Part shown: positions 1 to 64,000 of the stretch, piece after piece | Position numbering within the stretch: position 1 is the first letter of the stretch | How the letters are laid out: each line of letters begins with the position of its first letter | NCBI GenBank assembly: GCA_019352195.1 | Contig: JACAFG010000005.1 | Span: 27,582 to 91,581 of the forward strand | Length of the DNA: 64,000 bases | Direction of reading: 5' to 3' | From: Candidatus Saccharimonadota bacterium | GTDB lineage: Bacteria > Patescibacteriota > Saccharimonadia > UBA4664 | Made by a program: the position numbers and the translations under genes | The notes under the pieces: generated by a model | What the model was told of the DNA's origin: nothing | Database searches by the model: none | What the model saw: only the letters and a program-made list of their open reading frames with translations

Positions 1-671
1 AGACACTTAAGTATCGATGCGTATGAACGAGAGCTAATAGCCACTTGCTGGTTGGTAGCTAGACTGCCAAAAGTAAGGGTAAGGTCCAAACTACGAAATG
101 AGTCGCTTGAGCTATCTATGATGGGAATTATACGATCTTTGATGAGCGACAGAGTCGTATTATCAGAATATTTTAGGGTTATTTGGGCGGCCTGGCGGAG
201 GGTTAATTTGTCACCGATTCTTAAATGAGTTGGATTACCGTACACCGGATCAGCGTCTAGATCGACAGGATTCACAGTGCTTACATTATCGAGGCTTATC
301 TTGCCTTGTTCTGCGAGCTTATATAAATCCATTACAAGCGGAGTTTTGAGAAGTGAGGCAGCCTGCGAAGTGTTGTCATCACCGTCGCGAATGTTTACGC
401 CATTGGGCAGATATTCGAAATAGAGGCTGTGTGACACATTTAGACCGGCCAAATAGAGTTTGAGGTTTTGACGTAATGGATCAAAATTTATGATCTCAGG
501 ATGTGTGGCTGAATCGCTAACGGATGGGTCGAGAAGCGAGTATGGGGCGGCACTAGTCAGGGGCTTCTGAGTAGAAGTCTGATGGTCGTGCCCAAGAATA
601 AAACCACCACCAACCAGCGCGGCCGCTACTAGAGTTGCAGCAAGAGATTTAATAACTGTTGACAGTGCCAT
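1..671 (-). CDS. class A beta-lactamase-fold serine hydrolase (partial; C-terminus runs off window start)
   Basis: Manual minus-strand translation from ATG at 671-669 is open to position 1. It is missing from the ORF track because it is open-ended. N-terminal signal/TM is MALSTVIKSLAATLVAAALVGGGF. An S-x-x-K motif (QAASLLK) and an S-D-N motif (YSDNTT) lie ~60 aa apart, as in class A beta-lactamases/PBP-like enzymes. Confidence 0.55.
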   Translation of the reverse strand, partial: MALSTVIKSLAATLVAAALVGGGFILGHDHQTSTQKPLTSAAPYSLLDPSVSDSATHPEIINFDPLRQNLKLYLAGLNVSHSLYFEYLPNGVNIRDGDDNTSQAASLLKTPLVMDLYKLAEQGKISLDNVSTVNPVDLDADPVYGNPTHLRIGDKLTLRQAAQITLKYSDNTTLSLIKDRIIPIIDSSSDSFRSLDLTLTFGSLATNQQVAISSRSYASILKC

Positions 672-714
672 TGGAAGAAATTATATCAACAAAGCGAGCC
701 AATGGGCTAATTAG

Positions 715-1665
715 CTACTGCGTGACAAAATAGTCGTAGCTAAGAGTTGAGCCGGCGGGAGGGGGAGTGTCGGTATGGACCGTAAAGCCGGTGGCATTGC
801 GGGTAACGTAGGCTGGCGTGCTGGCGGCGGCACTCGTGAGGGGAGTCAGCAACACGTGGGTGGTGGCGGTGTAGGCGGCCCGAAATACTACGGTGATAAT
901 TACGCCGGCCGGCGGGCCTGAACCAATGTTGGCGTTAAAGGTGCCGGACGTGTCATTGCCAGAAATTGAGATCGTTCCGCCACCACCGATGGCCGTACCG
1001 CCGGTACCGGTGGGGACAGTGCCTTGGGTTTGGAGATGGCTAATAATGAGGGCGCCCGTGATCGAAATATTTTTTACCGAAATGCTCGCCGCATTAATAG
1101 CATTAATACTGGCAGTCCCGGCCACGTTGAGGCCGCTGTTGATAGTAACAACATCGTTGACGCTGAGGCTTTTTTGGAGGGTGGTCGTGCCGCCAACCGT
1201 GAGGTTAGACCCGACATTGAGGCCCGTGAGCGCGGTGGTACCGGTAATATTGAGCTGGCTGAGTACGACCGGACCATTGGCATTAAAGCGGCCGGTGACT
1301 GATAAATCACCTCCAATGCCAACATTGCCTTTGAATAAACTATCGGCGCCAATACTAAGGGTTTGACCGGTGCTCCCCAGCGTACCGCCCGCTTGTGATA
1401 ATTTGCTCAGCTCGTCTGGGGTTAGGGTCTGCACGGTTGTCGTTGAGTTACCTGAAGGGGAATTGAAGGCGCGATTGGTAAAGAAGCCACCGACTCCTCC
1501 AAGCACAAGGAGCGTCAGCAATAAAACGGCGACACCCGAGACGGTGTTAGCCCGCGCTTTCATGGCGGCCCATGAGCGCGGATGTTTTGGTTTGGGCGGC
1601 TTTACGGGCCCCGTAGGCGGGGGTGTTACAACGGGCGATCCCGATGATGGTGTTAGTGGCGGCAT
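715..1665 (-). CDS. membrane-anchored Gly/Thr/Asn-rich beta-helix-like repeat surface protein
   Basis: 316-aa ORF. It has a Pro-rich cytoplasmic N-tail, a single TM (VAVLLLTLLVLGGVGGFF), then degenerate ~15-aa G/N/T-rich repeats. The overlapping + strand ORFs 893..1366 and 1024..1302 are taken as spurious. Confidence 0.6.
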   Translation of the reverse strand: MPPLTPSSGSPVVTPPPTGPVKPPKPKHPRSWAAMKARANTVSGVAVLLLTLLVLGGVGGFFTNRAFNSPSGNSTTTVQTLTPDELSKLSQAGGTLGSTGQTLSIGADSLFKGNVGIGGDLSVTGRFNANGPVVLSQLNITGTTALTGLNVGSNLTVGGTTTLQKSLSVNDVVTINSGLNVAGTASINAINAASISVKNISITGALIISHLQTQGTVPTGTGGTAIGGGGTISISGNDTSGTFNANIGSGPPAGVIITVVFRAAYTATTHVLLTPLTSAAASTPAYVTRNATGFTVHTDTPPPAGSTLSYDYFVTQ

Positions 1666-1726
1666 AGCTAGCCATTATTATACTCCAAGCACAAGCACGT
1701 TGCCAAAATTCTTATTTTGGATCAAA

Positions 1727-2515
1727 ATGCCTGATATGACGGTGGTGCGACGTGTTGGGTTTCTGGTGGCGGCTGGGGCATTAAGTCTCTGGCCAGCGGC
1801 GCTGTGGGCCGATGCCACACAGCTTAGTCCCAGTTACAGTATTAATGAAAGCCAAATCGGCGGCATTGGTGATAATGGTAGCCAATCAACCAGCTATAGT
1901 TTTAAGCCCAGCGTGTCCGACGGGGGATCAACGCTTGGAGACAGCTTTACCGGCAACTCCGCTTCAACTATTTATCAAATCAATTCGGGCTTCAACACGG
2001 CGTCCAGCCCAACGCTTAGCTTTAGTGTTACCAGCAGCAGTGTTAACCTCGGCACATTATCAACTTCGGTGGTTCGAACTGGTACGGCGACCTTTAATGT
2101 TAAAAACTATACGTCGTCGGGGTATGTCGTGCAGGTGATCGGAGCGGGGCTTACGAGCGGCTCTCACACGCTGAGCGCATTATCAACCGACACTGCCAGC
2201 TCCCCCGGCACCGAGCAATTTGGTCTTAATACCGTATTTAATACCGTGGCGGGGGTTGGCGCCAACCCGGTGCAAAACCCAGCCGGCTTTGGCTATGGAG
2301 TGGCCGGTGACGGCGCTACCGGTACCTTTGGTACGACGCGTCCTTATACTATCCCCGACAAATACCGGTTCGTGAGTGGCGATACCATTGCTTCGGCACC
2401 CAGTAGTTCGGGCGAAACTGACTATACAACCACATTTATGGCCAACATTAGTAACCTAACTCCCGGAGGAACGTACCAAGGCAATATCATATTTGTTGCC
2501 ACCGGCACGTTTTAA
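1727..2515 (+). CDS. secreted Ser/Thr-rich surface protein, WxL-like family paralog 1
   Basis: The ORF 1370..2515 contains an internal ATG at 1727, followed by signal peptide MPDMTVVRRVGFLVAAGALSLWPAALWA. It carries a conserved SQFG/EQFGLN motif and a C-terminal IIFVATGTF shared with the next three genes. Confidence 0.55.
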   Translation: MPDMTVVRRVGFLVAAGALSLWPAALWADATQLSPSYSINESQIGGIGDNGSQSTSYSFKPSVSDGGSTLGDSFTGNSASTIYQINSGFNTASSPTLSFSVTSSSVNLGTLSTSVVRTGTATFNVKNYTSSGYVVQVIGAGLTSGSHTLSALSTDTASSPGTEQFGLNTVFNTVAGVGANPVQNPAGFGYGVAGDGATGTFGTTRPYTIPDKYRFVSGDTIASAPSSSGETDYTTTFMANISNLTPGGTYQGNIIFVATGTF

Positions 2516-2623
2516 ACAGTTGTCCAAGCTATAAGTTTGGTAGTGTTGTAAAGATAGCTTGACCCAGTCATTCCGCTTATGTTAATTTGTTTACATAAAG
2601 GGTAAGGGTTAAAAAGGGAAAAT

Positions 2624-3784
2624 ATGTTACTCAAGTATATTAAATATGAGCTCGAACGGCTTCATGTCGGCGTCTGGCTCGGAGTTGCTGCAGTAGCCGC
2701 ATCGCTGCTCGTTCCAATGACTGCTAGCGCAGCCGGACAAATTACAACCAGGAGTGTTACGCCGAGTACCTCTGCAGGGGCAGCAACTGGTGTTACCTAC
2801 ACCTCAACGTTCACGCTCGCAACTTCGGCTCAGACACTCGGATCCATTAAGGTTGAAATCTGCGACTCACCGCTAGCCACTACGGCTTGTTCGGCGAGTT
2901 CAACCAGCGGTGTTAATTCAAACGGTGCATCATTTAGCTCTGCCACGCTAACCAGCTTGACTGGTGCCGGTGGTGGTGCTTTTTCTGCCAGCACTAAGAC
3001 CGGTGCTTCAACGTCTGGTACCTCGTTTATCTTCACTCGTTCGGCGAGCGCTGTAACGGGTACGCCAACCTTGGTTTTAACAATTGGTAACGTTACCAAC
3101 CCAACGGGTGTTAACCAAGCCTATTACTTCCGTATCTCAACCTACTCAGATACAGCGGCTACAACGCCTAGCTACCCTGGTACCGACTTCGGTGCAGTAG
3201 CCATGGATACTACGCAAAGCGTTACTGTTAATGCTAACGTGCAAGAATCTTTGACCTTCTGCGTTGGCACGGTTGCCACGCCTGCCAACTGTGCGGCTGA
3301 GACTGGTTCGACAGTTAACATTGGTACCGGTACGGACAACATCCTGTCAACTTCACCTTCAGGTGGTATTTCGACGATGCTCGCTTCTACCAACGCTTCG
3401 TCCGGATACGCGATAACCTACACGGCCGGCAACTTAAGTTCTTCCAGTGACACCATTACCGCTATCAACGGTGGTTCCGGCACGAAGCTAGCCCTGCCTG
3501 GTGCTGGTACAGCCGCCTTTGGCATCAACCTCATGAGCAACACAGCTCCAAGTATTACCAACTCGGCAGCTGTTGCTGGTTCGGGTACCGGTGTTGCTAG
3601 TACGAACTATGCCACCACCAACCAGTTTGCCTTTGTTCCGGCTACTGCAACCACCATGGCGTCGGCCGCTGGCCCAACCGTATCAAACACTTACACGGTT
3701 TCTTACGCGGCTCAAGCTGGTGCTACTACCAAGCCTGGTGCGTTTACGACGACCTTTAATTACATTGCGACCGGCACGTTCTAA
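2624..3784 (+). CDS. secreted Ser/Thr-rich surface protein, WxL-like family paralog 2
   Basis: 386-aa ORF with signal peptide ending ASAAG. It has an AFGINL motif and a C-terminal FNYIATGTF. AAGGGA lies upstream of the ATG. Confidence 0.7.
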   Translation: MLLKYIKYELERLHVGVWLGVAAVAASLLVPMTASAAGQITTRSVTPSTSAGAATGVTYTSTFTLATSAQTLGSIKVEICDSPLATTACSASSTSGVNSNGASFSSATLTSLTGAGGGAFSASTKTGASTSGTSFIFTRSASAVTGTPTLVLTIGNVTNPTGVNQAYYFRISTYSDTAATTPSYPGTDFGAVAMDTTQSVTVNANVQESLTFCVGTVATPANCAAETGSTVNIGTGTDNILSTSPSGGISTMLASTNASSGYAITYTAGNLSSSSDTITAINGGSGTKLALPGAGTAAFGINLMSNTAPSITNSAAVAGSGTGVASTNYATTNQFAFVPATATTMASAAGPTVSNTYTVSYAAQAGATTKPGAFTTTFNYIATGTF

Positions 3785-3854
3785 GGACGTCCGGCCGACG
3801 GGTCGGCCGGCATAGATGATCCCGATATTACGACCCCCCTTAAACCCCAACTCG

Positions 3855-4907
3855 ATGAAAATCAAACGCTTTATAGAACAACTCGCACTCGTTGCACTCG
3901 CCGCTTCTGCGGTGGGGGTGACGGGTGCGAATGCTGCTGGCGGGATTACTTCGCGAAGTGATCTGATGGGTTCTGCCGCGGCCAGCGCGACCACGACCCA
4001 CCAGATTTCATTCACGACTGCGAGTTCGGCGAGCATTGGTTCGGTTAGCTTTACCTACTGTACGACGGCGTATTCTGCCTGTGTCGTTCCTGCCGGACTG
4101 AGCACGACTACGGCTAGTCTGAGCTCGCAAAGCGGTACCGGCGGCACCGGGTTTAGCATTGTGAACGGTACTAATGGTGCGCCCTACGTTACTCGTTCGT
4201 CTTCGGCCATTGGCAGTAGCGTGGCTCTAAGCTATACCCTCAGCGGTGTGGTTAACCCTAGCAGTACTAACACGGAGTTTTACGTTCGCGTCGCCACCTA
4301 TACGGGTACCGATGGGGCTACCGGAGTAGTAGATAACGGTGTCATCGCTATCTCCACTTCGCAAGAGATTACCGTCACGGGGACGATGCCCGAAAGTTTG
4401 GTATTTTGTGTCGGGACCGCAGGCACAGACTGCACTAATATGACCGGGTCGGCGGTTGGGCTGGGTATTTTCTCGCCGGCGGTCGCTTCGACTGGTACGA
4501 GTGTCATGAGCGCTTCAACGAACGCTTCGTTTGGTTACGCCATCACGATTACCGGTACTACGATGCAAAGCGGCGCTAATACGCTGCCGGCGATGGGAAC
4601 ACAAACGCAAAACTCCAGTAATAATGCGGCCTCGGCTACCGGATCGAGTCAGTTTGGGACTAATGTTCGCGCTAATACCACTCCGGCCGTGGGTAGTGAT
4701 GTTTCGGGATCTGGTACTGCTGTTGGCCAAGGTGGCTATAACACCGTCAATGGCTTCCGATTTATGAGCGGCGACATTGTGGCGGGAGTTGCGGGGCCGA
4801 CTAATGCCAACTTGTTTACGAATACCTATCTCGTAAACGTTGGCGGCAACCAAGCGGCCGGCGTATATACCTCAACCTTTACTTACATTTGTACGGCGAC
4901 GTTTTAA
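3855..4907 (+). CDS. secreted Ser/Thr-rich surface protein, WxL-like family paralog 3
   Basis: Internal start MKIKRF... with signal peptide ending ANAAG. It has an SSQFGTN motif and a C-terminal FTYICTATF. It is a clear paralog of the 4907..5947 gene. Confidence 0.7.
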   Translation: MKIKRFIEQLALVALAASAVGVTGANAAGGITSRSDLMGSAAASATTTHQISFTTASSASIGSVSFTYCTTAYSACVVPAGLSTTTASLSSQSGTGGTGFSIVNGTNGAPYVTRSSSAIGSSVALSYTLSGVVNPSSTNTEFYVRVATYTGTDGATGVVDNGVIAISTSQEITVTGTMPESLVFCVGTAGTDCTNMTGSAVGLGIFSPAVASTGTSVMSASTNASFGYAITITGTTMQSGANTLPAMGTQTQNSSNNAASATGSSQFGTNVRANTTPAVGSDVSGSGTAVGQGGYNTVNGFRFMSGDIVAGVAGPTNANLFTNTYLVNVGGNQAAGVYTSTFTYICTATF

Positions 4908-5947
4908 TGACGACGAATATGTTTCATTCACGCATTCGTAACAAACTGGTAGCTGCGGCGGCCGCGTTAATCGTATTCTCGCCGCTCACGGCCGACGCGG
5001 CGGGGTTAACGGCGCGCTCCGATGTTATGGGAACGTCGGAGGCCGGTATCAGCACCACACACATTATTTCGATGACAACGGCCACCGCGGCCAGTATTGG
5101 TTCAATTGGCTTTTTGATGTGCACTACTTCGTCCGGTGCGTGTACCGTACCTTCAGGACTGGTAACTATCAGTGCTACGTTGTCAGCCCAGAGTGGCACC
5201 GGTGGGACCGGGTTTACACTGAACGCAACCACCAACGGTGCGCCCTATATAACCCGCACGGCAGCGGCCATTGCGGCTAGTGTTCCGCTTAGCTATACAT
5301 TGTCGAACGTTACTAACCCAACCGCTACTGATACCACGTTTTATATCCGTATTACGACCTATACCGGCTCGGACGGAGCAACCGGCGCCACTGATACCGG
5401 CCAGATTGCCGCTTCAACCGCGACGCCAATTCAGCTGACCGGGGTAACCCCGCCAATTTTGGTATTTTGCGTCGGTACGAGTATCCCGACCGACTGTACG
5501 AGTGCCACGGGGAATACCATCGACTTCGGTGATTTCTCGCCGGCTAGCACCAACATCGGAACCAGCGTGATGCAGGCGCAAACCAACGCGGCTAACGGCT
5601 ATACCATAACCGTAAACGGCACCACGCTGTCGTCCGGTACCAATACGATAACCGCTATGAGCGGCGCTGCTAGCACCACCGGATCGAGTCAGTTTGGCCT
5701 TAACTTACGGGTAAATACCGCGCCGGCGGTGGGCGCCGATGTTACCGGACCGGGAAGTGGGGTGCCAGTGTTCAACTACGCGAGTGCCAATAACTATCGT
5801 TTTAATACGGGCGATGTGGTGGCTTCGGCAGCGCTGCCCACGAACGCTAATACCTTTACGACCAGCTATATTGTGAACATTGGCGGAGCTCAGGCGGCGG
5901 GTGTATATACCGCCACCATGACCTACATCTGTACGGCTAGTTTCTAA
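4907..5947 (+). CDS. secreted Ser/Thr-rich surface protein, WxL-like family paralog 4
   Basis: Its ATG overlaps the previous stop (TAATG). Signal peptide ends ADAAG. It has an SSQFGLN motif and a C-terminal MTYICTASF. Confidence 0.7.
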   Translation: MTTNMFHSRIRNKLVAAAAALIVFSPLTADAAGLTARSDVMGTSEAGISTTHIISMTTATAASIGSIGFLMCTTSSGACTVPSGLVTISATLSAQSGTGGTGFTLNATTNGAPYITRTAAAIAASVPLSYTLSNVTNPTATDTTFYIRITTYTGSDGATGATDTGQIAASTATPIQLTGVTPPILVFCVGTSIPTDCTSATGNTIDFGDFSPASTNIGTSVMQAQTNAANGYTITVNGTTLSSGTNTITAMSGAASTTGSSQFGLNLRVNTAPAVGADVTGPGSGVPVFNYASANNYRFNTGDVVASAALPTNANTFTTSYIVNIGGAQAAGVYTATMTYICTASF

Positions 5948-5980
5948 TAATCCGCTAAGGACCAACTTAACCGTGACTGA

Positions 5981-7069
5981 GTGAGTATGAAAATCTTAGT
6001 AGTCAAGGTGCGTCTATCCAAAGATGTTACTTATGCTATACTGGCTTTAATGAAGCGGTGGACGATTGGTTTTGTGGTAGCTATGGTTGCTGTTGCGGCA
6101 CCTTGGGCGGCGGCGTTAGCCGCGACGCCTGTGGCGTCGCCAGCTGCCGCTACGGCTAATCCCGGCCAAGGCCTCGAGATCTCGCCGCCGGTGCTCGAAC
6201 TTAACGCTGATCCAGGTCAAACGGTAACGGCGGTGATTCGCGTTCGCAACGTGAGCTCGGGAACGTTGGTTGCGACTGGTAAGGCCGACGACTTTGGCGC
6301 TTCCGGTGAAGACGGTAAGCCGAAGCTGCTGCTGGATGAAACCTCGGCGACGCGCTATTCGCTCAAGTTTTGGGTTGCATCGGTACCAACGTTAATTTTG
6401 GCGACCCAAGAGTTGAAGACTGCCACTGTGCAAATTGTGGTCCCAAAGGACGCTGAGCCGGGTGGTCACTATGGGGTAATTCGCTTTACGGGTACGCCGC
6501 CAAACTTGCAGGGAACCGGAGTATCGCTCTCGGCTAGTGTTGGCACATTAGTATTGCTGCGCGTGAGCGGCGCCATCACCGACAGCGTGAAAGTAGCTAG
6601 CTTTACCACCAATCAAGCGGCAGTCCCGGCCGATGCTAGCCATAAGGCCCAGCCAGCCGGCCTGACCTCGAGTTTCTTTGAGCATGGACCAATTAACTTC
6701 GTACTGCGCATTCAAAATGACGGTACGGTGCACGAGCAGGTGAAGGGCAACATTGTTGTTAAGAACACCTTCGGCAAAACGGTCGCTACTGTTACCGTTA
6801 ATCCCGACGGCGGCAATGTACTCCCCGGGACGATTCGCCGCTTTGAGCAGAGTATGGCCAACAAGCGTATGTTTGGCTACTATAAGGCAACCTTTACCGG
6901 CAGCTACCTCGACGACAACCACAAGCTGGCTTCAACCGTTAGCTTTTGGGTCATTCCGTGGAAACTCATACTCCTCATTATCCTTGGCATTGCGATCTTA
7001 ATCTGGCTGCTGCGCCTGGCCTTCCGTCGCTATAACGCCTTTATTATTGCCCAGGCTCGCAAGCGCTAG
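5981..7069 (+). CDS. DUF916/DUF3324-like (CscA-like) cell-surface protein with C-terminal membrane anchor
   Basis: It has an N-terminal signal sequence. A motif GLEISPPVLELNADPGQTVTAVIRVRNVS follows, typical of DUF916 Ig-like domains. The C-terminus has a TM plus basic tail (WKLILLIILGIAILIWLLRLAFRRYNAFIIAQARKR). The true start may be the internal Met at ~6050. Confidence 0.6.
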   Translation: MSMKILVVKVRLSKDVTYAILALMKRWTIGFVVAMVAVAAPWAAALAATPVASPAAATANPGQGLEISPPVLELNADPGQTVTAVIRVRNVSSGTLVATGKADDFGASGEDGKPKLLLDETSATRYSLKFWVASVPTLILATQELKTATVQIVVPKDAEPGGHYGVIRFTGTPPNLQGTGVSLSASVGTLVLLRVSGAITDSVKVASFTTNQAAVPADASHKAQPAGLTSSFFEHGPINFVLRIQNDGTVHEQVKGNIVVKNTFGKTVATVTVNPDGGNVLPGTIRRFEQSMANKRMFGYYKATFTGSYLDDNHKLASTVSFWVIPWKLILLIILGIAILIWLLRLAFRRYNAFIIAQARKR

Positions 7070-7128
7070 GCGGATAAGCTAGCGACAGATATATTACGCT
7101 TATGCTACACTAGTGCCATGATATTCAC

Positions 7129-8064
7129 GTGCTATCCATGCTAGGCGCTGAACATAATTTGCGTCTGCGAGCGCATTCGCATACTTCGTATCCTGGCTTG
7201 TTATTTGCCTTGTTACTCACTGGTGTAATCGTATTGGGTGCCAGCATTGGCGCCCAGGGAGCGGTGCAAAATCCGCAATCGGGATCGGTTGGGCTTACCG
7301 GCACCGTGCCGGGTCCGGCGCCAACCCAGCCCGGCGTTATTACGAGCCCGAGTTCGGGCAGTCATACTACGTCGAGTCCTATTACCGTGGCAGGGACGTG
7401 TCCGGCCAATACTTTTGTCTTCATCGAGAAAAATGGCGTCCTCGCCGGGCAAGCCGCTTGCAACGGCGGTAGCTTTAGCCTGCAGGCCGACTTGTTTGCT
7501 GGTTCAAATCAGCTGGTGGCGCGCGTCGTGGACGGACTTGGCCAATACGGGCCTGATTCTGCCGCTATTACCGTGGTATACGATCAGCCCACCTCGCAAA
7601 CGGCAGGTATTGCCGTAGGACGCCAACTCTTCATTGAGAGCGGTGCTACCGTCGTCGCCGGTGAACCAAATACGGCTCTAGCGCGCGAGGTAAGGATTGT
7701 GGGTGGTACCGCGCCTTATGCGGTGTCGTGGGACTTCGGTGATGGTTCAAATAGCCTTATGACCGTAGCAGTTGAGGGCCCGGTGAGCGCGCTCCATACG
7801 TATACCTCGCCGGGAACGTATCAAGTGCTGGTTCGGGTTACCGATTCATTGCAAAATGCGGCGTTTATCCAATTGATTACGGTGGTAAATGGCCCGATAG
7901 CAGCGGTAACGGGAAGTAGTACCCAATCGGAGCTACCCGGTTCGCTGGTGGCCGCGTGGCCATTATTAGGTCTGGCAATATTTCTTGTGGGCGCGTTTTG
8001 GTTGGGTGAGCGGCGTGCTATGCACCGTCAGATGCTGCGTGATCGTTTGCGGCCTGTAGTGTAA
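7129..8064 (+). CDS. PKD-domain membrane protein
   Basis: It has an N-terminal TM. A PKD signature is present (YAVSWDFGDGS...HTYTSPGTYQVLVRVTD). A C-terminal TM is followed by a basic tail. Confidence 0.65.
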   Translation: MLSMLGAEHNLRLRAHSHTSYPGLLFALLLTGVIVLGASIGAQGAVQNPQSGSVGLTGTVPGPAPTQPGVITSPSSGSHTTSSPITVAGTCPANTFVFIEKNGVLAGQAACNGGSFSLQADLFAGSNQLVARVVDGLGQYGPDSAAITVVYDQPTSQTAGIAVGRQLFIESGATVVAGEPNTALAREVRIVGGTAPYAVSWDFGDGSNSLMTVAVEGPVSALHTYTSPGTYQVLVRVTDSLQNAAFIQLITVVNGPIAAVTGSSTQSELPGSLVAAWPLLGLAIFLVGAFWLGERRAMHRQMLRDRLRPVV

Positions 8065-8591
8065 TTCGGCTGTTCATATAGTCAGCGATGGGGCATAGGA
8101 CGGAGCTATCGACACCAATTCAAAAAATTAAAATGTCATAAGCAGCAATCTTGTCAATATCTAAATCTGAATTATCATTCAACATAATGAGCAAAAATCA
8201 ATATAAATTGTGTAGCATTTTTTTACAACTATATTGAGTTCGGCAATTTAATCTTAATTTTCATGTTGTAAATTGTGCTTTTGCAAAGTATATAAACGCT
8301 TGTAATTGAATTCTGTTTTGAGGAAGTTGCTATTTAATGCATTAAGAGTACTCCAATTGTAGGGCCTAAGTATTTCACCGTCTCCATGATTTTATAGCAA
8401 CATAATTGTTTGATTATTTCAAAGTCTATTATTAGGGTACTCATGCCACGCCTGTGTAAAAAACTCACATAAAGGCTTGGTTCTTGTTTGGGAGTGTGTT
8501 TGTTACGCGTAGATGCGGCTACATATGGGCATAAAATGTGGGGCAAAATGGGGTAGTGATAAATTGCTTAGCAAAGGCATTAAAATCGCCT

Positions 8592-8667
8592 ATATGGCTT
8601 GTGTTTTCAGATATGGCTTGTGTTTTTAGATAATGCTTGTGTTTTCAGATATGGCTTGTGTTTTCAG
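8592..8667 (+). repeat. 4 tandem copies of a 19-bp unit ATATGGCTTGTGTTTTCAG
   Basis: Direct reading gives units at 8592-8610, 8611-8629, 8630-8648 and 8649-8667, with 1-2 nt variation. They sit inside an AT-rich ~600-nt intergenic region (8065-8683). The last unit supplies the -35 of the downstream promoter. Confidence 0.8.
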
Positions 8668-8684
8668 ATAAAAACGCTTATGAT
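8656..8684 (+). promoter_or_regulatory. sigma70-like promoter TTGTGT-17-TATGAT of the giant surface-protein gene
   Basis: -35 TTGTGT 8656-8661, 17-nt spacer, -10 TATGAT 8679-8684. The same promoter with the same AAACGCTTATGATT spacer/-10 recurs at 14886-14914. Downstream is GGAGA-3nt-GTG. Confidence 0.5.
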
Positions 8685-8713
8685 TGGAACAGTATTTTTG
8701 TGTTTGGAGACCT

Positions 8714-11700
8714 GTGAGCAGACTTTGGCTGTTAAAGCTAAATAAGCGTCCCGCCATAACACGAATCTACACCGCCCTAGCGCTTGCCGGGCTGTTTTGG
8801 GTTGGACTTATCACGCTTAACATACCCACAGCTTCGGCTACTGGTGCAGCGGGAATCTATTCAACCATCAATTACCAAGGGCGTTTGCTGACTTCGACGG
8901 GCGCCGTGGTTCCCGATGGAACGTATAACATGGAATTTCAGATTTGGCAGGACGGCAACGGTTGTGTTACCGGCTGTACTTCGGCCAATGCGTCAACCAA
9001 CAACGGCGGTACGCTTAAATGGACCGAGGACTACGTTTATGGCACCGGCTCTCCAGACAACCGCGTGACGGTGAAAAATGGCTATTTCTCGGTGAGCCTT
9101 GGTTCGATTACATCGCTGTCTAGTGTCAACTTCAACTGGGACACAAACTACCTCACGACTAATATTGGTAATACTTCGACAGCCGCTACCTTTAGCGTGG
9201 CTTCGGGCGATGGATACATGATTCCGTTTAAGCGCCTCAGCGCTAATCCTTATGCCCTTAACTCGTCGCAGCTGGGCGGCCTCACCAGTTCACAGTACAC
9301 GCAGCTCGGCCAGGGTATCCAGGGTGCCGCAACTACCGGTACGACGGCGCTTATTGGCCTCAACCAAACCTCCACCGGTACCATTTTGGACCTGCAAAAA
9401 GGTGGCGCCGACGTACTGCTTATCGACTCAACTGGATCAACTTTGTTCCGTCCCACTACCGACTCGGCTATCGCACTGCAGGTACAAAAAGCCGGTACCA
9501 CCACGACGGTGTTTACGGTAGATTCGTCCAACTCGCGCATTGGCATTGGCACGGCGGCACCAGCCTACGCCGTGGACGCGGTGGGCTCGATTAATGCTTC
9601 CACGAGCCTCAAAGTTGCTGGAACTGATGTTTGTACCACGGCTGGCTGTACCGCTGATCCGGCCTCAGCTATCAAGAACCAAAACAGTGCCCAGCAGACG
9701 AGTGCCAACTTTTGGATTTCAGGCAGCGGACGCGCTGATACAAGTATTCTCACCCCTGGACTCGATACCGCCACTGGTGTTGCCCTTGCGATTGGAACCA
9801 CGAATGCTACGAGTATTAACCTCAACGAGAGCACCAATGTAGCCACGGGCAAAACTTTTACCACAAACGGCAGTGGTTTTGACGCTACCGGTAAACTTGG
9901 CATTGGCACTACCAGCCCGGCGGCCAACCTGGACGTACACAGTACCGCCACGACTGGAAATGCGCTGAGCGTTACGGCGAACAACCTAACCACCGGTATC
10001 GCCGTCAATGTCTCCAGTAGCCCTACCGCCGGGACAGGCGGCGCGCTTATTAATGCCAGTCAGTCAGGAACTATAACTACGTCTGGTACCGTGGGTGGCT
10101 CGCTGCTCAATGTGCAGCGCAGTATTACGGCCAATGTGTCAGCAGCAAGTGCGATCACGTTTGATTCTAAAACCACATCTTCGAGCTACACGTGGTCGCA
10201 CACCGTAGCCAGCCAAACGAACCGAATTTTAATTGTGGAATGTGATTCTTCGAGTGCAGCCACTAGTGCTACCTATAACGGCGTTGCTATGACTTTGATT
10301 GGCACCATCACGAACCCATCGAACCCATCAGCGTTAACCTTCTGGAAGCTCCTTGCTCCGGCCACTGGAACTCACGCGGTTACTATGGACCAAAACTGCA
10401 ACGTTGGTGCTGCTATAGGTGGCGTTTCCAGTAGTTGGTATAACGTTGATCAGACTACAGGCACAGGGACGTTCAGTAGCAATGACGCGGCGGCTAACAA
10501 TGTCTCGGTCAGCGTGGCATCGTTATTTGGCCAGGTGGTGATTGACGGAGCCGATGCCTACTTAAACGGTTATAGTTCATGGACAAATATTCCTGGCTCG
10601 GGTCAAACTATGCTCCTCAATCCTTCGTTGAGTTACGATTCGGTAGGGGCTAGTTATAAGGCTGGGGCCGCCACCTCAACTACTATGACCTGGAACTTCA
10701 GCGCTGGCGCTGGTGTACATATCTATATCGGTGGTTTTGCGCTTATTCAAGCACCGACTGGTTCCGCGGTAAACCTAGTGGGTTCGATTGTAAACCTTGG
10801 CTCCAACTGCACTAACACCGCGGGCGGATGTGCCGACAACAGTAGTATTTTGAGCCTAAACCAGCAGTACGCTAGTGCTTCAGGCGCTGTGGCAACGTTG
10901 CAGAATGCTGGAACCGGAGATATGGTCGATTTCCTGAACGGCTCATCGAGCATACTATCGGGCTTCGACTCGAGCGGTAACCTGTTTTTCAATAACTCTA
11001 CCTTCAAGTCCACGCTGAGTACGGGTACCCTCTCAGCGCCGCGATCGATCACGTTGCCAGACGCGAGCGGCACGGTGTGTTTGTCGGTAGGTAACTGTAG
11101 TGCAGCGGGTGGGTACATTGTCAATGGCACGAGCTTGCAGGCCAGCTCTAACTTCCATATTTCGGGCAGTGGAACGGCCGACACGAGCCTGTTGACCCCG
11201 ACCTTGGATACGGCGAGTGCTAGTGCATTGTCGATCGGAGTCACTGCAGCTACCACCATCGGCCTCGGCCGTAGCGGCCAAACGCTCAACATTGGCAGCG
11301 ATGCGATTAACCTCAATAACGGCTATTTGAATGTGGCAGGTACCACGTCGGCCACCAATTCGAAAGCATCGCTGGCTGGGACCGTGGCCTCGAGTACTAC
11401 TTCGCAATATGGGTTGGATAACGAAGTGGCCTTTAATCCGCAAGTAGCTATTACCGGCGCGGTGTATGGCAGCGTCAATATTCCCAACTTGTCGGGCAGC
11501 GCTCTGGCTGTTAGTTCGCTGCAAGGCTTTACCGCCGGAGTAAAAGAAACGGGCGGCGTTGGCAATTTTACCGGTACGGTTACGGACGCAATCGGGCTCA
11601 ACATTACCTCACCTCAAATCACGGGTGGTGGCAATAAATTTACCACCTACACGGGAGTCGACGTGGGTGCCAACTCCATTAACGGCGGTAACACCTCCGG

Positions 11701-14700
11701 TATCCTCACGAACAACGGCATCATCGTCGAGAGTATTTCGGCCGGCGCGGGTTCCGGTGGGACGGTTAATAACTACGGTATTAATCTCGCCCAGCCGAGT
11801 GGTAGCGGTACCGGCACGACCAACAACTACGGCATTAACATTCAGGGTGCGGGTGGTGGCTCTAACAACTACTCCATCTACAACCAATCGACGGCGGCCA
11901 GTTACTTCTCGGGCAATGTTGGCATTAACCAACTGACCACCGGCTCCTACAACCTGAATGTAAACGGCACGGCTAACTTTGCGACCAGTATTAATGTGCC
12001 GAGCATTACATCGAGTGCGGGCCTCACCTTGGCGACTACGGGGACGAACGGTCTGACGGCTGATACAGGTGGAGCAGGGACTATCAAAGTTGGTGCGGCC
12101 AACGCCAACAGTATTTTGATTGGAACAGCGACAACAGCCCAGGCATCTGGCGCGACAGGCACTATCTTCATTGGCAACACGAACTCAACAATTGTCGGTA
12201 TTTCGGGTCAAACGGTTGGTGTTGGTTCACCCTCCGGTGGCGCGCTGTTTATTACGGGCGGCGGTGTCAATGTGCAAGGTGCGTCGGCATTGGCGATGCT
12301 TTTCAATGTCACCAACACATCAAACAAGACCATCCTTCATGTCGATAGTAGCGCTAATGTGGTGAGCTTGGGCCAAACTTCAAACCTGACTGGCCAACTG
12401 CAATTTAGTAATGCGACGAACGCGTTTACGTCGACGATTCAGGGTAACACGGCAGCAACGGCGAGCTACACGTCGATTTTGCCCGGCGCGGTAGGGTCGG
12501 CTGGTCAATGTTTGACCGTGGCTAGCGTGGCCTCGACAACGCAAACCCTGGGTTATAGCGCTTGTGGCGGCGGTAGCTACGTAACGTTGCAAGGTGTTAC
12601 GCCCGGCACGGCCGATACTGGTAATCTCAATATTACTGGCACGGGTATCTTTGCTACTCAGATAACTTCGCCGATCGTTAAGACAACGAACCTGCGCCCA
12701 ACGGCCGACGGCACCTCGGCTATTCAATTCCAGAACGCTGCTGGCACCACTAACGTGTTGACGGTTGATACTACGAATAGTCGAATTAACGTAGGTACCA
12801 ATGGCACACCGACTGGGCAATTGTATGTTTCGGGTACTTTGCCGACGGCTGCGGCTGGATCGGTATCAACTGGCTCAGCTCCTAATAACATTTACGTTCA
12901 AGGTCATTACGCCTATACAGCCAACTATAGCTCTAGCACGCTCGGTATTTATGATGTCAGTAACCCCGCCGCCCCTTTCAGTGTAGGGTCGGTCTCTATC
13001 TCCATAGCGACCAATGTCTATGTTCAGGGTCGTTATGCCTATGTTACAAGCCAGGGCAGCGGTGGCATTGTCATTGTTGATGTCAGTAATCCAAGCAGTC
13101 CGATCAGTGTTGGCTCGGTAGCTACGGGGAGTAATCCCAAGAGTATATTTGTACAAGGAAGTTATGCGTACGTAGTCAATAACGGAGCTAGTACCATAAG
13201 CATTGTTGATGTTCACAATCCGGCAAGCCCCACAATCATCGGATCTACGGCTACAGGCCTCAATCCAAGCAGTGTTTATGTCCAGGGCAGGTATGCCTAT
13301 GTGATAAATAATACTGCGAGTACCTTGAGCATTATTGATGTCAACAATCCGGCAAGTCCATCCAGTGTTGGATCGGTAGCTACTGGCTCCAACCCAAATG
13401 CCGTCTTTGTTCAAGATAACTATGCATATGTAACAAATAACAGCGGTGCCGGGATGAGCGTCATTGATGTCTCGGCCCCAAGTGCGCCATCGAGCGTGGG
13501 TACCGTAGCAACCGGTACGTCTCCCAACGGTATTTACGTTCAAGGACGGTACGCCTATGTGGCAAATAGTGGCTCAAACACAATTGGCATTTACGATGTT
13601 GGTGGCGCCTACACGCAGCAACTGGAGGCGGGCGGAGCACAGCTAGGTATGCTGGCCGTGGATGGCAACTCTACGTTGGCTGGAGATGCCTCGGTGCAGG
13701 GCGGCCTGCAGGTAGGGCAGAGCGTCCAAATTGGGGGCGATGCCGGTATTAACGGTGGCTTGTCGGTGGGGGGCTCGGCGTCATTCGATGGTCCCGTGCA
13801 GGTAGGTTCATCGCTTACCGACACGACGCAGGTAAACTTGCAGCTCGATTCGACGAGCTTGTTCGCAGATAGCGGCACTTGCAGCACCACCACTAATCAG
13901 GGTGCCTTGTATTACAATACCAACACCAACGCCATCCGGAGTTGTGTGGGCGGAGCGTGGGAAGACGTGATAACGACGAGTGGTCTTGGCCTGGTATTAT
14001 TTGGTATTGTGCCCGACGGTGTAGCAACAACCGGTGTCGGCGACTTGGCTGGTGCCGGCGGATATAATTCGGGTCCGTGCAAAGTTTACATGAGCGGTAC
14101 GGCAAATATTATTGTCTGGAACTCGTGTACGGCGTACTCGAGTGGCCGCAAAGTGGCGGTGGCCGCCGGTACAGCGACGGTGAGTTCGAGCACGAGTGTC
14201 TTCCAAAACTTGTGTATCAATACATCGGGCGTGGCGGCGCTGGTGGGAACGGCTAACGCCACAGAAACTACCGCTGGCCTGTTCCCGGCCTTTTCACCGA
14301 GCGCACCAATACTGTGTTTGGCTACCATAAAAACGGCGACGGTAGCGAATAAAGTGGCGGCAATTTACGATACGCGCGTATATACCACCGATGACAAGAC
14401 CATTGCGACCATTGCAACTACTACCGGCCTTGGATCGATGGTCACAAACAACGGCACCCTCGGTCGCTATGCACCCACGAGTGCGGTAACCAACTCAATT
14501 ATGGGCGTGGTGGTGGCCTATAGCGGCACGGTGAGTACGGCAACGCCGAATGCGATTATTGTTACCTATGGTCCAGTGGCCATTAAAGGCACGGGTACTT
14601 CTGGCACGATTGCCCAGATGATTGAATGGGGTGCGGCCAACGGTTATGCCACCACGGTGGCGGCGGCGACGACGGCCACCAACCCTTATACGTATGCTGG

Positions 14701-14794
14701 TGTGGCCCAAAATACCAATGGTACCGTAGCGGCAGGCTGTGCTGTGTACACGGCATGTAGTGGGTCGTTGTTTACTACTTTTGCGCCAAGATAA
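8714..14794 (+). CDS. giant secreted cell-surface protein with LVIVD beta-propeller repeats
   Basis: The ORF track gives 8684..14794 (2036 aa) from a TTG that lies upstream of the predicted transcription start site (TSS). The likely start is GTG 8714, preceded by GGAGA, giving MSRLWLLKLNKRP... plus a hydrophobic core and ASA cleavage site. Seven tandem ~40-aa LVIVD-type repeats (YVQGRYAYV...IVDVSNP) lie at ~12890-13600. The protein is T/S/G/A-rich, with GIGTTSPAANLDV tail-fibre-like motifs. Confidence 0.8.
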   Translation: MSRLWLLKLNKRPAITRIYTALALAGLFWVGLITLNIPTASATGAAGIYSTINYQGRLLTSTGAVVPDGTYNMEFQIWQDGNGCVTGCTSANASTNNGGTLKWTEDYVYGTGSPDNRVTVKNGYFSVSLGSITSLSSVNFNWDTNYLTTNIGNTSTAATFSVASGDGYMIPFKRLSANPYALNSSQLGGLTSSQYTQLGQGIQGAATTGTTALIGLNQTSTGTILDLQKGGADVLLIDSTGSTLFRPTTDSAIALQVQKAGTTTTVFTVDSSNSRIGIGTAAPAYAVDAVGSINASTSLKVAGTDVCTTAGCTADPASAIKNQNSAQQTSANFWISGSGRADTSILTPGLDTATGVALAIGTTNATSINLNESTNVATGKTFTTNGSGFDATGKLGIGTTSPAANLDVHSTATTGNALSVTANNLTTGIAVNVSSSPTAGTGGALINASQSGTITTSGTVGGSLLNVQRSITANVSAASAITFDSKTTSSSYTWSHTVASQTNRILIVECDSSSAATSATYNGVAMTLIGTITNPSNPSALTFWKLLAPATGTHAVTMDQNCNVGAAIGGVSSSWYNVDQTTGTGTFSSNDAAANNVSVSVASLFGQVVIDGADAYLNGYSSWTNIPGSGQTMLLNPSLSYDSVGASYKAGAATSTTMTWNFSAGAGVHIYIGGFALIQAPTGSAVNLVGSIVNLGSNCTNTAGGCADNSSILSLNQQYASASGAVATLQNAGTGDMVDFLNGSSSILSGFDSSGNLFFNNSTFKSTLSTGTLSAPRSITLPDASGTVCLSVGNCSAAGGYIVNGTSLQASSNFHISGSGTADTSLLTPTLDTASASALSIGVTAATTIGLGRSGQTLNIGSDAINLNNGYLNVAGTTSATNSKASLAGTVASSTTSQYGLDNEVAFNPQVAITGAVYGSVNIPNLSGSALAVSSLQGFTAGVKETGGVGNFTGTVTDAIGLNITSPQITGGGNKFTTYTGVDVGANSINGGNTSGILTNNGIIVESISAGAGSGGTVNNYGINLAQPSGSGTGTTNNYGINIQGAGGGSNNYSIYNQSTAASYFSGNVGINQLTTGSYNLNVNGTANFATSINVPSITSSAGLTLATTGTNGLTADTGGAGTIKVGAANANSILIGTATTAQASGATGTIFIGNTNSTIVGISGQTVGVGSPSGGALFITGGGVNVQGASALAMLFNVTNTSNKTILHVDSSANVVSLGQTSNLTGQLQFSNATNAFTSTIQGNTAATASYTSILPGAVGSAGQCLTVASVASTTQTLGYSACGGGSYVTLQGVTPGTADTGNLNITGTGIFATQITSPIVKTTNLRPTADGTSAIQFQNAAGTTNVLTVDTTNSRINVGTNGTPTGQLYVSGTLPTAAAGSVSTGSAPNNIYVQGHYAYTANYSSSTLGIYDVSNPAAPFSVGSVSISIATNVYVQGRYAYVTSQGSGGIVIVDVSNPSSPISVGSVATGSNPKSIFVQGSYAYVVNNGASTISIVDVHNPASPTIIGSTATGLNPSSVYVQGRYAYVINNTASTLSIIDVNNPASPSSVGSVATGSNPNAVFVQDNYAYVTNNSGAGMSVIDVSAPSAPSSVGTVATGTSPNGIYVQGRYAYVANSGSNTIGIYDVGGAYTQQLEAGGAQLGMLAVDGNSTLAGDASVQGGLQVGQSVQIGGDAGINGGLSVGGSASFDGPVQVGSSLTDTTQVNLQLDSTSLFADSGTCSTTTNQGALYYNTNTNAIRSCVGGAWEDVITTSGLGLVLFGIVPDGVATTGVGDLAGAGGYNSGPCKVYMSGTANIIVWNSCTAYSSGRKVAVAAGTATVSSSTSVFQNLCINTSGVAALVGTANATETTAGLFPAFSPSAPILCLATIKTATVANKVAAIYDTRVYTTDDKTIATIATTTGLGSMVTNNGTLGRYAPTSAVTNSIMGVVVAYSGTVSTATPNAIIVTYGPVAIKGTGTSGTIAQMIEWGAANGYATTVAAATTATNPYTYAGVAQNTNGTVAAGCAVYTACSGSLFTTFAPR

Positions 14795-14885
14795 GCGTTT
14801 GATGGCCCGTTCTAATCGGCTTGGATGGGCGCTTAGGCTTGGTGATAATTGGTCTAAAACAGGCCGGTTTTGAGCGCCATAATGC

Positions 14886-14914
14886 TTGTGTTTATAGATA
14901 GAAACGCTTATGAT
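14886..14914 (+). promoter_or_regulatory. second copy of TTGTGT-17-TATGAT promoter
   Basis: TTGTGT 14886-14891, spacer ttatagatagaaacgct, TATGAT 14909-14914. It is followed by GGAGA (14936-14940), then 3 nt, then GTG 14944. This is the same architecture as at 8656-8716. Confidence 0.5.
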
Positions 14915-14943
14915 TAGCCTTGTAACATGTGTGATGGAGAAGA

Positions 14944-15261
14944 GTGACTACCCCTTGGGATATCCAAGCTAAGAGCCACCGACTATTTAATCGTAGGTTG
15001 ACCGCCCTGCTGGCAGCCGGGCTTTTTGGTGTTGGTATCTTTGTAACGGCGCCGGGGGCACACGCCACGTACGCGACGAGCGTCACGTTCACTGCCGGCA
15101 GCACGGCCCAAACGTCGACGACGGCCGGCTACGCCACCCAAGCCGCGACGGCCGCAGCATATAAAGATTTGGGACTGGTATTGAATCCGCCGCTCAATAC
15201 CGCGTGTAGCGCTTCCACCGACTGCCAGTTCTCGATGCTCGTAAATGTGGCCCCACACTAA
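14944..15261 (+). CDS. small secreted protein (105 aa), hypothetical
   Basis: GTG start, signal peptide LTALLAAGLFGVGIFVTAPGAHA. It is T/A-rich and co-regulated with the giant protein by the shared promoter. Confidence 0.5.
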   Translation: MTTPWDIQAKSHRLFNRRLTALLAAGLFGVGIFVTAPGAHATYATSVTFTAGSTAQTSTTAGYATQAATAAAYKDLGLVLNPPLNTACSASTDCQFSMLVNVAPH

Positions 15262-15305
15262 GCTAAGCTAGATACAGTGGCAGGTGATCTGGTACTATAA
15301 ACTAC

Positions 15306-15797
15306 ATGAAACGCTTATGGTGGTGGGTTGTTGGCGCCGTGCTGGTGGTGGGTCTGATTGTGATCATGGGCTTACTTCTGGCACCCAAAAACCCCATCCC
15401 GGGTCCAATTAAGAAGCAGGTGACGTCGACGCTGCTCATGCCGCGGGGTGCCGGTGCAGTGGTGGATCGGCAGAGTGTGAAATATGACAGTGCGCAAAAG
15501 CTGCTTACCTTTAATGTGGCCTATGCGGGTACCTCGATTGTTGTGAGTCAGCAGCCGACTCCCGATCAATTTGTCGATATCCCAGCGGTGTATACCAAAC
15601 TCATTGATAGCCTGGTCAATTATCAATCGTTTGACACGAGCATTGGCACGGTCCATCTGACGCAACCAAAACAGCTTAATGGCAAGCAGGCGGCGGTCCT
15701 TAATACGATGGGCACGCTCATGTTTGCCAAGCCAGATAAAAATTTATCTGATGATCAGTGGCGGAGCTTATTTAATCACATGGCAGCAATAAATTAG
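15306..15797 (+). CDS. N-terminally membrane-anchored hypothetical protein
   Basis: 163-aa ORF with a single N-terminal TM (WWWVVGAVLVVGLIVIMGLLLA). Confidence 0.55.
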   Translation: MKRLWWWVVGAVLVVGLIVIMGLLLAPKNPIPGPIKKQVTSTLLMPRGAGAVVDRQSVKYDSAQKLLTFNVAYAGTSIVVSQQPTPDQFVDIPAVYTKLIDSLVNYQSFDTSIGTVHLTQPKQLNGKQAAVLNTMGTLMFAKPDKNLSDDQWRSLFNHMAAIN

Positions 15798-15863
15798 TGA
15801 TTGCGGCATTGCAATAAGCATAAGTGTGTTAACATAATCGCATTAAGGACAGAACGTTAGAGC

Positions 15864-17499
15864 ATGCCAAAGGTCGTTCACTCCACGCCTCTTCGTCCGA
15901 AAAACCGATTTAGCTCATCAGTAGCTTCCTTATGCGCAGCAGTTTTAGCTGCTATTGGCATTTATGTCGTGGCTGGCAGTCATGCTGCCACGGACGGATT
16001 ATATCTTACTCCCGCTAATGCTTCAGTTGAAGTTGGCCAAACGGTAACGGTGTACGCCGATTCGGGTTCGGTGCCAGTGAACGCAGCCCAAGCTAACTTG
16101 TCATACGACCCAGCTCTCCCGCAATACGTTAGCTTTGATAATACCGGCACCCAGCTGCCACTCGACGCGCAGCCAATTGTTGGGACGCCAACTACCGGCA
16201 GTCTGCAGATTGTTCATGCCACGCAGGGCGGGGCCACACCACCGTCGGGAACAATTCTTTTGACGACGCTCACGTTTAAGGCATTGGCCGGATCGGGCTC
16301 AGCGGCCATTACCTTTGGATCAGGCTCCGCAGTTTACGCTGCGTCCGGTTCAAGCAACATTGTGACTTCTACTGGTAGCTCGACGATCGCCCTTACTTCA
16401 CCGGCAGCTACGCCTACTCCAACCGTAGATCCAACCGCCACGCCGACTTCAACACCGACTAAAACTCCAACCCCGACTCCGACGCCTACGCCCACACTGG
16501 CCGCCGCGCCAACGACAGCCCCCGCTACGCTCTATCTGTCGCCTGGCACCGGTGCCGTTGTATCGGGAGCAGCTTAAAGTTGCGGTTCGCCTAAAAACGA
16601 CTACGCCGGTTAACGCGGTCCAAGTAACACTTGGCTATCAGGCCTCAAACCTCAACTTTGACTCGATCTCGACCGTTGGGAGTGCCTTTGCAGTCACTGC
16701 TCAAGGTAATGGTGCTGGCGGCGTAAATACCATAGTTCGATCTATTAGTGGCGGCGGTACGCCGGTCACGGGCGATGTCTTGGTAGCAACGGTCACCTTT
16801 GTAGCCAAGTTATCTGGTACTACCGCGGCGATTAAATTTGCCCCCAGCAGCATGGTGCTTACGGCAGCCGACAGCAAAAGTATCTTGGCTACACCCGTGA
16901 GCGGATCATATGCCTTATTGGCACCTGTTACCCCGGCTTCCACGTCCGCTCCAGCACCAACTACGGACACCGTAGTTACCCTGCCTCCGTCGGGCACGGG
17001 CGTTTCGGTTCCGGTATCGGGTGCCATCACCGTTAAAACTCCAGCTACTGACAGTAATTCCAGCGTAGCGTATCAGCTTGACGGTAAGAGTATCAGTTCG
17101 CCAACCATTGATACCACCGAACTCAGCAATGGTACTCATACCGTTACCGGCGTTGTCGCCAGTCCTAATGGCACGCGCCAAACCGTCACGCAGCCAATGG
17201 CTGTCAGTAACGATCTGTCGGCATGGCAGATGACGCGAAACACAATCGTGGCCGCCTTTGGCGGTAGCTCGACGGTGGCAGTTAGCACTATCGTGATCCT
17301 ACTCTTCATCATGATCGGCGGGATTGGCTTCGTCATCCTGTGGTCCCATTTTGAAGCCAGCGCAATGCAAAAGCGCTTGCTGAGCCAGCCAGAAGTTCAC
17401 ACGCCTGAAATTACGAACGATGCGAACTTGGTCATGCCCCAGTCTCCGTCTGCCGATGATAATGACTCCGACGATTCCAGCCCCACCGTTAACCTATAG
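15864..17499 (+). pseudogene. cohesin-like-domain membrane surface protein, reading frame interrupted by a 1-nt frameshift near 16568-16572
   Basis: ORFs 15864..16577 and 16552..17499 together are collinear with the intact paralog 17623..19671. The frames switch between ...AVVSG and QLKVAVRLKTTTPVNAVQ. The paralog reads ...SVANGTKLTVGIRMKTASLVNSVQ at the same place. Confidence 0.5.
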
Positions 17500-17622
17500 C
17501 CCATCAACTTCGATCTGATGTTGCCTCGTTGTGTCAGTTACTTCGCAGGGTCTAAAATCTGTTGTAATAAGCATAACTGTGATAGCATAATCTGAAGAAT
17601 GCTTTAAAAGACTCTTAAATTT

Positions 17623-19671
17623 ATGCCACAAGTTACCCCGCATTCATCTGCGTTTCGGCCCGCGCACCGTTTTAGTGCTTCGCTTGCATCTATTTGCGCG
17701 GCTGTCTTAGCTGTCATTGGTGTGTATGCGATTGCGGGGAGCCATGCCTCAACGAGCCAGCTTTACTTATCACCAAGTAATACCTCGGTTCTCAATGGCC
17801 AAAACGTAACCGTGGTGGTGTACGCTAACGCCGGCTCGGTGCCCGTGAACGCGGCGCAGGCTAACCTGTCCTACAACCCCAGTCAGTTGCAATACGTGGG
17901 TTACAGCAATGCCGGCAGTTTGCTTCCTCTCGACGCGCAGTCAGCCTCGGGTACCCCCAACACAGGTAGTTTGCAGTTTGTGCGCAGTACTCAGGGCGGT
18001 GGTGGGGCTCCGAGCGGTACCTTTATCGTCTTGAGCGTTACCTTTAAAGCCGTCGCCGGCTCTGGTACGGCGGCAGTAACATTTGGCTCGGGCTCGGCGC
18101 TGTACGCAGCGTCTGATTCGAGCAATATTGTTACCTCTACCGGTAGCTCCACGATTGGGTTAACCTCACCTGCGGTACCGACGCCCACTCCGACTCCGGC
18201 CGCAACACCGGCTCCCGCAGCTACGCCCACGCCCGTGTCCGGCAAAACAACTACCCCTACTCCTGCATCCCCAAAAACCGGCGCGACCGCCAGCGCACCC
18301 AATCCAGCTGTGGTAGCGGCAGCTGGTACCGCAGCTCTGTATTTGTCACCTGCCAGCGGTAGTGTGGCAAACGGCACCAAACTAACCGTTGGCATTCGGA
18401 TGAAAACCGCTTCACTGGTAAACTCCGTTCAGGCGAATCTAACCTACCAGACATCCGGACTAACGTTTGATTCGATTTCTGGCGACGGCAGCGCCTTCCC
18501 GCTGTCAGCCCAGGGTAATGGCGGTAACGGTACGGTAACCGTTGTTCGTGCTACCAATGGTGGGGGAGCGCCCGTAACGGGCGATGTCCTGATGGCCAAC
18601 ATTACCTTTATCGCGACCGCAAATTCGGGCACAGCCACGATCAAATTTGGGGCGGGGAGTGTGGTCCTGACAGCGGCCGATAGTAAGAATATTTTGGCAA
18701 ACCCGGTTGGGGGGACCTATTCGCTGATCAGCGGATCAAACTCGACTTCGGGCGCAGTTACTGCCAGCCATTTTGATGGCACCACTATTACGTTGCCGAC
18801 TACTGGTACTGGAACGCCGGTTGCGGTATCTGGCACCGTCAACTTACAGCCAAACGGGGTCGCCAGCGGTGAAACGGAGACCTATCAAATTGACGGCCAC
18901 AGTATTGGTTCGACCAAAATCAACACCACCTATCTCACCAATGGTACGCATATCGTAACGGCTATTACAACTAAGGCTGACGGGAGCAAAGCTACCATTA
19001 CGCAACCGCTGTCGGTGAATAACGCCCTAACTAGTTGGCAGATGTCGCGTAATACCGTGGTAGCTGCGTTTGGCGGCAATTCGAGCGTGGCCTTGGGCAC
19101 GGTAGTGACTCTGTCCTTACTCCTAGCTGCAGCGGTCGCTTTCCTGGTACTACGACCCCATCTTGAGGCCAGCCAAATTCAGAGCCAATTTGTTCATCAC
19201 GAGGCGGCCACTGGTCCAACAGGCTTTGGAGTGCCCAACGTGGTAATGCCGGCCGGCAGCGAACCGGCTTCACCGCTCGTTGACGTTAAGGTTTCGGCTG
19301 AGCCCAAGCCCACTGAGCCCCAAGTTGTCGAGCCGAGCCCAGAAGCCCCGGTGACAATTCAGCCAGCTGTAGAGACACCGTCTGCAGCCGAGCCAAGTAC
19401 GGACACGACCGAGTTGCCAGCTCCAGTCAAAACGAGCGATCCAATCGAAGAAAGTAACGTCAAAACCGATGAAACAAAGCCGGCCGATTCAGCCGAGGTG
19501 AAGTCTGAGACCGAAGCTGACGCGACGAGTGGTAAGCCGGCAGGTGAGACTGTTCCTAGCACATCAGACGATATGGCACCGGCCGCCGACGAAGCTGCCC
19601 CGGTAACCGAGACGAAGCCGGACTCAAGTGACGGTTCGACCCCGATTACCATTAATAAGCCCAAAGTTTAG
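17623..19671 (+). CDS. cohesin-like-domain surface protein with N-terminal anchor, C-terminal TM and long acidic tail
   Basis: 682-aa ORF, paralog of 15864..17499. It has a PT-rich linker, a TM (VVAAFGGNSSVALGTVVTLSLLLAAAVAFLVL), then an E/P/T-rich tail. Confidence 0.7.
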   Translation: MPQVTPHSSAFRPAHRFSASLASICAAVLAVIGVYAIAGSHASTSQLYLSPSNTSVLNGQNVTVVVYANAGSVPVNAAQANLSYNPSQLQYVGYSNAGSLLPLDAQSASGTPNTGSLQFVRSTQGGGGAPSGTFIVLSVTFKAVAGSGTAAVTFGSGSALYAASDSSNIVTSTGSSTIGLTSPAVPTPTPTPAATPAPAATPTPVSGKTTTPTPASPKTGATASAPNPAVVAAAGTAALYLSPASGSVANGTKLTVGIRMKTASLVNSVQANLTYQTSGLTFDSISGDGSAFPLSAQGNGGNGTVTVVRATNGGGAPVTGDVLMANITFIATANSGTATIKFGAGSVVLTAADSKNILANPVGGTYSLISGSNSTSGAVTASHFDGTTITLPTTGTGTPVAVSGTVNLQPNGVASGETETYQIDGHSIGSTKINTTYLTNGTHIVTAITTKADGSKATITQPLSVNNALTSWQMSRNTVVAAFGGNSSVALGTVVTLSLLLAAAVAFLVLRPHLEASQIQSQFVHHEAATGPTGFGVPNVVMPAGSEPASPLVDVKVSAEPKPTEPQVVEPSPEAPVTIQPAVETPSAAEPSTDTTELPAPVKTSDPIEESNVKTDETKPADSAEVKSETEADATSGKPAGETVPSTSDDMAPAADEAAPVTETKPDSSDGSTPITINKPKV

Positions 19672-19750
19672 CCCACCGTCTCGACCACAAGCGTAATCTG
19701 ATATAATGGGTACAGAGCGAACTTTGGTTTGCCGTGGTAAAGAGGGACCA

Positions 19751-20527
19751 GTGACAAAGATTATTGCGATTGCAAATCAGAAAGGTGGCGTGGGTAAAAC
19801 TACTACCACCATCAATTTAGGGGCGTATCTGGCTGAACGCAAACAGCGCGTCCTCATTGTTGACCTCGATCCCCAAGGCAATACTTCCAGTGGACTGGGG
19901 ATTACGGGTGATCAGCTGTCAGGCGATTTGTACGATGTGCTACTTGAGGGCACGCCGGCCGCGGCCGTGGCGCGGGCCACGGCGGTTGATGGTTTAAGTT
20001 TGCTGCCGGCTTCACCTGTGTTGGCGGCGGCCGAAGTTGAGCTAGTGAGCGCTAAAGGGCGGGAATTTAAACTGCGCGAAGCGTTAGTAGATCTTGATTA
20101 CGATTACGTACTGATTGATTGCCCGCCGTCGCTGGGCATTCTAACGCTCAATGGGCTGGTAGCGGCACACGAACTTATCATCCCGGTGCAGGCTGAGTTT
20201 TACGCTTTGGAAGGGCTGGGGCAGCTCGTTCAAACTGTTCAGCGGGTCCGTAAAGGTCTCAATCCCGAGCTGGGGTTGATGGGAGTGTTGGTAACGATGC
20301 ATAACGGGCGTACCACCCTCAGCACACAAGTTCACGAAGAAGTGAAACGACACTTTCCGGACACCGTTTTTCATACGGTCATACCGCGCAATGTGCGGCT
20401 GGCTGAGGCGCCAAGTTTTGGTAAGCCAATTATGCATTACGACCGCTGGAGCAGGGGTGCCAAGGCCTACAAGGATCTAGCCAAAGAAGTGATGGAACGA
20501 TCGAAAATTAAGACAGGGACAAAATAA
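19751..20527 (+). CDS. parA: ParA/Soj chromosome partitioning ATPase
   Basis: Walker A motif KIIAIANQKGGVGKTTT. GTG at 19751 is preceded by AAGAGGGA. The ORF track starts at an upstream ATG, 19706. Confidence 0.9.
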   Translation: MTKIIAIANQKGGVGKTTTTINLGAYLAERKQRVLIVDLDPQGNTSSGLGITGDQLSGDLYDVLLEGTPAAAVARATAVDGLSLLPASPVLAAAEVELVSAKGREFKLREALVDLDYDYVLIDCPPSLGILTLNGLVAAHELIIPVQAEFYALEGLGQLVQTVQRVRKGLNPELGLMGVLVTMHNGRTTLSTQVHEEVKRHFPDTVFHTVIPRNVRLAEAPSFGKPIMHYDRWSRGAKAYKDLAKEVMERSKIKTGTK

Positions 20528-21417
20528 TGGCGGAACAAAAACGCGGACTAGGACGGGGATTTGACTCACTCATTCCAACTAAACTGGTTGAGGCCGAATT
20601 TGATGTTACTTCCGAGACCACAAATACCGGTGATGGTTTACGCGAACTACCCGTTGATTTAATTGATCCCAACCCTCATCAGCCTCGCCTTGATTTTGAT
20701 CCCATTGAGCTAGAAAGTTTGGCTGCTAGCATCCAGGTCCATGGCATCTTGCAGCCGCTCGTGGTAACACGTACCGGTGAGCGTTATGAGCTGGTGGCGG
20801 GCGAGCGCCGACTGCGAGCATCAAAACTTAACGGTATGAAAACGGTGCCGGCGGTGGTACGCACGCTCGATGAGCAAAGCAAGCTCGAGCTCGCGCTCAT
20901 CGAAAACTTGCAGCGTGAAGACCTAAATCCCATGGAAATGGCGACGGCGTATCAGAAGCTGGCCGACCAGTTTAGCTTAAGTTTTGAAGAAATTGGCGCT
21001 CGGGTTGGCCGTGATCGTTCGACGGTTCAAAACGTCACGAGGCTGCTCATGCTACCTCTGGAGGCCAAGCGCGAAGTGGCGGCGGGTAACCTTACCGAAA
21101 CCATGGGCCGCACCTTGCTCATGATGCCGGACGAGCAGCGTCAGCTGGAGTTTATGAATTTGATTTTTAAGCACAAATGGAGCGTTCGCCAAGCAGAAAA
21201 CTACGCTCGTGGGTATATGGAAAAGGGTTCTCATACGCACGCCAAGAAAATGGTCCGTAAAAGTACTCCCATTACGCGCTCATTAACGGAATATTTAGGT
21301 ACGAAGGTACTGCAGCAAAACACGGCTAAAGGCGGCAAGCTCATTATTGAGTATTACTCCGAAGAAGAGCTGGAGCGCATTTACAAAGCGATTCAACCGG
21401 GTGGCGACGGCGCTTAA
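20527..21417 (+). CDS. parB: ParB/Spo0J partition protein
   Basis: GLGRGFDSLIP and ELVAGERRLRAS motifs. The start overlaps the parA stop. Confidence 0.9.
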   Translation: MAEQKRGLGRGFDSLIPTKLVEAEFDVTSETTNTGDGLRELPVDLIDPNPHQPRLDFDPIELESLAASIQVHGILQPLVVTRTGERYELVAGERRLRASKLNGMKTVPAVVRTLDEQSKLELALIENLQREDLNPMEMATAYQKLADQFSLSFEEIGARVGRDRSTVQNVTRLLMLPLEAKREVAAGNLTETMGRTLLMMPDEQRQLEFMNLIFKHKWSVRQAENYARGYMEKGSHTHAKKMVRKSTPITRSLTEYLGTKVLQQNTAKGGKLIIEYYSEEELERIYKAIQPGGDGA

Positions 21418-21444
21418 ACCGCCGTAGCGCGGTCAATTCAAACG

Positions 21445-21480
21445 CAATGCGCCCCCAAACAGAGGCGCATTGCTGCTGTT
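21445..21480 (+). terminator. hairpin CAATGCGCC-loop-GGCGCATTG after parB
   Basis: A 9-bp inverted repeat at 21445-21453 / 21464-21472 is followed by a moderately U-rich ctgctgttt. Confidence 0.45.
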
Positions 21481-21496
21481 TGAGGGCGTAAATCGG

Positions 21497-21769
21497 TTAT
21501 GTCGGGAGCTGCTTGATTTGACCCGGTTTGTCCGGACCGGGGTACTGCTGGCCCACTGCATAGCGGCTGAAGGTGGCTTCGTCAATAGACACGTACCCGG
21601 TGAGACCGTGTCGGACGATTTTAAGTCCCCATTTTTCGGCGTATACGTCACCTCCCCACATATACACTCCATCTGTATTCACTGGAGTGGTCTGGGTCGG
21701 CGTATGTTTTTTGGACAAAATGAGCCCTTGTTTGATGCGGAACCGATTACGGCTGTTGAACCAGGCCAT
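21497..21769 (-). CDS. hypothetical protein downstream of atpC
   Basis: 90-aa ORF with minus-strand codon usage. A candidate TM segment lies upstream but is separated by an in-frame TAG. Confidence 0.3.
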   Translation of the reverse strand: MAWFNSRNRFRIKQGLILSKKHTPTQTTPVNTDGVYMWGGDVYAEKWGLKIVRHGLTGYVSIDEATFSRYAVGQQYPGPDKPGQIKQLPT

Positions 21770-21998
21770 AGCGATAAAACCAACTGCGATGAGGGCATAG
21801 ACGGCCCATATTACTACGAACTAGATCACAAGAGCCACGAACACTAGCCAGATCAGTATGAGGCTGACTTTGATGGTGGTGCGAGAGGCAAACAATATGA
21901 TATGCCCTCCATACGGATGGTCGATGGGCCCAATGACCGTTAGGCCAAATGACAAGCTACTATAATATCACAGTCCTTTTATTGCGAGAGTTAGCTTG

Positions 21999-23827
<1,829 letters not shown>

Positions 23828-24691
23828 CTAATTATTGCTAACCGCTTCGGCGCCGCCGGAAATTTCGGCAAGTTCCTGCGTGATGGCGGATTGGCGGGCA
23901 TTGTTACGGGCGAGCGTTAAGTCGTCGATAATATCGGACGCATTATCGGACGCGTTCATCATGGCCAGCATGCGGGCGGCCTGCTCGGAAGCGCGTGCTT
24001 CAACGATCGAAAGATACACTTCGGCCTCAAGTAATCGCTCGGTGGCGGTAGCCAGCACGGTCTCCGGGTTGGGCTCGGCCTCGGGTGAGGCCGCAGTTGA
24101 GCTACTGTCGCTTGAGGCTACCGGAAGGAGCTGCCGCGAGTCGACTGTTTGGACAGATGACGACACAAATCGGGTCGAAATAAGATGAACCACGTCGCAT
24201 TTACCGCTTAAAAACAGCTCCTTGGCTTCGGCGAGAATGGGCCGCGCCAAGCCGGCATCGGCGTCGCGCGAGTCCATTTCGTAGGCGGCAATTTCGTCGA
24301 TGCCGGTAATGCGCGACAGATGTAATGAGCCCCGCTTGCCGACGGTTATTATGGCGAGTTCGCCGCCCGTTTGGCGTTGTAACTTACTCAGTTCACGAAA
24401 AATATTATTGTTGTACGCGCCGGCCAGACCACGGTCGGCGGTAACTACAATAGCCAGCGCGTTGATAGCCTCACGGCGTTGATACAACGGGCTTTGGGCG
24501 GCATCTACCGAACTGCCGAGTCGTGACAACATGTCGCGAATGGCTGCCAAATAGGGCTGCGGGGCCAAGGCGGCCATTTGGGCACGGCGCAGCTTACTGG
24601 CGGCCACCAGCTGCATGGCTTTGGTAATTTGGCGCGTATTGCTTACAGAGCGCAACCGCCGCTTAATTGCCTGGAGCTCAGCCATTGGCAT
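23828..24691 (-). CDS. atpG: F1 ATP synthase gamma subunit
   Basis: [24 protein letters not shown] is a gamma N-terminus. The ORF-track N-terminal extension overlaps atpA and is taken as not translated. Confidence 0.9.
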
Positions 24692-26222
24692 CCTCGCCGA
24701 CCATAAAGGTTTCGGCCGTGGCTTTGGCGATGGTGGCGATGGCTTTGGTCTCATCTTCGGTGGGCTTGGTACCAGCGTTTAGATTGGTTACCAGCTTAGC
24801 GTGACTCTTTTTGACGCTGCGTAGCAAGCCATGAATGGCGCTCTCGAGGTGCTTACTGGGCAGATTGTCGAATTCGCCGCTAGCAGCTGCCGACAAAATG
24901 ACGACCTGCTCAGCGGGGCTGTAGGGAGCAAACTGCCGTTGTTTTAATGCTTCAGTGAGCAGGCGGCCGCGGTCGAGCCGACTCTTGGTTTCGTCATCTA
25001 GGTCGGTGGCAAACTGCGAGAAGGCGGCCAGTTCGCGGAATTGAGCGAGCTCGATGCGTAAGCTTCCGGCGACACTCTTGATGGCTTTGGTTTGGGCGTC
25101 GCCACCAACGCGGCTGACTGACAAACCAACCGAAATGGCGGGACGGATACCTTGGTAAAACAAATCGGTTTCGAGGAAAATCTGGCCATCGGTAATAGAA
25201 ATCACGTTGGTCGGGATGTAGGCAGAAACGTCACCAGCTTGCGTTTCAATAATCGGCAAAGCGGTTAAACTGCCGCCGCCTAGCTCGTCGGACAACTTAG
25301 CCGAACGTTCGAGCAAGCGTGAATGGAGATAGAAAACGTCACCCGGATAAGCCTCACGACCCGGGGGACGGCGTAGCAGCAACGAGAGCTGGCGATAAGC
25401 GACGGCGTGCTTAGACAGGTCGTCATACACAATCAGGCCGTGCTGTTTGTTATCGCGGAAGTACTCGCCGATGGCCGTACCAGCGTAGGGCGCGAGGTAG
25501 AGCAGCGAAGCGGGATCGGCAGGGCTGGTGGCCACCACAATGGATTGGTCCATGGCACCTTCGCGCTTGAGGCGCTCGACTAACGCGGCTACTTTGGAGT
25601 TTTTCTGGCCAATGGCCACGTAAATATTGATCACGCCGGTATCGCGTTTGGCCTGGTTGAGCATGGTGTCGATGGCAATGGCGGTTTTACCGGTTCCGCG
25701 GTCGCCAATGATGAGCTCGCGCTGACCGCGACCAATCGGTACCATCGTGTCGATGGCTATAATGCCGGTCGCCATTGGTTCATGCACACTCTTACGAGCC
25801 ATAACACCGGGTGCAACTTGTTCGACCGGTGCTGTCCGGGTGGTCTTGATGTCGCCAAGGCCATCGAGCGGACGGCCAAGGGGATCGACCACGCGGCCCA
25901 TGAGTTCGGGTCCAACGGGGATGCTGAGCAAGCGGCCGGTAAGTTTTACTTTGGCTCCAGCGCTGACGGCGCTTTCGTTGCCAAGCAACACGGCCCCGAG
26001 CTCGTCTTCGCCGAGGCTGAGAACAAAGGCTTCGGCCACGCCGCCCGCGGTTTCAATTGATACTACTTCACTAAAACCAGCGCTGCGCAAACCGTATATC
26101 CAGGCGACACCATCACCAACTCGGGTTACGACGCCAATTTGGCTGAAGTCGCCGGTGGCACTAAGGCCGCCAATGGCAGCCTGCAGCTCGGCGGTTAATT
26201 CTTGGACGCGTAAATCGCTCAC
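24678..26222 (-). CDS. atpA: F1 ATP synthase alpha subunit
   Basis: P-loop GDRGTGKT. 514 aa. Confidence 0.95.
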
Positions 26223-26605
26223 AGGCTCATCTCCGTTACAAAGGCGCGTAGTTTGGTGCTGGTGGTAGCGTCCAATTCGGCGTCAGGCAGGGTTAATTTG
26301 ATGCCGCCACCAACCGTTGGATCAACGGTGGTTGCCAGCTCGACAGAGCGGGCGGAGGTGGTGCGGCGAATGTAGGTTTCAAGTTCAGACTTAATAGCGG
26401 GCGGGAGGGGTTTGGCGGACGTGGCTGTAGCCGATACGTAGCCACTGAGAGCCAAAATACTGGCGATGTCGCGACTTAGGAGCGCCACATCCTTGGTACG
26501 GTGATTGTCGATTAGCCAGGCAGCCGCTATCTGGAGGCGGTGCTGGCGGTCGGAGCTAAGACCGTCCGCGACGTAGGCAGCCAAACGGCGGCGGGTGAGC
26601 TTCAT
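26219..26605 (-). CDS. atpH: ATP synthase delta (OSCP) subunit, short
   Basis: Its position between atpF and atpA, and its helical composition. Confidence 0.7.
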
Positions 26606-27138
26606 GATTTGGCCTCCAGACTACGCTTAATGAGGGCACTGTCGCCAGCGCCGTCGAGTTTGTCACCTAAGACAGTTTCGGTAGCCTGGGCGACCAAGGC
26701 GGCGGTTTCAGCGCGGAGGGTGCGCCGGGCCGAGGCAACGTCTTTGGTGAGCTGTTCGCGCGATTCAGTCACAATACGGTCGGCTTCCGAGGCCGCCCGA
26801 GTGCGGGCGGCGGTCACGGTTTCGGCAGCTTCGGCTTTGGCAGCGTCGATGAGCTCGTCGGCTGAAACTTGGGCTGCGCCTAAGATGGCGTGGCGCTCTT
26901 GCTCGGCCTTAGCCAGTTCGGCGGCGGCTTGAGACTGCATTTTGGTGGCGGCAGTGAGCTCATTGGCCTTGGCGTCGAGGGCTTTGTTTAAAACGGGGTA
27001 CACATACTTGCCGAGCAGCCACACAATAATGAGGAAGGCAATGATGTTTAACAACAAGGCTTTCCAATCGATGCCGAGCGCGCCGAGCAGACCTCCCGAA
27101 GCGGCATCGGCCATATAACTAGTTGGCAAGAATGTCAT
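26602..27138 (-). CDS. atpF: Fo ATP synthase b subunit
   Basis: An N-terminal TM is followed by a long A/E/K-rich coiled coil. Confidence 0.8.
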   Translation of the reverse strand: MTFLPTSYMADAASGGLLGALGIDWKALLLNIIAFLIIVWLLGKYVYPVLNKALDAKANELTAATKMQSQAAAELAKAEQERHAILGAAQVSADELIDAAKAEAAETVTAARTRAASEADRIVTESREQLTKDVASARRTLRAETAALVAQATETVLGDKLDGAGDSALIKRSLEAKS

Positions 27139-27142
27139 CGGC

Positions 27143-27358
27143 CTAGTGGAGGAACTTAATGATAAGCGCGACTACCAAGCCAATGATGGCGAGAGCGTCG
27201 ACGAATGACATAGCAAAGATCATGAGCGTACGGATTTTGGGCAGGGCGTCGGGGTTACGGCCGACAGCGCTAACGGCTGCAGCACCAACCAGGCCAACGC
27301 CGACAGCGGCGAGTCCGGCGGCGATCGAATAAGTTAAACCAAATGCGAGCGATTCCAT
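27143..27358 (-). CDS. atpE: Fo ATP synthase c subunit
   Basis: 71-aa two-helix proteolipid with a conserved carboxylate in helix 2. Confidence 0.85.
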   Translation of the reverse strand: MESLAFGLTYSIAAGLAAVGVGLVGAAAVSAVGRNPDALPKIRTLMIFAMSFVDALAIIGLVVALIIKFLH

Positions 27359-27431
27359 TACTTAAAACTCCTTAAATTTTGATACCCAAGCGAAAAGGCG
27401 TCCAGGTTGGACGTCATGCCCTGTAATCCTA

Positions 27432-28232
27432 TCACACCGCCCGAGCCTCTCCTATGGCTGTTGTGGCTTCCTCGCCATGTTCCTTGGTGGCGGTGGCACC
27501 AATTGAGATAAAGGCGACGGTTAGCATGAAGAAAATGTAGGCCTGGATGGCGCCTACAAACAGTTCGAGCGCTAGAAATACCGGCAGCGCTAGCGGTGAG
27601 GCGTAGCCCGAAATGTAGGCGATAACGGCTAGTAAGACTTCACCGCCAAAGATGTTGCCGAAGAGTCGCATCGACAGCGCAATGAGGCGGGAGAATTCGG
27701 CGATTAGTTCCAAAAAGCCAATAAAACAGTGGAGCGGATCTTTGAACGGGTTACCAAAATAGCGGCCTAAATTGCCAAAGAAACCAAGGTTTTTGATGGC
27801 CCACAGTTGTGCTGTCACCATGGTGATTATGGCGAGCGCAAAGGTGAAGTTGAGATCGGCCGCCATGCCCCGGAATAAGCCTTCACCGTGAAAGGTGACG
27901 GGGCCCACAATGGGTAGGAGCTCGAGCCAGTTATCGAGAAGGATGAGGAAAAATAGCGTCACAGCCAAGGGCGCAATTTTTCGGGCGAGGGCTTTGTCGC
28001 CGTTACCCAGCACTTCTTCGGTAGTATTCGTTAGCATTTCGTAACCCCACAGCATAGCAATGGAGAGTTTGGTATGTTGGCTATTTAGGACGCGTTTGCG
28101 GGTGTAAAACATCAGCCAAAACAAAATGATGATACCGGCAGCGCCCAGAATCATCGAGTTATGAATCGGTACACCAAAGACGCTTATAAGCGTTTGTGAA
28201 GGCAGACTAACGGTGGGGGCGGCGGCAAACAT
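27432..28232 (-). CDS. atpB: Fo ATP synthase a subunit
   Basis: Polytopic membrane protein with the essential Arg region (SMRLFGNIFGGE). The start is chosen at MFAAAP, whose ATG overlaps the upstream stop (TAATG). Confidence 0.85.
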   Translation of the reverse strand: MFAAAPTVSLPSQTLISVFGVPIHNSMILGAAGIIILFWLMFYTRKRVLNSQHTKLSIAMLWGYEMLTNTTEEVLGNGDKALARKIAPLAVTLFFLILLDNWLELLPIVGPVTFHGEGLFRGMAADLNFTFALAIITMVTAQLWAIKNLGFFGNLGRYFGNPFKDPLHCFIGFLELIAEFSRLIALSMRLFGNIFGGEVLLAVIAYISGYASPLALPVFLALELFVGAIQAYIFFMLTVAFISIGATATKEHGEEATTAIGEARAV

Positions 28233-28477
28233 TAAGGCAGCTCTTTCAATTGACGTTTTATGAGGGCGCCGGCAATCCCAAAACCAAGGAGGGTACCGAG
28301 CAGCGTACACCAAGGCTTGGTAGCAAATTTTAGGTCGGCGCCAATGCCCAAAAGGGCGAGGCTAATGGTGGGGACTACGATACGCCAGGTGGTGTCGGCC
28401 AGCGTTGCGAAAATTGCCAACGCGCCATTGGGTTGGGGTTTGGCAGCTTTGTTACGCGGCTTTGTCGAAGTCATCAT
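28232..28477 (-). CDS. AtpI/AtpZ-like small membrane protein
   Basis: 81-aa two-TM basic protein, stop-start coupled to atpB. Confidence 0.45.
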   Translation of the reverse strand: MMTSTKPRNKAAKPQPNGALAIFATLADTTWRIVVPTISLALLGIGADLKFATKPWCTLLGTLLGFGIAGALIKRQLKELP

Positions 28478-28531
28478 CAGCTATCTTAGCAGAAACCCAG
28501 GTTCTCCCCAAGATGGCGTGCTGATTTGGTG

Positions 28532-29389
28532 TTAGAGGATTTTGACCGAGTCGAGTGGCAGCAAGCGTAGGACGGCGTTGCCGATGATGTAGCTTGATGG
28601 CAGCTCGCCCCAATCGCGCGAGTCATAAGAGCCACCGGGAGTACGGTTGTCGCCCATCACAAAGACGTTGCCGGGTTGGATGATCTCGTCGGTATCGATG
28701 AGCGTAGTCGTGCCAGCGGGTTCGTAGGCAGCGTCGGGATTGTAACCATTGGGGTGATCTTTGGTGTAGAGCGTCACGGTGCCGCTCTTAATAACGAGGT
28801 GATCGCCCGGTTCAGCAATAACACGCTTCACAAAGACCTCGGTTGGGTCCTTGGGATAATGGAAGACGATGATCTGACCGCGTGAGGGCAAATACAGTGA
28901 GTCCTTGTGGAAGAGACGGCCAACCAAGGCTTCGGTGTAGCCAACTTTCGAGACAATTAGGTAGTCGGTCTGCTGTAACGTTGGATTCATACTGGTGCCA
29001 ATAACGTGATAGGCCTGAAAAATAAAGAAGTGCAAAATAAGCACAACCGCCAAAGGGAAAATAATCCAGCTAAAGACGCTGCCCAAAACCGACATAAAGC
29101 CGGAACTGACTTTTTGCAAAGCGCTTGGACGAGGAGCATTTTCGGGTTCATCGTCGGCCGTAGGCCGTGGGGGAGTAGCGAGCATCGCCGCCAATTCTTC
29201 ATTGGTAGGAGCGGTCGCCGGTGGTACGCCGGGGATTACTGGATCGGGGGTAGGAGCGGCCGCTGCGGCAGGCGGACGAACGGTATCAACGGGCGTCACT
29301 GCAGGGGTTGGTGTGGCCGGCGTGGGCTGGTCCGAGGGAGTTTTGTTTTCGTCGTTCATATGGAATTTAGTATAGCGATGACAAGGCAT
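28532..29389 (-). CDS. lepB: signal peptidase I with Pro-rich N-terminal extension
   Basis: SMNPTL (box B, catalytic Ser) and GDNRTPGGSYDSR (box E). Confidence 0.85.
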   Translation of the reverse strand: MPCHRYTKFHMNDENKTPSDQPTPATPTPAVTPVDTVRPPAAAAAPTPDPVIPGVPPATAPTNEELAAMLATPPRPTADDEPENAPRPSALQKVSSGFMSVLGSVFSWIIFPLAVVLILHFFIFQAYHVIGTSMNPTLQQTDYLIVSKVGYTEALVGRLFHKDSLYLPSRGQIIVFHYPKDPTEVFVKRVIAEPGDHLVIKSGTVTLYTKDHPNGYNPDAAYEPAGTTTLIDTDEIIQPGNVFVMGDNRTPGGSYDSRDWGELPSSYIIGNAVLRLLPLDSVKIL

Positions 29390-29419
29390 CTGAACAAGCG
29401 CTGATGTGATTATTGGCGT

Positions 29420-31030
29420 TTGCGTGGATGCTCATTATGGTTATACTTGGTGGTAATGGATACGCCTCAGCCACCCAGTGGACGCCGTTTTGACGGACCT
29501 GCTCGACGCGTTCGCCGGCAACCAGAAATTACTCCGGTAGTTGCTCCTACCCAGCAAACTCCGCCCGAAGGTGACCCTTGGGCGGACGGTTTAGCCTTGC
29601 CCGCGCGTGAGCCGGTGGCACCCGTGATGCCGGCTATTCAGCCAGAGACCACTCCCAAGCAGGGGAGCGGAAAAGTTAAGCGACCTCATCGACGGCGCCG
29701 GTGGATCACCGCTATTGTTAGCCTGATTGTGGTAGGTGTTGTGGCTTGGTTTGGTATTCACGCGTGGCTTGCTCTCCGCAGTATTATTCAAAAACACACG
29801 GGTACGAATGCCCTCAATGGGGAACTCGATTTATCGAGTCTCAAAGGTGAAGGATCTGGTCGCGTGAATATTTTGGTTATGGGTATTGGGGGTGAAGGGC
29901 ACGACGGTCCTAACCTGAGCGATACGATGATGGTTTGGAGTATTGATCCGAAAACCTACGACGTGGCGGCCATTTCGGTGCCGCGCGATTTATACGTTAA
30001 AATCCCCGGTTACGGCTATGGCAAGATCAATGCCGCTAACTCGGATGGTGGTCCGGCGTTGGCTGAAAAAGTGGTGAGTAACGTGCTTGGCGTTACGATC
30101 AATTACTACGTGGTGGCCGATTTCTCTGGCTTTAAGCAGGCGGTAGACGCCGTAGGCGGGGTTGATATCAATGTTGCGACCGCGTTATATGACACCACCT
30201 ACCCGTGTGATGTTGGTAACGGCATTTGTCCCTATCATCAGCCGGCCGGACTGATACATATGAACGGGGCGACGGCGCTGAAATATTCGCGATGTCGTCA
30301 CGACGCCCCCGTGGGCAACTGCGGTAACGATTATGGCCGGGCAGCGCGTCAGCAGCAGGTGATTGAAGCTGTAAAAGCCAAAGCATTGTCGGCGGGAACA
30401 CTCACTAATCCGGCTAAGCTGACCGCGCTTATCGATACTGTCGGCGGACACGTTAAGACCGACTTACAGTTGTCGGACATTAAAAAGCTGGCGCTATTGT
30501 CGACCAAAATCGACAGCTCAAAAATCACCAATAAAGTGCTCGATGACGCACCCGACAATTATCTGGTTGGTGGCACTGATATTATTCCGGCGGCCGGCTA
30601 CATTTATGTCCCTAAGGCGGGAACGTTTAACTACTCTGATATCCATGATTTCGTTAAAAACATTTTTGTCGATCATTACATCACCAACGAAAATGCAATC
30701 GTCGAAGTTGATAATGGCTCCGGTGTAACGGGGATAGCTGGCACGGTCGTTACTAGCTTGAAAGCCGCACATTATAACGTCTTGCCGGCCGCCAACGCTG
30801 ACGCCACCTATCAGACTACTGTTATTTACGACTATACGAACGGTAAAAAGCCGTATACTATCAAGTACCTGGAGGATCGGTTTGGAGTGACAGCCAAAAA
30901 GATGACGGCTTCGCCCACCCCAACCGCAACGAGCACTGTTGCTCAAGCCACGACGGCTCAAACCCCAGAGATAAGGATTATTCTTGGCCGCGACTTTGCC
31001 ACGTCTTCCCAGGCCAACACGTCGAACTAA
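29420..31030 (+). CDS. LytR-CpsA-Psr (LCP) family cell-wall polymer transferase
   Basis: LCP core GRVNILVMGIGGEGH...DTMMVWSID...SVPRDLYV, plus a C-terminal LytR_C-like domain. Confidence 0.85.
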   Translation: MRGCSLWLYLVVMDTPQPPSGRRFDGPARRVRRQPEITPVVAPTQQTPPEGDPWADGLALPAREPVAPVMPAIQPETTPKQGSGKVKRPHRRRRWITAIVSLIVVGVVAWFGIHAWLALRSIIQKHTGTNALNGELDLSSLKGEGSGRVNILVMGIGGEGHDGPNLSDTMMVWSIDPKTYDVAAISVPRDLYVKIPGYGYGKINAANSDGGPALAEKVVSNVLGVTINYYVVADFSGFKQAVDAVGGVDINVATALYDTTYPCDVGNGICPYHQPAGLIHMNGATALKYSRCRHDAPVGNCGNDYGRAARQQQVIEAVKAKALSAGTLTNPAKLTALIDTVGGHVKTDLQLSDIKKLALLSTKIDSSKITNKVLDDAPDNYLVGGTDIIPAAGYIYVPKAGTFNYSDIHDFVKNIFVDHYITNENAIVEVDNGSGVTGIAGTVVTSLKAAHYNVLPAANADATYQTTVIYDYTNGKKPYTIKYLEDRFGVTAKKMTASPTPTATSTVAQATTAQTPEIRIILGRDFATSSQANTSN

Positions 31031-31772
31031 GACGCCGTTTCGCTACGGGGGACTCATTACATCGGTTTTGCTCGCAGTCGGCGTTGGCTGGCTGGCTCAC
31101 TATGGCTTGGCACGCGAGTGGCTGGTGGGCTTGGTTGTACTGCTTATTATTGCGGTGGAATCGCTGCCTTACCGGACCAACCTAAAAACGGATTGGCTCA
31201 TGGCGATGCCCTTGATCTTGGGAGGCGCGTCGGTAGCCGTCATTATTGCCTTATCGCCGCGCGCGCTTACCCAAATTGTGGTCGTAGCAGTGTACGCCGC
31301 GTGGCGGGGCTGGCGCGCAGCCAAACCAGAGCGCACGCAATCGTTTAGCGAACTCTTGGTTATGTTGGCACTGGTTTACGAAGCAATTTTCTTGGCGGCG
31401 GCGGTGTGGCGAACGCCGGCGTGGATCTGTTTGGTGTTATTATACGCGGCGTCATATATTTTGGTGTATCAGGGGCTGCACATACGGGGTGAGCGCTTGG
31501 CCCGGGTATTGGCAGCTACATGGGCGCTGATTGTGGTGCAAGTGAGTTGGGTATTTTTGAACTGGCTCGTGACATACGTATTGGTTGGTAACTACTTTAT
31601 TATTCCACAAGCGGCGCTCATTTTAACCGGCTTGGCGTATTGCTTTGGGGGTATTTATTTGTCGCAACGTCAACAGGCTCTGACGCGCATGCGTCTGGCC
31701 GAGTATCTGTTGATTGCATTGTTGCTCGTAATAATTGTCGCCTCGTCGACTCCGTGGCGCGGCACCCTGTAA
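30984..31772 (+). CDS. polytopic membrane protein, hypothetical
   Basis: Multiple hydrophobic helices. The 5' end overlaps the LCP gene, so the true start is probably internal. Confidence 0.45.
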   Translation: MAATLPRLPRPTRRTKTPFRYGGLITSVLLAVGVGWLAHYGLAREWLVGLVVLLIIAVESLPYRTNLKTDWLMAMPLILGGASVAVIIALSPRALTQIVVVAVYAAWRGWRAAKPERTQSFSELLVMLALVYEAIFLAAAVWRTPAWICLVLLYAASYILVYQGLHIRGERLARVLAATWALIVVQVSWVFLNWLVTYVLVGNYFIIPQAALILTGLAYCFGGIYLSQRQQALTRMRLAEYLLIALLLVIIVASSTPWRGTL

Positions 31773-31861
31773 ACGAGAGGCTAAAACTTGGCTTCAGACT
31801 AATCTCAGACAAAAGCGTTTATACTAAGATACAAGTACAAGCGTTTTAATGAGGAGTCAGT

Positions 31862-33061
31862 ATGTCCGACGAGCCATCATCTGTAGCCACTACCGCCGAA
31901 GCGGAGGCGCCGGAGGTAACCGTTTCCACGGCCCGCCACAAAAAGTGGCAGCGTAAGCGACCAAACCCCGCTCAGGTAGCATTGCCAACGGTGCTGGTGA
32001 TCGGACTGGTGGGCGGCGTGGCAGGATCCTACGGCTTTGTGCACTTTTTCCCGGGTTCAATTCCGGTGAGCAAACAGCAACTAGTGGTACAAGAAAGCTC
32101 CGCTGTCGTTGATGTTGCCAGCAAGGTCTCGCCCAGTGTGGTGTCTATCACGACCAAATCGGTGCAGGCAGGAGCATTTGGTTTCGGTCAGCAAACCGCC
32201 CAGGGCGCCGGCACGGGTATGATACTGACCTCGGACGGTCTTATTCTTACCAATAATCATGTGATTGATGGCTCGACCTCGGTTACCGTCTTTACGAGTG
32301 ACGGTAAGCAGTATACCGGTGCCGTCGAGGCCAGCAGCCCGTCAAGCGATTATGCCTTTGTTCGCATCAAAGCCACAGGCCTGAAGCCGGTGACGCTGGG
32401 TGATTCTTCGAGCGTTCAAATCGGCCAGAGTGTTATTGCTATTGGTAACGCACTTGGCCAGTATCAAAATACCGTAACCTCCGGCATCATCTCGGGCAAA
32501 GGCCGCCCGGTGACGGCCAGTGACAGTAACGGAAGTTCGTCGGAGAGTTTGGTGGATTTGCTGCAAACTGATGCCGCTATAAACGAGGGTAACTCCGGGG
32601 GCCCGCTCGTTAACTTGGCCGGACAGGTAATTGGTATGAATACGGCCATCTCGGCCGACGGGCAGAACGTTGGCTTTGCGATTCCGATTAACGAAGTAAA
32701 ATCAGCCATTGAAAGCGTGAAGAGCAAGGGTGTAATCCAGCGGCCATACCTGGGCGTACGCTATATTCCGGTCACGTCCGACTTTGCGACCGCTAATAAT
32801 TTGAGCGTTCAAAACGGGGCTTATGTATCGGGTGATGCATCAAGCCCGGCGGTCGTGCCTGGTTCGCCAGCCGAAGCCGCGGGCTTGAAAAACGGCGATG
32901 TTATCACCAAAGTCGATGGTAAAACCATCGACGAAAACCATTCGCTCACCTCGATCTTGGCTGACGACAAAATTGGTCAGACGGTGAAGCTGACGGTGCT
33001 GCGAGATGGTAAAACTATTACCTTGTCGGCCACGTTGGCATCGGCGCCAAGCGGCTCGTAG
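31862..33061 (+). CDS. htrA: HtrA/DegP-family serine protease with PDZ domain
   Basis: TNNHVIDG and GNSGGPLVN catalytic motifs, with a C-terminal PDZ. Confidence 0.9.
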   Translation: MSDEPSSVATTAEAEAPEVTVSTARHKKWQRKRPNPAQVALPTVLVIGLVGGVAGSYGFVHFFPGSIPVSKQQLVVQESSAVVDVASKVSPSVVSITTKSVQAGAFGFGQQTAQGAGTGMILTSDGLILTNNHVIDGSTSVTVFTSDGKQYTGAVEASSPSSDYAFVRIKATGLKPVTLGDSSSVQIGQSVIAIGNALGQYQNTVTSGIISGKGRPVTASDSNGSSSESLVDLLQTDAAINEGNSGGPLVNLAGQVIGMNTAISADGQNVGFAIPINEVKSAIESVKSKGVIQRPYLGVRYIPVTSDFATANNLSVQNGAYVSGDASSPAVVPGSPAEAAGLKNGDVITKVDGKTIDENHSLTSILADDKIGQTVKLTVLRDGKTITLSATLASAPSGS

Positions 33062-33125
33062 TCGATCGATACGCACCACAACGGCCGCGCGGATCTTACC
33101 GGCGGCCGTTGTTTGTTGCTAGGTT

Positions 33126-33959
33126 TTACGCCTGGAGTTTAAAACCTAAAATAAAATAGCCTTGCTCGACGGGCGCGAGGCCGTATTTGGCGGCTTCGGC
33201 GATTAGGCCTTCGTGCTGCCAAGGATCGCACTCGGTGAAGAGATAGCCATTCGGGTTTAAGTGATCTTTGAGGCCAACCAAAAAGCGGCGGTATAAATCG
33301 AGTCCATCGGTGCCACCAAACAAAGCCACGGCCGGTTCGCGGCGAACTTCGGGCATAAGATCGGCATCGTCGCGCAGGTAGGGGAGGTTAGTAACAATCG
33401 TGTCAAAGCTTGGTTCCACGCTGTCCCACAGGTCCGATTCGATGAACGTGAGCTCGACATCGTGGCGTCTGGCGTTGGTCTTAGCGACCTCGAGGGCCGC
33501 CAGTGACACCTCGGTTGCCGTAACGGCCAGATCGCTGCGGTTGAGCTTGATAGCAATAGCAATGGCGCCGGAGCCGGTGCCAATATCGATGAGGGAGGAT
33601 GTGGGCGGAGCGTATTTTATCGCCCATTCAACCATTTGCTCGGTTTCAACGCGCGGCGTTAAGACGTCGGGGGTAATAGTGAAATCAAAACCATAAAATT
33701 CGCGGCTGCCGACCAAATGCACCAGGGGCTCGCGGTTGACTCGGCGCTGGACGAGGGCGGCGTAGGCGCTCGTTTGGTCGTCGGTGATGGGTTCGTCATC
33801 GTGAGCGGTTAGCCATTCGCGCGGGCGGCCAATGACATGCGCCAATAGCAGCTCGGCATCGAGCCGAGCGGAGCCGATGCCGGCTTTGTTCAGGGTGCTA
33901 GTCGTGGTTTTAATAAGATTCTCGATGGTCATAGGAATTTTCCCGTATAATAAAGCCAT
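33126..33959 (-). CDS. prmC: release-factor glutamine N5-methyltransferase
   Basis: SAM-binding IDIGTGSGAIAIA and IVTNLPY (NPPY-type) motif. It is adjacent to prfA. Confidence 0.85.
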   Translation of the reverse strand: MALLYGKIPMTIENLIKTTTSTLNKAGIGSARLDAELLLAHVIGRPREWLTAHDDEPITDDQTSAYAALVQRRVNREPLVHLVGSREFYGFDFTITPDVLTPRVETEQMVEWAIKYAPPTSSLIDIGTGSGAIAIAIKLNRSDLAVTATEVSLAALEVAKTNARRHDVELTFIESDLWDSVEPSFDTIVTNLPYLRDDADLMPEVRREPAVALFGGTDGLDLYRRFLVGLKDHLNPNGYLFTECDPWQHEGLIAEAAKYGLAPVEQGYFILGFKLQA

Positions 33960-33960
33960 T

Positions 33961-34761
33961 ATGCCTGAATTAGTTTACCTCACCAGCCTGCAAAATCCAC
34001 GTCTAAAAGCCCTAGTGGCGCAACGCCGCCACAAGCAGCGCGAGGCCCGCGGCACTATTTTGATAGAAGGCCGAGCGGAGCTTGAGCTGGTTTTGACGCA
34101 TGGTTTGGTACCCAAATCGGTGTATTACGCGCCCGATATGATGGCTCCCGAGAGCTCTCAGCGTTTGCTTGAACTCGTTACCGACGCCACCGAGCACGTG
34201 GTACTTTCGCCCGAAGCGTTCGCCAAAGTGAGCTACCGCGATTCGCCCGATGGTTGGCTGGGTGAATTTGCATCGCCGGTTTTACCCTTATCTAAGCTAA
34301 AGATTGGTAGTTTGCCGTTGGTTATTGTGGCCGAAGGCATTGAAAAGCCGGGTAATTTGGGCGCCTTGTTGCGGACGGCCGATGCGGTTGGGGCCGACGG
34401 AGTGGTGGCCGCCAGTGAAATTACCGATTGGCTTAACCCTAACGTGGTGCGGGCCAGTAAAGGTACGGTCATGACGCTGCCGGTGGCGAGCTGCAGTACA
34501 TCTGAGTTAGTAACGTGGGCGCACGGCCACGGCCTGAAAATTGTGGTGGCGACACCGGAAGCTGAGGCAAATTACACCGAGGTGAACTTAGCGCAGCCAA
34601 TTGCGATTGTAGTGGGCGCCGAGCATAGCGGAGTGAGTGAAGAGCTTAAGGCCGCCGCTGACATCACGGTTTCGATTCCTATGACGGGCACGATCGACTC
34701 ACTGAACGCGGCGACCGCTGGGGCCTTGCTCGCTTATGAGGCGTTGCGACAGCGAGCTTAA
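33961..34761 (+). CDS. SpoU/TrmH-family RNA 2'-O-methyltransferase
   Basis: Start MPELVYLTSLQNPRLKAL. The C-terminal SPOUT knot has VVGAEHSGVS...IPMTGTIDSLNAATA. TATAAT lies 11 nt upstream of the ATG, suggesting a leaderless mRNA. Confidence 0.8.
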   Translation: MPELVYLTSLQNPRLKALVAQRRHKQREARGTILIEGRAELELVLTHGLVPKSVYYAPDMMAPESSQRLLELVTDATEHVVLSPEAFAKVSYRDSPDGWLGEFASPVLPLSKLKIGSLPLVIVAEGIEKPGNLGALLRTADAVGADGVVAASEITDWLNPNVVRASKGTVMTLPVASCSTSELVTWAHGHGLKIVVATPEAEANYTEVNLAQPIAIVVGAEHSGVSEELKAAADITVSIPMTGTIDSLNAATAGALLAYEALRQRA

Positions 34762-34870
34762 ACGCCGGCGGTAACAAACCTTATTGTCATCCTCGCCCAA
34801 GTTTAGGATGACAATGGGGCTTGCCAGACTCTTCAGCGACTTCCAGATCTAGAAGTGTGACTTAGAGACT

Positions 34871-34908
34871 TAAAAACAATGGTTCGTCGAGTGAATCGAC
34901 GAACCATT
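34871..34908 (-). terminator. rho-independent terminator for gene 34937..35257
   Basis: 13-bp perfect hairpin AATGGTTCGTCGA-gtgaa-TCGACGAACCATT (34878-34908), followed on the minus strand by GTTTTTA. Confidence 0.6.
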
Positions 34909-34936
34909 TGGTTTGCAATGATGGTCAGCCGGGCTG

Positions 34937-35257
34937 CTACGACGCTAATACGGGTTGCAGCAGCATGCCGTTGTCGTCCGGGTGAATCATCATGATTACG
35001 CTGAAGTGCTGGTCCAACAAACTCTTAAACTTGGCAGCGAGCTCAATAATGAGCTCATCTCGCGCGCATGAAGTGCTAGAGACACTTAAATCGATGTCGA
35101 TACCCTTCCGGTGGAGTCGAATGCCAAATCTCAGATCGGTGGTGGTAGCGATGACGATCTGCTGCATGGCGCCAAATATGGCGTGGTTAAGGGGAGCGTA
35201 AACCATCCCTTCGTTGCTCGCCTCATTGTGGGTGGCGCGGATGCTGATCATTTTCAT
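34937..35257 (-). CDS. hypothetical small protein
   Basis: 106-aa ORF with a dedicated terminator. Confidence 0.5.
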   Translation of the reverse strand: MKMISIRATHNEASNEGMVYAPLNHAIFGAMQQIVIATTTDLRFGIRLHRKGIDIDLSVSSTSCARDELIIELAAKFKSLLDQHFSVIMMIHPDDNGMLLQPVLAS

Positions 35258-35333
35258 GAGAGAACGACCTTTCGGACGGGTTTTTGTGGTCGGTCAAATT
35301 ATAGCAAGGTTGATGGCTGCTGGCGAAATTGGC

Positions 35334-36392
35334 TTAAACGCCGGCTGTCTCGAGCTTGAGTCGCAAATCTTCATTGCGCAAAGCTTCCAGCATGCCGCCG
35401 ATGTCGCCCATCATAAAGCCAGGTAGATTGTGACGGGTCTCACCAATCCGGTGATCGGTCACGCGGTCTTGGGGGAAATTGTAGGTGCGTACTTTTTCAG
35501 AGCGGTCGCCAGTGCCAATTTGGCTTAAACGGGCGGCGCGGTCGGCCTTTTCTTCTTCTTCACGTTGGATAGCCAGCAGCCGCGAACGCAGTACGCCCAT
35601 GGCTTTAATTTTGTTTTTCAGTTGGCTTTTTTCATCCTGACAAGTAACCACGAGGCCCGATGGAATGTGGGTTATGCGCACGGCCGAGTCGGTAGTGTTG
35701 ACGCTTTGGCCGCCATTGCCGCTGGAGCGGTAAACGTCGATGCGCAAATCGTTGTCACTAATTTCCAAATCGTGTTCTTCGGCTTCGGGAAGAACGGCTA
35801 CCGTCACTGTGGAAGTATGAATTCGACTGCCGGACTCGGTTTCCGGTACGCGCTGGACGCGGTGAACGCCGCTCTCGTATTTGAGCCAGCCGTAGGCACC
35901 GTCGCCTTTAATCTCAAAAATAATTTCTTTGTAGCCGCCAACATCGGAGGGGCTTTCGCTGACCAGTTCGACACGCCAGTTGCGCGTTTCCAGGTAGCGC
36001 AAATACATCCGATAGAGTTCGCCTGCAAACAAACTAGCTTCGTCGCCGCCGGCGCCGGCCCGAATTTCGATAATGGCATTTTTGGCGTCGGCGGGATCTT
36101 TGGGTACCAAGGCCACGCGCAGTTCATCGTCGATGGCCACAAGGGCCGCCTCGAGCGCGGGTAACTCTTCGCGGGCTAGCTCAGCCAGTTCGGGGTCGCC
36201 TAAAGCTTCGGTGGTACCCGCGATGCTATCGCGAAGTTTGGCACGCTTGTCGTACAAGTCGATGGTGGGCTGGAGCTCGCTTTGGCGCTTAGCTAGCGCC
36301 ACCGCTTCGTGGGTACCAAAAGTCTCCGGGTCGCTCATGCGCTCGGTTACGGTTTGGTATTCGGTTCGAAAGGCAGTTTCGGTGATATCCAT
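35334..36392 (-). CDS. prfA: peptide chain release factor 1
   Basis: GGQ motif ([10 protein letters not shown]) and RF1-type PET/PxT tripeptide region ([16 protein letters not shown]). Confidence 0.9.
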
Positions 36393-36780
36393 AATCAATG
36401 TCGTATTATACAGGTATAAATGGTTTGCGCCCATCCGAGATGAGGGCTGGGCGCATGGAACTGGGCGTCGTTGTTACCGGCTTCGTTTAGTGATCCAAGT
36501 GAAACACCTCGACTACCAGCCGCACGACGGCAACCAAGCTCCGGCGATCATTTCGGGCAATGCCGAGGAACAAAGTGTAGGCGCCAAGCCCAATGAGGCA
36601 GATACCAGCAATGAGGAGAGCTGTCACGGTCAGCTTCTTTCTAGTTGAGGAAGCTACGGATGGTTGACGCTGGTAATCCAAAGGGCAATTAAAATATTAT
36701 AATACTAATTGACATAAAAAGCAAGACTATTTGATGTAACAAAAAAGCGCCAGTGAGGCGCTTGTTTGCGGGTGGGCCGA

Positions 36781-37125
36781 TTACTTAGTATCGGCTTCGG
36801 TAACGGGCGACGGGTCTTCGGGTTGGACTTTGTCGACCGTTTCGCTCTCGAGCTCAGCCTGAACTTTGGCCAGCTTGTCGTCCTTGGCGTTTTGGCGGCC
36901 AGCTTCAACTTCGGCAGCTTTGGTAGCGGCAGCCTGGCGGGCGCGGAACTTGTCGACGCGACCGGCCGTGTCAATCAGCTTCTGCTTGCCCGTATAGAAC
37001 GGGTGGCAGTTGGAGCAGATTTCAACCGTGATCTCTTCAACGGTGGTGTGCAACGTAAAGTTGGTGTCACAGCCGTTGCAGTGAACCTTGGTTTCGAAGA
37101 GGTGGGGATGAATAGCGGTTTTCAT
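36781..37125 (-). CDS. rpmE: ribosomal protein L31 with C-terminal acidic extension
   Basis: MKTAIHP...CNGCDT...[10 protein letters not shown] zinc ribbon. Confidence 0.85.
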
Positions 37126-37280
37126 AACTTAACGAGTGTAGCGTATCTGGCGAGGTTTGGCAAGGGTCGTTGGAGCTAACAGCGTATGACCGGTCAAGTA
37201 GCTTAGGTTTAGGCGCAAAGCAGTCGAAAAATGGAAACCGCCCGCCCTCGAAATGGATCGAAGAGCGGACGGCACGAGCG

Positions 37281-37595
37281 TTACGAGCCAGAGCTAACAG
37301 CTCCCAAAAGCACCAGATTGGCCTCGTGGATGAGGTCTGGCCGAGCTTCGAACAGAGCGGCCTCGGCATGGATGATACGGGCCAAATTGCACCGGATTTG
37401 CTGCTGGTGCGGGCTACCGGGTTCGCTGGCCAAATAGGCGAGCAGAGCGTCCGCATCCACCCAGAGGGCGCAGTATTCGGCCAGTTCGCGCTGCTTCACA
37501 GCGCTACCGGTCATGAAGTAAAGGCCGGCCTCGATGAGGCCAAGATGTGGCGGCAGGGTGGCCGACACGTTTGTCGAAGAGCGAGGAGTCGTCAC
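37281..37595 (-). CDS. hypothetical protein (104 aa), island gene a
   Basis: GTG 37595 is preceded by AGGAGG-5nt. It has its own TTGACA-17-CATAAT promoter at 37647-37675. GC is ~60%. Confidence 0.5.
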   Translation of the reverse strand: MTTPRSSTNVSATLPPHLGLIEAGLYFMTGSAVKQRELAEYCALWVDADALLAYLASEPGSPHQQQIRCNLARIIHAEAALFEARPDLIHEANLVLLGAVSSGS

Positions 37596-37674
37596 GGCGA
37601 CCTCCTTTCTAGAGTTGAAGTCGCGTAAACGCATCGGGTTGGCGAAATTATGCGAGAAAATACAACAAGTGTCA

Positions 37675-37723
37675 ACAAAAGCGAAACCGCCCGCTCCCAA
37701 GCTGTAAACTCGGGAGCGGGCGG
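37675..37723 (-). terminator. rho-independent terminator after island gene b
   Basis: 12-bp GC stem CCGCCCGCTCCC / GGGAGCGGGCGG (37687-37723), followed on the minus strand by TTTCGCTTTTGTTG. Confidence 0.6.
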
Positions 37724-37741
37724 CGGATTTCGATGAGCGGG

Positions 37742-38563
37742 TCAGTAGGCCTTGGCCCGATGGCTGCTCGCGTGACGCCAAGCATTGCGTGCGTGGACCG
37801 ACCTGGCTCGGCCGATGGGGCCAAATTGCTGGCCCGTGCCAGGTCCAGTCGTTGGGGCATCAGAAGGCAGGGACCTTCGCAACAGCGAATCTTGCAACCA
37901 GGCGTCGGTCGCCGATTTGGCGGGAGCCTTGTTGGCCAACGTATGGCCCGGGCTAGCCGGATCGACGAAGACCGTCTGGAAAGTATGCCGCTTCGGAAGC
38001 AAAGGATCCGCGACGGCGACTGAACGTTGGACCGCGTCGAGTTGATCCTGATCCCAGCGCGACAAGGCTTCCTTGGTCCCGGGGAGCCATCCGTTGCCGC
38101 TGATGTCGGCGATGGCCCATTGATGTCTGGCCCTGAAGCGTCGCCGCTCATCTGAAACCTGCTCGAATCTACTCAAGACATCCACGAGCGAGGAAAAAGT
38201 CTCCCTTGCCTTCGCGTTCTGGAGGGAATGCTCACCCTCGTAGAGCGGGTTTCTGAAGCGCTGGTAGCCCTCTGTCATATCGGTCCAGTCGAATATATTA
38301 GTGGTCCTTGTGAGATCAACATGAGCACCATCCTCGCCGAATCCGTAGGGCTTTTCCTGCCAACGCGGATAGAGGCGTTCGGTGAGCTCGTCCGTTCGGG
38401 CGAAGATGTCATCGCCTGGCTGCTCTGGCGGCGCGGTCAACTTGGCGGCGGCGAGTCGGGCCGTGAATGCGTCACGGATGGACGGCAAGTCCTCGCCGTT
38501 GTCGCTGGTCAAGGCGATGAGGCGGCGAAATGGATTCTCCTGCGGCGGTTCGGGAATGGTCAT
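37742..38563 (-). CDS. hypothetical protein (273 aa), island gene b
   Basis: Its ATG overlaps the stop of the upstream 60-aa gene (ATGA). It is R/D-rich with no family recognised. Confidence 0.6.
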   Translation of the reverse strand: MTIPEPPQENPFRRLIALTSDNGEDLPSIRDAFTARLAAAKLTAPPEQPGDDIFARTDELTERLYPRWQEKPYGFGEDGAHVDLTRTTNIFDWTDMTEGYQRFRNPLYEGEHSLQNAKARETFSSLVDVLSRFEQVSDERRRFRARHQWAIADISGNGWLPGTKEALSRWDQDQLDAVQRSVAVADPLLPKRHTFQTVFVDPASPGHTLANKAPAKSATDAWLQDSLLRRSLPSDAPTTGPGTGQQFGPIGRARSVHARNAWRHASSHRAKAY

Positions 38564-38742
38564 GGCAGAAGCCTTTCGGAAGTTGGGGACGCGGGGAGTT
38601 GGGGCGTGACGGGTATGTGGTCAGATTCGGCGACGGGCCAGAGCGCGTCAGTGACGCGCACTTGGGCCGGTACACCGGGAGCAATCGACCACATGGTGAC
38701 AACGACGAGCTCGCGCGCGTCGGGGACTTGGGATATGGGCAT
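38560..38742 (-). CDS. hypothetical small protein (60 aa), island gene c
   Basis: ATG 38742 is preceded by GAGGAG-7nt. It is translationally coupled to gene b. Confidence 0.55.
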   Translation of the reverse strand: MPISQVPDARELVVVTMWSIAPGVPAQVRVTDALWPVAESDHIPVTPQLPASPTSERLLP

Positions 38743-38810
38743 ACAACAACTCCTCTGGTTGGGGCGCAAATTGTGGAGAGCTGGGTTTTGAGACAAAACT
38801 TGATTGCATA

Positions 38811-38839
38811 ATTATGTGTGTAAAAGTGCTTTTTGTCAA
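38811..38839 (-). promoter_or_regulatory. TTGACA-17-CATAAT promoter of c-b operon
   Basis: Minus-strand -35 is the complement of 38834-38839; -10 is the complement of 38811-38816. The identical hexamers are used for gene a. Confidence 0.5.
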
Positions 38840-39211
38840 CAACTAAATGCCTTACAAACGAAAGGACCCACCTTCTCGTGATACTTGAGAGGATGGGCCG
38901 GTAAACGGCAACCAGGTACGGTCGTCGTTTAGATGGTGAACGGGGAGCGGCAGGCTGAGTTGCGTCGCATGAACGCGGCGGGCAGGCTAGCGCCGGGTCG
39001 GTAGGCCATGCGAGCCGAATCGATGACCGGCGGGGCGGAGCGTGTCTGTCGAGTGCGAGATTTCGCAGGGCTGCAGGATAGGCGTTGGGATTGTTTTTCA
39101 GCAGTGTTCTGATGTCCTCGTTGCTGAGTCCATCAGTCGCCGAGATGCTGGCGGGGCTGAAATCCGTCATGGGACGGTCCTTTCGATCGAGCTGGGTTGA
39201 GAGTTGAACTG

Positions 39212-39499
39212 TTACCGCTTGAGAATGGCGGCCATTTGTTGGCCGACGCCGCTGATGAATAACTCGGGGCGGCGAACCATGGCCCCGCGGATGAGCGCCA
39301 GGGCATCCATTTGGTTGTCGGTGAGATAGGCTCCATTCATGATGATCCTCAGATAGCCGGGATCGATGAACTGCATCGCCACCGTGATGCCGGTATCCAG
39401 CCCGGCCGTGAAAAGCGCATTTGACGCGGGGTCGGTGTCGGCCGCCTCACGCACGGCGTGGATGAGAGCGAGCAGGGTCGGGGCGGTGGTATCCGTCAC
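39212..39499 (-). CDS. hypothetical protein (95 aa), island gene d2
   Basis: GTG 39499 is preceded by AAAGGA. A TTGACT-17-TATGAT promoter lies at 39554-39582. The 20-nt RBS region TCGATCGAAAGGACCGTC is duplicated at 39171-39190, in front of a degenerate second copy. Confidence 0.45.
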   Translation of the reverse strand: MTDTTAPTLLALIHAVREAADTDPASNALFTAGLDTGITVAMQFIDPGYLRIIMNGAYLTDNQMDALALIRGAMVRRPELFISGVGQQMAAILKR

Positions 39500-39716
39500 T
39501 TGACGGTCCTTTCGATCGATGTAAACCAGCACGACAGAACTGCCGATTAAGTTATCATAGCACAAAATATGGTAATAGTCAACTATTCGCATCACCCATT
39601 GTTGCTTAGGTAAGGGAGATCTGGTATGCTTGCTCGGTCAAATCAACGAACGAAGCAACCTAACCGTAATCCTCCCGCTCGGGTGGTTAGGCGAAGCCGA
39701 AAGGACACAATTTAAA

Positions 39717-40439
39717 ATGGCAACTGCCAACCTCAAAGAATTATTGGAGGCCGGAGCTCACTTCGGTCACCAAACCCGTCGATGGAACCCTAAGATGAAA
39801 CAATACATCTACGGTGCTCGTGGTGGTGTACATATTATTGACCTCGTTCAAACGGGTCCATTGCTGGACGCTGCGATTAAATTTGTTCATGACACCACGG
39901 CCGGTGGTGGCAAAGTACTGTTTGTAGCTACCAAGCGTCAGGCAGCTGGGATTGTAAAGGCAGAGGCAGAAGCTGCTGGTATGCCGTTTGTAACCGAGCG
40001 CTGGCTTGGCGGTATGCTGACCAACTTCCGAACGATCCGGACGCAAGTTGCCCGCCTCAAGAAAATTGAAGCAGGGCTTGAGAGTGGCGATTACGCGACT
40101 AAGTACAACAAGAAAGAGCAGCTGGACTTTACCAATGAAGCTGCTCGCCTCAACCGCATTTTTGGCGGCATCAAGAACATGGACGCGTTACCAGCGGCAA
40201 TTTTTGTAGTCGACGCTCCCAAGGAAGACCTGGCTATTGCTGAGGCTCGTAAACTGGGTATTCCGGTGGTTGCTATGGCCGATACCAACGCTGACCCCGA
40301 TCTCATCGACTATCTGATTCCCGCGAACGATGATGCCATTAAGACGGTTAAGATTATCACTCACCTCATTGCTGAGGCCGCGTCTAATGGTAACCAAATC
40401 GCCTCAGTTCGCGCCAAAGAAGCTGCTGACCAAGCGTAA
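39717..40439 (+). CDS. rpsB: 30S ribosomal protein S2
   Basis: MATANLKELLEAGAHFGHQTRRWNPKM, with an AAAGGA SD. The ORF-track N-terminal extension is taken as not translated. Confidence 0.9.
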   Translation: MATANLKELLEAGAHFGHQTRRWNPKMKQYIYGARGGVHIIDLVQTGPLLDAAIKFVHDTTAGGGKVLFVATKRQAAGIVKAEAEAAGMPFVTERWLGGMLTNFRTIRTQVARLKKIEAGLESGDYATKYNKKEQLDFTNEAARLNRIFGGIKNMDALPAAIFVVDAPKEDLAIAEARKLGIPVVAMADTNADPDLIDYLIPANDDAIKTVKIITHLIAEAASNGNQIASVRAKEAADQA

Positions 40440-40511
40440 TTTTCCGATCACAAAACTATAAGACGTAAATGAGATCTCAAATTAAGTTTGGGATGATAGA
40501 GAGGAGATAGT

Positions 40512-41099
40512 ATGGCTGTTTCAATTGAAGATATTAAGAAGCTCCGCGACGCTACGGGCGCCGGGATGATGAAGGCCAAAGAAGCATTGGAGGCTGCCAG
40601 CGGCGACTTCGATAAGGCGATCGAACACTTGCGCAAAAGTGGTGCGGCATCGGCGGCTAAAAAGGCTGACCGTGAAGCACGCGACGGTGTTATCGAAGGC
40701 TACGTTCACTCCGGTCGCATCGGTGTACTCGTGGAAATTAACTGTGAGACCGACTTTGTGGCTCGCACTGAAGATTTCAAAGGCTTTGCCCGCGATATTG
40801 CGATGCACATTGCCGCCGCTAACCCAACCTACGTAACCCCGGCCGAAGTCCCCGCCGACGTTATCGAAGCCGAAAAGCGCGTCTACGCCGAGGACACCAA
40901 GGGCAAGCCGGAGGAAATTGCTGCCAAAATTATTGACGGTAAGCTGGCCAAGTTTTACGAAAACGTTTGTCTGGTCAAGCAGCCCTTTGTCAAAGACCCG
41001 GACAAGAGCATAGAAACGCTCACCGGCGAGCTGGTTGGTAAACTGGGTGAAAACATCGTTATTCGCCGCTTTACCCGCATGGAGCTCGGTCAGCTCTAA
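40512..41099 (+). CDS. tsf: elongation factor Ts
   Basis: IKKLRDATGAGMMKAKEAL signature. A short 195-aa form. Confidence 0.9.
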   Translation: MAVSIEDIKKLRDATGAGMMKAKEALEAASGDFDKAIEHLRKSGAASAAKKADREARDGVIEGYVHSGRIGVLVEINCETDFVARTEDFKGFARDIAMHIAAANPTYVTPAEVPADVIEAEKRVYAEDTKGKPEEIAAKIIDGKLAKFYENVCLVKQPFVKDPDKSIETLTGELVGKLGENIVIRRFTRMELGQL

Positions 41100-41153
41100 G
41101 GCAAAGCTAGACGGATGAGGGGTAATTAACCCCTAAAATCTCTGAGCAACCCT

Positions 41154-41183
41154 CAAAAACACCGCTTGTGGCGGTGTTTTTGG
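41154..41183 (+). terminator. bidirectional terminator after tsf
   Basis: AAAAAC-ACACCGC-ttgtg-GCGGTGT-TTTTTGG. Confidence 0.6.
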
Positions 41184-41227
41184 TATAACGGGCGCCTTGG
41201 TGATAACTTATGCCTAGCAGCAACGAA

Positions 41228-41254
41228 GCCCCACAGCGGGGCACGCCGTGGGGC
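41228..41254 (-). repeat. variant copy of the GC-rich palindromic element (GCCCCAC-13nt-GTGGGGC)
   Basis: It has the same 7-bp stem and the CGAAGCCCCAC flank as the five main copies. It lies downstream of the 41283..41615 ORF. Confidence 0.6.
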
Positions 41255-41282
41255 AGCAATGATGAGGAAGTGCACAGATTGG

Positions 41283-41615
41283 TCAGCTCCCGCGAACCTT
41301 CGAAATTCGCTGAACCGGACCGGTCACAAATGGGAAACTATATTTCAAACTGAACAGCCACATTGGCTCGCCGCATTTGATGACGGTTGCTGCAGGGTGG
41401 TAGGGATCATGATGCGGGCAGAGGAGCTTGACGTCGCTTGCAAATGGAAAGGTGGAAAAGGGGGTTGTCCCAAATGCTTCCCACGTAGTGGCGAGTCTCC
41501 AAATCTTGATTGTGTCGTCATCGCTAAGCTGTATGACATAGCTGCCACTTACGCGGACCCCGGTATCTATTTGATACCTGCCGCAGCCGACGGTGGTGTC
41601 GAGTTGGTTCCTCAC
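41283..41615 (-). CDS. hypothetical ORF with WD40-repeat-like fragment
   Basis: 110 aa. The motif SGSYVIQLSDDDTIKIWRL resembles a WD40 blade. It may be a remnant. Confidence 0.3.
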   Translation of the reverse strand: MRNQLDTTVGCGRYQIDTGVRVSGSYVIQLSDDDTIKIWRLATTWEAFGTTPFSTFPFASDVKLLCPHHDPYHPAATVIKCGEPMWLFSLKYSFPFVTGPVQRISKVRGS

Positions 41616-41683
41616 GTGAGGGCTCTTTTCTATGACGAGGGTTTTGTTTTGGATATAGTGACCCCAGCACGGTTATTTGGCAA

Positions 41684-41720
41684 GGCGAAGCCCCACTGGC
41701 AATGGGGTCGCCGGTGGGGC
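41684..41720 (-). repeat. GC-rich palindromic element copy 1 (terminator-like)
   Basis: GCGAAGCCCCACTGGCAATGGGGTCGCCGGTGGGGC lies immediately 3' of the A1 stop. Confidence 0.75.
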
Positions 41721-41727
41721 AGGATGG

Positions 41728-42447
41728 TCAGTGGGACAGATTGTAGTGCCGGATGAGCGCGCCGGCCAGCGCAGTGAGGACCTCAGTGTCGCCGGTGCTC
41801 AATTGGTGCCCCCCGTTTCGCAACTGGCGCAAGTGGACAGCAATCGACTGGGGCGTGTAGCCGATGAGGTCGCCGAGCTGAGCCAAGCCGCAGGCTTTCA
41901 ACAGCTCCAGTTTACGCCTCGAAATATCGATGCGTGGGTGCTTTATGCGGAACATGTCGTTGCAGGCTCTCGTCAGCGTGATGGCCCGAAACTGGTCCAA
42001 CGGCACATAGATAGCGCCGTTGATGGTGGGGTAAGTGAACCAGTCGGCGCGGTTACCGGCTGCCGAACCCAGTTCCACCCCAGCCCGCGAGAGCAAGCCG
42101 AGGATGATGTTGACGCGGTTGACGCCCAGGCCTCTGATATCGGAAAGCTCCTTACGAGTGATCAACGCACAGTCGGCCAGGGAATTGATCCACAGATGCT
42201 CCTTGAGAGGGCACACCGCCGTGAGCTCCTCACCCTGGAGCTGGCGGCTCAGATCGAGGAGCGGCATGTCAGGGTCAAGCTTAGGCTTGGGCCCGGCCGA
42301 ACTGAAGGCCATCACCCTGTCGTCCACCGCGGCAAAGTAGCGATTGGAGCCATTAGCCGTGAGCACGAGGCGTGGGTCGGACAAAAGTATTTGTGTGACA
42401 GCGTCGGTGTCGTCGGGCTTAACCTCGAGAACAATTCGTGTGCGCAT
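41728..42447 (-). CDS. family A protein 1: tandem alpha-CTD-like helix-hairpin-helix domains
   Basis: 239 aa. The segments ADCALITRKELSDIRGLGVNRVNIILGLLSRAGVELG and ISRRKLELLKACGLAQLGDLIGYTPQSI both match the RpoA C-terminal domain pattern (LSxRxxNxLKxxxIxxIGDL...EL...G...I..L..RG). Confidence 0.7.
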   Translation of the reverse strand: MRTRIVLEVKPDDTDAVTQILLSDPRLVLTANGSNRYFAAVDDRVMAFSSAGPKPKLDPDMPLLDLSRQLQGEELTAVCPLKEHLWINSLADCALITRKELSDIRGLGVNRVNIILGLLSRAGVELGSAAGNRADWFTYPTINGAIYVPLDQFRAITLTRACNDMFRIKHPRIDISRRKLELLKACGLAQLGDLIGYTPQSIAVHLRQLRNGGHQLSTGDTEVLTALAGALIRHYNLSH

Positions 42448-42484
42448 GGGAGCGCCTCTCTGTGAGGAACGATTTTGAAATCAG

Positions 42485-42518
42485 GTTATATCAAAGCAAA
42501 ATAATCCTCAAAAGTCAA
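42485..42518 (-). promoter_or_regulatory. promoter of A1 (extended -10 TGaTATAAC; TTGACT upstream)
   Basis: Minus strand reads TTGACT...TGATATAAC. The -35/-10 spacing is 22, so it is probably extended-minus-10 driven. Confidence 0.4.
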
Positions 42519-42531
42519 TATTTGCGCCCAA

Positions 42532-42568
42532 GACGAAGCCCCACTGGCAATGGGGTCGCCGGTGGGGC
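42532..42568 (-). repeat. GC-rich palindromic element copy 2
   Basis: Identical 37-mer lying 3' of the A2 stop. Confidence 0.75.
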
Positions 42569-42576
42569 AGGGAAGA

Positions 42577-43293
42577 CTAGAGCTTGATATCGCAGTGGGA
42601 GGCAATCTGCCACAAGAAGATGGCTACATGGGGCGGCATATTTTGGCCGTTGGCTTGCAGCTGCCGCGAATTGATAGAGTCTATGGTCTGGCCGCGCAGA
42701 TCTCCCAGCGTACGCAAGTCCAGGGCCGCCAGCGTGGTATCGCTGATGTAGACATCGGGGCGATGCTGATGGTCGAGGGTGCATTTTACCCCGATCCAGC
42801 TGTCAGCCCACCTGAGCGGGATGGCACGAAACTGAGCTGGGGGGACCAATTCATCCAGAAATTTGTAGCCGCTACGCTGGTACTTGGCCAGCGAACCCAC
42901 GGTTACATGCGCTTCTTCGAGCAGGTCGATCAAAGCCTGGAGCTTCATTGGGCCCATACCCAGGAGACGGCCGAGCTCCGCTTCGGTGACGAAGGAACAG
43001 TCGGCGAGCCGATTAATCCACAAATGCCGCTCCATTAAAATGGGGACGGCACTGGATTGGTGGCCGCTCAGGTGGGGCACGAGATCGCTGAACGGTACGT
43101 CGGCCAAGTCGTCGACATAATTATCGACCCGAATATTGTTTTGGGCGCACAGACGCAACAGCTGCGCGCTCAAGCTCTCCTTGCCTAAGGGCGGAGCCGG
43201 CGTTCCTTCCGCCGTGGCTTGGATAGCGGCGCACAATCTCAGGACGAGACGGAAATCAATGTCGGCGGCTGGATTTACCACGGTATTGGTCAT
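42577..43293 (-). CDS. family A protein 2 (paralog of 41728..42447)
   Basis: 238 aa. It shares HLWIN[SR]LADC...GLG and PxxQFRAI blocks with A1. Confidence 0.7.
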   Translation of the reverse strand: MTNTVVNPAADIDFRLVLRLCAAIQATAEGTPAPPLGKESLSAQLLRLCAQNNIRVDNYVDDLADVPFSDLVPHLSGHQSSAVPILMERHLWINRLADCSFVTEAELGRLLGMGPMKLQALIDLLEEAHVTVGSLAKYQRSGYKFLDELVPPAQFRAIPLRWADSWIGVKCTLDHQHRPDVYISDTTLAALDLRTLGDLRGQTIDSINSRQLQANGQNMPPHVAIFLWQIASHCDIKL

Positions 43294-43339
43294 GGCATAC
43301 TCATTTCAAGGTCAGAAGGGATAGGAAGGGAGTAGAAGT

Positions 43340-43368
43340 CTTATAACACTATATTATTCTTAAGTAAA
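43340..43368 (-). promoter_or_regulatory. promoter of A2, TTTACT-17-TATAAG
   Basis: -10 is the complement of 43340-43345; -35 is the complement of 43363-43368. Confidence 0.5.
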
Positions 43369-43383
43369 GAAATGATGGTCCAA

Positions 43384-43420
43384 GACGAAGCCCCACTGGC
43401 AATGGGGTCGCCGGTGGGGC
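43384..43420 (-). repeat. GC-rich palindromic element copy 3
   Basis: Identical 37-mer lying 3' of the B1 stop. Confidence 0.75.
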
Positions 43421-43439
43421 AGGGAACGAGCTAGAGGTG

Positions 43440-44003
43440 CTACTCGAACGATTCGGTATCAGGGTTAAAGGGGACGTAAGTCGTTCTCGCTGCCACGTAC
43501 GTAATGGGATCGAGAGGGTCGGTGATATGGGGTCCCTGCGCTTGCAGCATCGTGGTGAGTATCGAAATAGAGTTGAGCCAATCGTTGGGCACGAAGACGA
43601 TGCTCATATCGTCGTTGCCGCTATCGCGCCGGATAGCCTGTGCAAGCACTTGCATCTCCGCCAGATTCAAGGGATCGACCTGGCAGAAGGCGTCAACGAG
43701 AAACGCTTCGAGCGAGGTACCGAGGAGATCCCAAGTGATGTTCTTGCGGTTCTCGTGCCATAACTGCGCAGACGGTGCTTCGCCTATTCTCGTTTGGCGG
43801 TGATCGTGCAACCGCGGTCTGGTCATGCGGTCGAAGTACTCCCCGATGAGGGGATCATTGACCGCGACGAGGATCGCTACTTCGTGGCGTCCGTAGTTCG
43901 GATTGGTGAAGGTCCAAACTTTATTCACCGGACGAAGTTTGAGGAGCTCTCTGGCGAAGAGCTCAGACCTCATGAGCCGAGATACTTCCTGTTGGGGCGA
44001 CAT
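43440..44003 (-). CDS. family B protein 1 (unknown function)
   Basis: The ORF track gives 43440..44129, but its 5' part runs through the upstream element and promoter. The predicted TSS is ~44060. The start is chosen at MSPQQ (GGAGA-4nt-ATG, 44003). The alternative MTSGDP start is at 44021. The conserved C-terminus is FNPDTESFE. Confidence 0.65.
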   Translation of the reverse strand: MSPQQEVSRLMRSELFARELLKLRPVNKVWTFTNPNYGRHEVAILVAVNDPLIGEYFDRMTRPRLHDHRQTRIGEAPSAQLWHENRKNITWDLLGTSLEAFLVDAFCQVDPLNLAEMQVLAQAIRRDSGNDDMSIVFVPNDWLNSISILTTMLQAQGPHITDPLDPITYVAARTTYVPFNPDTESFE

Positions 44004-44066
44004 AGGGTCTCCAGATGTCATGGGGTGCAAAAGCCGTGGCCGGATGGTCATAGCTTGGTTATGGTA

Positions 44067-44095
44067 TTTATAACTTGAAATGCTAAAAAAGTCAA
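44067..44095 (-). promoter_or_regulatory. promoter of B1, TTGACT-17-TATAAA
   Basis: -10 is the complement of 44067-44072; -35 is the complement of 44090-44095. Confidence 0.6.
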
Positions 44096-44110
44096 TGATT
44101 GAGTGCAAAC

Positions 44111-44147
44111 GACGAAGCCCCACTGGCAATGGGGTCGCCGGTGGGGC
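44111..44147 (-). repeat. GC-rich palindromic element copy 4
   Basis: Identical core lying 3' of the B2 stop. Confidence 0.75.
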
Positions 44148-44157
44148 TGAGTGAAGG

Positions 44158-44733
44158 TCACTCGTGGTCCTCGAAGGAGGCGGTATCTGGATTGAAGCGG
44201 GCGTAGGTCAGGGCCGCCAGGTTGAAGGTCTCGGGTTCGAGTGGGTCGGTGATGGAATCTACTCCCAGTCGGTACAGCTTTTCTGTCAGCACCGAAACAC
44301 AGTCGAGCCAGTTGTTAGGCGCCAGAATGATGCTCATGTTGTGGTTGCCGCTATCGCGCTGCATAACGCCAGCCAGCTCCTGCATCGTCGCCAGATTCGC
44401 GGGCTCGATCTGGCAGAAGGCGCGGACGAGAAACGCTTCGAACGAGGTGCCGAGGAGATCCCAGGTGATGGTCTGGCGGTCCTCTACCCAATACCTATCC
44501 GACGTCAAGTCGTTGTATCGGGTGCGGCGGTGACGGTGAGCCCATGGCAGGGCCAGGCGCTTGAAGTACTCGTCGACCAGGCGGTCGCGGACCGATACGA
44601 GCATGGCCGTTTCCGGGTGTCCGAAGTTGGGGTTGGTAATCGCCCAAACTTTGATCACGGGGTCAAGCTTGAGCAGCTCTCTGGCCATGAGAGCAGGCCC
44701 GGTGAGCCGAGATACTTCCTGTTGAGTCGACAT
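44158..44733 (-). CDS. family B protein 2 (paralog of B1)
   Basis: The 5' UTR-start region ATGACATCTGGAGACCCTATGTCG is conserved at nucleotide level with B1. The protein shares WDLLGTS[LF]EAFLV and FNPDTASFE. The start is chosen at MSTQQ (44733); the alternative is 44751. Confidence 0.65.
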   Translation of the reverse strand: MSTQQEVSRLTGPALMARELLKLDPVIKVWAITNPNFGHPETAMLVSVRDRLVDEYFKRLALPWAHRHRRTRYNDLTSDRYWVEDRQTITWDLLGTSFEAFLVRAFCQIEPANLATMQELAGVMQRDSGNHNMSIILAPNNWLDCVSVLTEKLYRLGVDSITDPLEPETFNLAALTYARFNPDTASFEDHE

Positions 44734-44796
44734 AGGGTCTCCAGATGTCATGAGGTGCGAAAGCCGTGAGCGGGTGCTGACGGCTTGGTTATACAA

Positions 44797-44825
44797 TTTA
44801 TAACTTTAAATTGTTAAAATGTCAA
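44797..44825 (-). promoter_or_regulatory. promoter of B2, TTGACA-17-TATAAA
   Basis: -10 is the complement of 44797-44802; -35 is the complement of 44820-44825. Confidence 0.6.
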
Positions 44826-44840
44826 TGTTTTGGTGCGGAC

Positions 44841-44877
44841 GACGAAGCCCCACTGGCAGTGGGGTCGCCGGTGGGGC
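44841..44877 (-). repeat. GC-rich palindromic element copy 5 (one substitution, CAGT for CAAT)
   Basis: Lies 3' of the B3 stop. Confidence 0.75.
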
Positions 44878-44887
44878 TGAGTGAGGG

Positions 44888-45439
44888 TTACTCGTTGATG
44901 AGGAGGTACCGGGCGAAGTCGCCGGTGCCCGGGCGATAGAGCTGGGGGGCGTTGGCCGCGACGGAGAAGGCGCGGGCCTCGAGCGGATCGACCACCTCCT
45001 GGGTGGGCAGGCGGGCGTCGAGATGATCGGCGTTGTAGCGCCAGAAGGGTGCCACCAAGACGATGTCCAGGCGCCCGAGGAACAGGTCATCGATGAGTGC
45101 CGCGCCTTCATCGCCGTACTGCTGGTAGAGCTCACCGACGAGTTCTTCCCAGCGGATGTCAAGGAGGTCCCAGACGAGTTCGAGGCGGGTTTCGGGCGCC
45201 TCCGTGGTCCAGCTGTGGCCGTTGTCGTCGGAATCGGTATCGACGATGATGTACGGGACGGCCAGCCGTTCCATGTAGACCTCGGCGAGCTCGGGGGTGA
45301 CCTCGACCGCGAGGCGGGCCACGGCATTGTTGGCATCGTTCGGTGCGACGGCGACCCGGCAGATCTCGGTCACGCATTCGAGGCGAAACAGCACCTGGGC
45401 GGCCAGGTGCACGGTGGTGAGTTCGACGCTTGCGGGCAT
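44888..45439 (-). CDS. family B protein 3 (divergent acidic paralog)
   Basis: It shares WDLL..., the [LI]V[FL]V[PA][NP][DF]W block, and the C-terminal YRPGTGDF (cf. FNPDTESF). The start is chosen at MPASVELT (GGAG-6nt-ATG). The alternative MELLMPAS start is at 45451. The ORF-track start at 45550 lies upstream of the promoter. Confidence 0.55.
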   Translation of the reverse strand: MPASVELTTVHLAAQVLFRLECVTEICRVAVAPNDANNAVARLAVEVTPELAEVYMERLAVPYIIVDTDSDDNGHSWTTEAPETRLELVWDLLDIRWEELVGELYQQYGDEGAALIDDLFLGRLDIVLVAPFWRYNADHLDARLPTQEVVDPLEARAFSVAANAPQLYRPGTGDFARYLLINE

Positions 45440-45505
45440 GAGTAACTCCATGTTGTGACCAGGGTGCGAAGCTCGCACCAGTTGAGGGTAGAGCTTGATT
45501 AGGCA

Positions 45506-45534
45506 ATTATAACTATGTTGACACAATAAGTCAA
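45506..45534 (-). promoter_or_regulatory. promoter of B3, TTGACT-17-TATAAT
   Basis: -10 is the complement of 45506-45511; -35 is the complement of 45529-45534. It overlaps, face to face, a plus-strand TTGACA at 45518-45523 upstream of frr. Confidence 0.6.
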
Positions 45535-45615
45535 TACTATTTAACCACAACCGGCAACGATACGCCTCGTTGTGATAAAATTAGTGAGAATTTCAGCTAA
45601 TATCCGAGGTAACAA

Positions 45616-46176
45616 ATGGTACGACAAATTATTGATGGCGCCGATCCAAAAATGCAAAAAGCGATTGAGCACTTAGACTCGGAGATGACCTCGTTGCGAA
45701 CGGGACGAGCTTCGACGTCGCTGGTTGATAGCCTGATCGTTGAGGTTTACGGCGTGCCGCAGCCGCTCAAGGCCATTGCCAGTATTAACACGCCGGACTC
45801 GCGTTCAATTGCCATTACGCCTTGGGACCGGACGAGTTTGCCAATTATCGAAAAAGCCATCCGCGAAAACCAGCAGCTGGGGCTCAATCCGAATAACGAC
45901 GGTACGGTGATCCGCCTCAACATCCCTTCGATGACCGAAGATCGTCGCCGCGAAGTGGTTAAGAGCCTGGGCGCCAAAGTCGAGGATTGCCGCATCGCGC
46001 TGCGCAATATTCGTCACGATACGCTCGGTGAAGTTAAGAAGCTGGAAAAAGCTAAAGAAGCGACGCAAGACGACGTTAAATTTGCTGAAACCGAGCTCAA
46101 TAAGAAAATTGAGACGTTTCAGCGTAAAATTGAAGAATTGGAAGCGGCCAAAACCAAAGAGATTATGTCGGTTTAG
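45616..46176 (+). CDS. frr: ribosome recycling factor
   Basis: 186 aa, with typical RRF conservation (VIRLNIPSMTEDRRRE). Confidence 0.9.
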   Translation: MVRQIIDGADPKMQKAIEHLDSEMTSLRTGRASTSLVDSLIVEVYGVPQPLKAIASINTPDSRSIAITPWDRTSLPIIEKAIRENQQLGLNPNNDGTVIRLNIPSMTEDRRREVVKSLGAKVEDCRIALRNIRHDTLGEVKKLEKAKEATQDDVKFAETELNKKIETFQRKIEELEAAKTKEIMSV

Positions 46177-46237
46177 TCGACTGGCGCCGATTCTTTTGTT
46201 AGATTAAGGCGTAAGCAATTTACTGTAATAACATTTC

Positions 46238-46942
46238 ATGAGCTCACTTGCCCACAATCAAGACGTTCCTTACCATCTTGGCATCGTGCCGGATGGTAAT
46301 AGGCGTTGGGCGCGTGCCAACGGACTCACTGCCTTTGAAGGCCATCGCCGGGGCGTAGACGTGACGCGTGATATCGCAATTGCCGCCTATGAACGGGGTG
46401 TAAAAGTGCTGACATTTTACGCGTTTTCGACCGAAAACTGGCAGCGAACCCAAGAAGAGGTTGGCTATCTCATGGAGTTGTTTTTTCGCGTGATTGTCAC
46501 GGAGTATAAAGAACTTGAGGCGCGCAACGTACGTTTTCGCTTTGTAGGTCGCCGAGACCGTTTAAGCGCCAAAATGATTAAGGCGATTGATGATACCGAG
46601 GCGCGTACGGCGCACCTTAGTGAAGGCATGTTTGTGTTGTGTCTGAACTACGGGGGCCAGCAGGAAATTGCTGACGCCGCCGCGGCGCTCATCACGGCGG
46701 GGGTAGCCGCGCAAGACGTCACGCCCGAGCGCTTTGCTCAGGCATTGTATGCTCCGGATGTTCCGCCGGTCGATCTGATCATCCGGACCTCTGGCGAGCA
46801 GCGGCTGAGCGGTTTTATGCTGTGGCGCTCAAGCTACGCGGAGCTGCTCTTTGTCGATCAGCATTGGCCGGCCTTTACGGCCGGTGACCTCGACGCAGCG
46901 CTGGCTGAGTTTGCCGTTCGGCAAAGGCGTTTCGGGAACTAA
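46238..46942 (+). CDS. uppS: undecaprenyl diphosphate synthase
   Basis: HLGIVPDGNRRWA and the C-terminal RFGN motif. Confidence 0.9.
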   Translation: MSSLAHNQDVPYHLGIVPDGNRRWARANGLTAFEGHRRGVDVTRDIAIAAYERGVKVLTFYAFSTENWQRTQEEVGYLMELFFRVIVTEYKELEARNVRFRFVGRRDRLSAKMIKAIDDTEARTAHLSEGMFVLCLNYGGQQEIADAAAALITAGVAAQDVTPERFAQALYAPDVPPVDLIIRTSGEQRLSGFMLWRSSYAELLFVDQHWPAFTAGDLDAALAEFAVRQRRFGN

Positions 46943-46968
46943 GCATAATCGGGTACAATGAAACGTAA

Positions 46969-48072
46969 GTGTTTACCGTAATTATCATCATTTTGTTGTT
47001 CGCGTCGCTGGTGCTCCTGCACGAGCTGGGTCATTTCATTATGGCTCGGCGTAATGGGGTCGAGGCCGAGGAGTTTGGGGTTGGCTTCCCGCCCAAGCTT
47101 TATGGTAAGCAAATTGGCAAAACCTTTTACTCAATCAACCTGCTCCCGCTGGGTGGATTTGTGCGAATGAAAGGCGAGGATGCGGCCGATACTGAGCCGG
47201 GCTCGTTTGGTGCCGCCTCTTTTGGATCGCAGACCAAAATTCTGTTTGCTGGGGTAGTGATGAACTTGTTGACGGCAGTGGTGCTGCTTTACGTGCTAGC
47301 GCTGACCGGCTTACCGGGGCTGGGACCACAGTTTGAGCCAACTTTCTTGCACTCCACCTACGCGCAACCCAAGCAGTTGCTGTTGGTGGAAGTGGTGCCG
47401 GGTTCGCCGGCGGCACAGGCTGGCCTCAAGCGCGGTGATTACGTGTTGACGGCCAACGGCACGATGCTGACGACCGACGTCCAGCTGAGTGATTTTACGC
47501 GTAACCATGCCGGCGAAACGGTCAGTTTGGGCGTGAAGACCGCTAGCGGTACGCACGTGGCGCAGATTAAATTGTTGCCGCCCACGGCCAAAGACGGGTA
47601 TTTGGGCGTGAGTAGCCAGCAGATTTATAAACTGCGCTATGATCCGCTTCGCGCCGTCGTGGCGGCCGGTTACATTACGTTCGTTTTGTTGTGGGAAACC
47701 CTCCTCGGCGTCTTCTCGCTGTTTTGGCATTTCCCCAGTTTGATTGCGGGACTATTTGGGCATGGGGTGCCGGCCGCGGCCGAAGCGACGTCGGGCCCGA
47801 TTGGGATTGTCTTTATTCTCAAGAGTATCTCAACGCTTGGATGGTCGTACGTGGTGTTATTTATGGCAAACATTTCGGTGGCTTTGGCCGCGTTTAACAT
47901 TTTGCCACTGCCGGCGCTCGACGGTGGTCGCTGGTTTGTGCTGGCGGTCCAAAAGGTGACGGGACGTAAGTGGAGTGCTGATGCCGAAGCACGGTATCAC
48001 GCGGTTGGCTTCTTGTGTCTGATTGGGCTCATGGTGCTTATTTCGGTCTATGACGTCCGAAAGTTCTTCTAA
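46969..48072 (+). CDS. rseP: RseP-type site-2 zinc metalloprotease
   Basis: HELGHF zinc motif in TM1, an internal PDZ, and LPLPALDGG. Confidence 0.85.
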   Translation: MFTVIIIILLFASLVLLHELGHFIMARRNGVEAEEFGVGFPPKLYGKQIGKTFYSINLLPLGGFVRMKGEDAADTEPGSFGAASFGSQTKILFAGVVMNLLTAVVLLYVLALTGLPGLGPQFEPTFLHSTYAQPKQLLLVEVVPGSPAAQAGLKRGDYVLTANGTMLTTDVQLSDFTRNHAGETVSLGVKTASGTHVAQIKLLPPTAKDGYLGVSSQQIYKLRYDPLRAVVAAGYITFVLLWETLLGVFSLFWHFPSLIAGLFGHGVPAAAEATSGPIGIVFILKSISTLGWSYVVLFMANISVALAAFNILPLPALDGGRWFVLAVQKVTGRKWSADAEARYHAVGFLCLIGLMVLISVYDVRKFF

Positions 48073-48077
48073 GATGA

Positions 48078-48821
48078 GTGGGGCGTATTGTGGCTAAGCC
48101 GCTGCCCGAATTTTTACGGGTGCCATGGACGGTGCCGCAATCGCTGGGAATTTTTGTGACGGCCTGGTTTGCGCTGCCCGTCGGTTTGGTGGTGCTCATT
48201 GTGGCCTTAGCTCAGGTGTTTTCGCCGGTTCATACTCTGCTCGTGCTGATTCAGGGCAGCAGTTTGCAGGTGAGTTTTATTTTTGATCTTATTACCGCCG
48301 TTACCGCCTTGGGGTTGGTGTGGCTGGCCCTGCGCCATTACCAGGTGGGCTGGGCTGAAGTGGGCTGGCGCAAGTTTGATTTTTGGAAGACCGCCTTGTA
48401 CCTCGTCGGCGGATTCGTTGGCTTCACGCTGGTGGCGGCGCTGCTGATTGCGCTAGTGAGTTATTTGGTACCGAGCTTTAACGCTAATCAGGCGCAGAGT
48501 AATGACTTTACCGGTGCGGTTAAAACGCATGTTAGTCTCACGCTGATCGCGTTGGTGCTCATTCCGCCCATTATTGAGGAAACGGTATTTCGCGGGTTTA
48601 TTTTTCCCGCCATTGCCAAAAAATGGGGCGTATGGGGCGGTGCGATTGCCTCTAGTGTGTTGTTTGGATTGGCTCACTGGCAGGCAAATGTGAGCATTTA
48701 CACGTTTGTTTTGGGTCTGGTGCTATGTTTTTTGTACGTCAAGCTCAAAAGCATTTTCCCCGGCATGCTCATTCATATGCTCAATAACTTACTGGCGTTT
48801 TACGCTCTAGCATCGAAGTAG
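48078..48821 (+). CDS. CAAX/CPBP-family intramembrane metalloprotease
   Basis: EETVFRG and FGLAHW motifs. Confidence 0.75.
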   Translation: MGRIVAKPLPEFLRVPWTVPQSLGIFVTAWFALPVGLVVLIVALAQVFSPVHTLLVLIQGSSLQVSFIFDLITAVTALGLVWLALRHYQVGWAEVGWRKFDFWKTALYLVGGFVGFTLVAALLIALVSYLVPSFNANQAQSNDFTGAVKTHVSLTLIALVLIPPIIEETVFRGFIFPAIAKKWGVWGGAIASSVLFGLAHWQANVSIYTFVLGLVLCFLYVKLKSIFPGMLIHMLNNLLAFYALASK

Positions 48822-48869
48822 CCTAGGCCCAAGGCGGGCGAGCTCTCCTGAGCGAAGATACTAGACGTT

Positions 48870-49092
48870 GATGGTTACGACGGCTACAATGAGCACAAAG
48901 CAATGAAAGAGCCCCCACTCTGGAGCTGACGGCGATGAGCCGGTCCGTTTTTATCCAACGTCACTGGATTGGTCCGTTTAGGCGGACCGCAAGGCAGTCG
49001 TCGCGAGGCGATTGCAAAGATAGGATGGTACCGCGGCCTCGTCGCTCCTATCAACACTGCAGTTCTGTGGTGTTGTGAGGGCGATTTTTTAA
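48870..49092 (+). promoter_or_regulatory. T-box riboswitch-like leader of proS
   Basis: The T-box sequence AGGATGGTACCGCGG lies at 49022-49036. A terminator hairpin TCGCTCCTATCAACAC...GTGGTGTTGTGAGGGCGA follows, then TTTTTT at 49085-49090, directly before the proS start. Confidence 0.5.
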
Positions 49093-49105
49093 TGAGGATA
49101 CAACG

Positions 49106-50353
49106 ATGCGACTGAGTCATAATTTTACGAAAACCCGCCGCGACGCCCCAAAAGATGAAACCGCTCGAAACGCGCAACTGCTTATTCGGGCTGGATATGT
49201 TCACAAGATGATGGCCGGTGTGTACGCTTACTTGCCGCTCGGTAAACTTGTTCTCGATAACATTGCGCAAATTGTGCGAGAAGAAATGAACGCAGTTGGT
49301 GGTCAAGAAGTGCAAATGACCGTGCTTCAGCCCAAAGAATTGTGGGAGAAAACTGATCGTTGGGATGACAAAAAAGTTGATAACTGGTTCAAGACTAAAC
49401 TGGCTAATGGTACCGAAGTCGGCGTTGGACTATCACATGAGGAGCCAATTGTAGACTCGCTGAAGGCGTTTGTCGGCTCATACAAAGATTTACCGATCAC
49501 GATCTACCAGATTCAGAGCAAGTTTCGCAATGAACTTCGCGCCAAGAGCGGTTTACTGCGCGGTCGCGAGTTCATTATGAAAGATATGTATACTTTCGCT
49601 CAGACTCAGGAAGAGCACACCAAGCTGTATGAGCAAATTGCTGAGGCCTATATACGGATTTTTGAACGATTGGGACTGGGTGACAGCACTTACCGTACCT
49701 ATGCGGATGGCGGTTACTTCACTGAGAAATTTAGCGACGAATTCCAAACCGTCAGTCCAATCGGTGAAGACACAATTTACGTCGATGAAAAAAAACGCAT
49801 TGCTATCAACAAGGAAATCTACACTGACGAAAACCTCGCCAAGCTGAACTTTAATCGAGCCGATTTGGTGGAAAAGCGTGGTGTCGAAGTGGGCAATATT
49901 TTCCCGCTTGAAAGTAAATATTCCGATGCGCTCGATTTATATTACGTTGACGAGAAGGGCCAACGTCAGTCCATTATTATGGGCTGTTATGGCATTGGAA
50001 TTAGCCGTCTGGTGGGTATGATTGCGGAGCATTTTGCTGATGACAACGGTCTCGTCTGGCCGGCATCGATTGCGCCGGCCGAGGTGCATCTGGTGGCGTT
50101 AGGAACTGACGCGGAAATTGTGGCGGCGGCCGACGATTTGTACCACGAGCTGACAGCGGCAGGGCATGAGGTTATTTATGATGATCGTGACGTGCAGGCC
50201 GGGCTGAAGTTTGCTGATGCCGATCTCATGGGCATGCCGCTACGCATCACCGTCTCTAAGAAAACTTTGGCCGAAGGCAGCGTCGAGTTTAAAGCCCGCA
50301 CCGAAGAGGAAACGCGCATGGTGAAGCTAGCAGACGTGATTACGGCGCTCTAG
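49106..50353 (+). CDS. proS: prolyl-tRNA synthetase (short form)
   Basis: Class II core motifs and a C-terminal anticodon-binding domain. 415 aa. Confidence 0.9.
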   Translation: MRLSHNFTKTRRDAPKDETARNAQLLIRAGYVHKMMAGVYAYLPLGKLVLDNIAQIVREEMNAVGGQEVQMTVLQPKELWEKTDRWDDKKVDNWFKTKLANGTEVGVGLSHEEPIVDSLKAFVGSYKDLPITIYQIQSKFRNELRAKSGLLRGREFIMKDMYTFAQTQEEHTKLYEQIAEAYIRIFERLGLGDSTYRTYADGGYFTEKFSDEFQTVSPIGEDTIYVDEKKRIAINKEIYTDENLAKLNFNRADLVEKRGVEVGNIFPLESKYSDALDLYYVDEKGQRQSIIMGCYGIGISRLVGMIAEHFADDNGLVWPASIAPAEVHLVALGTDAEIVAAADDLYHELTAAGHEVIYDDRDVQAGLKFADADLMGMPLRITVSKKTLAEGSVEFKARTEEETRMVKLADVITAL

Positions 50354-50359
50354 GGTCGT

Positions 50360-51394
50360 TTATTTCATGTTAACTTTGAGAAACGACAAGGTATTAGTAA
50401 GGAATGCGGCCCCGGAACCGGCTTGGCTGTACTGGTGATCGCCGCCTGCGTAGGTGTAGTAAACATGAGGAATGTTGGCGGCGGTAAGGCTAGAGTCGAG
50501 GCTAGCGCTAAAGGCGATTGGCACGACCGTATCGGCGGTACCATGGTTAATCTCGACCGGTGCGGTAATGGCGCTGACATAGTTGATAGCGGAAATATCG
50601 TGCCAGAAGGCGGGACTCGATTTTGGCGTGCCATGCGCAGTGATGAAGGCGGCTTTTTGCGGTATAAGATCGGCTGGTAGCATGGCAACTGGCCAATTAT
50701 TGAGGGTGTCGTCAACTGAACCAACCACGCCCGAAGCGGTGATAATAGCTTTGACGGGCAAATTGTGGCTGGCGACGGCGGCACGCAAGACCACGGCCCC
50801 GCCCATACTGTGACCAAGCCAGGCCACTTGGTTGGCATTAACGCCCGACAGGTTGACGAGCGAGGCGGTGAGACCCAGCAAATCGTAGGTATAGCCCGCC
50901 TCTAGGTCGCCGACGGTAGGGGAACCGGCGGAGCTGCCGTTGCCCCGATAATCGAGCTTAAGGATAGCGTAACCGGCGCTACAGAACGTATTCATAAAAC
51001 CCTGGTAATCGGTAGCGTCGGTTTTATAGGTGGTGGGCGCGATGTAGCCGTGAGCCAAAATGATGACCGGGTAGCCGCCGCTGGGAGCGGCGGTAGATGG
51101 TTGTTGGAATAAAGCGTATTCGGTGAGGCCGTCGACACGAAACGACACCACCTTGGTGGGGCAGCCGCCGCGGCTGGGTAAGGTTTGGGTCACCGTGACG
51201 GGGCTTGGAACCACGGGGTGAGCGCGTACCGCAGCAATACTGAGGGGATTTGGCGGCGCCACCGTCGGCGAGGCAGAGACTTTGGGGCGTGGTGTTGGCG
51301 CCTTGGCGGGAGCACTTGTTAGCACGATCAGGCCAATGGCGGAGCCAACAGATAATACTATCAGCACAATGATGGCAATGAGGAGACGCTTCAT
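50360..51394 (-). CDS. secreted/anchored alpha/beta hydrolase (dienelactone hydrolase/S9-like)
   Basis: GHSMGG nucleophile elbow and an N-terminal TM. Confidence 0.7.
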   Translation of the reverse strand: MKRLLIAIIVLIVLSVGSAIGLIVLTSAPAKAPTPRPKVSASPTVAPPNPLSIAAVRAHPVVPSPVTVTQTLPSRGGCPTKVVSFRVDGLTEYALFQQPSTAAPSGGYPVIILAHGYIAPTTYKTDATDYQGFMNTFCSAGYAILKLDYRGNGSSAGSPTVGDLEAGYTYDLLGLTASLVNLSGVNANQVAWLGHSMGGAVVLRAAVASHNLPVKAIITASGVVGSVDDTLNNWPVAMLPADLIPQKAAFITAHGTPKSSPAFWHDISAINYVSAITAPVEINHGTADTVVPIAFSASLDSSLTAANIPHVYYTYAGGDHQYSQAGSGAAFLTNTLSFLKVNMK

Positions 51395-51412
51395 AGAGCT
51401 AGTATACCTGGG

Positions 51413-52417
51413 CTAACTGTCGTAAGCGGCCAAAAAGGCGTTGTTGTTTTTTAGCAGGTCGGATAGTCCGGTAGGATTTACAAACAGGTGACCAGTATCA
51501 GGGTACGTAAAATACTCGTGAGTTTTACCCGCGGCGGTGAGGGCGAGGTTGAGCTTAGCTGCAAAGGCCGGAGGGACACTGACATCGGTGAGGCCTTGGT
51601 TGATTTGTACCGGTACTGATAAACTTGAAACGTAGTTGATGGAAGATGCGTCATGCCAGTAGGCCGGATTTTGGCTGGGCGGCCCTTCGGCGCCGAGCAC
51701 TTGGCGGCGCTTGATGGCGACATCTGGTGGAACACGGCCGGTCCAATGAAATGCCAGGTTGGGGAGTGAATCGACGGCGCCAGCAATGGTAATGAGGCCG
51801 CGAATCGGCATGTTATGGGGCGCAACACCGGCGCGGAGGATTATCGCGCCGCCCATGCTATGGCCAATGAGGACGATTCGACTGGGATTTGCCAGAGGAT
51901 AGGTAGGCATGGAAGCGGCCAGGTTTAAGACATCGTAGGTATCATCCGGCGAAAATAAGCCGTTGCTGGCAACTCCCTGGGAGCTGCCAACGCCGCGGTA
52001 ATCGGGTTTTAAGATGAGATAGCCGTGTTGGCAGTACGATTCGATCATGGCTTGATACTGGGTGTTGTCGGTCTTGTAGGTTTTGGAATCGGTGTAGCCA
52101 TGCGCAAAAATAATTACCGGGTAGCCGCCGCGCGGCATGGCGGCCACGGGACGGGTAGCCAGCGCGTACTGAGTGAGGCCGTCGGAGTGAAATGACACGA
52201 TGTTCGTAGGACAGCCGGCGCGGGGCGCGACGGTTTTGACGGCGGCAATAACGCCGGGGGTGAGGGGATGCAGCCGGACCGCTTCAATGGCAGCTGGGTT
52301 GGGTTCGTCACCGTCTGGTTCAGGTTTCGTAAAACTCGTCACGCCAAAAATCGCCAGGGCAAGACTGCCCAGCGACGCGGTGATGATGAGAGCGAAAAGC
52401 GCGCGTTGTTTAACCAT
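51413..52417 (-). CDS. alpha/beta hydrolase paralog
   Basis: GHSMGG, with overall collinearity to 50360..51394. Confidence 0.7.
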   Translation of the reverse strand: MVKQRALFALIITASLGSLALAIFGVTSFTKPEPDGDEPNPAAIEAVRLHPLTPGVIAAVKTVAPRAGCPTNIVSFHSDGLTQYALATRPVAAMPRGGYPVIIFAHGYTDSKTYKTDNTQYQAMIESYCQHGYLILKPDYRGVGSSQGVASNGLFSPDDTYDVLNLAASMPTYPLANPSRIVLIGHSMGGAIILRAGVAPHNMPIRGLITIAGAVDSLPNLAFHWTGRVPPDVAIKRRQVLGAEGPPSQNPAYWHDASSINYVSSLSVPVQINQGLTDVSVPPAFAAKLNLALTAAGKTHEYFTYPDTGHLFVNPTGLSDLLKNNNAFLAAYDS

Positions 52418-52568
52418 AACTACCTTTATAATACAGGATCTATCGAGGCTAGGGTCGCGGTTTGCTGCGTAGCCTGCTGGAACAAGGTCGTAATCAAACC
52501 TTGCTCGTATCAGATAGGAACGGTATGCTAGAAAGGCATAACCACTTAGCTGGGATAATTTCGTCTTT

Positions 52569-53621
52569 ATGTTTAACCGCCTTCTGGGACTTGTGTCTCA
52601 CGACATTGGAATCGACCTTGGGACTGCCAACACTCTCGTCTATGTACGGGGCAAAGGGATCGTTATTAACGAGCCCAGCGTTGTGGCGGTAAATACCAAA
52701 ACTAAGCAGGTGCTGGCAATTGGCGATGAAGCCAAAGCCATGGTTGGCAAAACGCCGGCCTCAATTGTGGCTACGCGTCCGCTGGTTGATGGTGTGGTGA
52801 GTGATTTTGAAGTGACTGAGCAAATGCTCAAATATTTCATTAATAAAGTCCACAAAGAAAGCTATGCAATTTTCCCGCGTCCGCGCGTGGTGATTGGGAT
52901 CCCGAGCGGCGTGACCGAAGTTGAAAAACGGGCCGTGGAAGACGCTGCCACGAATGCCGGCGCCCGCCAAACTTTTTTGATTGAAGAGCCCATGGCTGCC
53001 GCCATTGGTTCGCGGCTACCGATTCAAGATGCGGCCGGTTCGATGATTGTGGACATTGGCGGCGGCACCACCGAAGTGGCGGTTATTAGTTTGGGTGGGA
53101 TTGTGGCATCGAGGAGCCTACGTATCGCCGGGGATGAACTGAGTGATGATATTATTCAATTCGCGCGCGAGCACTTTAGCCTGCAAATTGGTGAACGAAC
53201 GGCTGAAAATATTAAGATTCAGATTGGTTCGGCTCACTTGGTGGCGGGTATGAAGCCGGTACCAATGCGCGGGCGCGACTTGGTGACGGGTTTGCCGAAG
53301 CAAATTATGATTGAGCCTGAACAAGTACGATTGGCGTTGTCAAAAAGTGTGCGCGAGATCGTCGAGGCCATCAAAATCACGATCGAGGAGACACCCCCCG
53401 AGCTGGTCGCCGACATTATGGACCGGGGGATCATTTTGGCGGGTGGCGGTGCATTGCTGAAAGGGCTGGATGTCATGATCCTCAACGAAACCCGCATGCC
53501 CGTTCATATTGCCGATGATCCGCTGACGGCGGTGGCGCGGGGGACAGGTCTGGTGCTCGAAGACATCGATGCGCTTAAGGACGTCCTTGTGCCAACGCAA
53601 TTTGGCAAGATTCCGAGGTAG
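52569..53621 (+). CDS. mreB: rod-shape determining actin homolog MreB
   Basis: DIGIDLGTANTLVYV and GGGTTEVAVISLGG. Confidence 0.9.
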   Translation: MFNRLLGLVSHDIGIDLGTANTLVYVRGKGIVINEPSVVAVNTKTKQVLAIGDEAKAMVGKTPASIVATRPLVDGVVSDFEVTEQMLKYFINKVHKESYAIFPRPRVVIGIPSGVTEVEKRAVEDAATNAGARQTFLIEEPMAAAIGSRLPIQDAAGSMIVDIGGGTTEVAVISLGGIVASRSLRIAGDELSDDIIQFAREHFSLQIGERTAENIKIQIGSAHLVAGMKPVPMRGRDLVTGLPKQIMIEPEQVRLALSKSVREIVEAIKITIEETPPELVADIMDRGIILAGGGALLKGLDVMILNETRMPVHIADDPLTAVARGTGLVLEDIDALKDVLVPTQFGKIPR

Positions 53622-53729
53622 GCAGTTGGATCAGCAATTCCTTAGGTTGGGTAAGGTATGGTGGGTGAGCGACGCGGTTATGCTTGGCCGGATTCGAGGT
53701 GGTCAAAACTTTAGAGGGCAAAGAACAAG

Positions 53730-54524
53730 ATGAAGTTGACGCGGAGCAATCGCCGCATTGTTATTATTGTCGGCATTGGCGCAGCGCTGGTGCTGGCCGG
53801 TGTATTAGGGATTTTGTCGCCGGTGCGGTGGGTGTTTGATCATACGGTATTGCCAATTGGCACCGGCCTGGCATCGGTGGGCAGCTCAACGAGTCAAACC
53901 ATTGCCAATATCACCAACGTGCAGGATTTAGCCAAGCAAAACGATGCCTTAGCCCGTGAGAATGCGGCGCTGCGACAGCGTTTAGCTGCCGATGCTAACA
54001 CCCGCAGCGATAATGACGAGCTGCGGCGCGAGCTTGGTCTGCAAATAGCGGGTTCGCCGCATGAGGTAGCGGCCGAAGTTATTGCGTATGAGCCAAATTC
54101 GTATCGACAGTTTGTCACGATAAATTCGGGCAGCCAAGCCGGGCTTAAAGTTGGTATGGCGGTCATGAGTGATGGGGTTTTGGTAGGACTCGTTAACGAC
54201 GTTCAAGCGAGCGTATCGCGGGTGATTTTAGTGAGCGATCCGGAGTTCAAACTGACGGCCAAAGATCAGGATACGGGGGCAACGGGCTTGGTTCAGGGAC
54301 AACTGGGGGCGGGCTTGATTATGGCCGAGATTGGACAAACTGATCAAGTGCATCCAGGCGACACGGTGACGACGGCGGGGCTTGGTGGTTCGGTTCCGGC
54401 AGGGCTCTTGATTGGTAAAATTGAGTCGGTTAACGGTTCGACCAACGCGGTCTTCCAATCGGCTGAACTGTCAACCTCGGTCCGGCCAAATTTGCTCCGT
54501 TTTGTGATGGTGGTAACGGGATGA
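53730..54524 (+). CDS. mreC: MreC
   Basis: An N-terminal TM, a coiled coil, then a beta-rich domain. It follows mreB. Confidence 0.8.
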   Translation: MKLTRSNRRIVIIVGIGAALVLAGVLGILSPVRWVFDHTVLPIGTGLASVGSSTSQTIANITNVQDLAKQNDALARENAALRQRLAADANTRSDNDELRRELGLQIAGSPHEVAAEVIAYEPNSYRQFVTINSGSQAGLKVGMAVMSDGVLVGLVNDVQASVSRVILVSDPEFKLTAKDQDTGATGLVQGQLGAGLIMAEIGQTDQVHPGDTVTTAGLGGSVPAGLLIGKIESVNGSTNAVFQSAELSTSVRPNLLRFVMVVTG

Positions 54525-55024
54525 AACCATTAATGCTTAGTGGAGTAGCGGTGGTTATTTTTATGCTGCAGCTAAGCTTTATTCCCGCACTGCGGCCGTT
54601 TGGGGTTGTTCCTAACGCGGGACTCGTCTTAGTAGCGCTGGTGGGGCTGTACGGGACGGCAAGTTTGGCCCTGATAATTGCTGTAGCGGGCGGTTTGACG
54701 CTCGACTTAGTGAGTGGCGCAAATTTTGGTTTGTATGTGGCTCTTTTTACCGTCGTGGCCCTCGCGGCGGGTTATATTCACCGCGCTGGACTCAACTGGG
54801 TCGGCCCTTCGATGGCGATTGGTCTCGTGATTGTCGCTACGCTCGTGCAGAACTTCATTATTTTGGGTGGGCTGCTGCGGGTTACGAGTAGCTGGCCGCT
54901 CGGGTATGTGCTGGGTCAAACGGGGCTCGAACTTATTCTTAACACCTTTCTCGTGCTGGTGCTGCGGCCGCTCGTGCAGTGGCTGTTGCCAACGGGCCGG
55001 GGTGAGTTGGAGATTGATAACTAA
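54521..55024 (+). CDS. mreD: MreD
   Basis: 167-aa polytopic membrane protein overlapping the mreC stop. Confidence 0.7.
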   Translation: MKPLMLSGVAVVIFMLQLSFIPALRPFGVVPNAGLVLVALVGLYGTASLALIIAVAGGLTLDLVSGANFGLYVALFTVVALAAGYIHRAGLNWVGPSMAIGLVIVATLVQNFIILGGLLRVTSSWPLGYVLGQTGLELILNTFLVLVLRPLVQWLLPTGRGELEIDN

Positions 55025-56835
55025 TGCCACGATCAATTTTTGGATATTTGGAAGGTCGGCCACCCAGTGAACTGGGCGATATGGCGATTTCAGGTGGCAG
55101 CGGCAAGTCCGAGGCCTGGTCGGAAGCGATCTTACCGGCCGACGCTTCAATTTCGCCCGAATCCGCTACCGACCGTCGGCCGCTGCTTATTTTTGGCTTG
55201 GTGGTGGCAGCAGCAGTGTCGGTGCTAGGGCTGAGATTGTTTTGGCTACAAGTAGTTACCGGCAGTCACAACTTAGCGTTGGCGGATGGTAACCGTATTC
55301 GTGAGCAGGTGGAGCGGGCTCCGCGAGGACTTATTTATGACCGCAATGGAGTCTTGCTGGCACAAAACCAAGCTAGTTTTGATGTCACGGTTATTCCGCA
55401 ACAACTACCAACCACTCCAGCGGCACGTCAGGCCGAATACGCTTTGGTGGGGCCGCTGATTGGCTTAACCCCGGAGCAGGTGGCGGCCAAGGCCGAGATA
55501 ACCTGTGCGGCAGATAAGACGGCCGACTGTCTCCAGACCCCGGTGCCACAGCTCATCTTATCGGGCCTCGGGCGCGATCAGGCGTTGGTGTTTGATCAAA
55601 ACAGCGCCAATGGTAAGCCAATTCGGGTGCTAGCGAGTGTTGACCCTGTGGCAGGGAGCAGCCTGGTGCTGTCGATTGATGATGCCCTCGAGCAACATTT
55701 GGCGGCGGCCATTCAGGCGCAGATGACGGCATCAGGGGCGGTACGCGCCTCTGGCGTGGCGGTAGATCCGCGTACCGGTCAGGTCCTCGCCGTCGTCTCG
55801 CTCCCGTCGTACGACAACAACTTGTTTGCCAAAGGCATTTCGCAAACCGATTACAATAGCTTGCTCTCCAACCCTGGTCAGCCGCTGTTTAACAAAGTTA
55901 TTAGTGGCGTGTATCCAACCGGCTCCATTATCAAACCGCTCGGAGCCTCGGCGGCGCTGCAGCAAGGCGTGATTGATACCTCGACGATCGTGAATGACAC
56001 CGGCAAAATTGTGGTTCCAAATCAATACGACCCCGCCAATCCCGCAATTTACTATGGCTGGGAACGTACGACCGGGCTGGGGCCAGTAAATGTGGTGCAG
56101 GCGTTAGCCCAGAGTTCGGATATTTTCTTCTACGAAGTCATGGGTGGTTTTACCGACTTTCTTCATTATTTGGGTGTGGATAAACTTGCGAGCTATTATC
56201 AATACTTTGGTTTGGGCTCCAAAACCGGGATCGATGTTCCTGGTGAGGCCGCCGGACGAGTGCCGACCCCCGCTTGGAAAAAAGCTTTCTCGGGCCAAGC
56301 CTGGTATACCGGGGATACCTACAATGTTTCGGTAGGGCAGGGGGACTTGCTGGCTTCGCCGCTGCAAATGGTAATGGCGATTTCCGCAATTGCGAACGGT
56401 GGGACTTTGTACCAGCCGCACTTGGTGTCGCAGGTAAAAGATACTACCGGTAAAGTCGTGCAAACGATAGCGCCCCACATTGTGCGTCAAGGCTTCATTT
56501 CGGCGTCTAACTTAAACATTGTGCGCCAAGGCATGATGGCGGCTGTTACAGAGCCTAAGGGGACCGCCTGCTGCAAGATTCGGGACCAGGTCCCGGTGTC
56601 GGTGGCCGCCAAAACCGGTACGGCCGAGACCGTGAATCATGACACCGGCGCTAGCGCCGCGACCCAAAGCAAGCCAGAGGCGTGGTTTGAAGCTTTTGCG
56701 CCAGCTACCGGGGACCCAAAAATTGCGATCGTGATTCTTATTGAGAACTCGGGTGAAGGCGCAGCGTACGCAGCGCCGGCCGCGCGCGAAACGTTGGCGT
56801 GGTATTTTACTCAAGGTGCGGGTTCTAAGCCCTAA
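55024..56835 (+). CDS. mrdA: penicillin-binding protein 2 (transpeptidase)
   Basis: SxxK (TGSIIKP), SxN and KTGT motifs. The true start may be the internal Met. Confidence 0.85.
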   Translation: MPRSIFGYLEGRPPSELGDMAISGGSGKSEAWSEAILPADASISPESATDRRPLLIFGLVVAAAVSVLGLRLFWLQVVTGSHNLALADGNRIREQVERAPRGLIYDRNGVLLAQNQASFDVTVIPQQLPTTPAARQAEYALVGPLIGLTPEQVAAKAEITCAADKTADCLQTPVPQLILSGLGRDQALVFDQNSANGKPIRVLASVDPVAGSSLVLSIDDALEQHLAAAIQAQMTASGAVRASGVAVDPRTGQVLAVVSLPSYDNNLFAKGISQTDYNSLLSNPGQPLFNKVISGVYPTGSIIKPLGASAALQQGVIDTSTIVNDTGKIVVPNQYDPANPAIYYGWERTTGLGPVNVVQALAQSSDIFFYEVMGGFTDFLHYLGVDKLASYYQYFGLGSKTGIDVPGEAAGRVPTPAWKKAFSGQAWYTGDTYNVSVGQGDLLASPLQMVMAISAIANGGTLYQPHLVSQVKDTTGKVVQTIAPHIVRQGFISASNLNIVRQGMMAAVTEPKGTACCKIRDQVPVSVAAKTGTAETVNHDTGASAATQSKPEAWFEAFAPATGDPKIAIVILIENSGEGAAYAAPAARETLAWYFTQGAGSKP

Positions 56836-56838
56836 TAA

Positions 56839-56864
56839 TCAGCTTGTTATCAGCTGAGTTTTAT
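56839..56864 (+). terminator. terminator after mrdA
   Basis: TCAGCT-tgttatc-AGCTGA-GTTTTAT. Confidence 0.55.
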
Positions 56865-57083
56865 AGGGTAAGGCCAGTCAGGCCGGCGTTAGGAGATGAT
56901 ATTTTCGCTAAACAATAGTAACTCTTGACGTTCATCGCAACCTGCGGGAACATGTATAAGCAAAACGAAGAACAAATCGAACGGTTAAGTTTGAAGCAGC
57001 GTAATGAGCCACCTCGGGCATAAGCTCGGGCCTTTTTTTCACCCCCATACAGTGGTTACGCTTTACGAAGGAGCTATCTAAAT

Positions 57084-57551
57084 ATGAATACCATGAGCAA
57101 CGAATTTTTACTGACGAGTGACGGCATTGCCACGCTCAAAGAAGAGCTGAACACACTTATTAAAGTTGAGCGTCCCGACATTGCCGAAAAGCTTAAAGAA
57201 GCTAAGGCAGAGGGCGATCTTAGCGAAAACGCCGGCTGGGACGCCGCACGCGACAAGCAGGGCTTTGTGGAAGGCCGTATCTCAGAAATTGAGCACATTT
57301 TGAAGCACGCCAAACTCATTCAGGCGAAAAGCAGCACGTCGGTGAGCCTGGGTTCAACCGTTCATGTCGAGCTTGAAGACGGCCGTCAGGAATACACCAT
57401 TGTTGGCCCAACCGAAGCTAACCCCGATAAGGGCATGATTTCGGATCAGTCGCCTCTCGGTATGGCTCTGCTTGGCAAGAAGCCTGGTGAAGAGGTCGAG
57501 ATTACCGTCCCCAACGGGACCATGACCTACAAAATCGTCAAAATCGCTTAG
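57084..57551 (+). CDS. greA: transcription elongation factor GreA
   Basis: GDLSENAGWDAARDKQ acidic finger region. Confidence 0.9.
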   Translation: MNTMSNEFLLTSDGIATLKEELNTLIKVERPDIAEKLKEAKAEGDLSENAGWDAARDKQGFVEGRISEIEHILKHAKLIQAKSSTSVSLGSTVHVELEDGRQEYTIVGPTEANPDKGMISDQSPLGMALLGKKPGEEVEITVPNGTMTYKIVKIA

Positions 57552-57601
57552 AGCGTCAGGCGGGATCACTGTATGTGATCTGGCGTCGGGACCTCAGGCT
57601 C

Positions 57602-57640
57602 ACAAACGCCACTTTCAGAAGAGAGTGGCGTTTGTGGCTT
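57602..57640 (+). terminator. terminator after greA
   Basis: 12-bp hairpin ACAAACGCCACT / AGTGGCGTTTGT. The ORF-track start of the next gene (57625) lies inside it. Confidence 0.5.
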
Positions 57641-57675
57641 TACCACAAGCTCACTCGAAAGGTACAATGGGGCGC

Positions 57676-59943
57676 ATGACAAACCCACAGACAACTGACT
57701 GGCTCGATAATTTAGTTGAGCAGATTTTGGTGGCGCGGCCGAAAGGCGAAATTATTGTGTCGAGCGGGCACTCGCCCTCGGGGACGTATCACGTCGGAAC
57801 CTTGCGTGAAGTTATGACGGCCAACGCGATTACCTGGGCCATACGACGGGCAGGGCGTGATGCTAAGCACGTTGATTTTGTGGATGATTTTGACGCTTTT
57901 CGCAAAGTGCCTCTGGGCATTGGGGTGCCCGAGAGTTGGTCGCAGTATTTGGGGCAGCCCCTGCGCGTGGTGCCTGATCCGTTTGAGTGTCACGAGTCGT
58001 ACGGTGCCCACTTTGTTACCGACTTATACGAAGGCCTCGCAGCGATTGGCGCGACGCCCGACGAAACGCTGTCGGGCTATGATCTGTATAAAGCGGGCAC
58101 CTACGCCGAGCAAATTGAAACGGCATTGGCTAAACTCGATGACATTCGTCATATTTTGACCGATGTTGGCGGTCGCCAGCTCGATGAGCGCTGGTCGCCG
58201 GTACAAATTTTGAGTGATAGTAATAATCTGCGTCAATGGAAATACGCCGGCTATAACGCCAGGACTAAAATGGTGAGCTGGACGGATGGTGACGGCGCAA
58301 CAGGTGAGCTGCCCATAGATACCGGGCGTATTAAGCTGGACTGGCGACTGGACTGGCCGGCGCGGTGGGCTAAGTGGGGAGTTGATGTCGAGCCATTTGG
58401 CCGCGATCACGCTACTAAAGGCGGGTCATACGATACGGGACGTGTCTTGGTGTCACAAATCTTCGGCGGTGAGGCACCCGTACCAGTCCCATATGAATTT
58501 ATTATGACGGTAGGCGAGACCAAGAAGATGAGTAAATCATCTGGTAACGTGTTAACGCCAAAAGATGCGCTAGAAGTTATGCCGCCTGAGCTCCTGCGCT
58601 ACTTCATTGTGAAAAACCGACCGGGGCGAACCCTTAATTTTGATGCCGGAGTCGGTCTGTATACCCTCATTGATGAGTACGTGCGTGAACGCGGATCAAG
58701 TTCGGCTGGCATTGCTTACGCCAATAGTGTGCTGACGACCGAAACGCTCAGCGATGTGCCGTTTAGCCATCTGGTGGCGGTCTCCCAGGCTGTTCCCGGT
58801 AATACCGAGGCTATTTATGAGGTGTTGGCCCGAACCGGCTATGCCAAGCAGGTGCAGTCTCAGCGCGATATTATTGCTCGCGAGTTGGTATTTGTGGCTA
58901 ACTGGCTGGCCAAACACGCCCCGGACAGCGTGAAGTTTAGCCTGCAAGCTGATCTGCCCGCCATGGAGTTATCAGAGGCGCAACAGGCATTGCTGGGCAA
59001 TCTAGCCGTGGCGATTCAAACTAATAATCTCGATGCCGAAGGCATGCATCTGGCAATCTACTCAGCTGCCGAGACGCATCAGCTCACGCCGGCACAGGCG
59101 TTTCAGGCGCTTTACCGCGTATTGCTCAACCAAGACTCTGGTCCCAAGGCCGGATGGTTTCTGGCGTCGCTAGCCGAGCAGGACAAGCCTTGGCTGGTAA
59201 AGCGGCTGAAGGCAGCCTCCGCTCCTCGTGCCGAGGTTTCGAACGCTCCTAAGTCGCTTGAGGCTGTGGTTGGCGGTAAGACGATATTTGCGATTGATCC
59301 GAAGGTTGTCGCGGCTTTTGCACAGCCATACGTGGGCTACGTCGTGGCTGATATTACGGTCAACTCAAGTGGCGACCAAGACGGTGCCTTGGCGCAAGTG
59401 AGCTTAGCCAACCGCGGTATTACTAAAGACACTATTACGGCCGAGCCGCTCATTGCCGTATGGCGTGATGTGTATCGCAGTTTCGGGGTTAAACCGAGCG
59501 ATTATCGTTCAAGTGTTGAGGCTTTGGTTCGGCGTGAGCTCGACGGCAAGCCGGCCAGTGTCAACTCAATCGTTGATTTGTATAATTTGGTTTCGGTACG
59601 CAATTTATTGCCCATGGGGGCTATGGATTTGGATCACGTGCATGGCACGATTCGGCTGCGGTTTGGCAAAGTCGGCGAAACGGCCGACCTGCTCGGTAAA
59701 GATAAGCCCGTGGATATTAGTTCTAAGCACGTCGTTTATGCCGATGACGACCATATTATTACGTGGCTATGGAATCATCGCGACGCCAAAGATACCGCAG
59801 TAACGACCGATACCAAGCACGCCATATTCTTCATCGACAGTGTTAGCGGGAGCGAAGTAGTGCAAACGGCGTTGGATGAATTAATAGCCGGCCTTGAAGC
59901 CTTGCCTGGTAATACGGTGCTGGCAAGTGGGGTTATCGGCTAG
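57676..59943 (+). CDS. lysK: class I lysyl-tRNA synthetase fused to C-terminal B3/B4-like domain
   Basis: SPSGTYHVGTLREV (class I LysRS HIGH region) and KMSKSSGN. The C-terminal ~230 aa carry the motif DLYNLVSVRNLLPMGAMDLDHVHGTIRLRFGK, which matches the PheT B3/B4 signature. The start is chosen at ATG 57676, 8 nt after TACAAT (leaderless). Confidence 0.8.
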   Translation: MTNPQTTDWLDNLVEQILVARPKGEIIVSSGHSPSGTYHVGTLREVMTANAITWAIRRAGRDAKHVDFVDDFDAFRKVPLGIGVPESWSQYLGQPLRVVPDPFECHESYGAHFVTDLYEGLAAIGATPDETLSGYDLYKAGTYAEQIETALAKLDDIRHILTDVGGRQLDERWSPVQILSDSNNLRQWKYAGYNARTKMVSWTDGDGATGELPIDTGRIKLDWRLDWPARWAKWGVDVEPFGRDHATKGGSYDTGRVLVSQIFGGEAPVPVPYEFIMTVGETKKMSKSSGNVLTPKDALEVMPPELLRYFIVKNRPGRTLNFDAGVGLYTLIDEYVRERGSSSAGIAYANSVLTTETLSDVPFSHLVAVSQAVPGNTEAIYEVLARTGYAKQVQSQRDIIARELVFVANWLAKHAPDSVKFSLQADLPAMELSEAQQALLGNLAVAIQTNNLDAEGMHLAIYSAAETHQLTPAQAFQALYRVLLNQDSGPKAGWFLASLAEQDKPWLVKRLKAASAPRAEVSNAPKSLEAVVGGKTIFAIDPKVVAAFAQPYVGYVVADITVNSSGDQDGALAQVSLANRGITKDTITAEPLIAVWRDVYRSFGVKPSDYRSSVEALVRRELDGKPASVNSIVDLYNLVSVRNLLPMGAMDLDHVHGTIRLRFGKVGETADLLGKDKPVDISSKHVVYADDDHIITWLWNHRDAKDTAVTTDTKHAIFFIDSVSGSEVVQTALDELIAGLEALPGNTVLASGVIG

Positions 59944-60104
59944 ATTCGGCTTAGTCGGTGGTTGCCCCGTCCTAGCTGGCTCGTCCGACAGATCATTGCG
60001 CTGTTACGAGCCGAAGGATCTAGTCGTATGGGCGGGGCGGAATTGACGTCGCGTGCTCGTGGTGTTTGCGCACACGCTCATTTCAGCCGTATAATCGAGT
60101 CACT

Positions 60105-61337
60105 ATGATTGACGTAAAATACCTCCGCGAAGCCCCCGAAGAATACCGTCACGCCGCCAAGGAGAAGGGGATGGGCGCTGAGGCTATCGAAGTCGCGCTT
60201 AAATTAGACGCATCCCGCCGCCAATTGATCGGCGAAGCTGAGCCAATCCGGGCTCAGTTGAATATTAAAGGTAAGCCAACGCCCGAAGAGTTAACCAAGC
60301 TGCAGACCGCCAAGGCGAAGCTCGCCGAAATCGACGTCAAATTGCAAACGGTGGAAGCCGAGTTTGCTCAGGCATTACTGAGTATTCCCAACTTACTGGC
60401 TCCAAATACCCCTTCAGGCGGGGAAGAGCACAACCGTGAAGATCGTGCTTGGGGTGGTCAGCCAAAGCATGACTTTGAAGCCAAAGAGCATTTGGCGATC
60501 GCCGAAGCGCATGGCTGGATCGACTTTGAGCGCGGAGCGAAAGTGGCTGGCTCCAAGTTTTACTACCTCAAGGGGGCAATTGTGCGGCTTGAGCTCGCTG
60601 TCACTCAGATGATTTTTGATCGCTTACACCAAGACGGTCTTGAGCCCGTGCTCGTGCCGCACATGGTGAATTCGCGGGTGCTGGAGGCCTCGGGCTATCA
60701 GCCTCGCGGTGAAGAACAGCAATCTTACAAAATTGAAGGTGATGATCTAACACTTATTGGTACGGCCGAAATTCCGCTGACAGGGTTTTATGGCGATGAA
60801 ATTCTCAGTGAGGCTCAATTGCCGTCGGCTTTTGCTGGTCTTAGTCCCGCCTACCGCCGCGAAGCTGGGGCTTATGGTAAGTACTCCAAAGGCCTGTACC
60901 GGGTGCATCAGTTTAACAAACTTGAGATGTATGTCTTTTGTAAGCCGGAAGAAAGCGCCAGTTGGCACCAAAAATTAGTAAAAATAGAAGAAGATATCTG
61001 CCAAGCGTTGGAGTTGCCCTACCGGGTAGTACGGATTGCGGCTGGGGATATGGGTGCTCCGGCCTATGAAAAATACGATATTGAGTACTGGAGCCCCTTG
61101 GAACAGACGTATCACGAGCTGATGAGCTGTAGTAATGTGACTGATTTTCAGGCTCGCAGGCTAAATATTCGTTATCGCGCCGATGACGGCAGCGTCCAAT
61201 TTGTGCATACTCTAAATGGAACAGCGGCCGCGTTTAGTCGAATGCCGATTGCGATCATCGAAAACCATCAGCAAGCCGACGGCTCGGTCCGTGTCCCACA
61301 GGCGCTATTACCTTACTTTGGAAGGGAGTCCCTATGA
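60105..61337 (+). CDS. serS: seryl-tRNA synthetase
   Basis: N-terminal coiled coil and class II motifs. TATAAT 60090-60095 lies 9 nt upstream of the ATG. The ORF-track TTG start lies within the promoter. Confidence 0.9.
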   Translation: MIDVKYLREAPEEYRHAAKEKGMGAEAIEVALKLDASRRQLIGEAEPIRAQLNIKGKPTPEELTKLQTAKAKLAEIDVKLQTVEAEFAQALLSIPNLLAPNTPSGGEEHNREDRAWGGQPKHDFEAKEHLAIAEAHGWIDFERGAKVAGSKFYYLKGAIVRLELAVTQMIFDRLHQDGLEPVLVPHMVNSRVLEASGYQPRGEEQQSYKIEGDDLTLIGTAEIPLTGFYGDEILSEAQLPSAFAGLSPAYRREAGAYGKYSKGLYRVHQFNKLEMYVFCKPEESASWHQKLVKIEEDICQALELPYRVVRIAAGDMGAPAYEKYDIEYWSPLEQTYHELMSCSNVTDFQARRLNIRYRADDGSVQFVHTLNGTAAAFSRMPIAIIENHQQADGSVRVPQALLPYFGRESL

Positions 61338-61732
61338 TCAAACTAGATGTGTCCGGACGCAACTACGAGGTCGACAAGCGACTTAAGGATTACTTAGAAG
61401 ATAAAATTGGCGGTTTGGAGCGATATTTGCCCCGTCAACTTAAAGATTCGGCCGAAGCTGTGGCAGTGCTATCAGATGACAAAAGCGGCCGAGAAGACAA
61501 TCGATTTGTTTGTGAAGTTATTATGAAAGTGAGCGGCGAGAAGTTTGTGGCCAAAGAAGGCACTGTCAACATGTACGCCGCCATCGATATTGTGGATGCG
61601 AAGCTCAAAGCCCAGCTCGCTACGTTTAAGGATAAATACACGCTCGAGCCACGCCGCGCCAAGATGCTGGGACGCCTCGTGGGGCGGACATCTGAGGCTG
61701 ATGAACCCCTCGCAGAGCCTGCGGCCGAGTAG
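61334..61732 (+). CDS. hpf: ribosome hibernation promoting factor (RaiA/HPF, short form)
   Basis: MIKLDVSGRNYEVDKRLKDYLEDKI. Confidence 0.8.
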   Translation: MIKLDVSGRNYEVDKRLKDYLEDKIGGLERYLPRQLKDSAEAVAVLSDDKSGREDNRFVCEVIMKVSGEKFVAKEGTVNMYAAIDIVDAKLKAQLATFKDKYTLEPRRAKMLGRLVGRTSEADEPLAEPAAE

Positions 61733-61793
61733 ATATCGCCTAAGCGAGTGGCATTTTTAGAATTTTCGGGCGCTTCGGTGTAAAATAGGGCAG

Positions 61794-64000
61794 ATGTCCA
61801 ATTTACTTACCAAAATTATTGGTGATCCGAGCGACCGCGAAATCAAGCGTGCCCGCGCGCTGGTCGATCGTATCAATAAGCATACCGACGCTATGTCGGC
61901 AAAATCTGACGATGAGCTGCGTAACGTCACGGCCGAGCTGCGAGCGCGCCTCGAAAAAGGTGAGAGTCTCGACTCGCTTTTGCCCGATGCCTTTGCGGCG
62001 GTGCGGGAAGCAGCGGGGCGGGTAATTGGCATGCGTCACTATGACGTTCAGCTGATAGGCGGCATTATTCTTCATCAAGGCAAAATTGCCGAAATGAAAA
62101 CGGGTGAGGGCAAGACCCTTACCGAAACTGCGCCAGCGTATCTCAACGCATTGAGCGGCAAAGGCGTGCATATTGTGACGGTAAACGATTACCTCGTACG
62201 CCGCGACGCCGGCTGGATGGCGCAAATTTACCACGCCCTCGGCATCACCACTGGCATTATTGTGCCCGACGCGGTGTTTGGGGTGTCGGCATTTGTTTTT
62301 GATCCCGATTTTGTCGACCCCGATGCTAACGATGAGCGTTTGGTGCACTTGCGTCCAGCCGCGCGGGCCGAGGCCTACGCCTGCGACGTCACCTATGGCA
62401 CGAATAATGAGTTTGGTTTCGATTATCTGCGCGACAACATGGTAGACGATTTGCGAAAGATGGTTCAGCGCCCGCTAAACTTCGCCATTGTCGACGAAGT
62501 AGACTCGATCCTAATTGATGAAGCCCGCACACCACTCATTATTTCGTCGCCGGCCAACGAAGCGACTGATAAGTATTATGATTTTGCCCGCATGGCGGCG
62601 GCGCTGAAGCCAACTGAGCACTACACGGTTGATGAAAAACTCAAAGCGGCCAGTCTAACTGATGAGGGTATTGAAGAGATCGAGCGGGTTTTGGGCGTTG
62701 ATAACGTCTATGAGGCCGGACGAATTGATGATGTCCACCATATCGAGCAGTCGCTTAGGGCGGTAGCGTTGTACCAGCGAGACCGCGACTACGTTATTCA
62801 AAACGGCGAAATTATTATTGTTGACGAGTTTACGGGACGACTTATGCCGGGACGCCGTTGGAGTGATGGCTTGCACCAAGCGGTTGAGGCCAAAGAAGGG
62901 GTTGAGATTAAGCAGGAGTCGCTGACGCTCGCCACGATTACCTTCCAGAACTTCTTCCGGTTATATAACAAATTGTCAGGAATGACAGGAACCGCCGCGA
63001 CAGAAGCTGAAGAATTTGGCAAAATATACAATTTGTATGTTGTAACGATTCCAACTAATCAGCCCAATGTGCGTGATGACCGCCCGGACCGCATTTATAA
63101 GACTGAGGAAGGCAAGTTTCGGGCCATCGCGCGCGAAGTTGCCGAGCGTCACGCCGCTGGGCAGCCGGTACTTATTGGTACGGTCTCGATCGCTAAGAAC
63201 GAGCTTTTGGGTACCTTTTTGACGCAGCTTCAAGTGCCGCATCAAATTTTGAATGCCAAAAACAACGAAACTGAGGCAGCTACGGTAGCGGCGGCGGGCG
63301 AGCGCGGGGCGGTAACTTTGGCCACCAATATTGCTGGCCGCGGCACCGACATTGTATTGGCCCCCGGAGTGGCCGATTTGGGCGGATTGCACGTGGTTGG
63401 GACTGAGCGTCATGAAAGTCGCCGGATTGATAACCAGCTGCGCGGTCGTGCTGGGCGTCAGGGTGATAATGGTTCGACCCAATTCTTCGTTTCGCTTGAA
63501 GATGATCTCATGCGTATATTTGGCGGTGAGCGAATTCAGAGCATGATGACGATGCTCGGGCTTGATGACGATACCCCAATTGAGAACAAAACCGTTTCTA
63601 AAAGCCTTGAAAGCGCCCAAAAACGTGTAGAAGGCCATAACTTTGATACCCGCAAACAGTTGGTTGAATATGACGATGTCATGAATAAGCACCGCGAGGC
63701 TATCTATAGCCGTCGCCGCCGCGCTCTTGAGCACTCTAAGCTCCGAGAAGAAATTGAGCCGATGATTCATGGTCAGCTGGAGGCAATGGTAACAGCGCAT
63801 ACCAACACGCGTACCAATGAAGTCGATTACCCGGCTTTGCTGGAGGCATTTGGCAGCATTTTGCCGCCGACGGCGGAAACGGCCGATAAACTGCAGCGCG
63901 CTCATGAATCCGAACTTATCGCGATTATGATGGATCAAATCTTGGCTGATTACGACGCGCGAACCGAGCACTTTACGCCCGAGGCCATGGCGCTTTTAGA
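61794..64000 (+). CDS. secA: preprotein translocase ATPase SecA (5' partial, continues beyond window)
   Basis: Manual translation from ATG 61794. The protein contains MKTGEGKTLTETAPAYLNALSGKGVHIVTVNDYLVRRD, FAIVDEVDSILIDEARTPLIIS and TNIAGRGTDI. It is not in the ORF track because it is open-ended. The minus-strand ORFs 61803..62348 and 62976..63971 are spurious. Confidence 0.9.
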   Translation, partial: MSNLLTKIIGDPSDREIKRARALVDRINKHTDAMSAKSDDELRNVTAELRARLEKGESLDSLLPDAFAAVREAAGRVIGMRHYDVQLIGGIILHQGKIAEMKTGEGKTLTETAPAYLNALSGKGVHIVTVNDYLVRRDAGWMAQIYHALGITTGIIVPDAVFGVSAFVFDPDFVDPDANDERLVHLRPAARAEAYACDVTYGTNNEFGFDYLRDNMVDDLRKMVQRPLNFAIVDEVDSILIDEARTPLIISSPANEATDKYYDFARMAAALKPTEHYTVDEKLKAASLTDEGIEEIERVLGVDNVYEAGRIDDVHHIEQSLRAVALYQRDRDYVIQNGEIIIVDEFTGRLMPGRRWSDGLHQAVEAKEGVEIKQESLTLATITFQNFFRLYNKLSGMTGTAATEAEEFGKIYNLYVVTIPTNQPNVRDDRPDRIYKTEEGKFRAIAREVAERHAAGQPVLIGTVSIAKNELLGTFLTQLQVPHQILNAKNNETEAATVAAAGERGAVTLATNIAGRGTDIVLAPGVADLGGLHVVGTERHESRRIDNQLRGRAGRQGDNGSTQFFVSLEDDLMRIFGGERIQSMMTMLGLDDDTPIENKTVSKSLESAQKRVEGHNFDTRKQLVEYDDVMNKHREAIYSRRRRALEHSKLREEIEPMIHGQLEAMVTAHTNTRTNEVDYPALLEAFGSILPPTAETADKLQRAHESELIAIMMDQILADYDARTEHFTPEAMALL

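Follow-up and report, generated by a model that had tools for sequence, protein, structure and literature searches.

The Pam pilus, described in 2026 and common in CPR bacteria, is known from cryo-EM filaments of Ca. Mycosynbacter amalyticus, for which structures of the PamA and PamB filaments and an assembly model were presented and whose system comprises PamT, PamA, PamB, PamE, PamC, PamD and PamR (bioRxiv 10.64898/2026.03.03.709456). In the PamA and PamB structures, a linker strand fills the C-terminal domain (CTD) of the neighbouring subunit (bioRxiv 10.64898/2026.03.03.709456). Firmicute Csc/WxL clusters, with examples in E. faecium locus A, L. plantarum and PDB entries 9i1y and 9i25, encode CscA, which is a WxLIP (DUF916, DUF3324 and a transmembrane (TM) helix), the small and large WxL proteins CscB and CscC, and the LPXTG protein CscD. 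The locus analysed here lies in a 64-kb stretch of DNA, referred to in its entirety as the window, and is very probably a Pam pilus operon. It had been considered unusual for its host, but the genome is a MAG of an ultrasmall Candidatus Saccharibacteria (CPR/Patescibacteria) bacterium and the operon is widespread in CPR.

Gene content and family assignment of the locus

At 1727-8064 of the window lie six co-directional ORFs (Table 1), all for secreted or membrane proteins. Four encode pilins, of which one has a single domain and three have two, and the others encode a protein with two Ig domains and a C-terminal TM helix and a membrane protein with PKD and Ig domains. NCBIfam Pam models matched ORFs A-D and F, and the chaperone, ORF E, is named by no NCBIfam model. 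The Pam_pilin_C model (NF058581, cutoff 55) scored 86-158 bits in A, B, C and D (E 3e-24 to 1e-46), while ORF A aligned to CPR_pilus_PamT (NF058579) over profile positions 7-241 of 241 (227.5 bits, E 1.5e-67) and ORF F to CPR_pilus_PamR (NF058578) over positions 3-289 of 297 (278.5 bits, E 4.5e-83), narrowly missing the equivalog cutoffs of 240 and 300. In two related loci with the same gene order, L003 and L005, Pam models scored above the equivalog cutoffs, except for one PamR that was 0.2 bits short. These two share the order PamT, pilins, chaperone, PamR with L020 and L021, and a Pam-CTD ORF lies directly upstream of the chaperone in eight additional loci of the chaperone family with DNA (L003, L005 and L017-L022). 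A PDB sequence search returned no matches, a point against the assignment, and against it too are the two sub-cutoff scores, the lack of an NCBIfam name for the chaperone, the low-confidence model of the pilin CTD, and a complement of one chaperone and no 55-kDa PamA where the type operon has two chaperones and PamA.

Table 1 Features of the locus and its divergent neighbour, in window coordinates
Feature	Coordinates	Strand	Length (aa)	Remarks
Divergent neighbour of ORF A	715..1665	-	316	Bitopic membrane protein; conserved
ORF A, PamT-like single-domain pilin (proposed tip)	1727..2515	+	262	NF058579; NF058581, 144.9 bits (cutoff 55)
ORF B, two-domain Pam pilin	2624..3784	+	386	Most divergent paralogue; NF058581, 85.8 bits (cutoff 55), residues 227-386
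Linker equivalent in B	3221-3271			
ORF C, two-domain Pam pilin	3816..4907	+	363	NF058581, 134.5 bits; true start likely at 3855
Linker equivalent in C	4368-4418			
ORF D, two-domain Pam pilin	4889..5947	+	352	NF058581, 158.4 bits; NCBI-annotated start 4919
Inter-domain linker of D, predicted donor strand	5429..5479	+		IQLTGVTPPILVFCVGT
ORF E, membrane-anchored pilus chaperone, PamC/PamD type, WxLIP/CscA homologue	5981..7069	+	362	NCBI start 6050
Poorly ordered hairpin loop, chaperone domain 1	6296..6373	+		GASGEDGKPKLLLDETSATRYSLKFW; candidate donated strand
ORF F, PamR-like putative terminator and anchor	7129..8064	+	311	NF058578
N-terminal strand of ORF F	7264-7317	+		VQNPQSGSVGLTGTVPGP

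The original prediction of four consecutive paralogous secreted proteins was borne out, as a hydrophobic N-terminal signal segment is present in each of A-D, one domain model matches all four, and identities are 28-31% for A against B-D, 57% for D against C and 39% for D against B. The two motifs said to be common to them held in part: [SE]QFG[LT]N is present in A, C and D, but B carries AAFGIN instead, and the strict C-terminal [YF]T.T[FM].YI.TA[TS]F is confined to C and D, with A and B having just the relaxed form, [YF]xxx[FMI]x[YF][IV]xT[AG][TS]F, that stands at the extreme C-terminus of 4/4 pilins. A six-frame translation of the whole 64-kb window contained the strict motifs nowhere outside the pilins.

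ORF A consists of a signal peptide and the Pam pilin CTD, lacking both the N-terminal sandwich and the linker, and was not matched by the pilin N-terminal domain (NTD) HMM. In ORF B, both the NTD and CTD HMMs matched, and the protein has two Cys pairs (80/89 and 213/223); the Cys residues of ORF C are 82/89, 198/206 and 359. For ORF D, which is 100% identical to NCBI HJC99_04490, an AF2 model of the protein by itself gave a confident beta-sandwich for the NTD (about residues 30-172, pLDDT >90) and a CTD with pLDDT of 39-74, mostly <70, perhaps because folding of this domain depends on a donated strand. Few parts of the pilin family alignment are as conserved as the inter-domain linker, with L177-G190 nearly invariant, and by analogy with the PamA and PamB structures this linker is predicted to be the donor strand in B-D.

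The PKD-domain membrane protein expected to follow ORF E is indeed encoded there by ORF F, in which a signal/TM segment and an N-terminal strand precede two Ig-like domains, one resembling Glucodextran_B and one PKD, and the C-terminus is formed by a TM helix (7951-8007) with a basic tail. Pfam matches were to PKD (PF18911, E 1.3e-8; PF00801, E 1.7e-8) and Glucodextran_B. The N-terminal strand is kept in the PamR proteins of L003 and L005 and is similar to the pilin linker LTGVTPP.

In keeping with a CPR host, the products of ORFs D and E show 100% identity to proteins from a 226-kb contig of a 'Candidatus Saccharibacteria bacterium'. An F-type ATP synthase operon at 22430-28313 of the window fits the conserved pam neighbourhood (bioRxiv 10.64898/2026.03.03.709456), and a window-wide search with pilin-domain and chaperone HMMs found no copies beyond the ORFs of the locus. 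The divergent neighbour of ORF A has a Pro-rich N-terminus, a TM segment (residues 37-64) and an ectodomain rich in T/S/G; homologues occupy the same position in L003 (35% identity, E 6e-43) and L005 (33%, E 4e-37), and searches of Pfam, NCBIfam and PHROG matched it to no family. About 620 bp downstream of the locus lies ORF G (2036 aa), whose Pfam matches are LVIVD repeats only.

The chaperone and its kinship with WxLIP proteins

ORF E consists of a signal peptide, two Ig-like beta-sandwich domains, a TM helix at residues 327-348 (6959-7024) and a basic tail, RRYNAFIIAQARKR, and is truly homologous to Firmicute WxLIP/CscA (DUF916-DUF3324-TM), as had been anticipated from this architecture. 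Alignment of the ORF E family with 11 Firmicute WxLIPs by hhalign spanned both Ig domains (99.1%, E 1.4e-18), the best PDB sequence for the family profile was EfmWxLIP1, and the top three structures in a Foldseek PDB search with ORF E were E. faecium WxLIPs. PF06030 (WxLIP_PGBD, DUF916) matched 112 of 150 diverse ORF E relatives, and its gathering score was reached or passed in 6 of 10 relatives examined individually, but ORF E alone had no Pfam match at E<=1. This kinship of the Pam chaperone with the WxLIP of WxL clusters was not found in the literature that we searched.

A poorly ordered hairpin in domain 1, within the part covered by the hhalign alignment with Firmicute WxLIPs, has mean pLDDT of 65, 48 and 67 in successive 10-residue blocks of residues 101-130 and values <50 at residues 112-116. 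In WxLIP, a loop that is disordered in the isolated protein is predicted to become ordered as it completes the WxL sandwich, and we infer that the hairpin is a candidate for the strand given to the subunit groove.

Homology of ORF E to WxLIP also favours a Csc/WxL complex, in which degenerate WxL paralogues would be held non-covalently on peptidoglycan, stabilised by CscA/WxLIP, and would serve adhesion or polysaccharide use rather than form a polymerised pilus. The gene order resembles that of Firmicute clusters, such as that of E. innesii (LPXTG, three WxL, WxLIP, sortase), the C-terminal strand is akin to the second WxL motif ('GYTTTLTWNLGATP' in WxL, 'GYYATTLTYICTASF' in Pam), the pXO1 WxL protein carries Y in place of the W, and hhalign gave a collinear alignment of the pilin and WxL families at P of about 0.01-0.03. 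No significant test result, however, places the pilins among the WxL-domain proteins. None of 48 pilins (4 in the window and 44 relatives) matched PF13731 (WxL), the NCBIfam Pam_pilin_C model matched none of 10 Firmicute WxL proteins, hhalign P for the comparison was 0.01-0.12, and in iterated HMM searches neither family recruited the other. The dual W-x-L motif is absent because the mature pilins contain no Trp, the locus has no LPXTG partner, and cryo-EM filaments were seen for the founding members of the pilin family (bioRxiv 10.64898/2026.03.03.709456). The proposed parallel with a Csc cluster thus survives for the gene order and the lineage of ORF E but not for the paralogues, which are not demonstrably WxL, or for an LPXTG protein, and a Csc/WxL complex is an unlikely account of the locus. 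The two views are not fully exclusive, since strand complementation is possible in WxL complexes too.

A Gram-negative-type chaperone-usher operon, whether classical, alternative or archaic, is far less probable still. Its support is that the fold of ORF E matches the chaperones CfaA, YadV, Caf1M, FimC and CsuC (Foldseek E 4e-9 to 5e-7), together with a weak SCPU domain match in one pilin relative (E 0.038). However, no ORF of usher size lies within 1727-8064, with ORF G matching LVIVD repeats only, and A-E have no Pfam match at E<=1, whether to a PapD-family or to a fimbrial model. ORF E is moreover TM-anchored, in contrast to the periplasmic chaperones, which have no anchor, and the membrane anchor of Pam chaperones is described as a substitute for the missing outer membrane (bioRxiv 10.64898/2026.03.03.709456). 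Clustered but unrelated secreted T/S/G-rich beta-proteins (adhesins or S-layer-like) with family matches caused by composition are scarcely credible, because although T+S+G makes up 39-42% of residues in the locus proteins and controls show that such bias raises weak profile scores, the domain-model E-values are 1e-46 to 1e-83 with full-length alignments and the gene order is repeated in L003, L005, L020 and L021. A confident chaperone-usher-like pilin assignment, which the original prediction had named as an outcome that would refute it, was obtained in the form of the Pam pilus.

Putative assembly pathway

For a Pam pilus, cryo-EM of the M. amalyticus filaments together with AlphaFold models suggests how a filament could form from these products. 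All six would be exported by Sec, and the pilin CTD would be an incomplete Ig-like domain with an open groove, which the membrane-anchored chaperone, ORF E, with its two Ig domains, would cap using its own strand. Polymerisation would proceed by donor-strand exchange, the conserved inter-domain linker of the next pilin displacing the chaperone strand. Because it has no linker, the PamT-like ORF A is proposed to be the first acceptor, accepting a strand only, at the distal tip, and the shaft would be built from B, C and D. The conserved N-terminal strand of the PamR-like ORF F would go to the last pilin, ending growth, and the C-terminal TM helix of ORF F would anchor the fibre in the cytoplasmic membrane. 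Assembly would require neither usher nor sortase.

Comparison with described systems

Like the M. amalyticus Pam system, the locus belongs to a CPR bacterium, has an ATP synthase operon nearby and encodes a tip pilin of one domain, a two-domain chaperone and an Ig/PKD PamR that are both TM-anchored, and pilins with paired cysteines. It differs in having one chaperone instead of the two of the M. amalyticus type operon, and three pilins of 352-386 aa (PamB/E size) without a 55-kDa PamA-type pilin. Its genes form a single unbroken series of T, three pilins, chaperone and R, followed by the 2036-aa LVIVD-repeat protein, and its PamT and PamR scores are slightly below the equivalog cutoffs.

With Gram-negative chaperone-usher pili (Pap, Fim, CFA/I, Caf1, Csu), the Pam system has in common the two-Ig-domain chaperone fold, incomplete Ig-like subunits and a proposed chemistry of donor-strand complementation and exchange, although there is no Pfam match at the sequence level. 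Unlike them, Pam has no usher and no outer membrane, its chaperone is tethered to the membrane, and its pilins have an extra N-terminal sandwich, with the inter-domain linker as donor strand.

Compared with Csc/WxL clusters, Pam subunits lack a PF13731 match and Trp, anchoring relies on a TM protein carrying Ig/PKD domains rather than on a sortase-attached LPXTG peptide, and an internal linker serves as donor strand in place of an N-terminal segment. Descriptions of WxL proteins have them bound to peptidoglycan at the surface, whereas Pam subunits assemble into long filaments. Both systems have a chaperone-like component that is homologous over both Ig domains and ends in the same C-terminal TM helix and basic tail, and in both a small single-domain subunit and larger subunits with a common C-terminal domain are accompanied by an anchored protein. 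The C-terminal strand motif is similar, and AlphaFold predictions for both systems have the subunit's beta-sandwich completed by a strand from the TM-anchored protein.

Operon content and Pam family assignment

Between positions 1727 and 8064 the window holds six co-directional ORFs, A to F, with gaps of 11-108 bp, and their content agrees with the original prediction of four paralogous secreted proteins followed by two further genes. ORFs A-D are paralogues, with A 28-31% identical to the others and D 57% identical to C and 39% to B, and each carries a hydrophobic N-terminal signal segment. Two motifs had been proposed to unite these four proteins, and each stands in part: A, C, and D carry [SE]QFG[LT]N, for which B has AAFGIN, while the strict C-terminal pattern [YF]T.T[FM].YI.TA[TS]F is found in C and D only, a relaxed form of it fitting all four and always ending the protein. 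In a six-frame translation the strict motifs were found nowhere else in the window, and HMM searches across the 64 kb recovered exactly four pilin genes and one chaperone gene. A promoter and terminator scan was uninformative, with counts at or below shuffle expectation.

Features of the pam region, and WxL proteins of three comparison loci that match NF053819 (coordinates within each locus)
Feature	Coordinates	Strand	Length	Remarks
Divergent neighbor of PamT	715-1665	-	316 aa	bitopic membrane protein: Pro-rich N-terminus, one TM segment, T/S/G-rich ectodomain
ORF A	1727-2515	+	262 aa	
ORF B	2624-3784	+	386 aa	
ORF C	3816-4907	+	363 aa	
ORF D	4889-5947	+	352 aa	NCBI start 4919
ORF E	5981-7069	+	362 aa	NCBI start 6050
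ORF F	7129-8064	+	311 aa	
ORF G (LVIVD-repeat protein)	8684-14794	+	2036 aa	directly downstream of PamR; N-terminal TM segment
WxL protein, L007	3573-5849			match in signal peptide and segment after
WxL protein, L009	3058-3645			match in signal peptide and segment after
WxL protein, L012	4936-5790			match in signal peptide and segment after

The family assignment comes from the NCBIfam models of the Pam pilus system, which stem from a 2026 preprint in which two filaments of the CPR parasite Ca. Mycosynbacter amalyticus were solved by cryo-EM (bioRxiv 10.64898/2026.03.03.709456). All four paralogues exceed the 55-bit cutoff of NF058581, "Pam pilus system pilin subunit" (A 144.9, B 85.8, C 134.5, and D 158.4 bits). 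ORF A, in which an HMM search found no pilin N-terminal domain (NTD), also matches NF058579, "CPR-type pilus protein PamT", over profile positions 7-241 of 241 at 227.5 bits (E 1.5e-67), just below the equivalog cutoff of 240; its counterparts in two other pam loci, L003 and L005, score 289 and 252 bits. ORF F matches NF058578, "pilus system RbmA-like protein PamR", over positions 3-289 of 297 at 278.5 bits (E 4.5e-83), just below the equivalog cutoff of 300, and consists of PKD and Glucodextran_B-type Ig domains followed by a C-terminal TM helix with a basic tail; it is the PKD membrane protein of the original prediction. PDB sequence searches with pilin D and with its family profile returned nothing relevant, PamA and PamB apparently being absent from the set searched.

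The genomic setting is that of a CPR bacterium, with D and E 100% identical to NCBI proteins of "Candidatus Saccharibacteria bacterium". The window also carries an ATP synthase (atp) operon at 22430-28313, matching the conserved pam neighborhood, which includes ATP synthase (bioRxiv 10.64898/2026.03.03.709456). In four related loci (L003, L005, L020, and L021) PamT is followed by two pilins, the chaperone, and PamR, with ATP synthase alongside, and in loci of more distant members of the chaperone family (L017-L019 and L022) an ORF with the Pam C-terminal domain (CTD) lies directly upstream of the chaperone. This chaperone family is large, comprising 7,924 cluster representatives at E ≤ 1e-3. 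The locus is an ordinary, slightly different Pam operon, and what had been taken for an unusual occurrence outside Firmicutes is rather the normal version of CPR.

Homologues of the divergent 715-1665 protein stand at the same position in L003 and L005 (33-35% identity, E 1e-37 to 1e-43). It has no Pfam, NCBIfam, or PHROG family match, PHROGs returning nothing for the flanking genes, and it could correspond to the "tail fibre-like protein" in the neighborhood network of the preprint or be an unrecognized Pam component. On the other flank, the LVIVD-repeat protein has five LVIVD repeats (PF08309, E 1e-27) around residues 1440-1640 and is absent from L003 and L005. Elsewhere in the window, positions 57625-59943 (+) encode a 772-aa fusion of a class I lysyl-tRNA synthetase (PF01921, E 1e-99) with a C-terminal B3_4 domain (PF03483, E 7e-24). 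On a metagenome contig (SRR21358790_45; L018 1-7014) a distant chaperone-family member lies next to a 334-aa Pam-CTD protein and another of 1514 aa, the latter likewise scoring with the Pam CTD HMM and faintly matching an archaeal-flagellin Pfam model; the neighboring genes (rubrerythrin, HD, methyltransferases) are unlike the Saccharimonadia context.

The chaperone and the WxLIP/CscA family

The product of ORF E has two beta-sandwich domains between its signal peptide and a C-terminal TM helix with basic tail, which is the layout of a PapD/FimC-like two-domain chaperone that has retained a C-terminal TM helix, as in PamC and PamD. The original prediction had called it a DUF916/DUF3324-like protein of CscA architecture and had proposed profile searches of the locus with WxL, DUF916, and DUF3324 models. 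Applied to A-E themselves, Pfam, including PF13731, PF06030, and PF11797, gave no match at E ≤ 1. For E, this absence alone would wrongly dismiss the DUF916 link, which was recovered by scanning divergent relatives: PF06030 (WxLIP_PGBD, equal to DUF916) matches 112 of 150 diverse relatives of 25-57% identity at E ≤ 0.01, and six of ten relatives examined individually reach its Pfam gathering score. One of these six is P0359, the chaperone of L003, a locus whose PamT and PamR exceed the NCBI equivalog cutoffs. PF11797 (DUF3324) was not among the Pfam families listed for the relatives.

Structural and profile comparisons led to the same family. Foldseek ranks 1-3 for E are WxLIP proteins, and in a search of the whole PDB with the E family profile the best sequence matches were to EfmWxLIP1 (9i25_C and 9i1y_A, E 0.008). 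Aligned with hhalign to 11 Firmicute WxLIPs from plasmid-borne WxL clusters of Enterococcus, Melissococcus, Lactiplantibacillus, Lactococcus, and Bacillus (including pXO1), the E family gave a probability of 99.1% (E 1.4e-18) over 231 columns spanning both Ig domains; with close Saccharimonadia relatives only, the values were 95.3% and 2.3e-8 over 268 columns, and four control pairs gave P 0.14-0.69. A poorly ordered hairpin occupies residues 106-131 of E, in domain 1, which aligns to the Firmicute WxLIPs. By these profile comparisons E is a member of the WxLIP superfamily, not one at the Pfam level, and its assignment to the CscA type was correct as homology. The Pam chaperone and CscA/WxLIP are one family, a relationship that ties a system presented as exclusive to CPR to gene clusters that have been implicated in the virulence and adhesion of Enterococcus, Listeria, and lactobacilli. 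The preprint makes no mention of WxL, DUF916, or DUF3324 (bioRxiv 10.64898/2026.03.03.709456), and in the literature searched no paper ties WxL clusters to donor-strand systems or to CPR.

Pilin subunits compared with WxL domains

As the subunits of a Csc-like complex, A-D would have to be WxL-like proteins, and on this point the original prediction was not supported. PF13731 matches none of the four window pilins and none of 44 relatives (0/48 together), NCBIfam Pam_pilin_C matches none of 10 Firmicute WxL proteins, and tryptophan, present only in the signal peptides, is absent from mature A-D, which therefore lack the dual Trp-x-Leu signature. Iterated HMM searches between the Pam CTD and WxL, run in both directions over 762-908 ORFs from 20-26 loci plus the window, produced no cross-recruitment; the best CPR matches of the iterated WxL HMM were Pam pilins at E 0.09-0.24, which shared composition could explain.

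A likeness at the level of motifs is real, as seen between the WxL "GYTTTLTWNLGATP" and the Pam "GYYATTLTYICTASF". The hhalign alignment of the two families is collinear, pairing idFG with lxFG and TNAxxGYxItV with DxRGxxxGWxvtV, together with the C-terminal hairpin, and its score beats column-shuffle nulls (0/150 exceeding). Five set-ups gave P of only 0.011-0.12, however, and unrelated beta-rich profile pairs scored nearly as high (12-18, against 18-22 for pilin-WxL), so the signal was not counted as homology. The Pam pilin CTD HMM also matched chaperones weakly, namely the E. innesii WxLIP (L007 5899-6996) at E 0.0008-0.002, and recruited the L003 chaperone (8974-10011) in its second iteration. 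The Ig-like domains of subunit and chaperone may be distantly related, or these matches may be Ig-fold or composition noise; that the CTD HMM picks up chaperones at all indicates that weak Ig-like signals are unspecific.

The resemblance to a Csc cluster holds for the homologous chaperone and is not borne out for the subunits, with no PF13731 match in A-D, or for the anchor, with no LPXTG motif in A-F. A permissive LPXTG pattern gave just three loose matches, all inside pilin B, and the anchored protein F relies on a TM helix, compared with the small LPXTG CscD of Csc clusters. The locus shares its chaperone component with the Csc/WxL family, but its membership in that family finds no support. 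A classical chaperone-usher pilus is very unlikely, as 1727-8064 contains no usher-sized ORF, E is TM-anchored, PapD (PF00345/PF02753) and usher models find no match in A-E (Pfam, E ≤ 1), and the 2036-aa downstream ORF G yields only LVIVD repeats in Pfam.

Proposed assembly and relation to known systems

Helical extracellular filaments built by donor-strand exchange are known only for PamA and PamB of M. amalyticus, for which the preprint proposes PamT as tip pilin, PamC and PamD as TM-anchored PapD-like chaperones, and PamR as TM-anchored terminator (bioRxiv 10.64898/2026.03.03.709456). The window itself supplies the family assignment, the architecture, and the chaperone homology, and we consider it very probable that its product is a Sec-dependent pilus, assembled by donor-strand exchange and needing no usher; the formation of filaments, the order of the subunits, and the strand roles are inferred by analogy with the M. 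amalyticus work. In such a pilus, the hairpin of E would cap the CTD groove of freshly exported pilins at the membrane, to be displaced by the linker strand of the next pilin; A would form the tip and B-D the shaft, and F would terminate and anchor the fiber. In the AF2 model of pilin D the NTD is all-beta with pLDDT above 90 and the CTD, modeled alone, has low confidence, perhaps because its fold is incomplete. Few stretches of the pilin family are as well conserved as the inter-domain linker (IQLTGVTPPILVFCVGT in D). The mature N-terminus of ORF F (VQNPQSGSVGLTGTVPGP) is kept in other PamR proteins and resembles this linker, in keeping with a terminator that donates a strand.

With the Pam chaperone and CscA/WxLIP belonging to a single family, a common origin of Pam pili and WxL clusters becomes plausible. 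We tentatively propose, as a possibility that falls somewhat short of an even chance, that Pam pili and the Firmicute Csc/WxL clusters (Enterococcus, Listeria, Lactobacillaceae, and Bacillus, including pXO1) both branched from a single ancient donor-strand system of single-membrane bacteria, one assisted by chaperones and lacking an usher. The chaperone half of this proposal is essentially shown, and the subunit half is only suggestive. The homology points to strand complementation as the way in which WxL proteins are chaperoned, and possibly to their polymerization. If the proposal is true, WxLIP/CscA would be a membrane-tethered chaperone and not a host-binding adhesin, WxL domains would be incomplete Ig-like subunits homologous to the Pam pilin CTD, and the small LPXTG CscD would be a donor-strand-only terminator and anchor, the equivalent of PamR. 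It would contradict the preprint's statement that Pam is exclusive to CPR (bioRxiv 10.64898/2026.03.03.709456) and would give WxL clusters, known for 20 years, a testable assembly mechanism. Pam pili are thought to allow ultrasmall, epibiotic CPR bacteria to get to their hosts and stay attached, and correct annotation therefore matters for reading CPR genomes.

Two observations were made in the Firmicute clusters. NF053819, the model of the small EF0750/CscD-type LPXTG protein, matches the N-terminal ~60 residues of several WxL proteins (best E 8e-7); a CscD that shares the WxL N-terminal segment has the form expected of a terminator and anchor contributing only a donor strand, and PamR, with its linker-like N-terminus, offers a parallel. 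On pXO1 of B. anthracis (L008 5205-6966) and a related B. cereus plasmid (L024), a small-subunit gene followed by a DUF916 gene lies directly downstream of CpaF-type pilus-ATPase genes (CpaB/CpaF in L024). The pXO1 pair is annotated as WxL and DUF916/DUF3324, the small L024 protein only as hypothetical, and the C-terminus of the pXO1 WxL protein reads KLTYSIVTGP, Y standing in for the W of the family.

For the WxL system a solved domain (9i25_A) and a solved WxL:WxLIP complex (PDB 9i25) are available, and the strand completion predicted for WxLIP on the WxL subunit is the same act predicted for PamC and PamD on pilin CTDs (bioRxiv 10.64898/2026.03.03.709456). Compared with the Pam type system, the window operon has one chaperone and three pilins of PamB/E size, with no pilin of PamA size.

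Follow-up and report, generated by a model that had tools for sequence, protein, structure and literature searches.

The window, by which we mean the whole 64-kb stretch of DNA analyzed here, from an uncultured Saccharibacteria bacterium, contains a gene for a giant secreted or surface protein with LVIVD repeats. Upstream of this gene lie an AT-rich intergenic tract, a 19-bp tandem array, and a 32-nt block that occurs a second time in front of a 105-aa gene (Table 1). The giant protein matches the Pfam family LVIVD over five stretches (E=1e-27). Its gene most likely starts at the GTG at 8714, which is in frame with a TTG at 8684. The NCBI gene call on the sister assembly GCA_017884045.1 (L029) begins at the same GTG. 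From this start the protein would have 2026 aa rather than the 2036 aa given in an earlier note on this DNA. A profile search with the giant N terminus returned only homologs of at most 700 aa with 30 to 60% identity.

The 105-aa protein has an N-terminal leader homologous to that of the giant protein (E=0.003), and there is a weak alignment between the C-terminal 19 residues of the two proteins. In L031 and L034, two other Saccharibacteria contigs, the interval from the giant gene to the 163-aa gene contains no gene of this type. Probably, the 105-aa gene is related to the giant gene by duplication and has lost internal sequence. When four leader peptides were used together as a profile, no further cassette-bearing genes were found.

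Table 1 Features of the giant-gene locus and control promoters of the same genomes
Feature	Position	Strand	Details
AT-rich intergenic tract, non-conserved	8065..8591		between PKD-domain protein gene (stop 8064) and array
Possible decayed third block copy (GCTTTTGCAAAGTATATAAACGCTTGTAATTG)	8276..8308	+	gapped local alignment, marginal
Tandem array, unit ATATGGCTTGTGTTTTCAG, 4.2 units x 19 bp	8592..8670	+	Tandem Repeats Finder, repeat family D2
Conserved block, copy A	8654..8685	+	-35 TTGTGT 8656-8661, spacer 8662-8678 (17 nt), -10 TATGAT 8679-8684
Leader of 28 nt and GTG start of giant gene	8686..8716	+	Shine-Dalgarno GGAG 8706-8709, GTG 8714-8716
Giant secreted or surface protein gene, LVIVD repeats, 2026 aa	8714..14794	+	Pfam LVIVD
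Conserved block, copy B	14884..14915	+	-35 TTGTGT 14886-14891, -10 TATGAT 14909-14914; model R1 71 bits
Leader of 28 nt and 105-aa gene	14916..15261	+	GGAG 14936-14939, GTG 14944-14946
Control promoter, cohesin-like genes			TTGyAAtAAGCATAAGTGTGaTAgCATAA
Control promoter, parA			ACCACAAGCGyMATCTGrTATAATG
Control promoter, first surface paralog			TTGACC-N12-GCTTATGyTA...

A promoter-like block precedes both genes

The block reads GCTTGTGTTTnnAGATArAAACGCTTATGATT. Copies A and B are alike at 29 of 32 positions, and the distance from block to GTG is 28 nt in each. Two further copies were found in L031 and L034, and all four share the same geometry: TTGTGT (3 of 6 consensus positions), 17 nt, and TATGAT (5 of 6), a spacing within the 16 to 18 nt of sigma-70-type promoters. 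In all four, the block lies on the coding strand and ends 28 nt from the GTG, with GGAG 3 to 4 nt 5' of the start. These observations bear out the earlier note on two points: a TTGTGT-17-TATGAT promoter whose -35 lies in the last array unit can be read directly at this position, and the promoter, its spacer, and the GGAG/GTG context are indeed duplicated ahead of the small-protein gene. Because TTGTGT matches the Escherichia coli consensus TTGACA at just 3 of 6 positions, the pair is missing from a simple sigma-70 consensus scan, in which the block falls below the cutoff of 9/12. The block has no TGn extension of the -10.

Conservation of the block in related genomes

Orthologs of the giant protein are encoded on L031 (73% identity over the N-terminal 400 aa) and L034 (60%), and on both contigs the block lies exactly 28 nt 5' of the orthologous GTG. 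Block identity is 91 to 94% among the four copies from three genomes, and 29 of the 32 positions are invariant across copies, with the spacer included. Outside the block, identity is 22 to 34% in the 50 nt upstream (the random level), 32 to 61% in the leader, and 50 to 64% in the first 90 coding nucleotides. Since the block is conserved at orthologous positions, as expected under purifying selection, and its upstream flank is at the random level, we conclude from these alignments that the block is a selected cis-element, one that the giant gene and the 105-aa gene have in common, as had been proposed.

More distant homologs retain less. The upstream regions of the homologs from the N-terminal profile search (L039, L040, and L041) lack the block, except that L040 keeps CGCTTGTGTTTTTAG as a -35 region, 17 nt from the extended -10 TGATAAGGT. 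Among the closer relatives, a perfect TGGTATAAT is found 12 nt 3' of the block in L031, and TTGACC-18-TATTAT precedes the block in L034; thus, the real start site could differ between genomes.

Orthologous promoters of other genes in the same genomes served as controls (Table 1) and show about the same degree of conservation, which extends to their spacers. The block is therefore not exceptional, and conservation of this kind is normal for promoters of the clade. An extended -10 (TGnTAnnnT) characterizes most recognizable promoters of this genome, which are often leaderless. Some apparent similarities were examined and rejected. The resemblance of the 3' half of the block (reverse complement AATCATAAGCGTTT) to the cohesin-promoter spacer (AAGCATAAGTGTGT) was judged to be chance, with only CTTATG truly in common; the recurrence of GCTTATG in other surface-cluster promoters is explained by their extended -10 (CTTA-TGn-TAnnnT) and does not reflect a common operator; and GCTTGTG-like words are too heterogeneous in position and orientation to constitute a motif. 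Such words occur in the parA promoter, in inverse orientation, and in the promoter spacer of a 316-aa gene.

The tandem array and the AT-rich tract

Tandem Repeats Finder places the array at 8592 to 8670 (period 19, 4.2 copies, 90% matches, score 137), in agreement with the four units previously noted at 8592 to 8667, and detects no second strong tandem array in the window. The units begin at 8592 (ATATGGCTTGTGTTTTCAG), 8611 (ATATGGCTTGTGTTTTTAG), 8630 (ATAATGCTTGTGTTTTCAG), and 8649 (ATATGGCTTGTGTTTTCAG), and each comprises a -35 box together with the first half of the spacer, on its 5' side. The 17-mer GCTTGTGTTTnnAGATA occurs five times in the window against 0.09 expected, a number reached in 0 of 100 shuffles. 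To a model of the element (R1), units 1 to 3 are partial copies covering model positions 2 to 23. Of the four, only the last has the correct distance to the -10. Because each unit brings its own -35, gain or loss of a unit leaves the -35/-10 spacing of the last one unchanged.

Among the genomes compared, the array is confined to this one; L031 and L034 have a single unit each. The sister assembly has an identical array of four units with the same variants, a comparison of two assemblies of one population that are not independent samples. The variation in repeat number envisaged earlier was thus not seen between these assemblies. Homology between copies A and B resumes 5' of the first array unit (CGCC-ATAnnG), as would be expected if three units had been inserted into a single-unit ancestor. 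The presence of three unit variants indicates that the array has existed for some time, as it could if it were either neutral or maintained by selection.

The tract upstream of the array has a GC content of 34.5%, falling to 22 to 28% between 8115 and 8315, against a window mean of 54%. The AT-rich region previously described is therefore real, but the GC content of the interval 8065 to 8683 is 34%, not about 30%. The tract contains one open reading frame of at least 60 aa (70 aa, minus strand), which has no Pfam match, and the tract itself matches no Rfam family. Neither the related loci nor the rest of the window contain a homolog of it. These ~530 nt are present in this genome only, among the genomes compared; the equivalent intergenic regions of relatives measure just 124 to 280 nt and are not AT-rich. 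No hidden 19-bp units were found in the tract (2 weak matches versus 1.1 expected). A third partial copy of the promoter region, previously placed at 8291 to 8308, is present with 2 mismatches to AAACGCTTATGATT but is statistically marginal: in gapped local alignments the possible copy gave p values of ~0.04 with copy A and ~0.15 with copy B, and R1 did not detect it even at E<=10. Its -10 equivalent, TGTAAT, is missing the critical A at position 2.

A probable core promoter with a local duplication of its upstream half

We infer that the block is a core promoter, and the account we consider most probable, with a fair degree of confidence, combines this promoter at the giant gene with a local, neutral or weakly acting duplication of its -35 half. 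The functional unit would be a lineage-conserved 32-nt core promoter (TTGTGT, a conserved 17-nt spacer, and TATGAT) followed by a fixed 28-nt leader with a GGAG Shine-Dalgarno sequence that ends at the GTG. Copy A would drive the gene for the giant LVIVD-repeat surface protein in a small clade of Saccharibacteria, and in this genome copy B would drive the 105-aa gene with the giant protein's leader peptide. The array would be a genome-specific tandem amplification of the promoter's upstream half (the -35 and half of the spacer). The unit is flanked by the short microhomologies ATA(T/A)(G/T)G and AGATA, and slipped-strand or unequal recombination between these is the most likely origin of the array.

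Since only the 3'-most unit is rightly spaced from the -10, the core promoter is left intact. The three extra units would place further -35-like boxes near -54, -73, and -92, and at most they would modulate promoter strength, as docking sites for RNA polymerase with its sigma factor or for an unspecified factor. The remaining 530 nt of AT-rich DNA would be filler without conservation, perhaps left by a rearrangement and containing one decayed copy of the promoter.

Alternative roles for the array and the block

We consider it unlikely that the units and the block are sites of a dedicated transcription factor or alternative sigma factor for leader-bearing secreted proteins, with the array boosting or gating the giant protein. 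The invariance of 29 of the 32 block positions is in line with such a factor, and an invariant 17-nt spacer exceeds what RNA polymerase normally needs, so that a bound factor is conceivable. However, unrelated promoters of these genomes have equally invariant spacers, so that spacer invariance is not specific to the block. Two elements within the block also speak for this reading: a direct repeat, GCTTGTGTTT / GCTTATGATT, with a distance of 22 bp, which is extended in L031 (AAACGCTTGTGTTT / AAACGCTTATGATT), and an imperfect dyad, GTGTTT-N8-AAACGC. L034 and copy B could also be read as ECF-like, GAAAC-N15/16-(C)GTAAC. ECF promoters have AAC in the -35 and CGT in the -10, 16 to 17 nt apart. GAAAC, containing the AAC of an ECF -35, is invariant across copies except for AAAAC in copy A, and GTA lies 14 to 16 nt 3' of it in all four copies, but the CGT of an ECF -10 is found in L034 only. 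The window also has more copies of the 8-mer AAACGCTT than expected (11 versus 2.8), with two sites upstream of htrA and one just past the giant-gene stop codon, although several of the matches lie inside coding sequence. The 19-bp spacing, which sets successive units on different faces of the helix, speaks against such a factor.

Searches for further sites and for a cognate regulator argue against a dedicated factor. In ~230 kb of related sequence (187 kb and 42 kb), R1 recovered no copy beyond those already known, and in this searched sequence, which covers only ~6% of the source genome, we found neither the motif before several unlinked genes nor a cognate regulator nearby. No gene for a sigma factor or transcription factor was found in the 64-kb window. 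When large collections were scanned with the pattern GCTTGTGTTTnnAGATAN{2,5}GCTT(RTG), we obtained 28 matches in 596 Gb of reference genomes, 1 in JGI metagenomes, and 0 in IMG/VR. All are attributable to chance, being single and either in unrelated taxa or in coding sequence. Further occurrences of the motif were thus not found in the sequence searched, and the element is either rare or restricted to genomes outside those collections.

A contingency locus, in which slippage of the array makes expression of the giant adhesin-like protein phase or rheostat variable, is a distinctly less probable explanation. In its favor, the promoter that the tandem repeat adjoins belongs to a gene for a giant surface protein, and the coding LVIVD repeat of that gene (12886 to 13565) differs by one unit (129 nt) between the two assemblies of the population, which points to repeat instability, or at least repeat ambiguity, at the locus. 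There is also a precedent in Haemophilus influenzae, in which 7-bp promoter repeats of hmw1A and hmw2A mediate rheostat-type phase variation of giant adhesins, with repeat number inversely related to transcript level (PMC2424069, PMC8262952, PMC12721329). The hmw genes and the locus described here share promoter-region tandem repeats of a very large secreted surface protein and an architecture duplicated at two loci. However, the hmw tracts consist of 7-bp units in 9 to 28 copies, lie downstream of the promoter elements, and show documented changes in copy number, whereas the array has 19-bp units in four imperfect copies, lies upstream of and includes the -35, and showed no variation: the two non-independent assemblies have exactly four units with the same variants, and the relatives have a single unit. 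Contingency repeats are expected to have short units (1 to 9 bp) in many perfect copies. Here the units are long (19 bp x 4.2), few, and imperfect (90% matches, three variant positions), from which low slippage rates are predicted, and gain or loss of a unit would not alter the -35/-10 spacing. The combined claim that the 19-bp unit is a dedicated regulator or sigma site for leader-bearing surface proteins and the array a selectable, copy-number-tunable enhancer, a switch of the contingency type, likewise strikes us as improbable.

There is very little chance, in our estimation, that the block is transcribed from a promoter farther upstream and acts as an RNA leader element, either a translational hairpin or a protein-binding site. 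In favor of this reading, the block keeps a constant 28 nt from the start codon, all copies can form a 6-bp hairpin (GUGUUU/AAACGC), and sites resembling promoters precede the block in L034 (TTGACC-18-TATTAT) and perhaps also in copy B and L031 (GGTGATAAT, GGTTATAAG). However, what precedes the copy A block is the array itself and not a conserved promoter, and the block sequences fold no better than shuffles (z-scores of +0.26 to +1.36). The consensus fold of -4.2 kcal/mol has a covariation term of 0, its sole common hairpin consists of six invariant pairs, and no Rfam family matches. On these grounds we rejected a conserved RNA element.

Least probable by a small further step is that the AT-rich tract and the repeats form a replication origin or iteron-type element, or a silencing target of a nucleoid protein on foreign DNA: the 600-nt AT-rich intergenic region with repeats lies near parA/parB (parAB is 11 kb away), cumulative GC skew is flat before ~20 kb and then rises steadily, and relatives lack an equivalent of the tract, as would be expected of foreign or rearranged DNA. 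However, the window has neither dnaA nor dnaN, the repeat unit is the -35 half of a conserved promoter, and an oriC at the tract was rejected for lack of a DnaA-box cluster (no TTATCCACA with at most one mismatch in 8065 to 8700, and 9 in the window versus 10.5 by chance). H-NS-type silencers are not known in this phylum, which also counts against silencing.

Discussion

As it stands, we regard the feature as well documented but ordinary: a promoter part of which has been duplicated locally, and not a proven genetic switch. The block resembles promoters of the sigma-70 type in that its hexamers are 17 nt apart, it lies ~30 nt before a start preceded by a Shine-Dalgarno sequence, and it is conserved before orthologs; it differs from them in a -35 that is weak by E. 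coli standards (3/6), an invariant spacer, and the lack of TGn. Sigma-70 promoters are known to be duplicated with the 5' ends of paralogs, and here the promoter was copied along with a leader-peptide coding region, for which the same window offers a parallel in the cohesin-like paralogs at 15864 and 17623.

In Neisseria meningitidis, a TAAA tetranucleotide tract upstream of the -35 of nadA shows high slippage and acts with the partner proteins NadR and IHF. As in that adhesin gene, a repeat upstream of the core promoter could alter upstream contacts while leaving the -35/-10 spacing unchanged, but nothing comparable to a high-slippage tract with partner proteins was identified at the 19-bp array.

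Our literature search found no paper on promoters of Saccharibacteria or other CPR bacteria, and no contingency-type switch is known in ultra-small episymbiotic CPR bacteria. An array shown to vary in copy number would make this locus the first candidate in CPR bacteria for tuning of expression by repeats. The promoters of this group are essentially uncharacterized, and the locus provides one that is precisely delimited, conserved across genomes, and attached to a giant surface protein, the class of protein expected to mediate attachment to host bacteria. Together with the promoters of parA, the cohesin-like genes, and the leaderless genes used for comparison, it outlines the promoter grammar of the clade.

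Organization of the array and its promoter

Tandem Repeats Finder detected a single strong array in the 64-kb window (period 19, 4.2 copies, 90% matches, score 137), bearing out the earlier note's description of four 19-bp units upstream of the giant gene, which encodes an LVIVD-repeat surface protein. The array is genuine and not a product of chance: five occurrences of the 17-mer GCTTGTGTTTnnAGATA were counted in the window, four in the array and one at 14884, versus 0.09 expected by chance. Each unit comprises the -35 box and the first half of the spacer. As read from the sequence, the 3′-most unit continues into AAACGCTTATGATT, and the TTGTGT-17-TATGAT promoter previously assigned to this unit is present, with GGAG and GTG downstream. 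Because AAACGCTTATGAT is found only after the 3′-most unit, that unit alone forms a complete promoter; no -10-like hexamer lies at suitable spacing from the remaining TTGTGT boxes of the array. A simple sigma-70 consensus scan placed the copy A site below threshold, since its -35 box matches at only 3/6 positions. The GTG at 8714, also called by NCBI in the sister assembly, is most likely the start and gives a protein of 2026 aa instead of the 2036 aa reported earlier.

The promoter and start context are duplicated before a 105-aa ORF, as had been claimed, with copies A and B identical at 29/32 positions and GGAG and GTG at equal offsets. Homology between the copies picks up again directly upstream of the first unit (tCGCCtATAtgG versus gCGCC-ATAatG), the pattern that would be expected of three units inserted into a single-unit ancestor. 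Slippage could occur between the short direct repeats ATA..G and AGATA on either side of the unit. The 19-bp period corresponds to 1.8 helical turns and is out of phase. Gain or loss of units would leave the -35/-10 spacing unaffected; thus, the classical spacer-length mechanism of phase variation is inapplicable, and effects of extra units are conceivable only via upstream contacts.

Coordinates of the promoter copies, control promoters and surrounding features (L029, sister assembly; L031, L032 and L034, related Saccharibacteria loci; L040 and L041, more distant homologs)
Feature	Window	Strand	Other loci	Remark
19-bp array	8592-8670
Block copy A	8654-8685	+
-35 TTGTGT	8656-8661	+		copy A
-10 TATGAT	8679-8684	+		copy A; 17 nt from -35
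GGAG	8706-8709	+		5′ of giant gene start
GTG start, giant gene	8714-8716	+
Block copy B	14884-14915	+		5′ of 105-aa ORF
LVIVD coding repeat	12886-13565		L029 7462-8360	6 units (2026 aa) in window, 7 (2069 aa) in L029
Surface-protein cluster	2624-8064		L032 4592-9948; L040 2763-5830; L041 996-5790
Cohesin-like promoters	15809-15838, ~17562-17591		L031 5′ of 10563 and 12416; L034 5′ of 10786; L032 5′ of 10576
parA promoter block	19670-19710		L031 ~14215-14245; L034 ~12640-12665; L032 ~12310-12340

Conservation of the block among relatives

Through homologs of the 163-aa protein we reached two loci from one ENA assembly, L031 (a 1.09-Mb contig) and L034. In both, a gene for a giant LVIVD/CBM protein lies immediately 5′ of the 163-aa gene, and the N-terminal 400 residues of these proteins are 73% (L031) and 60% (L034) identical to those of the window protein, indicating that they are orthologs. 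The block (GCTTGTGTTTnnAGATAGAAACGCTTATGATT) is present in single copy at each locus and ends exactly 28 nt 5′ of the GTG. In ungapped comparisons among the four copies (A, B, L031, L034), identity is 91-94% over the 32-nt block, 22-34% (random level) over the 50 nt upstream, 32-61% over the 28-nt leader and 50-64% over the first 90 coding nt. Purifying selection has therefore kept the block as an island with sharp edges, and its orthologous conservation supports the shared-promoter interpretation put forward earlier. In L040, CGCTTGTGTTTTTAG is kept as the -35 region, 17 nt 5′ of an extended -10 (TGATAAGGT), which supports the assignment of GCTTGTGTTT as the -35 region. L031 also carries a perfect extended -10, TGGTATAAT, 12 nt 3′ of the block within the would-be leader (1605-1632), at a place where no more than GTA(A/T) is seen in the remaining three copies; this locus may possess a second, overlapping promoter.

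The block was not found in L032, which has no giant gene and where the PKD-protein gene adjoins the 163-aa gene. Gene order marks the giant gene as a variable insertion separating these two genes (window 8065-15261 versus L032 9948-10001): it is present in L031 and L034 without the upstream surface-protein cluster, and in the window together with that cluster and the extra 105-aa gene. Three secreted paralogs with the C-termini ...TGTF, ...TATF or ...TASF are encoded in this conserved cluster, together with a PKD-domain protein and a protein of 362 aa that is anchored C-terminally. The cluster resembles WxL surface-protein loci of Firmicutes; the L041 homolog of the 362-aa protein matches WxLIP_PGBD weakly.

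As controls, alignments were made of the DNA preceding three further sets of orthologous genes in these genomes. TTG(C/T)AAtAAGCATAAGTGTGaTAgCATAA is common to the cohesin-like genes, of which the window has two paralogs and each relative one or two; four genomes keep the parA promoter ACCACAAGCGyMATCTGrTATAATG; and the 163-aa gene has TGnTAnnAT 6-7 nt before its ATG and hence appears leaderless. Extended -10 promoters of the first surface-protein paralog and the PKD gene are conserved as well. All control promoters keep the spacer as well as the hexamers, so block-like conservation is the usual look of a promoter at this distance in the clade; conservation of the block is thus not special and fits a -35/-10 promoter pattern. 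In the window, the longest parA ORF opens with an ATG (19706) that overlaps the -10, and parA therefore probably starts further 3′. At several genes an extended -10 (TGnTAnnnT) is found only 6-8 nt from the ATG and a Shine-Dalgarno site is missing (15285-15308, 7100-7140, 52417-52445 on the minus strand), which points to frequent leaderless mRNAs in this Saccharibacterium. Unlike these, the giant and 105-aa genes have a GGAG-containing leader.

Origin of the second copy

The N-terminal leader of the 105-aa protein is homologous to that of the giant protein (E=0.003), and the C-terminal 19 residues of the two proteins can be aligned weakly. The 105-aa gene has no equivalent in L031 or L034. The block and leader of copy B are nearer than those of copy A to the L031/L034 versions, with G at block position 18, as in both loci, and leader identities of 46-61% versus 32-36%. 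We infer that the 105-aa gene arose from a giant gene by duplication and internal deletion, as a derivative or relic in which promoter, leader peptide and C-terminal tail would have been kept. The cohesin-domain paralogs likewise have a duplicated promoter, conserved including the spacer in four genomes, and homologous N-terminal leaders; here, too, promoter and 5′ end of a gene were copied as one.

Array variation and alternative readings

L031 and L034, with intergenic regions of 280 and 124 nt, respectively, have neither an array nor a long AT-rich tract, and both features are private to this genome among the loci compared. The region 8065-8683 is AT-rich as described, at 34% GC rather than ~30% against a window mean of 54%; only 8115-8315 reaches 22-28%. 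Within the AT-rich tract 5′ of the array we found no homolog in related loci or the rest of the window, no Rfam match, no hidden array units, no DnaA boxes and no convincing ORF (the sole ORF of at least 60 aa has 70 aa and no Pfam match). We regard the tract as non-conserved filler, possibly left as a scar when a rearrangement brought the giant gene to this site. It may hold one decayed promoter copy; the third partial copy noted earlier at 8291-8308 is statistically marginal.

The 163-aa ORF (15306-15797) has an identical counterpart, HJC99_04515, in a Candidatus Saccharibacteria MAG, and contig JABBYD010000097.1 (GCA_017884045.1, L029) matches the window at 100% identity on either side of one difference, an extra 129-nt LVIVD coding repeat in L029. 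This reflects either real population heterogeneity in the surface-protein repeat or assembly collapse; a Logan contig from the same run ends inside the repeat. The two assemblies represent one population, so their identical four-unit arrays are weak evidence for stability and none for the proposed repeat-number variation. A contingency locus, by analogy with the 7-bp repeats of hmw1A/hmw2A (PMC2424069), is a formal possibility, against which stand the 19-bp unit length, the few and imperfect copies and the equal copy number in both assemblies.

Regulator binding to the units, as the earlier note suggested, or an alternative-sigma site could be read into the invariant spacer, a 22-bp direct repeat and imperfect dyad inside the block, a possible GAAAC-N15/16-(C)GTAAC arrangement and the enrichment of AAACGCTT (11 in the window versus 2.8 expected). 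However, this reading gained no positive support: a sequence model of block and leader revealed no further copy in ~230 kb, large sequence collections returned chance matches only, and a regulator gene is absent from the window. Of the 11 occurrences of this 8-mer (AAACGCTT/AAGCGTTT), two lie 26 nt apart (31807-31846) 5′ of an HtrA-type protease gene at 31862, and one directly after the giant gene's stop codon (14786-14804). The 163-aa gene starts with ATGAAACGCTTATGGTGG in every genome, with 12 nt in common with the block. An RNA leader element is not supported, as folding is no better than in shuffles (z-scores +0.26 to +1.36) and the consensus hairpin (6 invariant pairs, -4.2 kcal/mol) lacks covariation.

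The array and AT-rich tract show no sign of a switch, regulator platform or silencing target. From sequence comparison, the feature appears to be of a known kind, a conserved, gene-specific promoter in which the -35 half has undergone local tandem duplication. Repeat-tuned expression of the giant surface protein is a testable possibility of low probability, and the promoters described here offer a first glimpse of promoter architecture in Saccharibacteria.

Follow-up and report, generated by a model that had tools for sequence, protein, structure and literature searches.

A probable lineage-specific islet of orphan genes between the divergent rpmE and rpsB promoters of a Candidatus Saccharibacteria genome

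In a metagenome-assembled genome (MAG) of Candidatus Saccharibacteria, 2438 bp of DNA are inserted exactly at the point where the promoters of rpmE and rpsB diverge, and we regard this DNA as probably a lineage-specific accessory islet of orphan genes, composed of three "moron-like" autonomous units between core promoters in a Saccharimonadales-like chromosome. The units are co-oriented on the minus strand and face rpmE, in the order P3, d2, d1 remnant, T1; then P2, c, b, T2; and finally P1, a, T3. Each of them has a near-consensus sigma-70-type promoter, a Shine-Dalgarno (SD) sequence, one or two ORFs and its own G+C-rich hairpin followed by a U tract, in agreement with the modular organization originally predicted for this DNA, and nearly every sequence feature of that prediction was located at, or a few bases from, the position given for it. 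The islet is best read as one of several in its neighbourhood.

The insert (37164–39601, minus strand) was delimited by promoter alignment and by synteny with the four nearest relatives (L003–L006), and spans from the -35 box of the rpmE promoter to the -35 box of the rpsB promoter. The rpmE promoter, TTGCCA-17-TACACT (37135–37163, minus strand), lies in the flank outside the insert, and its position relative to the rpmE ATG is conserved in L003 and L004. On the other side, the rpsB promoter TTGCTT-17-TATGCT (39602–39630, plus strand) also lies in the flank at a position conserved in the alignment with the relatives, and this promoter and the rpsB leader can be aligned from 39602 onward. The comparison with related genomes suggested in the original prediction revealed an insertion, the gap between rpmE and rpsB being 2591 bp here versus 175–549 bp in the four nearest relatives; in L004 only 41 bp separate the -35 boxes. 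The islet DNA is missing from all sampled relatives.

The gene order prfA-rpmE <-> rpsB-tsf-frr is conserved across the Saccharibacteria loci, and the site is variable in other Saccharibacteria as well, with inserts containing a HAD phosphatase in L041 and L082 and other Pfam-less ORFs in L003, L047, L053 and L058. Significant similarity between the gap proteins of other Saccharibacteria and a–d was not found; the 65-aa ORF located at the same site in L003, for instance, is not similar to c (E = 0.86). The content of the interval was not found to be conserved in the lineage, and its proteins did not match core metabolic families. The nearest relatives are distant (rpsB 65–76% identical), so that the date of the gain, and the choice between a gain and multiple losses, rest on parsimony alone; a metagenome scan for closer relatives using the conserved 24-nt rpsB leader gave no matches. 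The lineage would have gained the islet once it had separated from the sampled relatives, either from an unsampled donor (a Saccharibacteria phage or mobile element) followed by amelioration, or by fast local evolution.

The promoters P1 (37647–37675) and P2 (38811–38839), both on the minus strand, share the hexamers TTGACA-17-CATAAT and match the consensus at 11 of 12 positions, while P3, TTGACT-17-TATGAT (39554–39582, minus strand), matches at 10 of 12, has an extended TG and is placed back to back with the rpsB promoter; all three had been predicted with these hexamers. Across the 64-kb window, which is the whole stretch of DNA analysed, TTGACA-N17-CATAAT with at most one mismatch occurs only as P1 and P2, against an expectation of 0.19, and none of 100 shuffles contained two or more such sites. 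Near-consensus sites with at least 10 of 12 matches number nine in the window, three of them inside the 2.4-kb islet, and a 3.5-kb scan returned nine promoter-like sites compared to 1.2 +/- 1.1 in shuffles.

Terminator T1 (38865–38899, minus strand) closes the d2-d1 unit and is followed by UUUCGUUUGU (38864–38855), with a folding energy of -20.9 kcal/mol (z = -2.9). It was absent from the terminators listed earlier. T2 (37686–37724, minus strand), located after b, consists of an 18-bp stem followed by UUUCGCUUUUG (-38.7 kcal/mol, z = -7.8), and T3 (37237–37273, minus strand), located after a, is followed by UUUCCAUUUUU (37236–37226; -26.5 kcal/mol, z = -3.1) and, as the last terminator, is positioned upstream of rpmE's own promoter. 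The two GC-stem terminators that had been predicted, T3 and T2, are thus both present, whereas the 12-mer GCGGGCGGTTTC common to two hairpins does not by itself take the relatedness claimed for their sequences past chance, as it gave three matches, a number reached by 8 of 100 shuffles. Searches against Rfam gave no match, either for the whole window at the gathering threshold or for the islet at E <= 1. P1–P3 and T1–T3 are consensus or sequence predictions; together with the SDs, these promoter and terminator signals all lie on the ORF strand and are packed far more densely than in shuffles. The housekeeping RNA polymerase may transcribe the units strongly and each on its own, and the terminators would insulate them from one another and from rpmE.

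Gene a (37281–37595, minus strand) encodes 104 aa from a GTG start preceded by an AGGAGG SD (37607–37602), with a GC content of 0.66, 0.48 and 0.70 at the three codon positions. Its product is an acidic orphan predicted to be all-helical (AF2 pLDDT 59.2, five helices), and a Foldseek search of the model against the PDB returned nothing below E = 1. Genes c and b are adjacent and co-directional, with one promoter (P2) upstream and T2 downstream, and form an operon in which the stop codon of c overlaps the start codon of b in an ATGA at 38563–38560. Gene c (38560–38742, minus strand) has a GAGGAG SD and encodes an acidic protein of 60 aa (pI 4.6), while gene b (37742–38563, minus strand) encodes an orphan of 273 aa with an acidic N-terminal third, a strongly basic C-terminal stretch of 70 aa and no TM segment; the AF2 model of b (pLDDT 38.5) was too poor for a structure search. 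Inspection of the sequence confirmed the coordinates of a and of the c-b pair, their SDs and the coupling site as predicted. Translation of c and b may be coupled and the two proteins probably work as a complex, and the islet proteins are expected to be soluble and cytoplasmic.

Gene d2 (39212–39499, minus strand) encodes 95 aa with a GTG start, a GAAAGGA SD and a GC3 of 0.79, and relatives of it were not found. The d1 remnant (38929–39170, minus strand) has an ATG at 39170 and a good SD, and appears coding-like over approximately 25–45 codons, beyond which three-frame translation and a GC-phase switch indicate loss of the frame signal. The annotated frame reaches T1 without a stop codon, its codon-position GC fits only down to approximately 39110 and then switches, and the resulting 232-codon ORF traverses T1, which is the terminator of its own unit, as well as the c-b promoter and gene c. 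This frame switch and overrun support the original prediction of d1 as a likely pseudogene; it is probably decayed, and the public annotation does not list it as a gene. The predicted duplication of the ribosome binding site (RBS) in front of d1 and d2 was also verified, as a block of 38 nt comprising RBS and first codons that is present at 39153–39190 in front of d1 and at 39482–39519 in front of d2 (both minus strand, 82% identical); the copies share the exact 18-mer GACGGTCCTTTCGATCGA covering the SD, and their first three codons are nearly identical too. Similarity between the DNA of d1 and d2 past this repeat was not found, and d1 may be a partial duplicate that has decayed, with its RBS and first codons in common with d2.

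Homology searches assigned no family to any of these genes. For b, a word-indexed search of 5.8 G proteins and an exhaustive phmmer search over 1.84 G representatives returned the self match only, as did a large protein search for a, and the orphan status of c and d2 refers to narrower searches than that of a and b. In 90% clusters all proteins are singletons, except d2, which clusters with its own alternative-start product of 127 aa. The profile searches called for in the original prediction, with PADLOC among the databases used, gave no match for a, b, c, d1 or d2 in Pfam, NCBIfam, PADLOC or PHROGs, even at E <= 1, and the defence models of PADLOC-DB 2.0 detected no families among these five or among the neighbouring orphans e1–e5. 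Likewise, no matches were obtained in scans of IMG/VR with a, b, c and d2, in a JGI metagenome scan with d2, in tblastn of b, c and d2 against phages, or in blastn of the islet DNA against phages and plasmids; a PDB sequence search with a, b, c and d2 gave nothing but noise at E >= 0.5, paralogues of a–d were not found elsewhere in the window, and a literature search by accessions found no paper. The codon-position pattern of a, b, c and d2 is coding-like (GC1 > GC2 < GC3). Some of these orphan ORFs might nevertheless encode no functional protein.

The islet has a GC content of 0.587 overall, 0.61–0.64 within its ORFs and 0.69–0.79 at third codon positions, compared to 0.51–0.56 for rpmE, rpsB, tsf and prfA. 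At the 2.4-kb scale the window averages 0.541 +/- 0.019 and the islet is its maximum, so that the predicted GC-rich island is real, but the excess is modest, with 0.586 in a core region near 24.5 kb. The GC-skew and codon analyses proposed earlier gave a skew of the same sign as in the flanks and a codon bias of B = 0.338, inside the distribution of core-gene pairs (95th percentile 0.349). Moreover, the dinucleotide distance ranks at the 82nd percentile and, among windows of the same size, 16% correlate less well with the window in tetranucleotides than the islet does, placing all three signatures in the upper tail of native genes. The compositional deviation is too mild to establish a horizontal origin.

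Orphan genes are also found beyond the islet. A second island of orphans separates tsf from frr, and further small orphans, s46 and s106, are located nearby; over approximately 20 kb, 12 of 25 called genes have no counterpart in the syntenic loci of relatives, and 11 of these 12 are Pfam-less orphans interleaved among 13 conserved genes. Family scans of the neighbouring orphans e1–e5 and s106 gave no match. In codon use the two islands are closer to each other (B = 0.23) than either is to core genes (0.34–0.37). A classical integrative genomic island was rejected because a tRNA or tmRNA target, an integrase and flanking direct repeats are missing: there is no tRNA in the 64 kb, no integrase, transposase or recombinase among the called genes within +/-10 kb, and no att-like direct or inverted repeat was found at the islet ends.

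Of the alternative explanations, the one that survives best is that these are native genes, fast-evolving or born de novo, which arose in situ in expanded intergenic DNA. The merely mild atypicality of composition and the unchanged sign of GC skew would fit such an origin, as would the native-looking promoters and RBS sites (the RBS/start block of a resembles that of a neighbouring 46-aa gene), the internal duplication of the 5' ends of d1 and d2, the many small orphans interleaved nearby and the complete lack of homologues. However, de novo birth would have had to yield a great deal, namely 2.4 kb of well-formed units complete with canonical terminators and an ORF of 273 aa, at a site where only 41 bp separate the two -35 boxes of a relative, and intermediate forms were not seen in the relatives, the 65-aa ORF of L003 being unrelated. 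We consider this origin unlikely.

Somewhat less likely still is that c-b represents a toxin-antitoxin (TA) or abortive-infection module of an undescribed family, in which c would neutralise b, and a and d2 would be further small regulators or orphan antitoxins. As in type II TA operons, a small acidic ORF lies upstream of a larger gene with a 4-nt ATGA overlap, the pair has its own strong predicted promoter and terminator, the basic tail of b could be set against the acidic c, and the operon resides in variable, lineage-specific accessory DNA. On the other hand, b is large for a type II toxin and, at 273 aa, has no relatives, in contrast to TA and defence families, which as a rule are mobile and occur widely; a toxin or antitoxin domain was not detected in c-b, the profile searches were negative even at the permissive threshold, an autoregulatory operator palindrome is not evident at P2, and the model of b is not usable. 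The same gene layout occurs in countless non-TA operons, and with no family match the resemblance noted in the original prediction is reduced to this single trait, the small-upstream/large-downstream ATGA-coupled layout.

Saccharibacteria live on Actinobacteria, and a recent transfer from a high-GC actinobacterial host of the epibiont would account for GC and GC3 values above those of the flanking genes and for islet proteins that are Arg-rich and Lys-poor. This explanation is very doubtful, as the protein sets of genomes and metagenomes, those of Actinobacteria among them, contain no homologue of a or b, and the promoters and SD sites are similar to the ones found at other units of this genome. 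The "Actinobacteria-like codon bias" claimed earlier did not hold either, since a GC3 of 0.69–0.79 is well below that of typical high-GC actinobacterial genes and the codon, dinucleotide and tetranucleotide measures are all within the native range. Equally improbable is an artefact, in the form of a mis-assembled or contaminant segment or of non-coding DNA with chance ORFs. The source is a MAG, the models of the orphan proteins are of low confidence and d1 is not a clean ORF, but the islet sequence is 100% identical over 4 kb between the NCBI MAG contig and a Logan contig, assembled by different pipelines though probably from the same reads, and the junctions fall neatly between two conserved promoters, with signal density and codon-position GC again pointing to genuine coding units. 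An integron-type cassette array (CALIN) or other site-specific mobile element, as could be imagined from small orphan ORFs that share one orientation and each precede a GC-rich inverted repeat, with GCGGGCGGTTTC common to two of these repeats, has almost nothing to commend it, as no attC core pair (RYYYAAC...GTTRRRY, 47–166 nt with cores included) occurs on either strand of 37100–39650, the hairpins are near-perfect stems with U tracts, i.e., terminators, every unit has its own promoter, and the integrases, transposases, tRNA and end repeats sought above are missing.

Saccharibacteria are obligate epibionts with tiny genomes, hence the few genes that are added become candidates for lineage-specific interactions with host or phage. 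For the accessory islet favoured here, our guess would be that its genes are not of the housekeeping kind but non-essential, with an accessory or conflict-type role (towards phage, or between host and epibiont), and that c-b is a two-protein module. A bolder proposal, to which we give only a slim chance, is that c-b, perhaps together with a and d2, constitutes an undescribed Saccharibacteria-specific conflict system (toxin-antidote, anti-phage or epibiont-host effector/immunity), and that this CPR lineage gains "chromosomal morons", i.e., orphan genes that arrive already equipped with near-consensus promoters and terminators and that land preferentially in promoter-proximal intergenic DNA beside translation genes, via a route with no integrase, tRNA or repeat trace. 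The locus is a clean and compact case of gene gain among core translation genes, its three units having the strongest predicted promoters of the 64-kb window, and the rpmE-rpsB gap, being recurrently variable across the class, could be useful as a marker or neutral site. Orphan islets are common in CPR genomes; the present one opens no new mechanism and is a modest finding.

Among known systems, the phage moron, a concept of Hendrix and Juhala, is defined as extra DNA with a GC content unlike its surroundings and with its own promoter and terminator (PMC3594210). Similarly, the islet is extra DNA compared to syntenic relatives, its ORFs differ in GC from neighbouring genes (0.61–0.64 versus 0.51–0.56, modest at the 2.4-kb scale), its units carry their own predicted promoters and terminators, and the products are small and mostly of unknown function. 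In contrast to phage morons, it resides in a bacterial chromosome between ribosomal-protein genes and not in a (pro)phage, has no PHROG match, nearby phage genes or phage homologues, and consists of three tandem units without a demonstrated host benefit. With the ORFan islets found at synteny breaks (flexible genomic islands), it shares a variable site, orphan content and a slightly deviant composition, but it differs from them in its very small size (2.4 kb), in lacking a tRNA, integrase or flanking repeats, in its precise location between two divergent core promoters and in its unusually clean promoter/terminator modularity.

The rpmE (36781-37125, minus strand) and rpsB (39717-40439, plus strand) genes of the window are separated by 2591 bp, whereas the corresponding gap is 175-549 bp in the rpsB loci of the four nearest relatives (L003-L006), whose RpsB proteins are 65-76% identical to that of the window. 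The gene order, with prfA upstream of rpmE and tsf, frr and uppS downstream of rpsB, is the same in these four loci and in most other Saccharibacteria, and no tblastn match to the island genes a, b, c and d2 or to the remnant ORF d1 was found in any of the 80 loci obtained by an RpsB-based scan of GTDB representative genomes, indicating that the island is extra DNA. Alignment of the predicted rpsB promoter (39602-39630, plus strand) and leader with the relatives starts at 39602, the predicted rpmE promoter (37163-37135, minus strand) keeps its distance to the ATG in L003 and L004, and 41 bp separate the -35 boxes of the two genes in L004. The insert is therefore placed at 37164-39601 (2438 bp), exactly between the two predicted divergent core promoters.

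The island consists of three self-contained units that all read along the minus strand, each predicted to run from a promoter to an intrinsic terminator: P3, d2 (95 aa), the d1 remnant and T1; P2, c (60 aa) overlapping b (273 aa), and T2; and P1, a (104 aa) and T3. A consensus scan of 36.5-40.0 kb returned nine promoter-like sites compared to 1.2 ± 1.1 in shuffled sequences, and the best three, all on the minus strand, were those originally predicted, namely P1 (TTGACA-17-CATAAT, 37675-37647), P2 (the same hexamers and spacing, 38839-38811) and P3 (TTGACT-17-TATGAT with an extended TG, 39582-39554). With at most one mismatch, TTGACA-N17-CATAAT occurs in the 64 kb at P1 and P2 only (0.19 expected). 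Three of the nine sites in the whole window with at least 10 of 12 matches lie inside the 2.4-kb island, and two more lie upstream of a second orphan island (45534-45506, 11/12) and of the small ORF s106 (35326-35298, 10/12); the window's best promoters belong to orphan units, whose promoter regions have in common features such as GTTGAC(A/T) and a TAATC-like element 3' of the -10 box. The two terminators already proposed, T2 (37724-37686; -38.7 kcal/mol, z = -7.8) and T3 (37273-37237; -26.5 kcal/mol, z = -3.1), proved to be strong folds, and a third, T1 (38899-38865, followed by UUUCGUUUGU), is predicted immediately upstream of the c-b promoter, all three on the minus strand. The supposed relatedness in sequence of T2 and T3 is weak, as 8% of shuffles reach their common 12-mer. 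The rpmE promoter is positioned after T3, while the rpsB promoter stands back to back with P3, their -35 boxes 19 bp apart.

The genes, their Shine-Dalgarno sites and the ATGA overlap of c and b were all as first described. Genes a, b, c and d2 display the codon-position pattern GC1 > GC2 < GC3 and contain no hydrophobic segment; c is acidic, and b is acidic at its N-terminus and very basic over its last 70 residues. The duplication of the RBS block before d1 and d2 is genuine: the copies, 82% identical over 38 nt and sharing an exact 18-mer, span the Shine-Dalgarno sequence and first three codons, and d1 and d2 do not align past them. From its ATG at 39170, d1 runs for 232 codons in a region with no gene in the public annotation. 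Its GC content by codon position is flat (0.57/0.59/0.58), the GC phase signal matches the annotated frame to approximately 39110 and changes beyond, and the frame continues across T1, P2 and gene c into b, while stops break the other frames. The 232-codon ORF is not believable as a gene, in agreement with the suggestion of a likely pseudogene; we treat d1 as a putative decayed duplicate, presumably co-transcribed with d2 and ended by T1, with a sequencing frameshift as the alternative.

None of the products of a, b, c, d1 and d2 matched Pfam, PADLOC, NCBIfam or PHROGs even at E <= 1. Protein b matched only itself, both among 5.8 G clustered proteins and by exhaustive phmmer against 1.84 G representatives, as did a in a large protein search; at 90% clustering a and c are singletons, and d2 clusters only with its own 127-aa alternative-start product. 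No relatives were found of d2 in a JGI metagenome scan, of a, b, c and d2 in IMG/VR, or of b, c and d2 among phage records; the island DNA had no match in phage or plasmid collections, and comparison of a, b, c and d2 with PDB sequences gave noise only. AF2 without alignment produced an unusable model of b (pLDDT 38.5) and five helices for a (pLDDT 59.2), with which Foldseek retrieved nothing at E < 1. An origin of these orphans in situ appears unlikely. Slightly less probable still is a toxin-antitoxin or abortive-infection role of c-b, as originally proposed: it is suggested by gene layout and charge, and the profile searches revealed no recognisable domain, the one feature of membership that could be tested.

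The island had further been described as GC-rich with an Actinobacteria-like codon bias. Its GC content is indeed the maximum of the window (0.587, compared to a mean of 0.541 ± 0.019 for 2.4-kb windows), yet a core region at 24.5 kb equals it (0.586). The pooled codon-usage distance from core genes (B = 0.338) lies under the 95th percentile (0.349) of random pairs of core genes (0.243 ± 0.060), the dinucleotide distance falls at the 82nd percentile, 16% of equally sized windows correlate less well with the window in tetranucleotides, the sign of the GC skew is identical to that of the flanks, and GC3 is 0.69-0.79. The island is therefore mildly atypical and not clearly foreign, and transfer from an actinobacterial source is improbable, since such GC3 values are not actinobacterial. 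The second orphan island resembles it in codon use (B = 0.23), both being Arg-rich and Lys-poor, and is more atypical in composition.

Neither a tRNA nor an Rfam match was found in the window, no repeat pair at the island ends, and no integrase or transposase within ±10 kb. Integron cassettes are also improbable, since no attC core sites were found at the island. The window from 36.5 to 40.5 kb is 100% identical to contig JABBYD010000097.1 of GCA_017884045.1 (Candidatus Saccharibacteria bacterium) and to a Logan assembly contig of SRR11551193, both encoding an identical protein b, and there is little chance that the island is an artefact.

The rpmE/rpsB site is also variable in other Saccharibacteria loci, L003, L047, L053 and L058 each carrying one Pfam-less ORF unrelated to the others and to a-d. 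That of the nearest relative, L003 (9590-9787, minus strand; 65 aa, GC-rich, no Pfam match), has its own Shine-Dalgarno sequence, promoter-like site and downstream hairpin and is unrelated to c (E = 0.86), which suggests that the site repeatedly takes in small autonomous units. Inserts of approximately 2.4 kb, near that of the window in length and unrelated in content, occupy the site in L041 (3866-6233) and L082 (7588-10000); both encode a putative HAD-like phosphatase-type protein, as read from the sequence, together with Pfam-less ORFs, and the L041 insert also encodes a protein resembling Cys/Met-metabolism PLP enzymes (PF01053, E = 4e-14).

Of the genes called in a 20-kb stretch around the island, 13 share synteny with L003-L006 and 12 lack a counterpart in those loci; 11 of the 12 are Pfam-less orphans placed between conserved genes (e1-e5 in the tsf/frr gap; d2, c, b and a; s46 between prfA and rpmE; and s106). 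The tsf/frr gap measures 4517 bp compared to 6-98 bp in L003-L006, and holds the second, larger orphan island (41100-45615) with five minus-strand genes (41728-42447, 42577-43293, 43440-44003, 44158-44733 and 44888-45439) that gave no Pfam, PADLOC or PHROG match. They form the paralogue sets e1/e2/e3 (e2 and e3 58% identical) and e4/e5 (36%), and a terminator-like CCCCATTGCCAGTGGGG recurs in identical copies at 43407-43391 and 42555-42539. The 46-aa hydrophobic ORF s46 (36487-36627, minus strand) fills a prfA/rpmE gap of 346 bp, compared to 70-110 bp in the relatives, and its RBS/start block CTAGAAAGAAGCTGACCGTGACAGCTC shares 78% identity with that of gene a (37612-37586). Downstream of prfA, s106 (34937-35257, minus strand) is a Pfam-less, lineage-specific 106-aa ORF that the syntenic loci of L003-L006 lack. 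Elsewhere, several long plus-strand ORFs, one of 2036 aa, at 2624-5947 and 8684-14794 stand out by an unusual GC2 > GC1 pattern and by the window's most deviant dinucleotide signature, and may encode large surface or repeat proteins.

The rpsB 5' leader (39648-39716) is conserved and structured, corresponding to 9938-10002 in L003, 9938-10001 in L004 and the equivalent region of L005 and L006. Six of the seven pairs in its 7-bp outer stem (CTAACC/GGTTAG in the window, ACGACC/GGTCGT in L003 and L004) have undergone compensatory changes among the five sequences compared, and the stem surrounds a CCUCC-containing hairpin directly upstream of the Shine-Dalgarno sequence. It has no Rfam match and is possibly an S2 autoregulatory leader specific to Saccharibacteria.

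The original prediction is confirmed as an observation, with a third terminator and precise boundaries added, and its interpretation holds in part: the island and its modularity stand, being extra compared to the relatives and built of three promoter-to-terminator units, while the toxin-antitoxin or abortive-infection reading and the actinobacterial origin do not. Judging from the predicted promoters, each unit would be transcribed independently, probably strongly, in a sigma-70-type manner, the terminators would insulate the units so that rpmE retains its own control, and c and b would be translationally coupled, implying joint action. As CPR genomes commonly contain orphan islets, the interest of this one is modest; given its clean architecture and the absence of homologues in the searches made, c-b is a reasonable but low-priority experimental candidate. 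Phage morons are characterized by being extra DNA, by their own promoter and terminator, by deviant GC and by residence in a phage (PMC3594210). The island units share the first three of these four features but are not located in a phage, hence the term moron-like, and we describe the island as a putative lineage-specific orphan islet of moron-like autonomous expression units.

Follow-up and report, generated by a model that had tools for sequence, protein, structure and literature searches.

Five tandem orphan genes, each followed by a common hairpin, at the tsf–frr junction of a Candidatus Saccharibacteria MAG

About 4.5 kb of DNA carrying five minus-strand orphan genes lies between tsf and frr in a Candidatus Saccharibacteria MAG, within a 64-kb stretch that we analyzed as a whole (hereafter, “the window”). 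We consider it somewhat better than an even bet (probability ~0.55) that this DNA is a lineage-specific accessory islet in the tsf–frr junction, consisting of self-contained orphan units that grew in number by duplication, with the hairpin serving as an insulating terminator or stabilizer. Under this interpretation, each of the five genes would be an independent transcription unit, with a sigma70-type promoter, a 45–65-nt leader (in which the B units have a GGAG Shine-Dalgarno sequence), an ORF of elevated GC3, and a strong stem-loop after the stop codon. The stem-loop would act as an intrinsic terminator or a 3′-end stabilizer, insulating each unit. The array is real, and we found no evidence for a new kind of genetic element.

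The insertion and its genes

The cluster that hosts the insertion is rpsB-tsf-frr-uppS-rseP. To the left is tsf (EF-Ts; 40512..41099, plus strand; Pfam EF_TS), which is 70–74% identical to tsf of the related genomes L002–L006; to the right is frr (ribosome recycling factor; 45616..46176, plus strand; Pfam RRF), which is 67–69% identical in the same genomes. The gap between tsf and frr is 5–27 nt in all six related genomes compared (L002–L007), with a stop/start overlap, GTATGA, in three of the six, and frr is translationally coupled to tsf in these relatives. Neither pyrH nor the cassette genes were found at the tsf–frr junction in any of the six, and none of the six has homologs of the cassettes. 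Since tsf and frr are adjacent or nearly so, without cassette genes, in six relatives, sequence comparison indicates that the array is an insertion specific to this lineage. An earlier note on this DNA, made from the sequence alone, had placed an accessory locus between tsf and frr, and the adjacency of the two genes in relatives bears this out. The comparison of tsf–frr intervals likewise upholds its view that this is not a conserved operon, with all five genes missing from the related genomes. Its statement that pyrH normally lies at this position does not apply to Saccharimonadia, where the relatives lack pyrH between tsf and frr.

Two features read from the sequence may bear on expression of the flanking genes. 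A canonical bidirectional terminator, AAAAACACCGC-TTGT-GGCGGTGTTTTT (41155..41181), lies 3′ of tsf; the DNA holding it is missing in relatives, where frr comes directly after tsf. Together with the hairpins of the array and a relic hairpin (see below), this terminator would block antisense read-through into tsf. Upstream of frr is a possible extended −10 element, TGaTAAAAT (45573..45581, plus strand), a candidate promoter that we infer could drive frr, which is now separated from tsf.

The NCBI annotation (GCA_017884045.1, HJC99_04675-04695) calls exactly five genes in the array and nothing more, in agreement with the coordinates given earlier. All five are on the minus strand: A1 (41728..42447; 239 aa), an ORFan for which there are weak alpha-CTD/SAM-like hints; its paralog A2 (42577..43293; 238 aa); B1 (43440..44003; 187 aa); B2 (44158..44733; 191 aa); and B3 (44888..45439; 183 aa), which keeps a DTDSDDNGHSW motif. 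The proposed division into two paralog families, two A genes and three B genes, is confirmed by amino acid identities of 36% for A1/A2, 58% for B1/B2, and ~25% for B3 versus B1/B2, and hhalign comparisons show that families A and B are unrelated to each other. Of the array members, B3 most resembles the wider B family, and its GC3 (0.86) is the highest. Across the cassettes, GC3 is 0.69–0.86 versus 0.52–0.67 for core genes, i.e., the composition of the cassettes is foreign-like. The overall gene GC of ~60% reported earlier holds as a rough value only, the measured range being 55.5–66%. Among the array paralogs, dN/dS is 0.52–0.85, with dS of 0.61 for B1/B2. Alignable paralogs, these dN/dS values, and identical NCBI gene calls show that the five genes are real and fast-evolving; a dN/dS of ~0.5 is in keeping with the earlier description of the locus as diversifying.

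For family A, we detected no homolog. Family B has four distant relatives in other genomes, each a single unit of consensus promoter, gene, and hairpin, with a hairpin that differs from that of the array. In L085, L086, and L090, the relatives have promoters of the TTGACA-17-TATAAT type, leaders that all start with AATCAGC, and a GGAG Shine-Dalgarno sequence; their hairpins are unrelated. The B relatives are lone genes adjoining housekeeping or cell-wall genes. All members of this rare family seen thus far are in metagenome contigs of small genomes that are alike in gene content and are probably Saccharibacteria. Searches of the array proteins against Pfam, PADLOC, PHROG, and NCBIfam gave no matches, nor did the array match anything in phage, plasmid, and viral collections. 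Inspection of the N-termini revealed no signal peptide, so the products are probably cytoplasmic. The A proteins may carry a helical domain of the alpha-CTD/SAM-like, nucleic-acid-binding type, as suggested by alpha-CTD/HhH/SAM-like hints that are weak but convergent, and all below significance. Toprim domains have a conserved Glu and DxD motifs, and we considered a Toprim assignment for the B proteins, which are acidic. We rejected it: Toprim_2 was matched at an E value of 0.13 by B3 only, and the acidic motif is missing from B1 and B2. An hhalign comparison of family B with an approximate sequence of the DnaG Toprim domain covers only 12 residues (E value of 0.35). Because structure models of two array proteins were both poor (pLDDT of 45 and 51), functional statements are weak.

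A 110-aa ORF (41283..41615, minus strand), raised earlier as a possible sixth gene, is probably a decayed cassette remnant and not a gene. Its GC by codon position (0.505/0.486/0.604) is not a coding-type periodicity, it has no Shine-Dalgarno sequence, it is not called by NCBI, and it matches nothing in Pfam, PADLOC, or PHROG, nor the A or B profiles. Most probably, it is a relic bounded by a degenerate sixth hairpin.

Hairpins and promoter-like sites

The hairpin block, GAAGCCCCACTGGCAATGGGGTCGCCGGTGGGGC, occurs in five copies, four of them exact and one with a single mismatch, where shuffled sequences lead one to expect none. The copies, all on the minus strand, follow A1 (41684..41720), A2 (42532..42568), B1 (43384..43420), B2 (44111..44147), and B3 (44841..44877); it is the copy after B3 that has the one substitution, and its loop is enlarged. 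The 37-nt GC-rich palindrome described earlier is present after five of the five genes, lying 7–17 nt past each stop codon. The earlier note had also suggested looking for the 37-mer elsewhere, and there is no further copy in the rest of the 64 kb. A looser, outer-stem pattern recovered the same five hairpins and one diverged copy (41228..41254, minus strand). This sixth hairpin has a perfect 11-bp stem, in which the outer stem (GCCCCAC/GTGGGGC) is kept, as is a CTTCGT tail, while the inner stem is different.

On the sense strand, the hairpin folds with a 12-bp stem that includes one C·A mismatch (~−20 kcal/mol). Rho-independent terminators consist of a GC-rich stem-loop followed by a U-tract, right after the stop codon. 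The tail 3′ of the array hairpin, CUUCGUCUU, is U-poor, with 5 U in 9 positions and no run of three or more, and a terminator scan flagged only an alternative inner fold, in two of the five copies. Because the tail lacks a U run, the hairpin may be a weak terminator, and transcription of the array may be partly polycistronic. Other terminators in the same genome resemble the array hairpin, and when metagenomes were searched loosely for it, the sole match was an ordinary intrinsic terminator, that of clpX, with the same shape. Within the array, 34 nt of the hairpin, including its loop, show no difference between genes that are unrelated or have diverged to dS >1, and sequence identity falls sharply at the edges of the block. 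A plain terminator needs structure alone; hence, this identity points to something more sequence-specific than termination.

Upstream of each gene is a promoter-like site, and consensus matches suggest that each gene is transcribed separately. The earlier note had listed four near-consensus, sigma70-like promoters with 17-nt spacers. Three were found by a promoter scan: TTGACT-17-TATAAT for B3 (45506..45534, minus strand; 11/12, with no hairpin upstream), TTGACA-17-TATAAA for B2 (44797..44825, minus strand), and TTGACT-17-TATAAA for B1 (44067..44095, minus strand). The fourth, TTTACT-17-TATAAG for A2 (43340..43368, minus strand), was read from the sequence, as was a site missing from that list, TTGACT-17-TTTGAT for A1 (42490..42518, minus strand), the weakest site of all (9/12). 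The −35 elements are in register with the hairpins, at distances of 21, 21, 21, and 19 nt. The intergenic modules had been described as AT-rich and ~70 nt long; in fact, they span 129–154 nt, or 90–113 nt without the hairpin, and have a GC content of 48–53% when the hairpin is counted.

The succession of promoter, gene, and hairpin is not peculiar to the array. Four further orphan genes of the window, between rpmE and rpsB, have the same unit architecture, with promoters of the TTGACA-17-CATAAT type and different hairpins of their own. The arrangement that had been presented as unrecognized is found in these orphans and in every B relative found elsewhere. It looks like the form in which these genomes package accessory orphan genes, not a new type of element.

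Growth of the array and competing interpretations

B2 and B1 lie in a 730-bp tandem duplication whose junction can be read as SFE|DHE*. The homology starts 18 nt before the hairpin, within the last codons of B3, and runs as far as TTCGAG, close to the end of the B gene. The duplicated 3′ end of B3 has supplied the last three codons and stop codon of B2, and the hairpin after B2, inside the duplication unit, is a duplicate of the one after B3. Ordinary tandem duplication thus accounts for at least part of the growth of the array, and the earlier description of an amplifying locus has a traceable event behind it. More generally, the array would have grown by tandem duplication of segments comprising hairpin, promoter, and gene, followed by rapid divergence, as shown for B2/B1 and as we infer for A1/A2 and for B3 versus B1/B2. 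As the only readable duplication junction falls outside the hairpin, there is no pointer to a hairpin-based cassette mechanism. Annotation and domain scans found no integrase, transposase, or other recombinase in the 64-kb window. A second tandem paralog array lies within the window at 1370–5947. Duplication alone leaves unaccounted for a hairpin common to the unrelated families A and B. Selection at the sequence level could keep it identical, as could short-tract gene conversion between direct repeats of 37–42 nt, or both processes together; these repeats would also permit cassettes to be gained or lost through unequal recombination.

The constancy of the hairpin invites other interpretations. 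It might be a sequence-specific cis-element that co-regulates all units, not a generic terminator, acting either as a DNA operator centered ~35 nt upstream of each −35 element or as an RNA 3′-end element to which a dedicated factor binds, possibly the A proteins. A 34-nt block that stays identical, loop included, beside genes with dS of 0.6 to >1, the constant distance to the −35 element, the convergent domain hints in the A proteins, and a C-rich loop with sub-threshold matches to Rfam sX13 are all consistent with this idea. However, the best promoter, that of B3, has no upstream hairpin, and no good promoter lies downstream of the last hairpin, the one after A1, meaning that the hairpin follows gene 3′ ends (5/5) better than promoters (4/5). 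In addition, the domain hints fall below significance, duplication can pass on a fixed spacing, and unrelated hairpins elsewhere also adjoin promoters. We therefore regard a cis-element as doubtful. We think it unlikely that promoter–gene–hairpin units are a mobile class of Saccharibacteria genes in which the 37-nt hairpin is a sequence-specific signal for recombination, processing, or regulation. If they were, units would spread between genomes without a mobility gene of their own, e.g., by natural transformation, and would land even within essential, translationally coupled operons, with the conserved hairpin driving cassette gain, loss, and co-regulation in the array. A role in conflict, whether as an immunity-gene array, anti-phage defense, or anti-defense, with paralogs diversifying in an arms race, is about as improbable. 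Tandem paralogs with dN/dS of ~0.5–0.85, lineage-restricted genes of foreign-like composition, strong predicted promoters, and the acidity of family B would fit such a role, but relaxed constraint also gives dN/dS <1, the PADLOC, Pfam, PHROG, and NCBIfam searches were empty, no toxin or secretion gene is adjacent, and the B relatives elsewhere occur singly, next to housekeeping or cell-wall genes.

Two further interpretations treat the hairpin itself as the element that moved. A REP- or MITE-like dispersed repeat could have spread into the intergenic spaces of a gene cluster that was already in place; its size and imperfect-palindrome shape fit REPs, as does the position at gene 3′ ends, and sharp boundaries of identity fit an inserted element. 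Nevertheless, all six copies lie inside 4.4 kb (41228–44877), with none in the other 60 kb of the window, the window has no RAYT or other transposase, and the B2 copy demonstrably arrived with its flanks through segmental duplication, making this origin very unlikely. Integron-like or other recombination at the hairpin, with units captured site-specifically (a CALIN-like array), would explain co-oriented units that each end in the same imperfect palindrome right after the ORF, a palindrome common to unrelated gene families, and a decayed unit at the far end of the array; by reading, the outer stems (GCCCCAC/GTGGGGC) differ by a single mismatch from the RYYYAAC/GTTRRRY cores of attC. Yet the hairpin measures 31 nt versus at least ~55 nt for attC, it has CAC/GTG in place of the essential AAC/GTT triplets, and the cassettes have promoter-like sites of their own. 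Moreover, the 64 kb yielded no tyrosine recombinase and no transposase, the sole readable duplication junction is not in the hairpin, neither viral contigs nor JGI metagenome contigs contain the repeat, and the B relatives elsewhere have unrelated hairpins. Capture of this kind is highly improbable.

Comparison with known systems

Polymorphic toxin/immunity arrays have an adjacent toxin gene and recognized immunity families. The array has no adjacent toxin or secretion gene and no Pfam or PADLOC family match, consistent with the earlier judgment that it is not a recognizable array of this type.

Integrons encode an IntI tyrosine recombinase and have an attI site beside the array, both absent by definition in CALINs. 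Their attC sites are 55–141 nt long, with the structure R''(RYYYAAC)-L''...L'-R'(GTTRRRY) and extrahelical bases; the cassettes, bounded at the recombination site, are mostly promoterless and are expressed from a common Pc. Like chromosomal integrons and CALINs, the array has ORFs in one orientation, similar imperfect palindromes after every ORF, and a cargo mostly of unknown function; highly homogeneous palindromes are also a feature of sedentary chromosomal integrons. In contrast, the array palindrome is too short, has no AAC/GTT core, and has a single C·A mismatch (by reading), each array gene has a promoter-like site (four near-consensus, one weaker), and the duplication breakpoints are away from the palindrome, one of them inside B coding sequence. 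With no IntI or other recombinase in the 64-kb window, we agree with the earlier note that this is not a canonical integron.

REP/BIME elements (REPINs) occur in many dispersed intergenic copies genome-wide and have a cognate RAYT (Y1 transposase). The array hairpin is likewise a GC-rich imperfect palindrome of 30–40 nt at gene 3′ ends, and could similarly stabilize or terminate transcripts, but within the 64 kb it is restricted to one locus, and the window has no RAYT.

Phage “morons”, described by Hendrix and colleagues, are reportedly promoter–gene–terminator units between genes that are adjacent in relatives. The array units each have a promoter-like site and a terminator-like hairpin, as predicted from sequence, the array separates two genes that adjoin or overlap each other in every relative examined, and its composition departs from its surroundings (higher GC3). 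Unlike morons, the array is in a core chromosomal cluster of translation genes, not a phage or prophage, with no phage genes nearby and no PHROG, phage, viral, or plasmid match, and it comprises five tandem, paralogous units with a common, identical hairpin.

The array also resembles paralog arrays formed by segmental duplication, both in the readable 730-bp B2/B1 unit with its junction and in paralogs that have diverged under relaxed or diversifying selection. It differs from them in the hairpin that families A and B have in common, which has stayed constant while its surroundings diverged.

Insertion of an orphan-gene array between tsf and frr

The window is from a Candidatus Saccharibacteria MAG. 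The interval between tsf (40512-41099, +) and frr (45616-46176, +) contains five genes on the minus strand, in the order A1 (41728..42447), A2 (42577..43293), B1 (43440..44003), B2 (44158..44733) and B3 (44888..45439). These are the gene calls of the earlier note, and the NCBI annotation calls the identical five (locus tags HJC99_04675-04695, assembly GCA_017884045.1). The proposed division into two paralogue families also holds: A1 and A2 are 36% identical and B1 and B2 58% identical, with B3 being ~25% identical to B1 or B2. Families A and B are unrelated to each other by profile-profile comparison. For B1 versus B2, dS is 0.61 and dN/dS is 0.53; for the remaining paralogue pairs, dN/dS is 0.52-0.85 with dS of at least 1.0. 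These values indicate that the cassette genes are true protein-coding genes, under selection that is relaxed or partly diversifying. An independent assembly, Logan contig SRR11551193_2975 (L001; contig end at 10616), confirms the frr-B3-B2 junction. That contig breaks 40 nt past B2, within the repeated hairpin described below, and does not record B1, A1 or A2; k-mer assemblies are fragmented by the array's hairpin repeats.

A scan for Frr across one genome per GTDB species identified six related Saccharimonadia loci, with Frr identity of 53-69%. All of them share the gene order rpsB-tsf-frr, with uppS next in five and rseP downstream in every case. pyrH had been presumed to be the normal occupant of the tsf-frr interval; no pyrH is located there in any of the six loci, where tsf and frr are separated by only 5-27 nt, as compared to 4516 nt in the window. 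Since these loci also have no A or B homologue, the comparison indicates that the 4516-nt interval is lineage-specific. The nearest available relatives are distant, meaning that the insertion can be dated to roughly the family level at best.

In three of the six related loci (~9995-10003 in L002 and L003, ~3174-3182 in L005), the stop codon of tsf overlaps the start codon of frr as GTATGA, implying translational coupling of the two genes. In the window, the insertion has done away with this arrangement. The inserted interval brings tsf a canonical bidirectional terminator (41155-41181), and probably supplies a new frr promoter, for which we infer a candidate with an extended -10 element, TGaTAAAAT (45573-45581, +). 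Thus, a translationally coupled essential gene pair can tolerate inserted orphan genes with strong predicted promoters, with the insertion apparently supplying new terminator and promoter signals at its two flanks.

Predicted promoters, the repeated hairpin and growth of the array

As the earlier note had observed, each gene has its own promoter-like site with a 17-nt spacer, all on the minus strand. Consensus matches were found by promoter scan for B3 (TTGACT-17-TATAAT), B2 (TTGACA-17-TATAAA) and B1 (TTGACT-17-TATAAA); the A2 match (TTTACT-17-TATAAG) and a weaker site for A1 (TTGACT-17-TTTGAT) were read from the sequence. The distance from the preceding hairpin to the -35 hexamer is 21, 21, 21 and 19 nt. 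Leaders are 45-65 nt long, those of the B units including a GGAG Shine-Dalgarno sequence, and the intergenic modules measure 129-154 nt rather than the ~70 nt originally estimated.

The same palindrome follows every gene, with the hairpin starting 7-17 nt past the stop codon in 5/5 cases. Its 34-nt core, GAAGCCCCACTGGCAATGGGGTCGCCGGTGGGGC, occurs five times in the array, four times exactly and once with a single substitution; there is no further copy in the rest of the 64 kb, and shuffled sequences are expected to contain none. Alignment of the intergenic regions delimits a conserved block of ~40 nt, comprising the hairpin and a CTTCGTC tail, with a sharp fall in identity at both edges. Folding of the sense strand gives a 12-bp stem, interrupted by one C.A mismatch and capped by a C-rich loop of 5 nt (~-20 kcal/mol). 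A sixth hairpin (41228-41254) retains the outer stem and tail, while its inner stem is different yet perfectly paired. This hairpin bounds a 430-nt stretch containing a 110-aa ORF (41283..41615, -) that had been put forward as a possible sixth gene. The ORF is without coding-type GC periodicity, a Shine-Dalgarno sequence, annotation or similarity to A or B, and we read the stretch as a decayed unit. No A or B remnant was found in this relic (41259-41686), in the rest of the window, or in the other examined loci.

The neighboring neutral divergence is so large that passive inheritance cannot account for five copies sharing 34-40 identical nucleotides; the strongest argument is that copies also follow the unrelated A genes. 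Selection for a generic terminator, i.e., for structure only, would allow loop and compensatory changes of the sort that the relic sixth copy displays. This leaves two explanations: sequence-specific recognition of the hairpin, as DNA or RNA, or short-tract gene conversion between direct repeats. The hairpin follows gene 3' ends in 5/5 cases and accompanies promoters in 4/5, with the best promoter, that of B3, having no upstream hairpin. Because the hairpin tracks 3' ends better than promoters, we rank a terminator or insulator role above that of an operator. If the invariant hairpin is a specific recognition signal, it would provide a handle on the regulation or exchange of these genes; if it is not, the array is an accessory islet of an ordinary kind, notable for two new protein families.

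A search of viral contigs did not recover the hairpin repeat, and the sole matches to a loose hairpin pattern in metagenome contigs were to an unrelated clpX terminator, three times. There are sub-threshold matches to the Rfam family sX13, a Xanthomonas sRNA, at 43384-43485, 42532-42621, 44841-44937 and 44111-44182 (-), scoring 20-27 bits where the gathering score is 50. Anti-Shine-Dalgarno sRNAs typically have C-rich loops; the sX13 matches arise from the C-rich hairpin loop and probably have no meaning.

One growth step can be traced by aligning the segment [B3 3' end - hairpin - promoter - B2] with the segment [B2 3' end - hairpin - promoter - B1]. Homology between the B2 and B1 units begins 18 nt ahead of the hairpin, with the last codons of B3 (ACGAGTRACC); it spans the hairpin, promoter, leader and coding sequence, and stops close to the B gene's end, at TTCGAG. 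The B2 C-terminus reads SFE|DHE*, with the stop codon copied from B3. These homology limits and the B3-derived stop codon are the mark of a simple tandem duplication of 730 bp, a spacing that was confirmed, with breakpoints away from the hairpin. The array offers a clean, dated case of growth by tandem duplication. Of the original description of an amplifying or diversifying accessory locus, the amplified, fast-evolving and accessory character stands; the claim that the architecture is of an unrecognized kind finds no support.

Relatives, composition and possible functions of families A and B

In a word-indexed profile search of 5.8 billion proteins, family A and family B each returned only self matches. 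When run with a seven-member B alignment, the same type of search again gave self matches only and missed the B-relative proteins P0006-P0009, though these are present in the collection; hence, the word-indexed negatives are weak, including the "no homologue" result for family A. HMMER, run with the B profile only against 1.84 billion cluster representatives, identified four distant relatives (E 2e-12 to 2e-5), all of them metagenome proteins. Searches of phage, plasmid and viral collections with the A and B proteins gave no match.

The B relatives examined, on three contigs, are lone genes whose neighbors are housekeeping or cell-wall genes. They are located at 10001-10582 of L085, after PBP1a (transglycosylase/transpeptidase), at 10001-10615 of L086, adjoining a LysM-CHAP hydrolase, and at 6251-6757 of L090, after a DPBB_1 (RlpA-like) protein. 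A cell-wall enzyme thus adjoins the B relative in 3/3 contexts, which could be coincidence or a functional hint. The relatives have promoters of the type TTGACA/TTGCAT-17-TATAAT/TATAGT, a GGAG Shine-Dalgarno sequence and, past the gene, a terminator hairpin. Their leaders begin AATCAGC, the window counterparts being AATCAAGC or AACCAAGC, and their hairpins are unrelated in sequence to that of the window. The L086 hairpin is directly followed by another consensus promoter.

GC3 is 0.69-0.86 for the cassette genes, highest in B3, and 0.52-0.67 for the window's core genes. In the B relatives from other genomes it reaches 0.88-0.91, irrespective of that of their neighbors (~0.54 in L085, ~0.70 in L086 and ~0.78 in L090). 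This composition points to genes that are foreign or have moved recently, with B2 and B1 partly ameliorated, or else to an unexplained family constraint. L086 has further small orphan genes with GC3 of ~0.8, and orphans combining high GC3 with a consensus promoter may form a general class in such genomes.

When the six ORFs and the B relatives were all compared with Pfam, PADLOC, PHROGs and NCBIfam, nothing exceeded the threshold; PDB profile searches returned no match for B and one meaningless match for A. For family A, five independent signals, each insignificant alone, agree weakly on a possible alpha-CTD/HhH/SAM-like helical domain: Pfam RNA_pol_A_CTD (E 0.12), TIGR02027 rpoA (E 0.12), PRK07758 (E 0.23), hhalign against the E. 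coli alpha-CTD (E 0.006, probability only 6%), and Foldseek (alpha-CTD probability ~0.5, from a poor structure model). Family B has a conserved motif, (I/V)Ixx(x)DxDDNGHxW, that B3 shares with the outside relatives and that B1 and B2 have lost. A Toprim reading of family B was not supported by profile comparison. CPR bacteria, Saccharibacteria included, are reduced epibionts; the genes specific to their lineages, most of them uncharacterized, are the chief candidates for host-interaction and conflict functions.

Other orphan loci and the nature of the array

A second orphan cluster (37281-39595, -) lies between rpmE (36781-37125) and rpsB. It contains o104 (37281-37595), o273 (37742-38563) together with o60 (38560-38742), and o95 (39212-39499), all on the minus strand, with GC3 of 0.69-0.79 and no Pfam match. 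Consensus-like promoters, of the types TTGACA-17-CATAAT and TTGACT-17-TATGAT, are located at 37675, 38839 and 39582, and the cluster has its own, differing hairpin terminators, each abutting the next promoter. The rpmE-rpsB gap in relatives is just 270-1175 nt. In L004, one of the related loci, this gap contains a 144-aa ORF (7854-8288, -; GC3 0.87) with a promoter-like TTGACA-16-TTAAAT, unrelated to the window orphans, suggesting that the site receives orphan genes repeatedly. A 19-nt ribosome-binding region, ATCGATCGAAAGGACCGTC, is duplicated (~39195-39213 and ~39515-39533, -). One of the two copies precedes o95; the other precedes an unannotated ORF that starts at 39170 and continues across the next promoter, possibly a pseudogene or a trace of duplication.

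A third, unrelated tandem array (1370-5947, +) consists of four paralogues of 352-386 aa, 29-58% identical and with no Pfam match, followed by a 362-aa orphan and a PKD-domain protein. At least three of the four (2624, 3816, 4889) have signal-peptide-like N-termini, and the paralogues are probably secreted or surface proteins. In the region 8000-14794, GC dips to 0.41 at 8-9 kb, ahead of a giant ORF (2036-2069 aa) that has LVIVD repeats and probably also encodes a surface protein; several orphan genes lie downstream, one with a weak cohesin match. The convergent prmC (-) and htrA (+) share a long GC-rich bidirectional hairpin at 33062-33125, GGCCGCCGG...CGCGGCCG. There are no tRNAs in the window.

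Annotation and scans of the 64-kb window revealed no integrase or transposase. Unlike an integron attC site, the window hairpin is without the core triplets and has half the minimal attC length; a literature search on integrons in Saccharibacteria found nothing relevant. A CRISPR array, a DGR or retron, and a DNA-uptake sequence were dismissed on the basis of the 730-850 nt spacing, the coding "spacers", and the lack of a reverse transcriptase and of copies elsewhere in the 64 kb. The array does not look like a special type of element, since the rpmE-rpsB orphans and the B relatives are also promoter-gene-hairpin units, with hairpins of their own. This pattern of orphan genes packaged as predicted monocistronic units, with foreign-like codon composition, recurs across genomes. 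What is new here is modest: two families of orphan genes, an unusual site of insertion and a single invariant hairpin that is unexplained. The array is best read as an orphan-gene islet resembling morons, i.e., promoter-gene-terminator units, that has grown by tandem duplication and carries an unusually invariant terminator-like hairpin.
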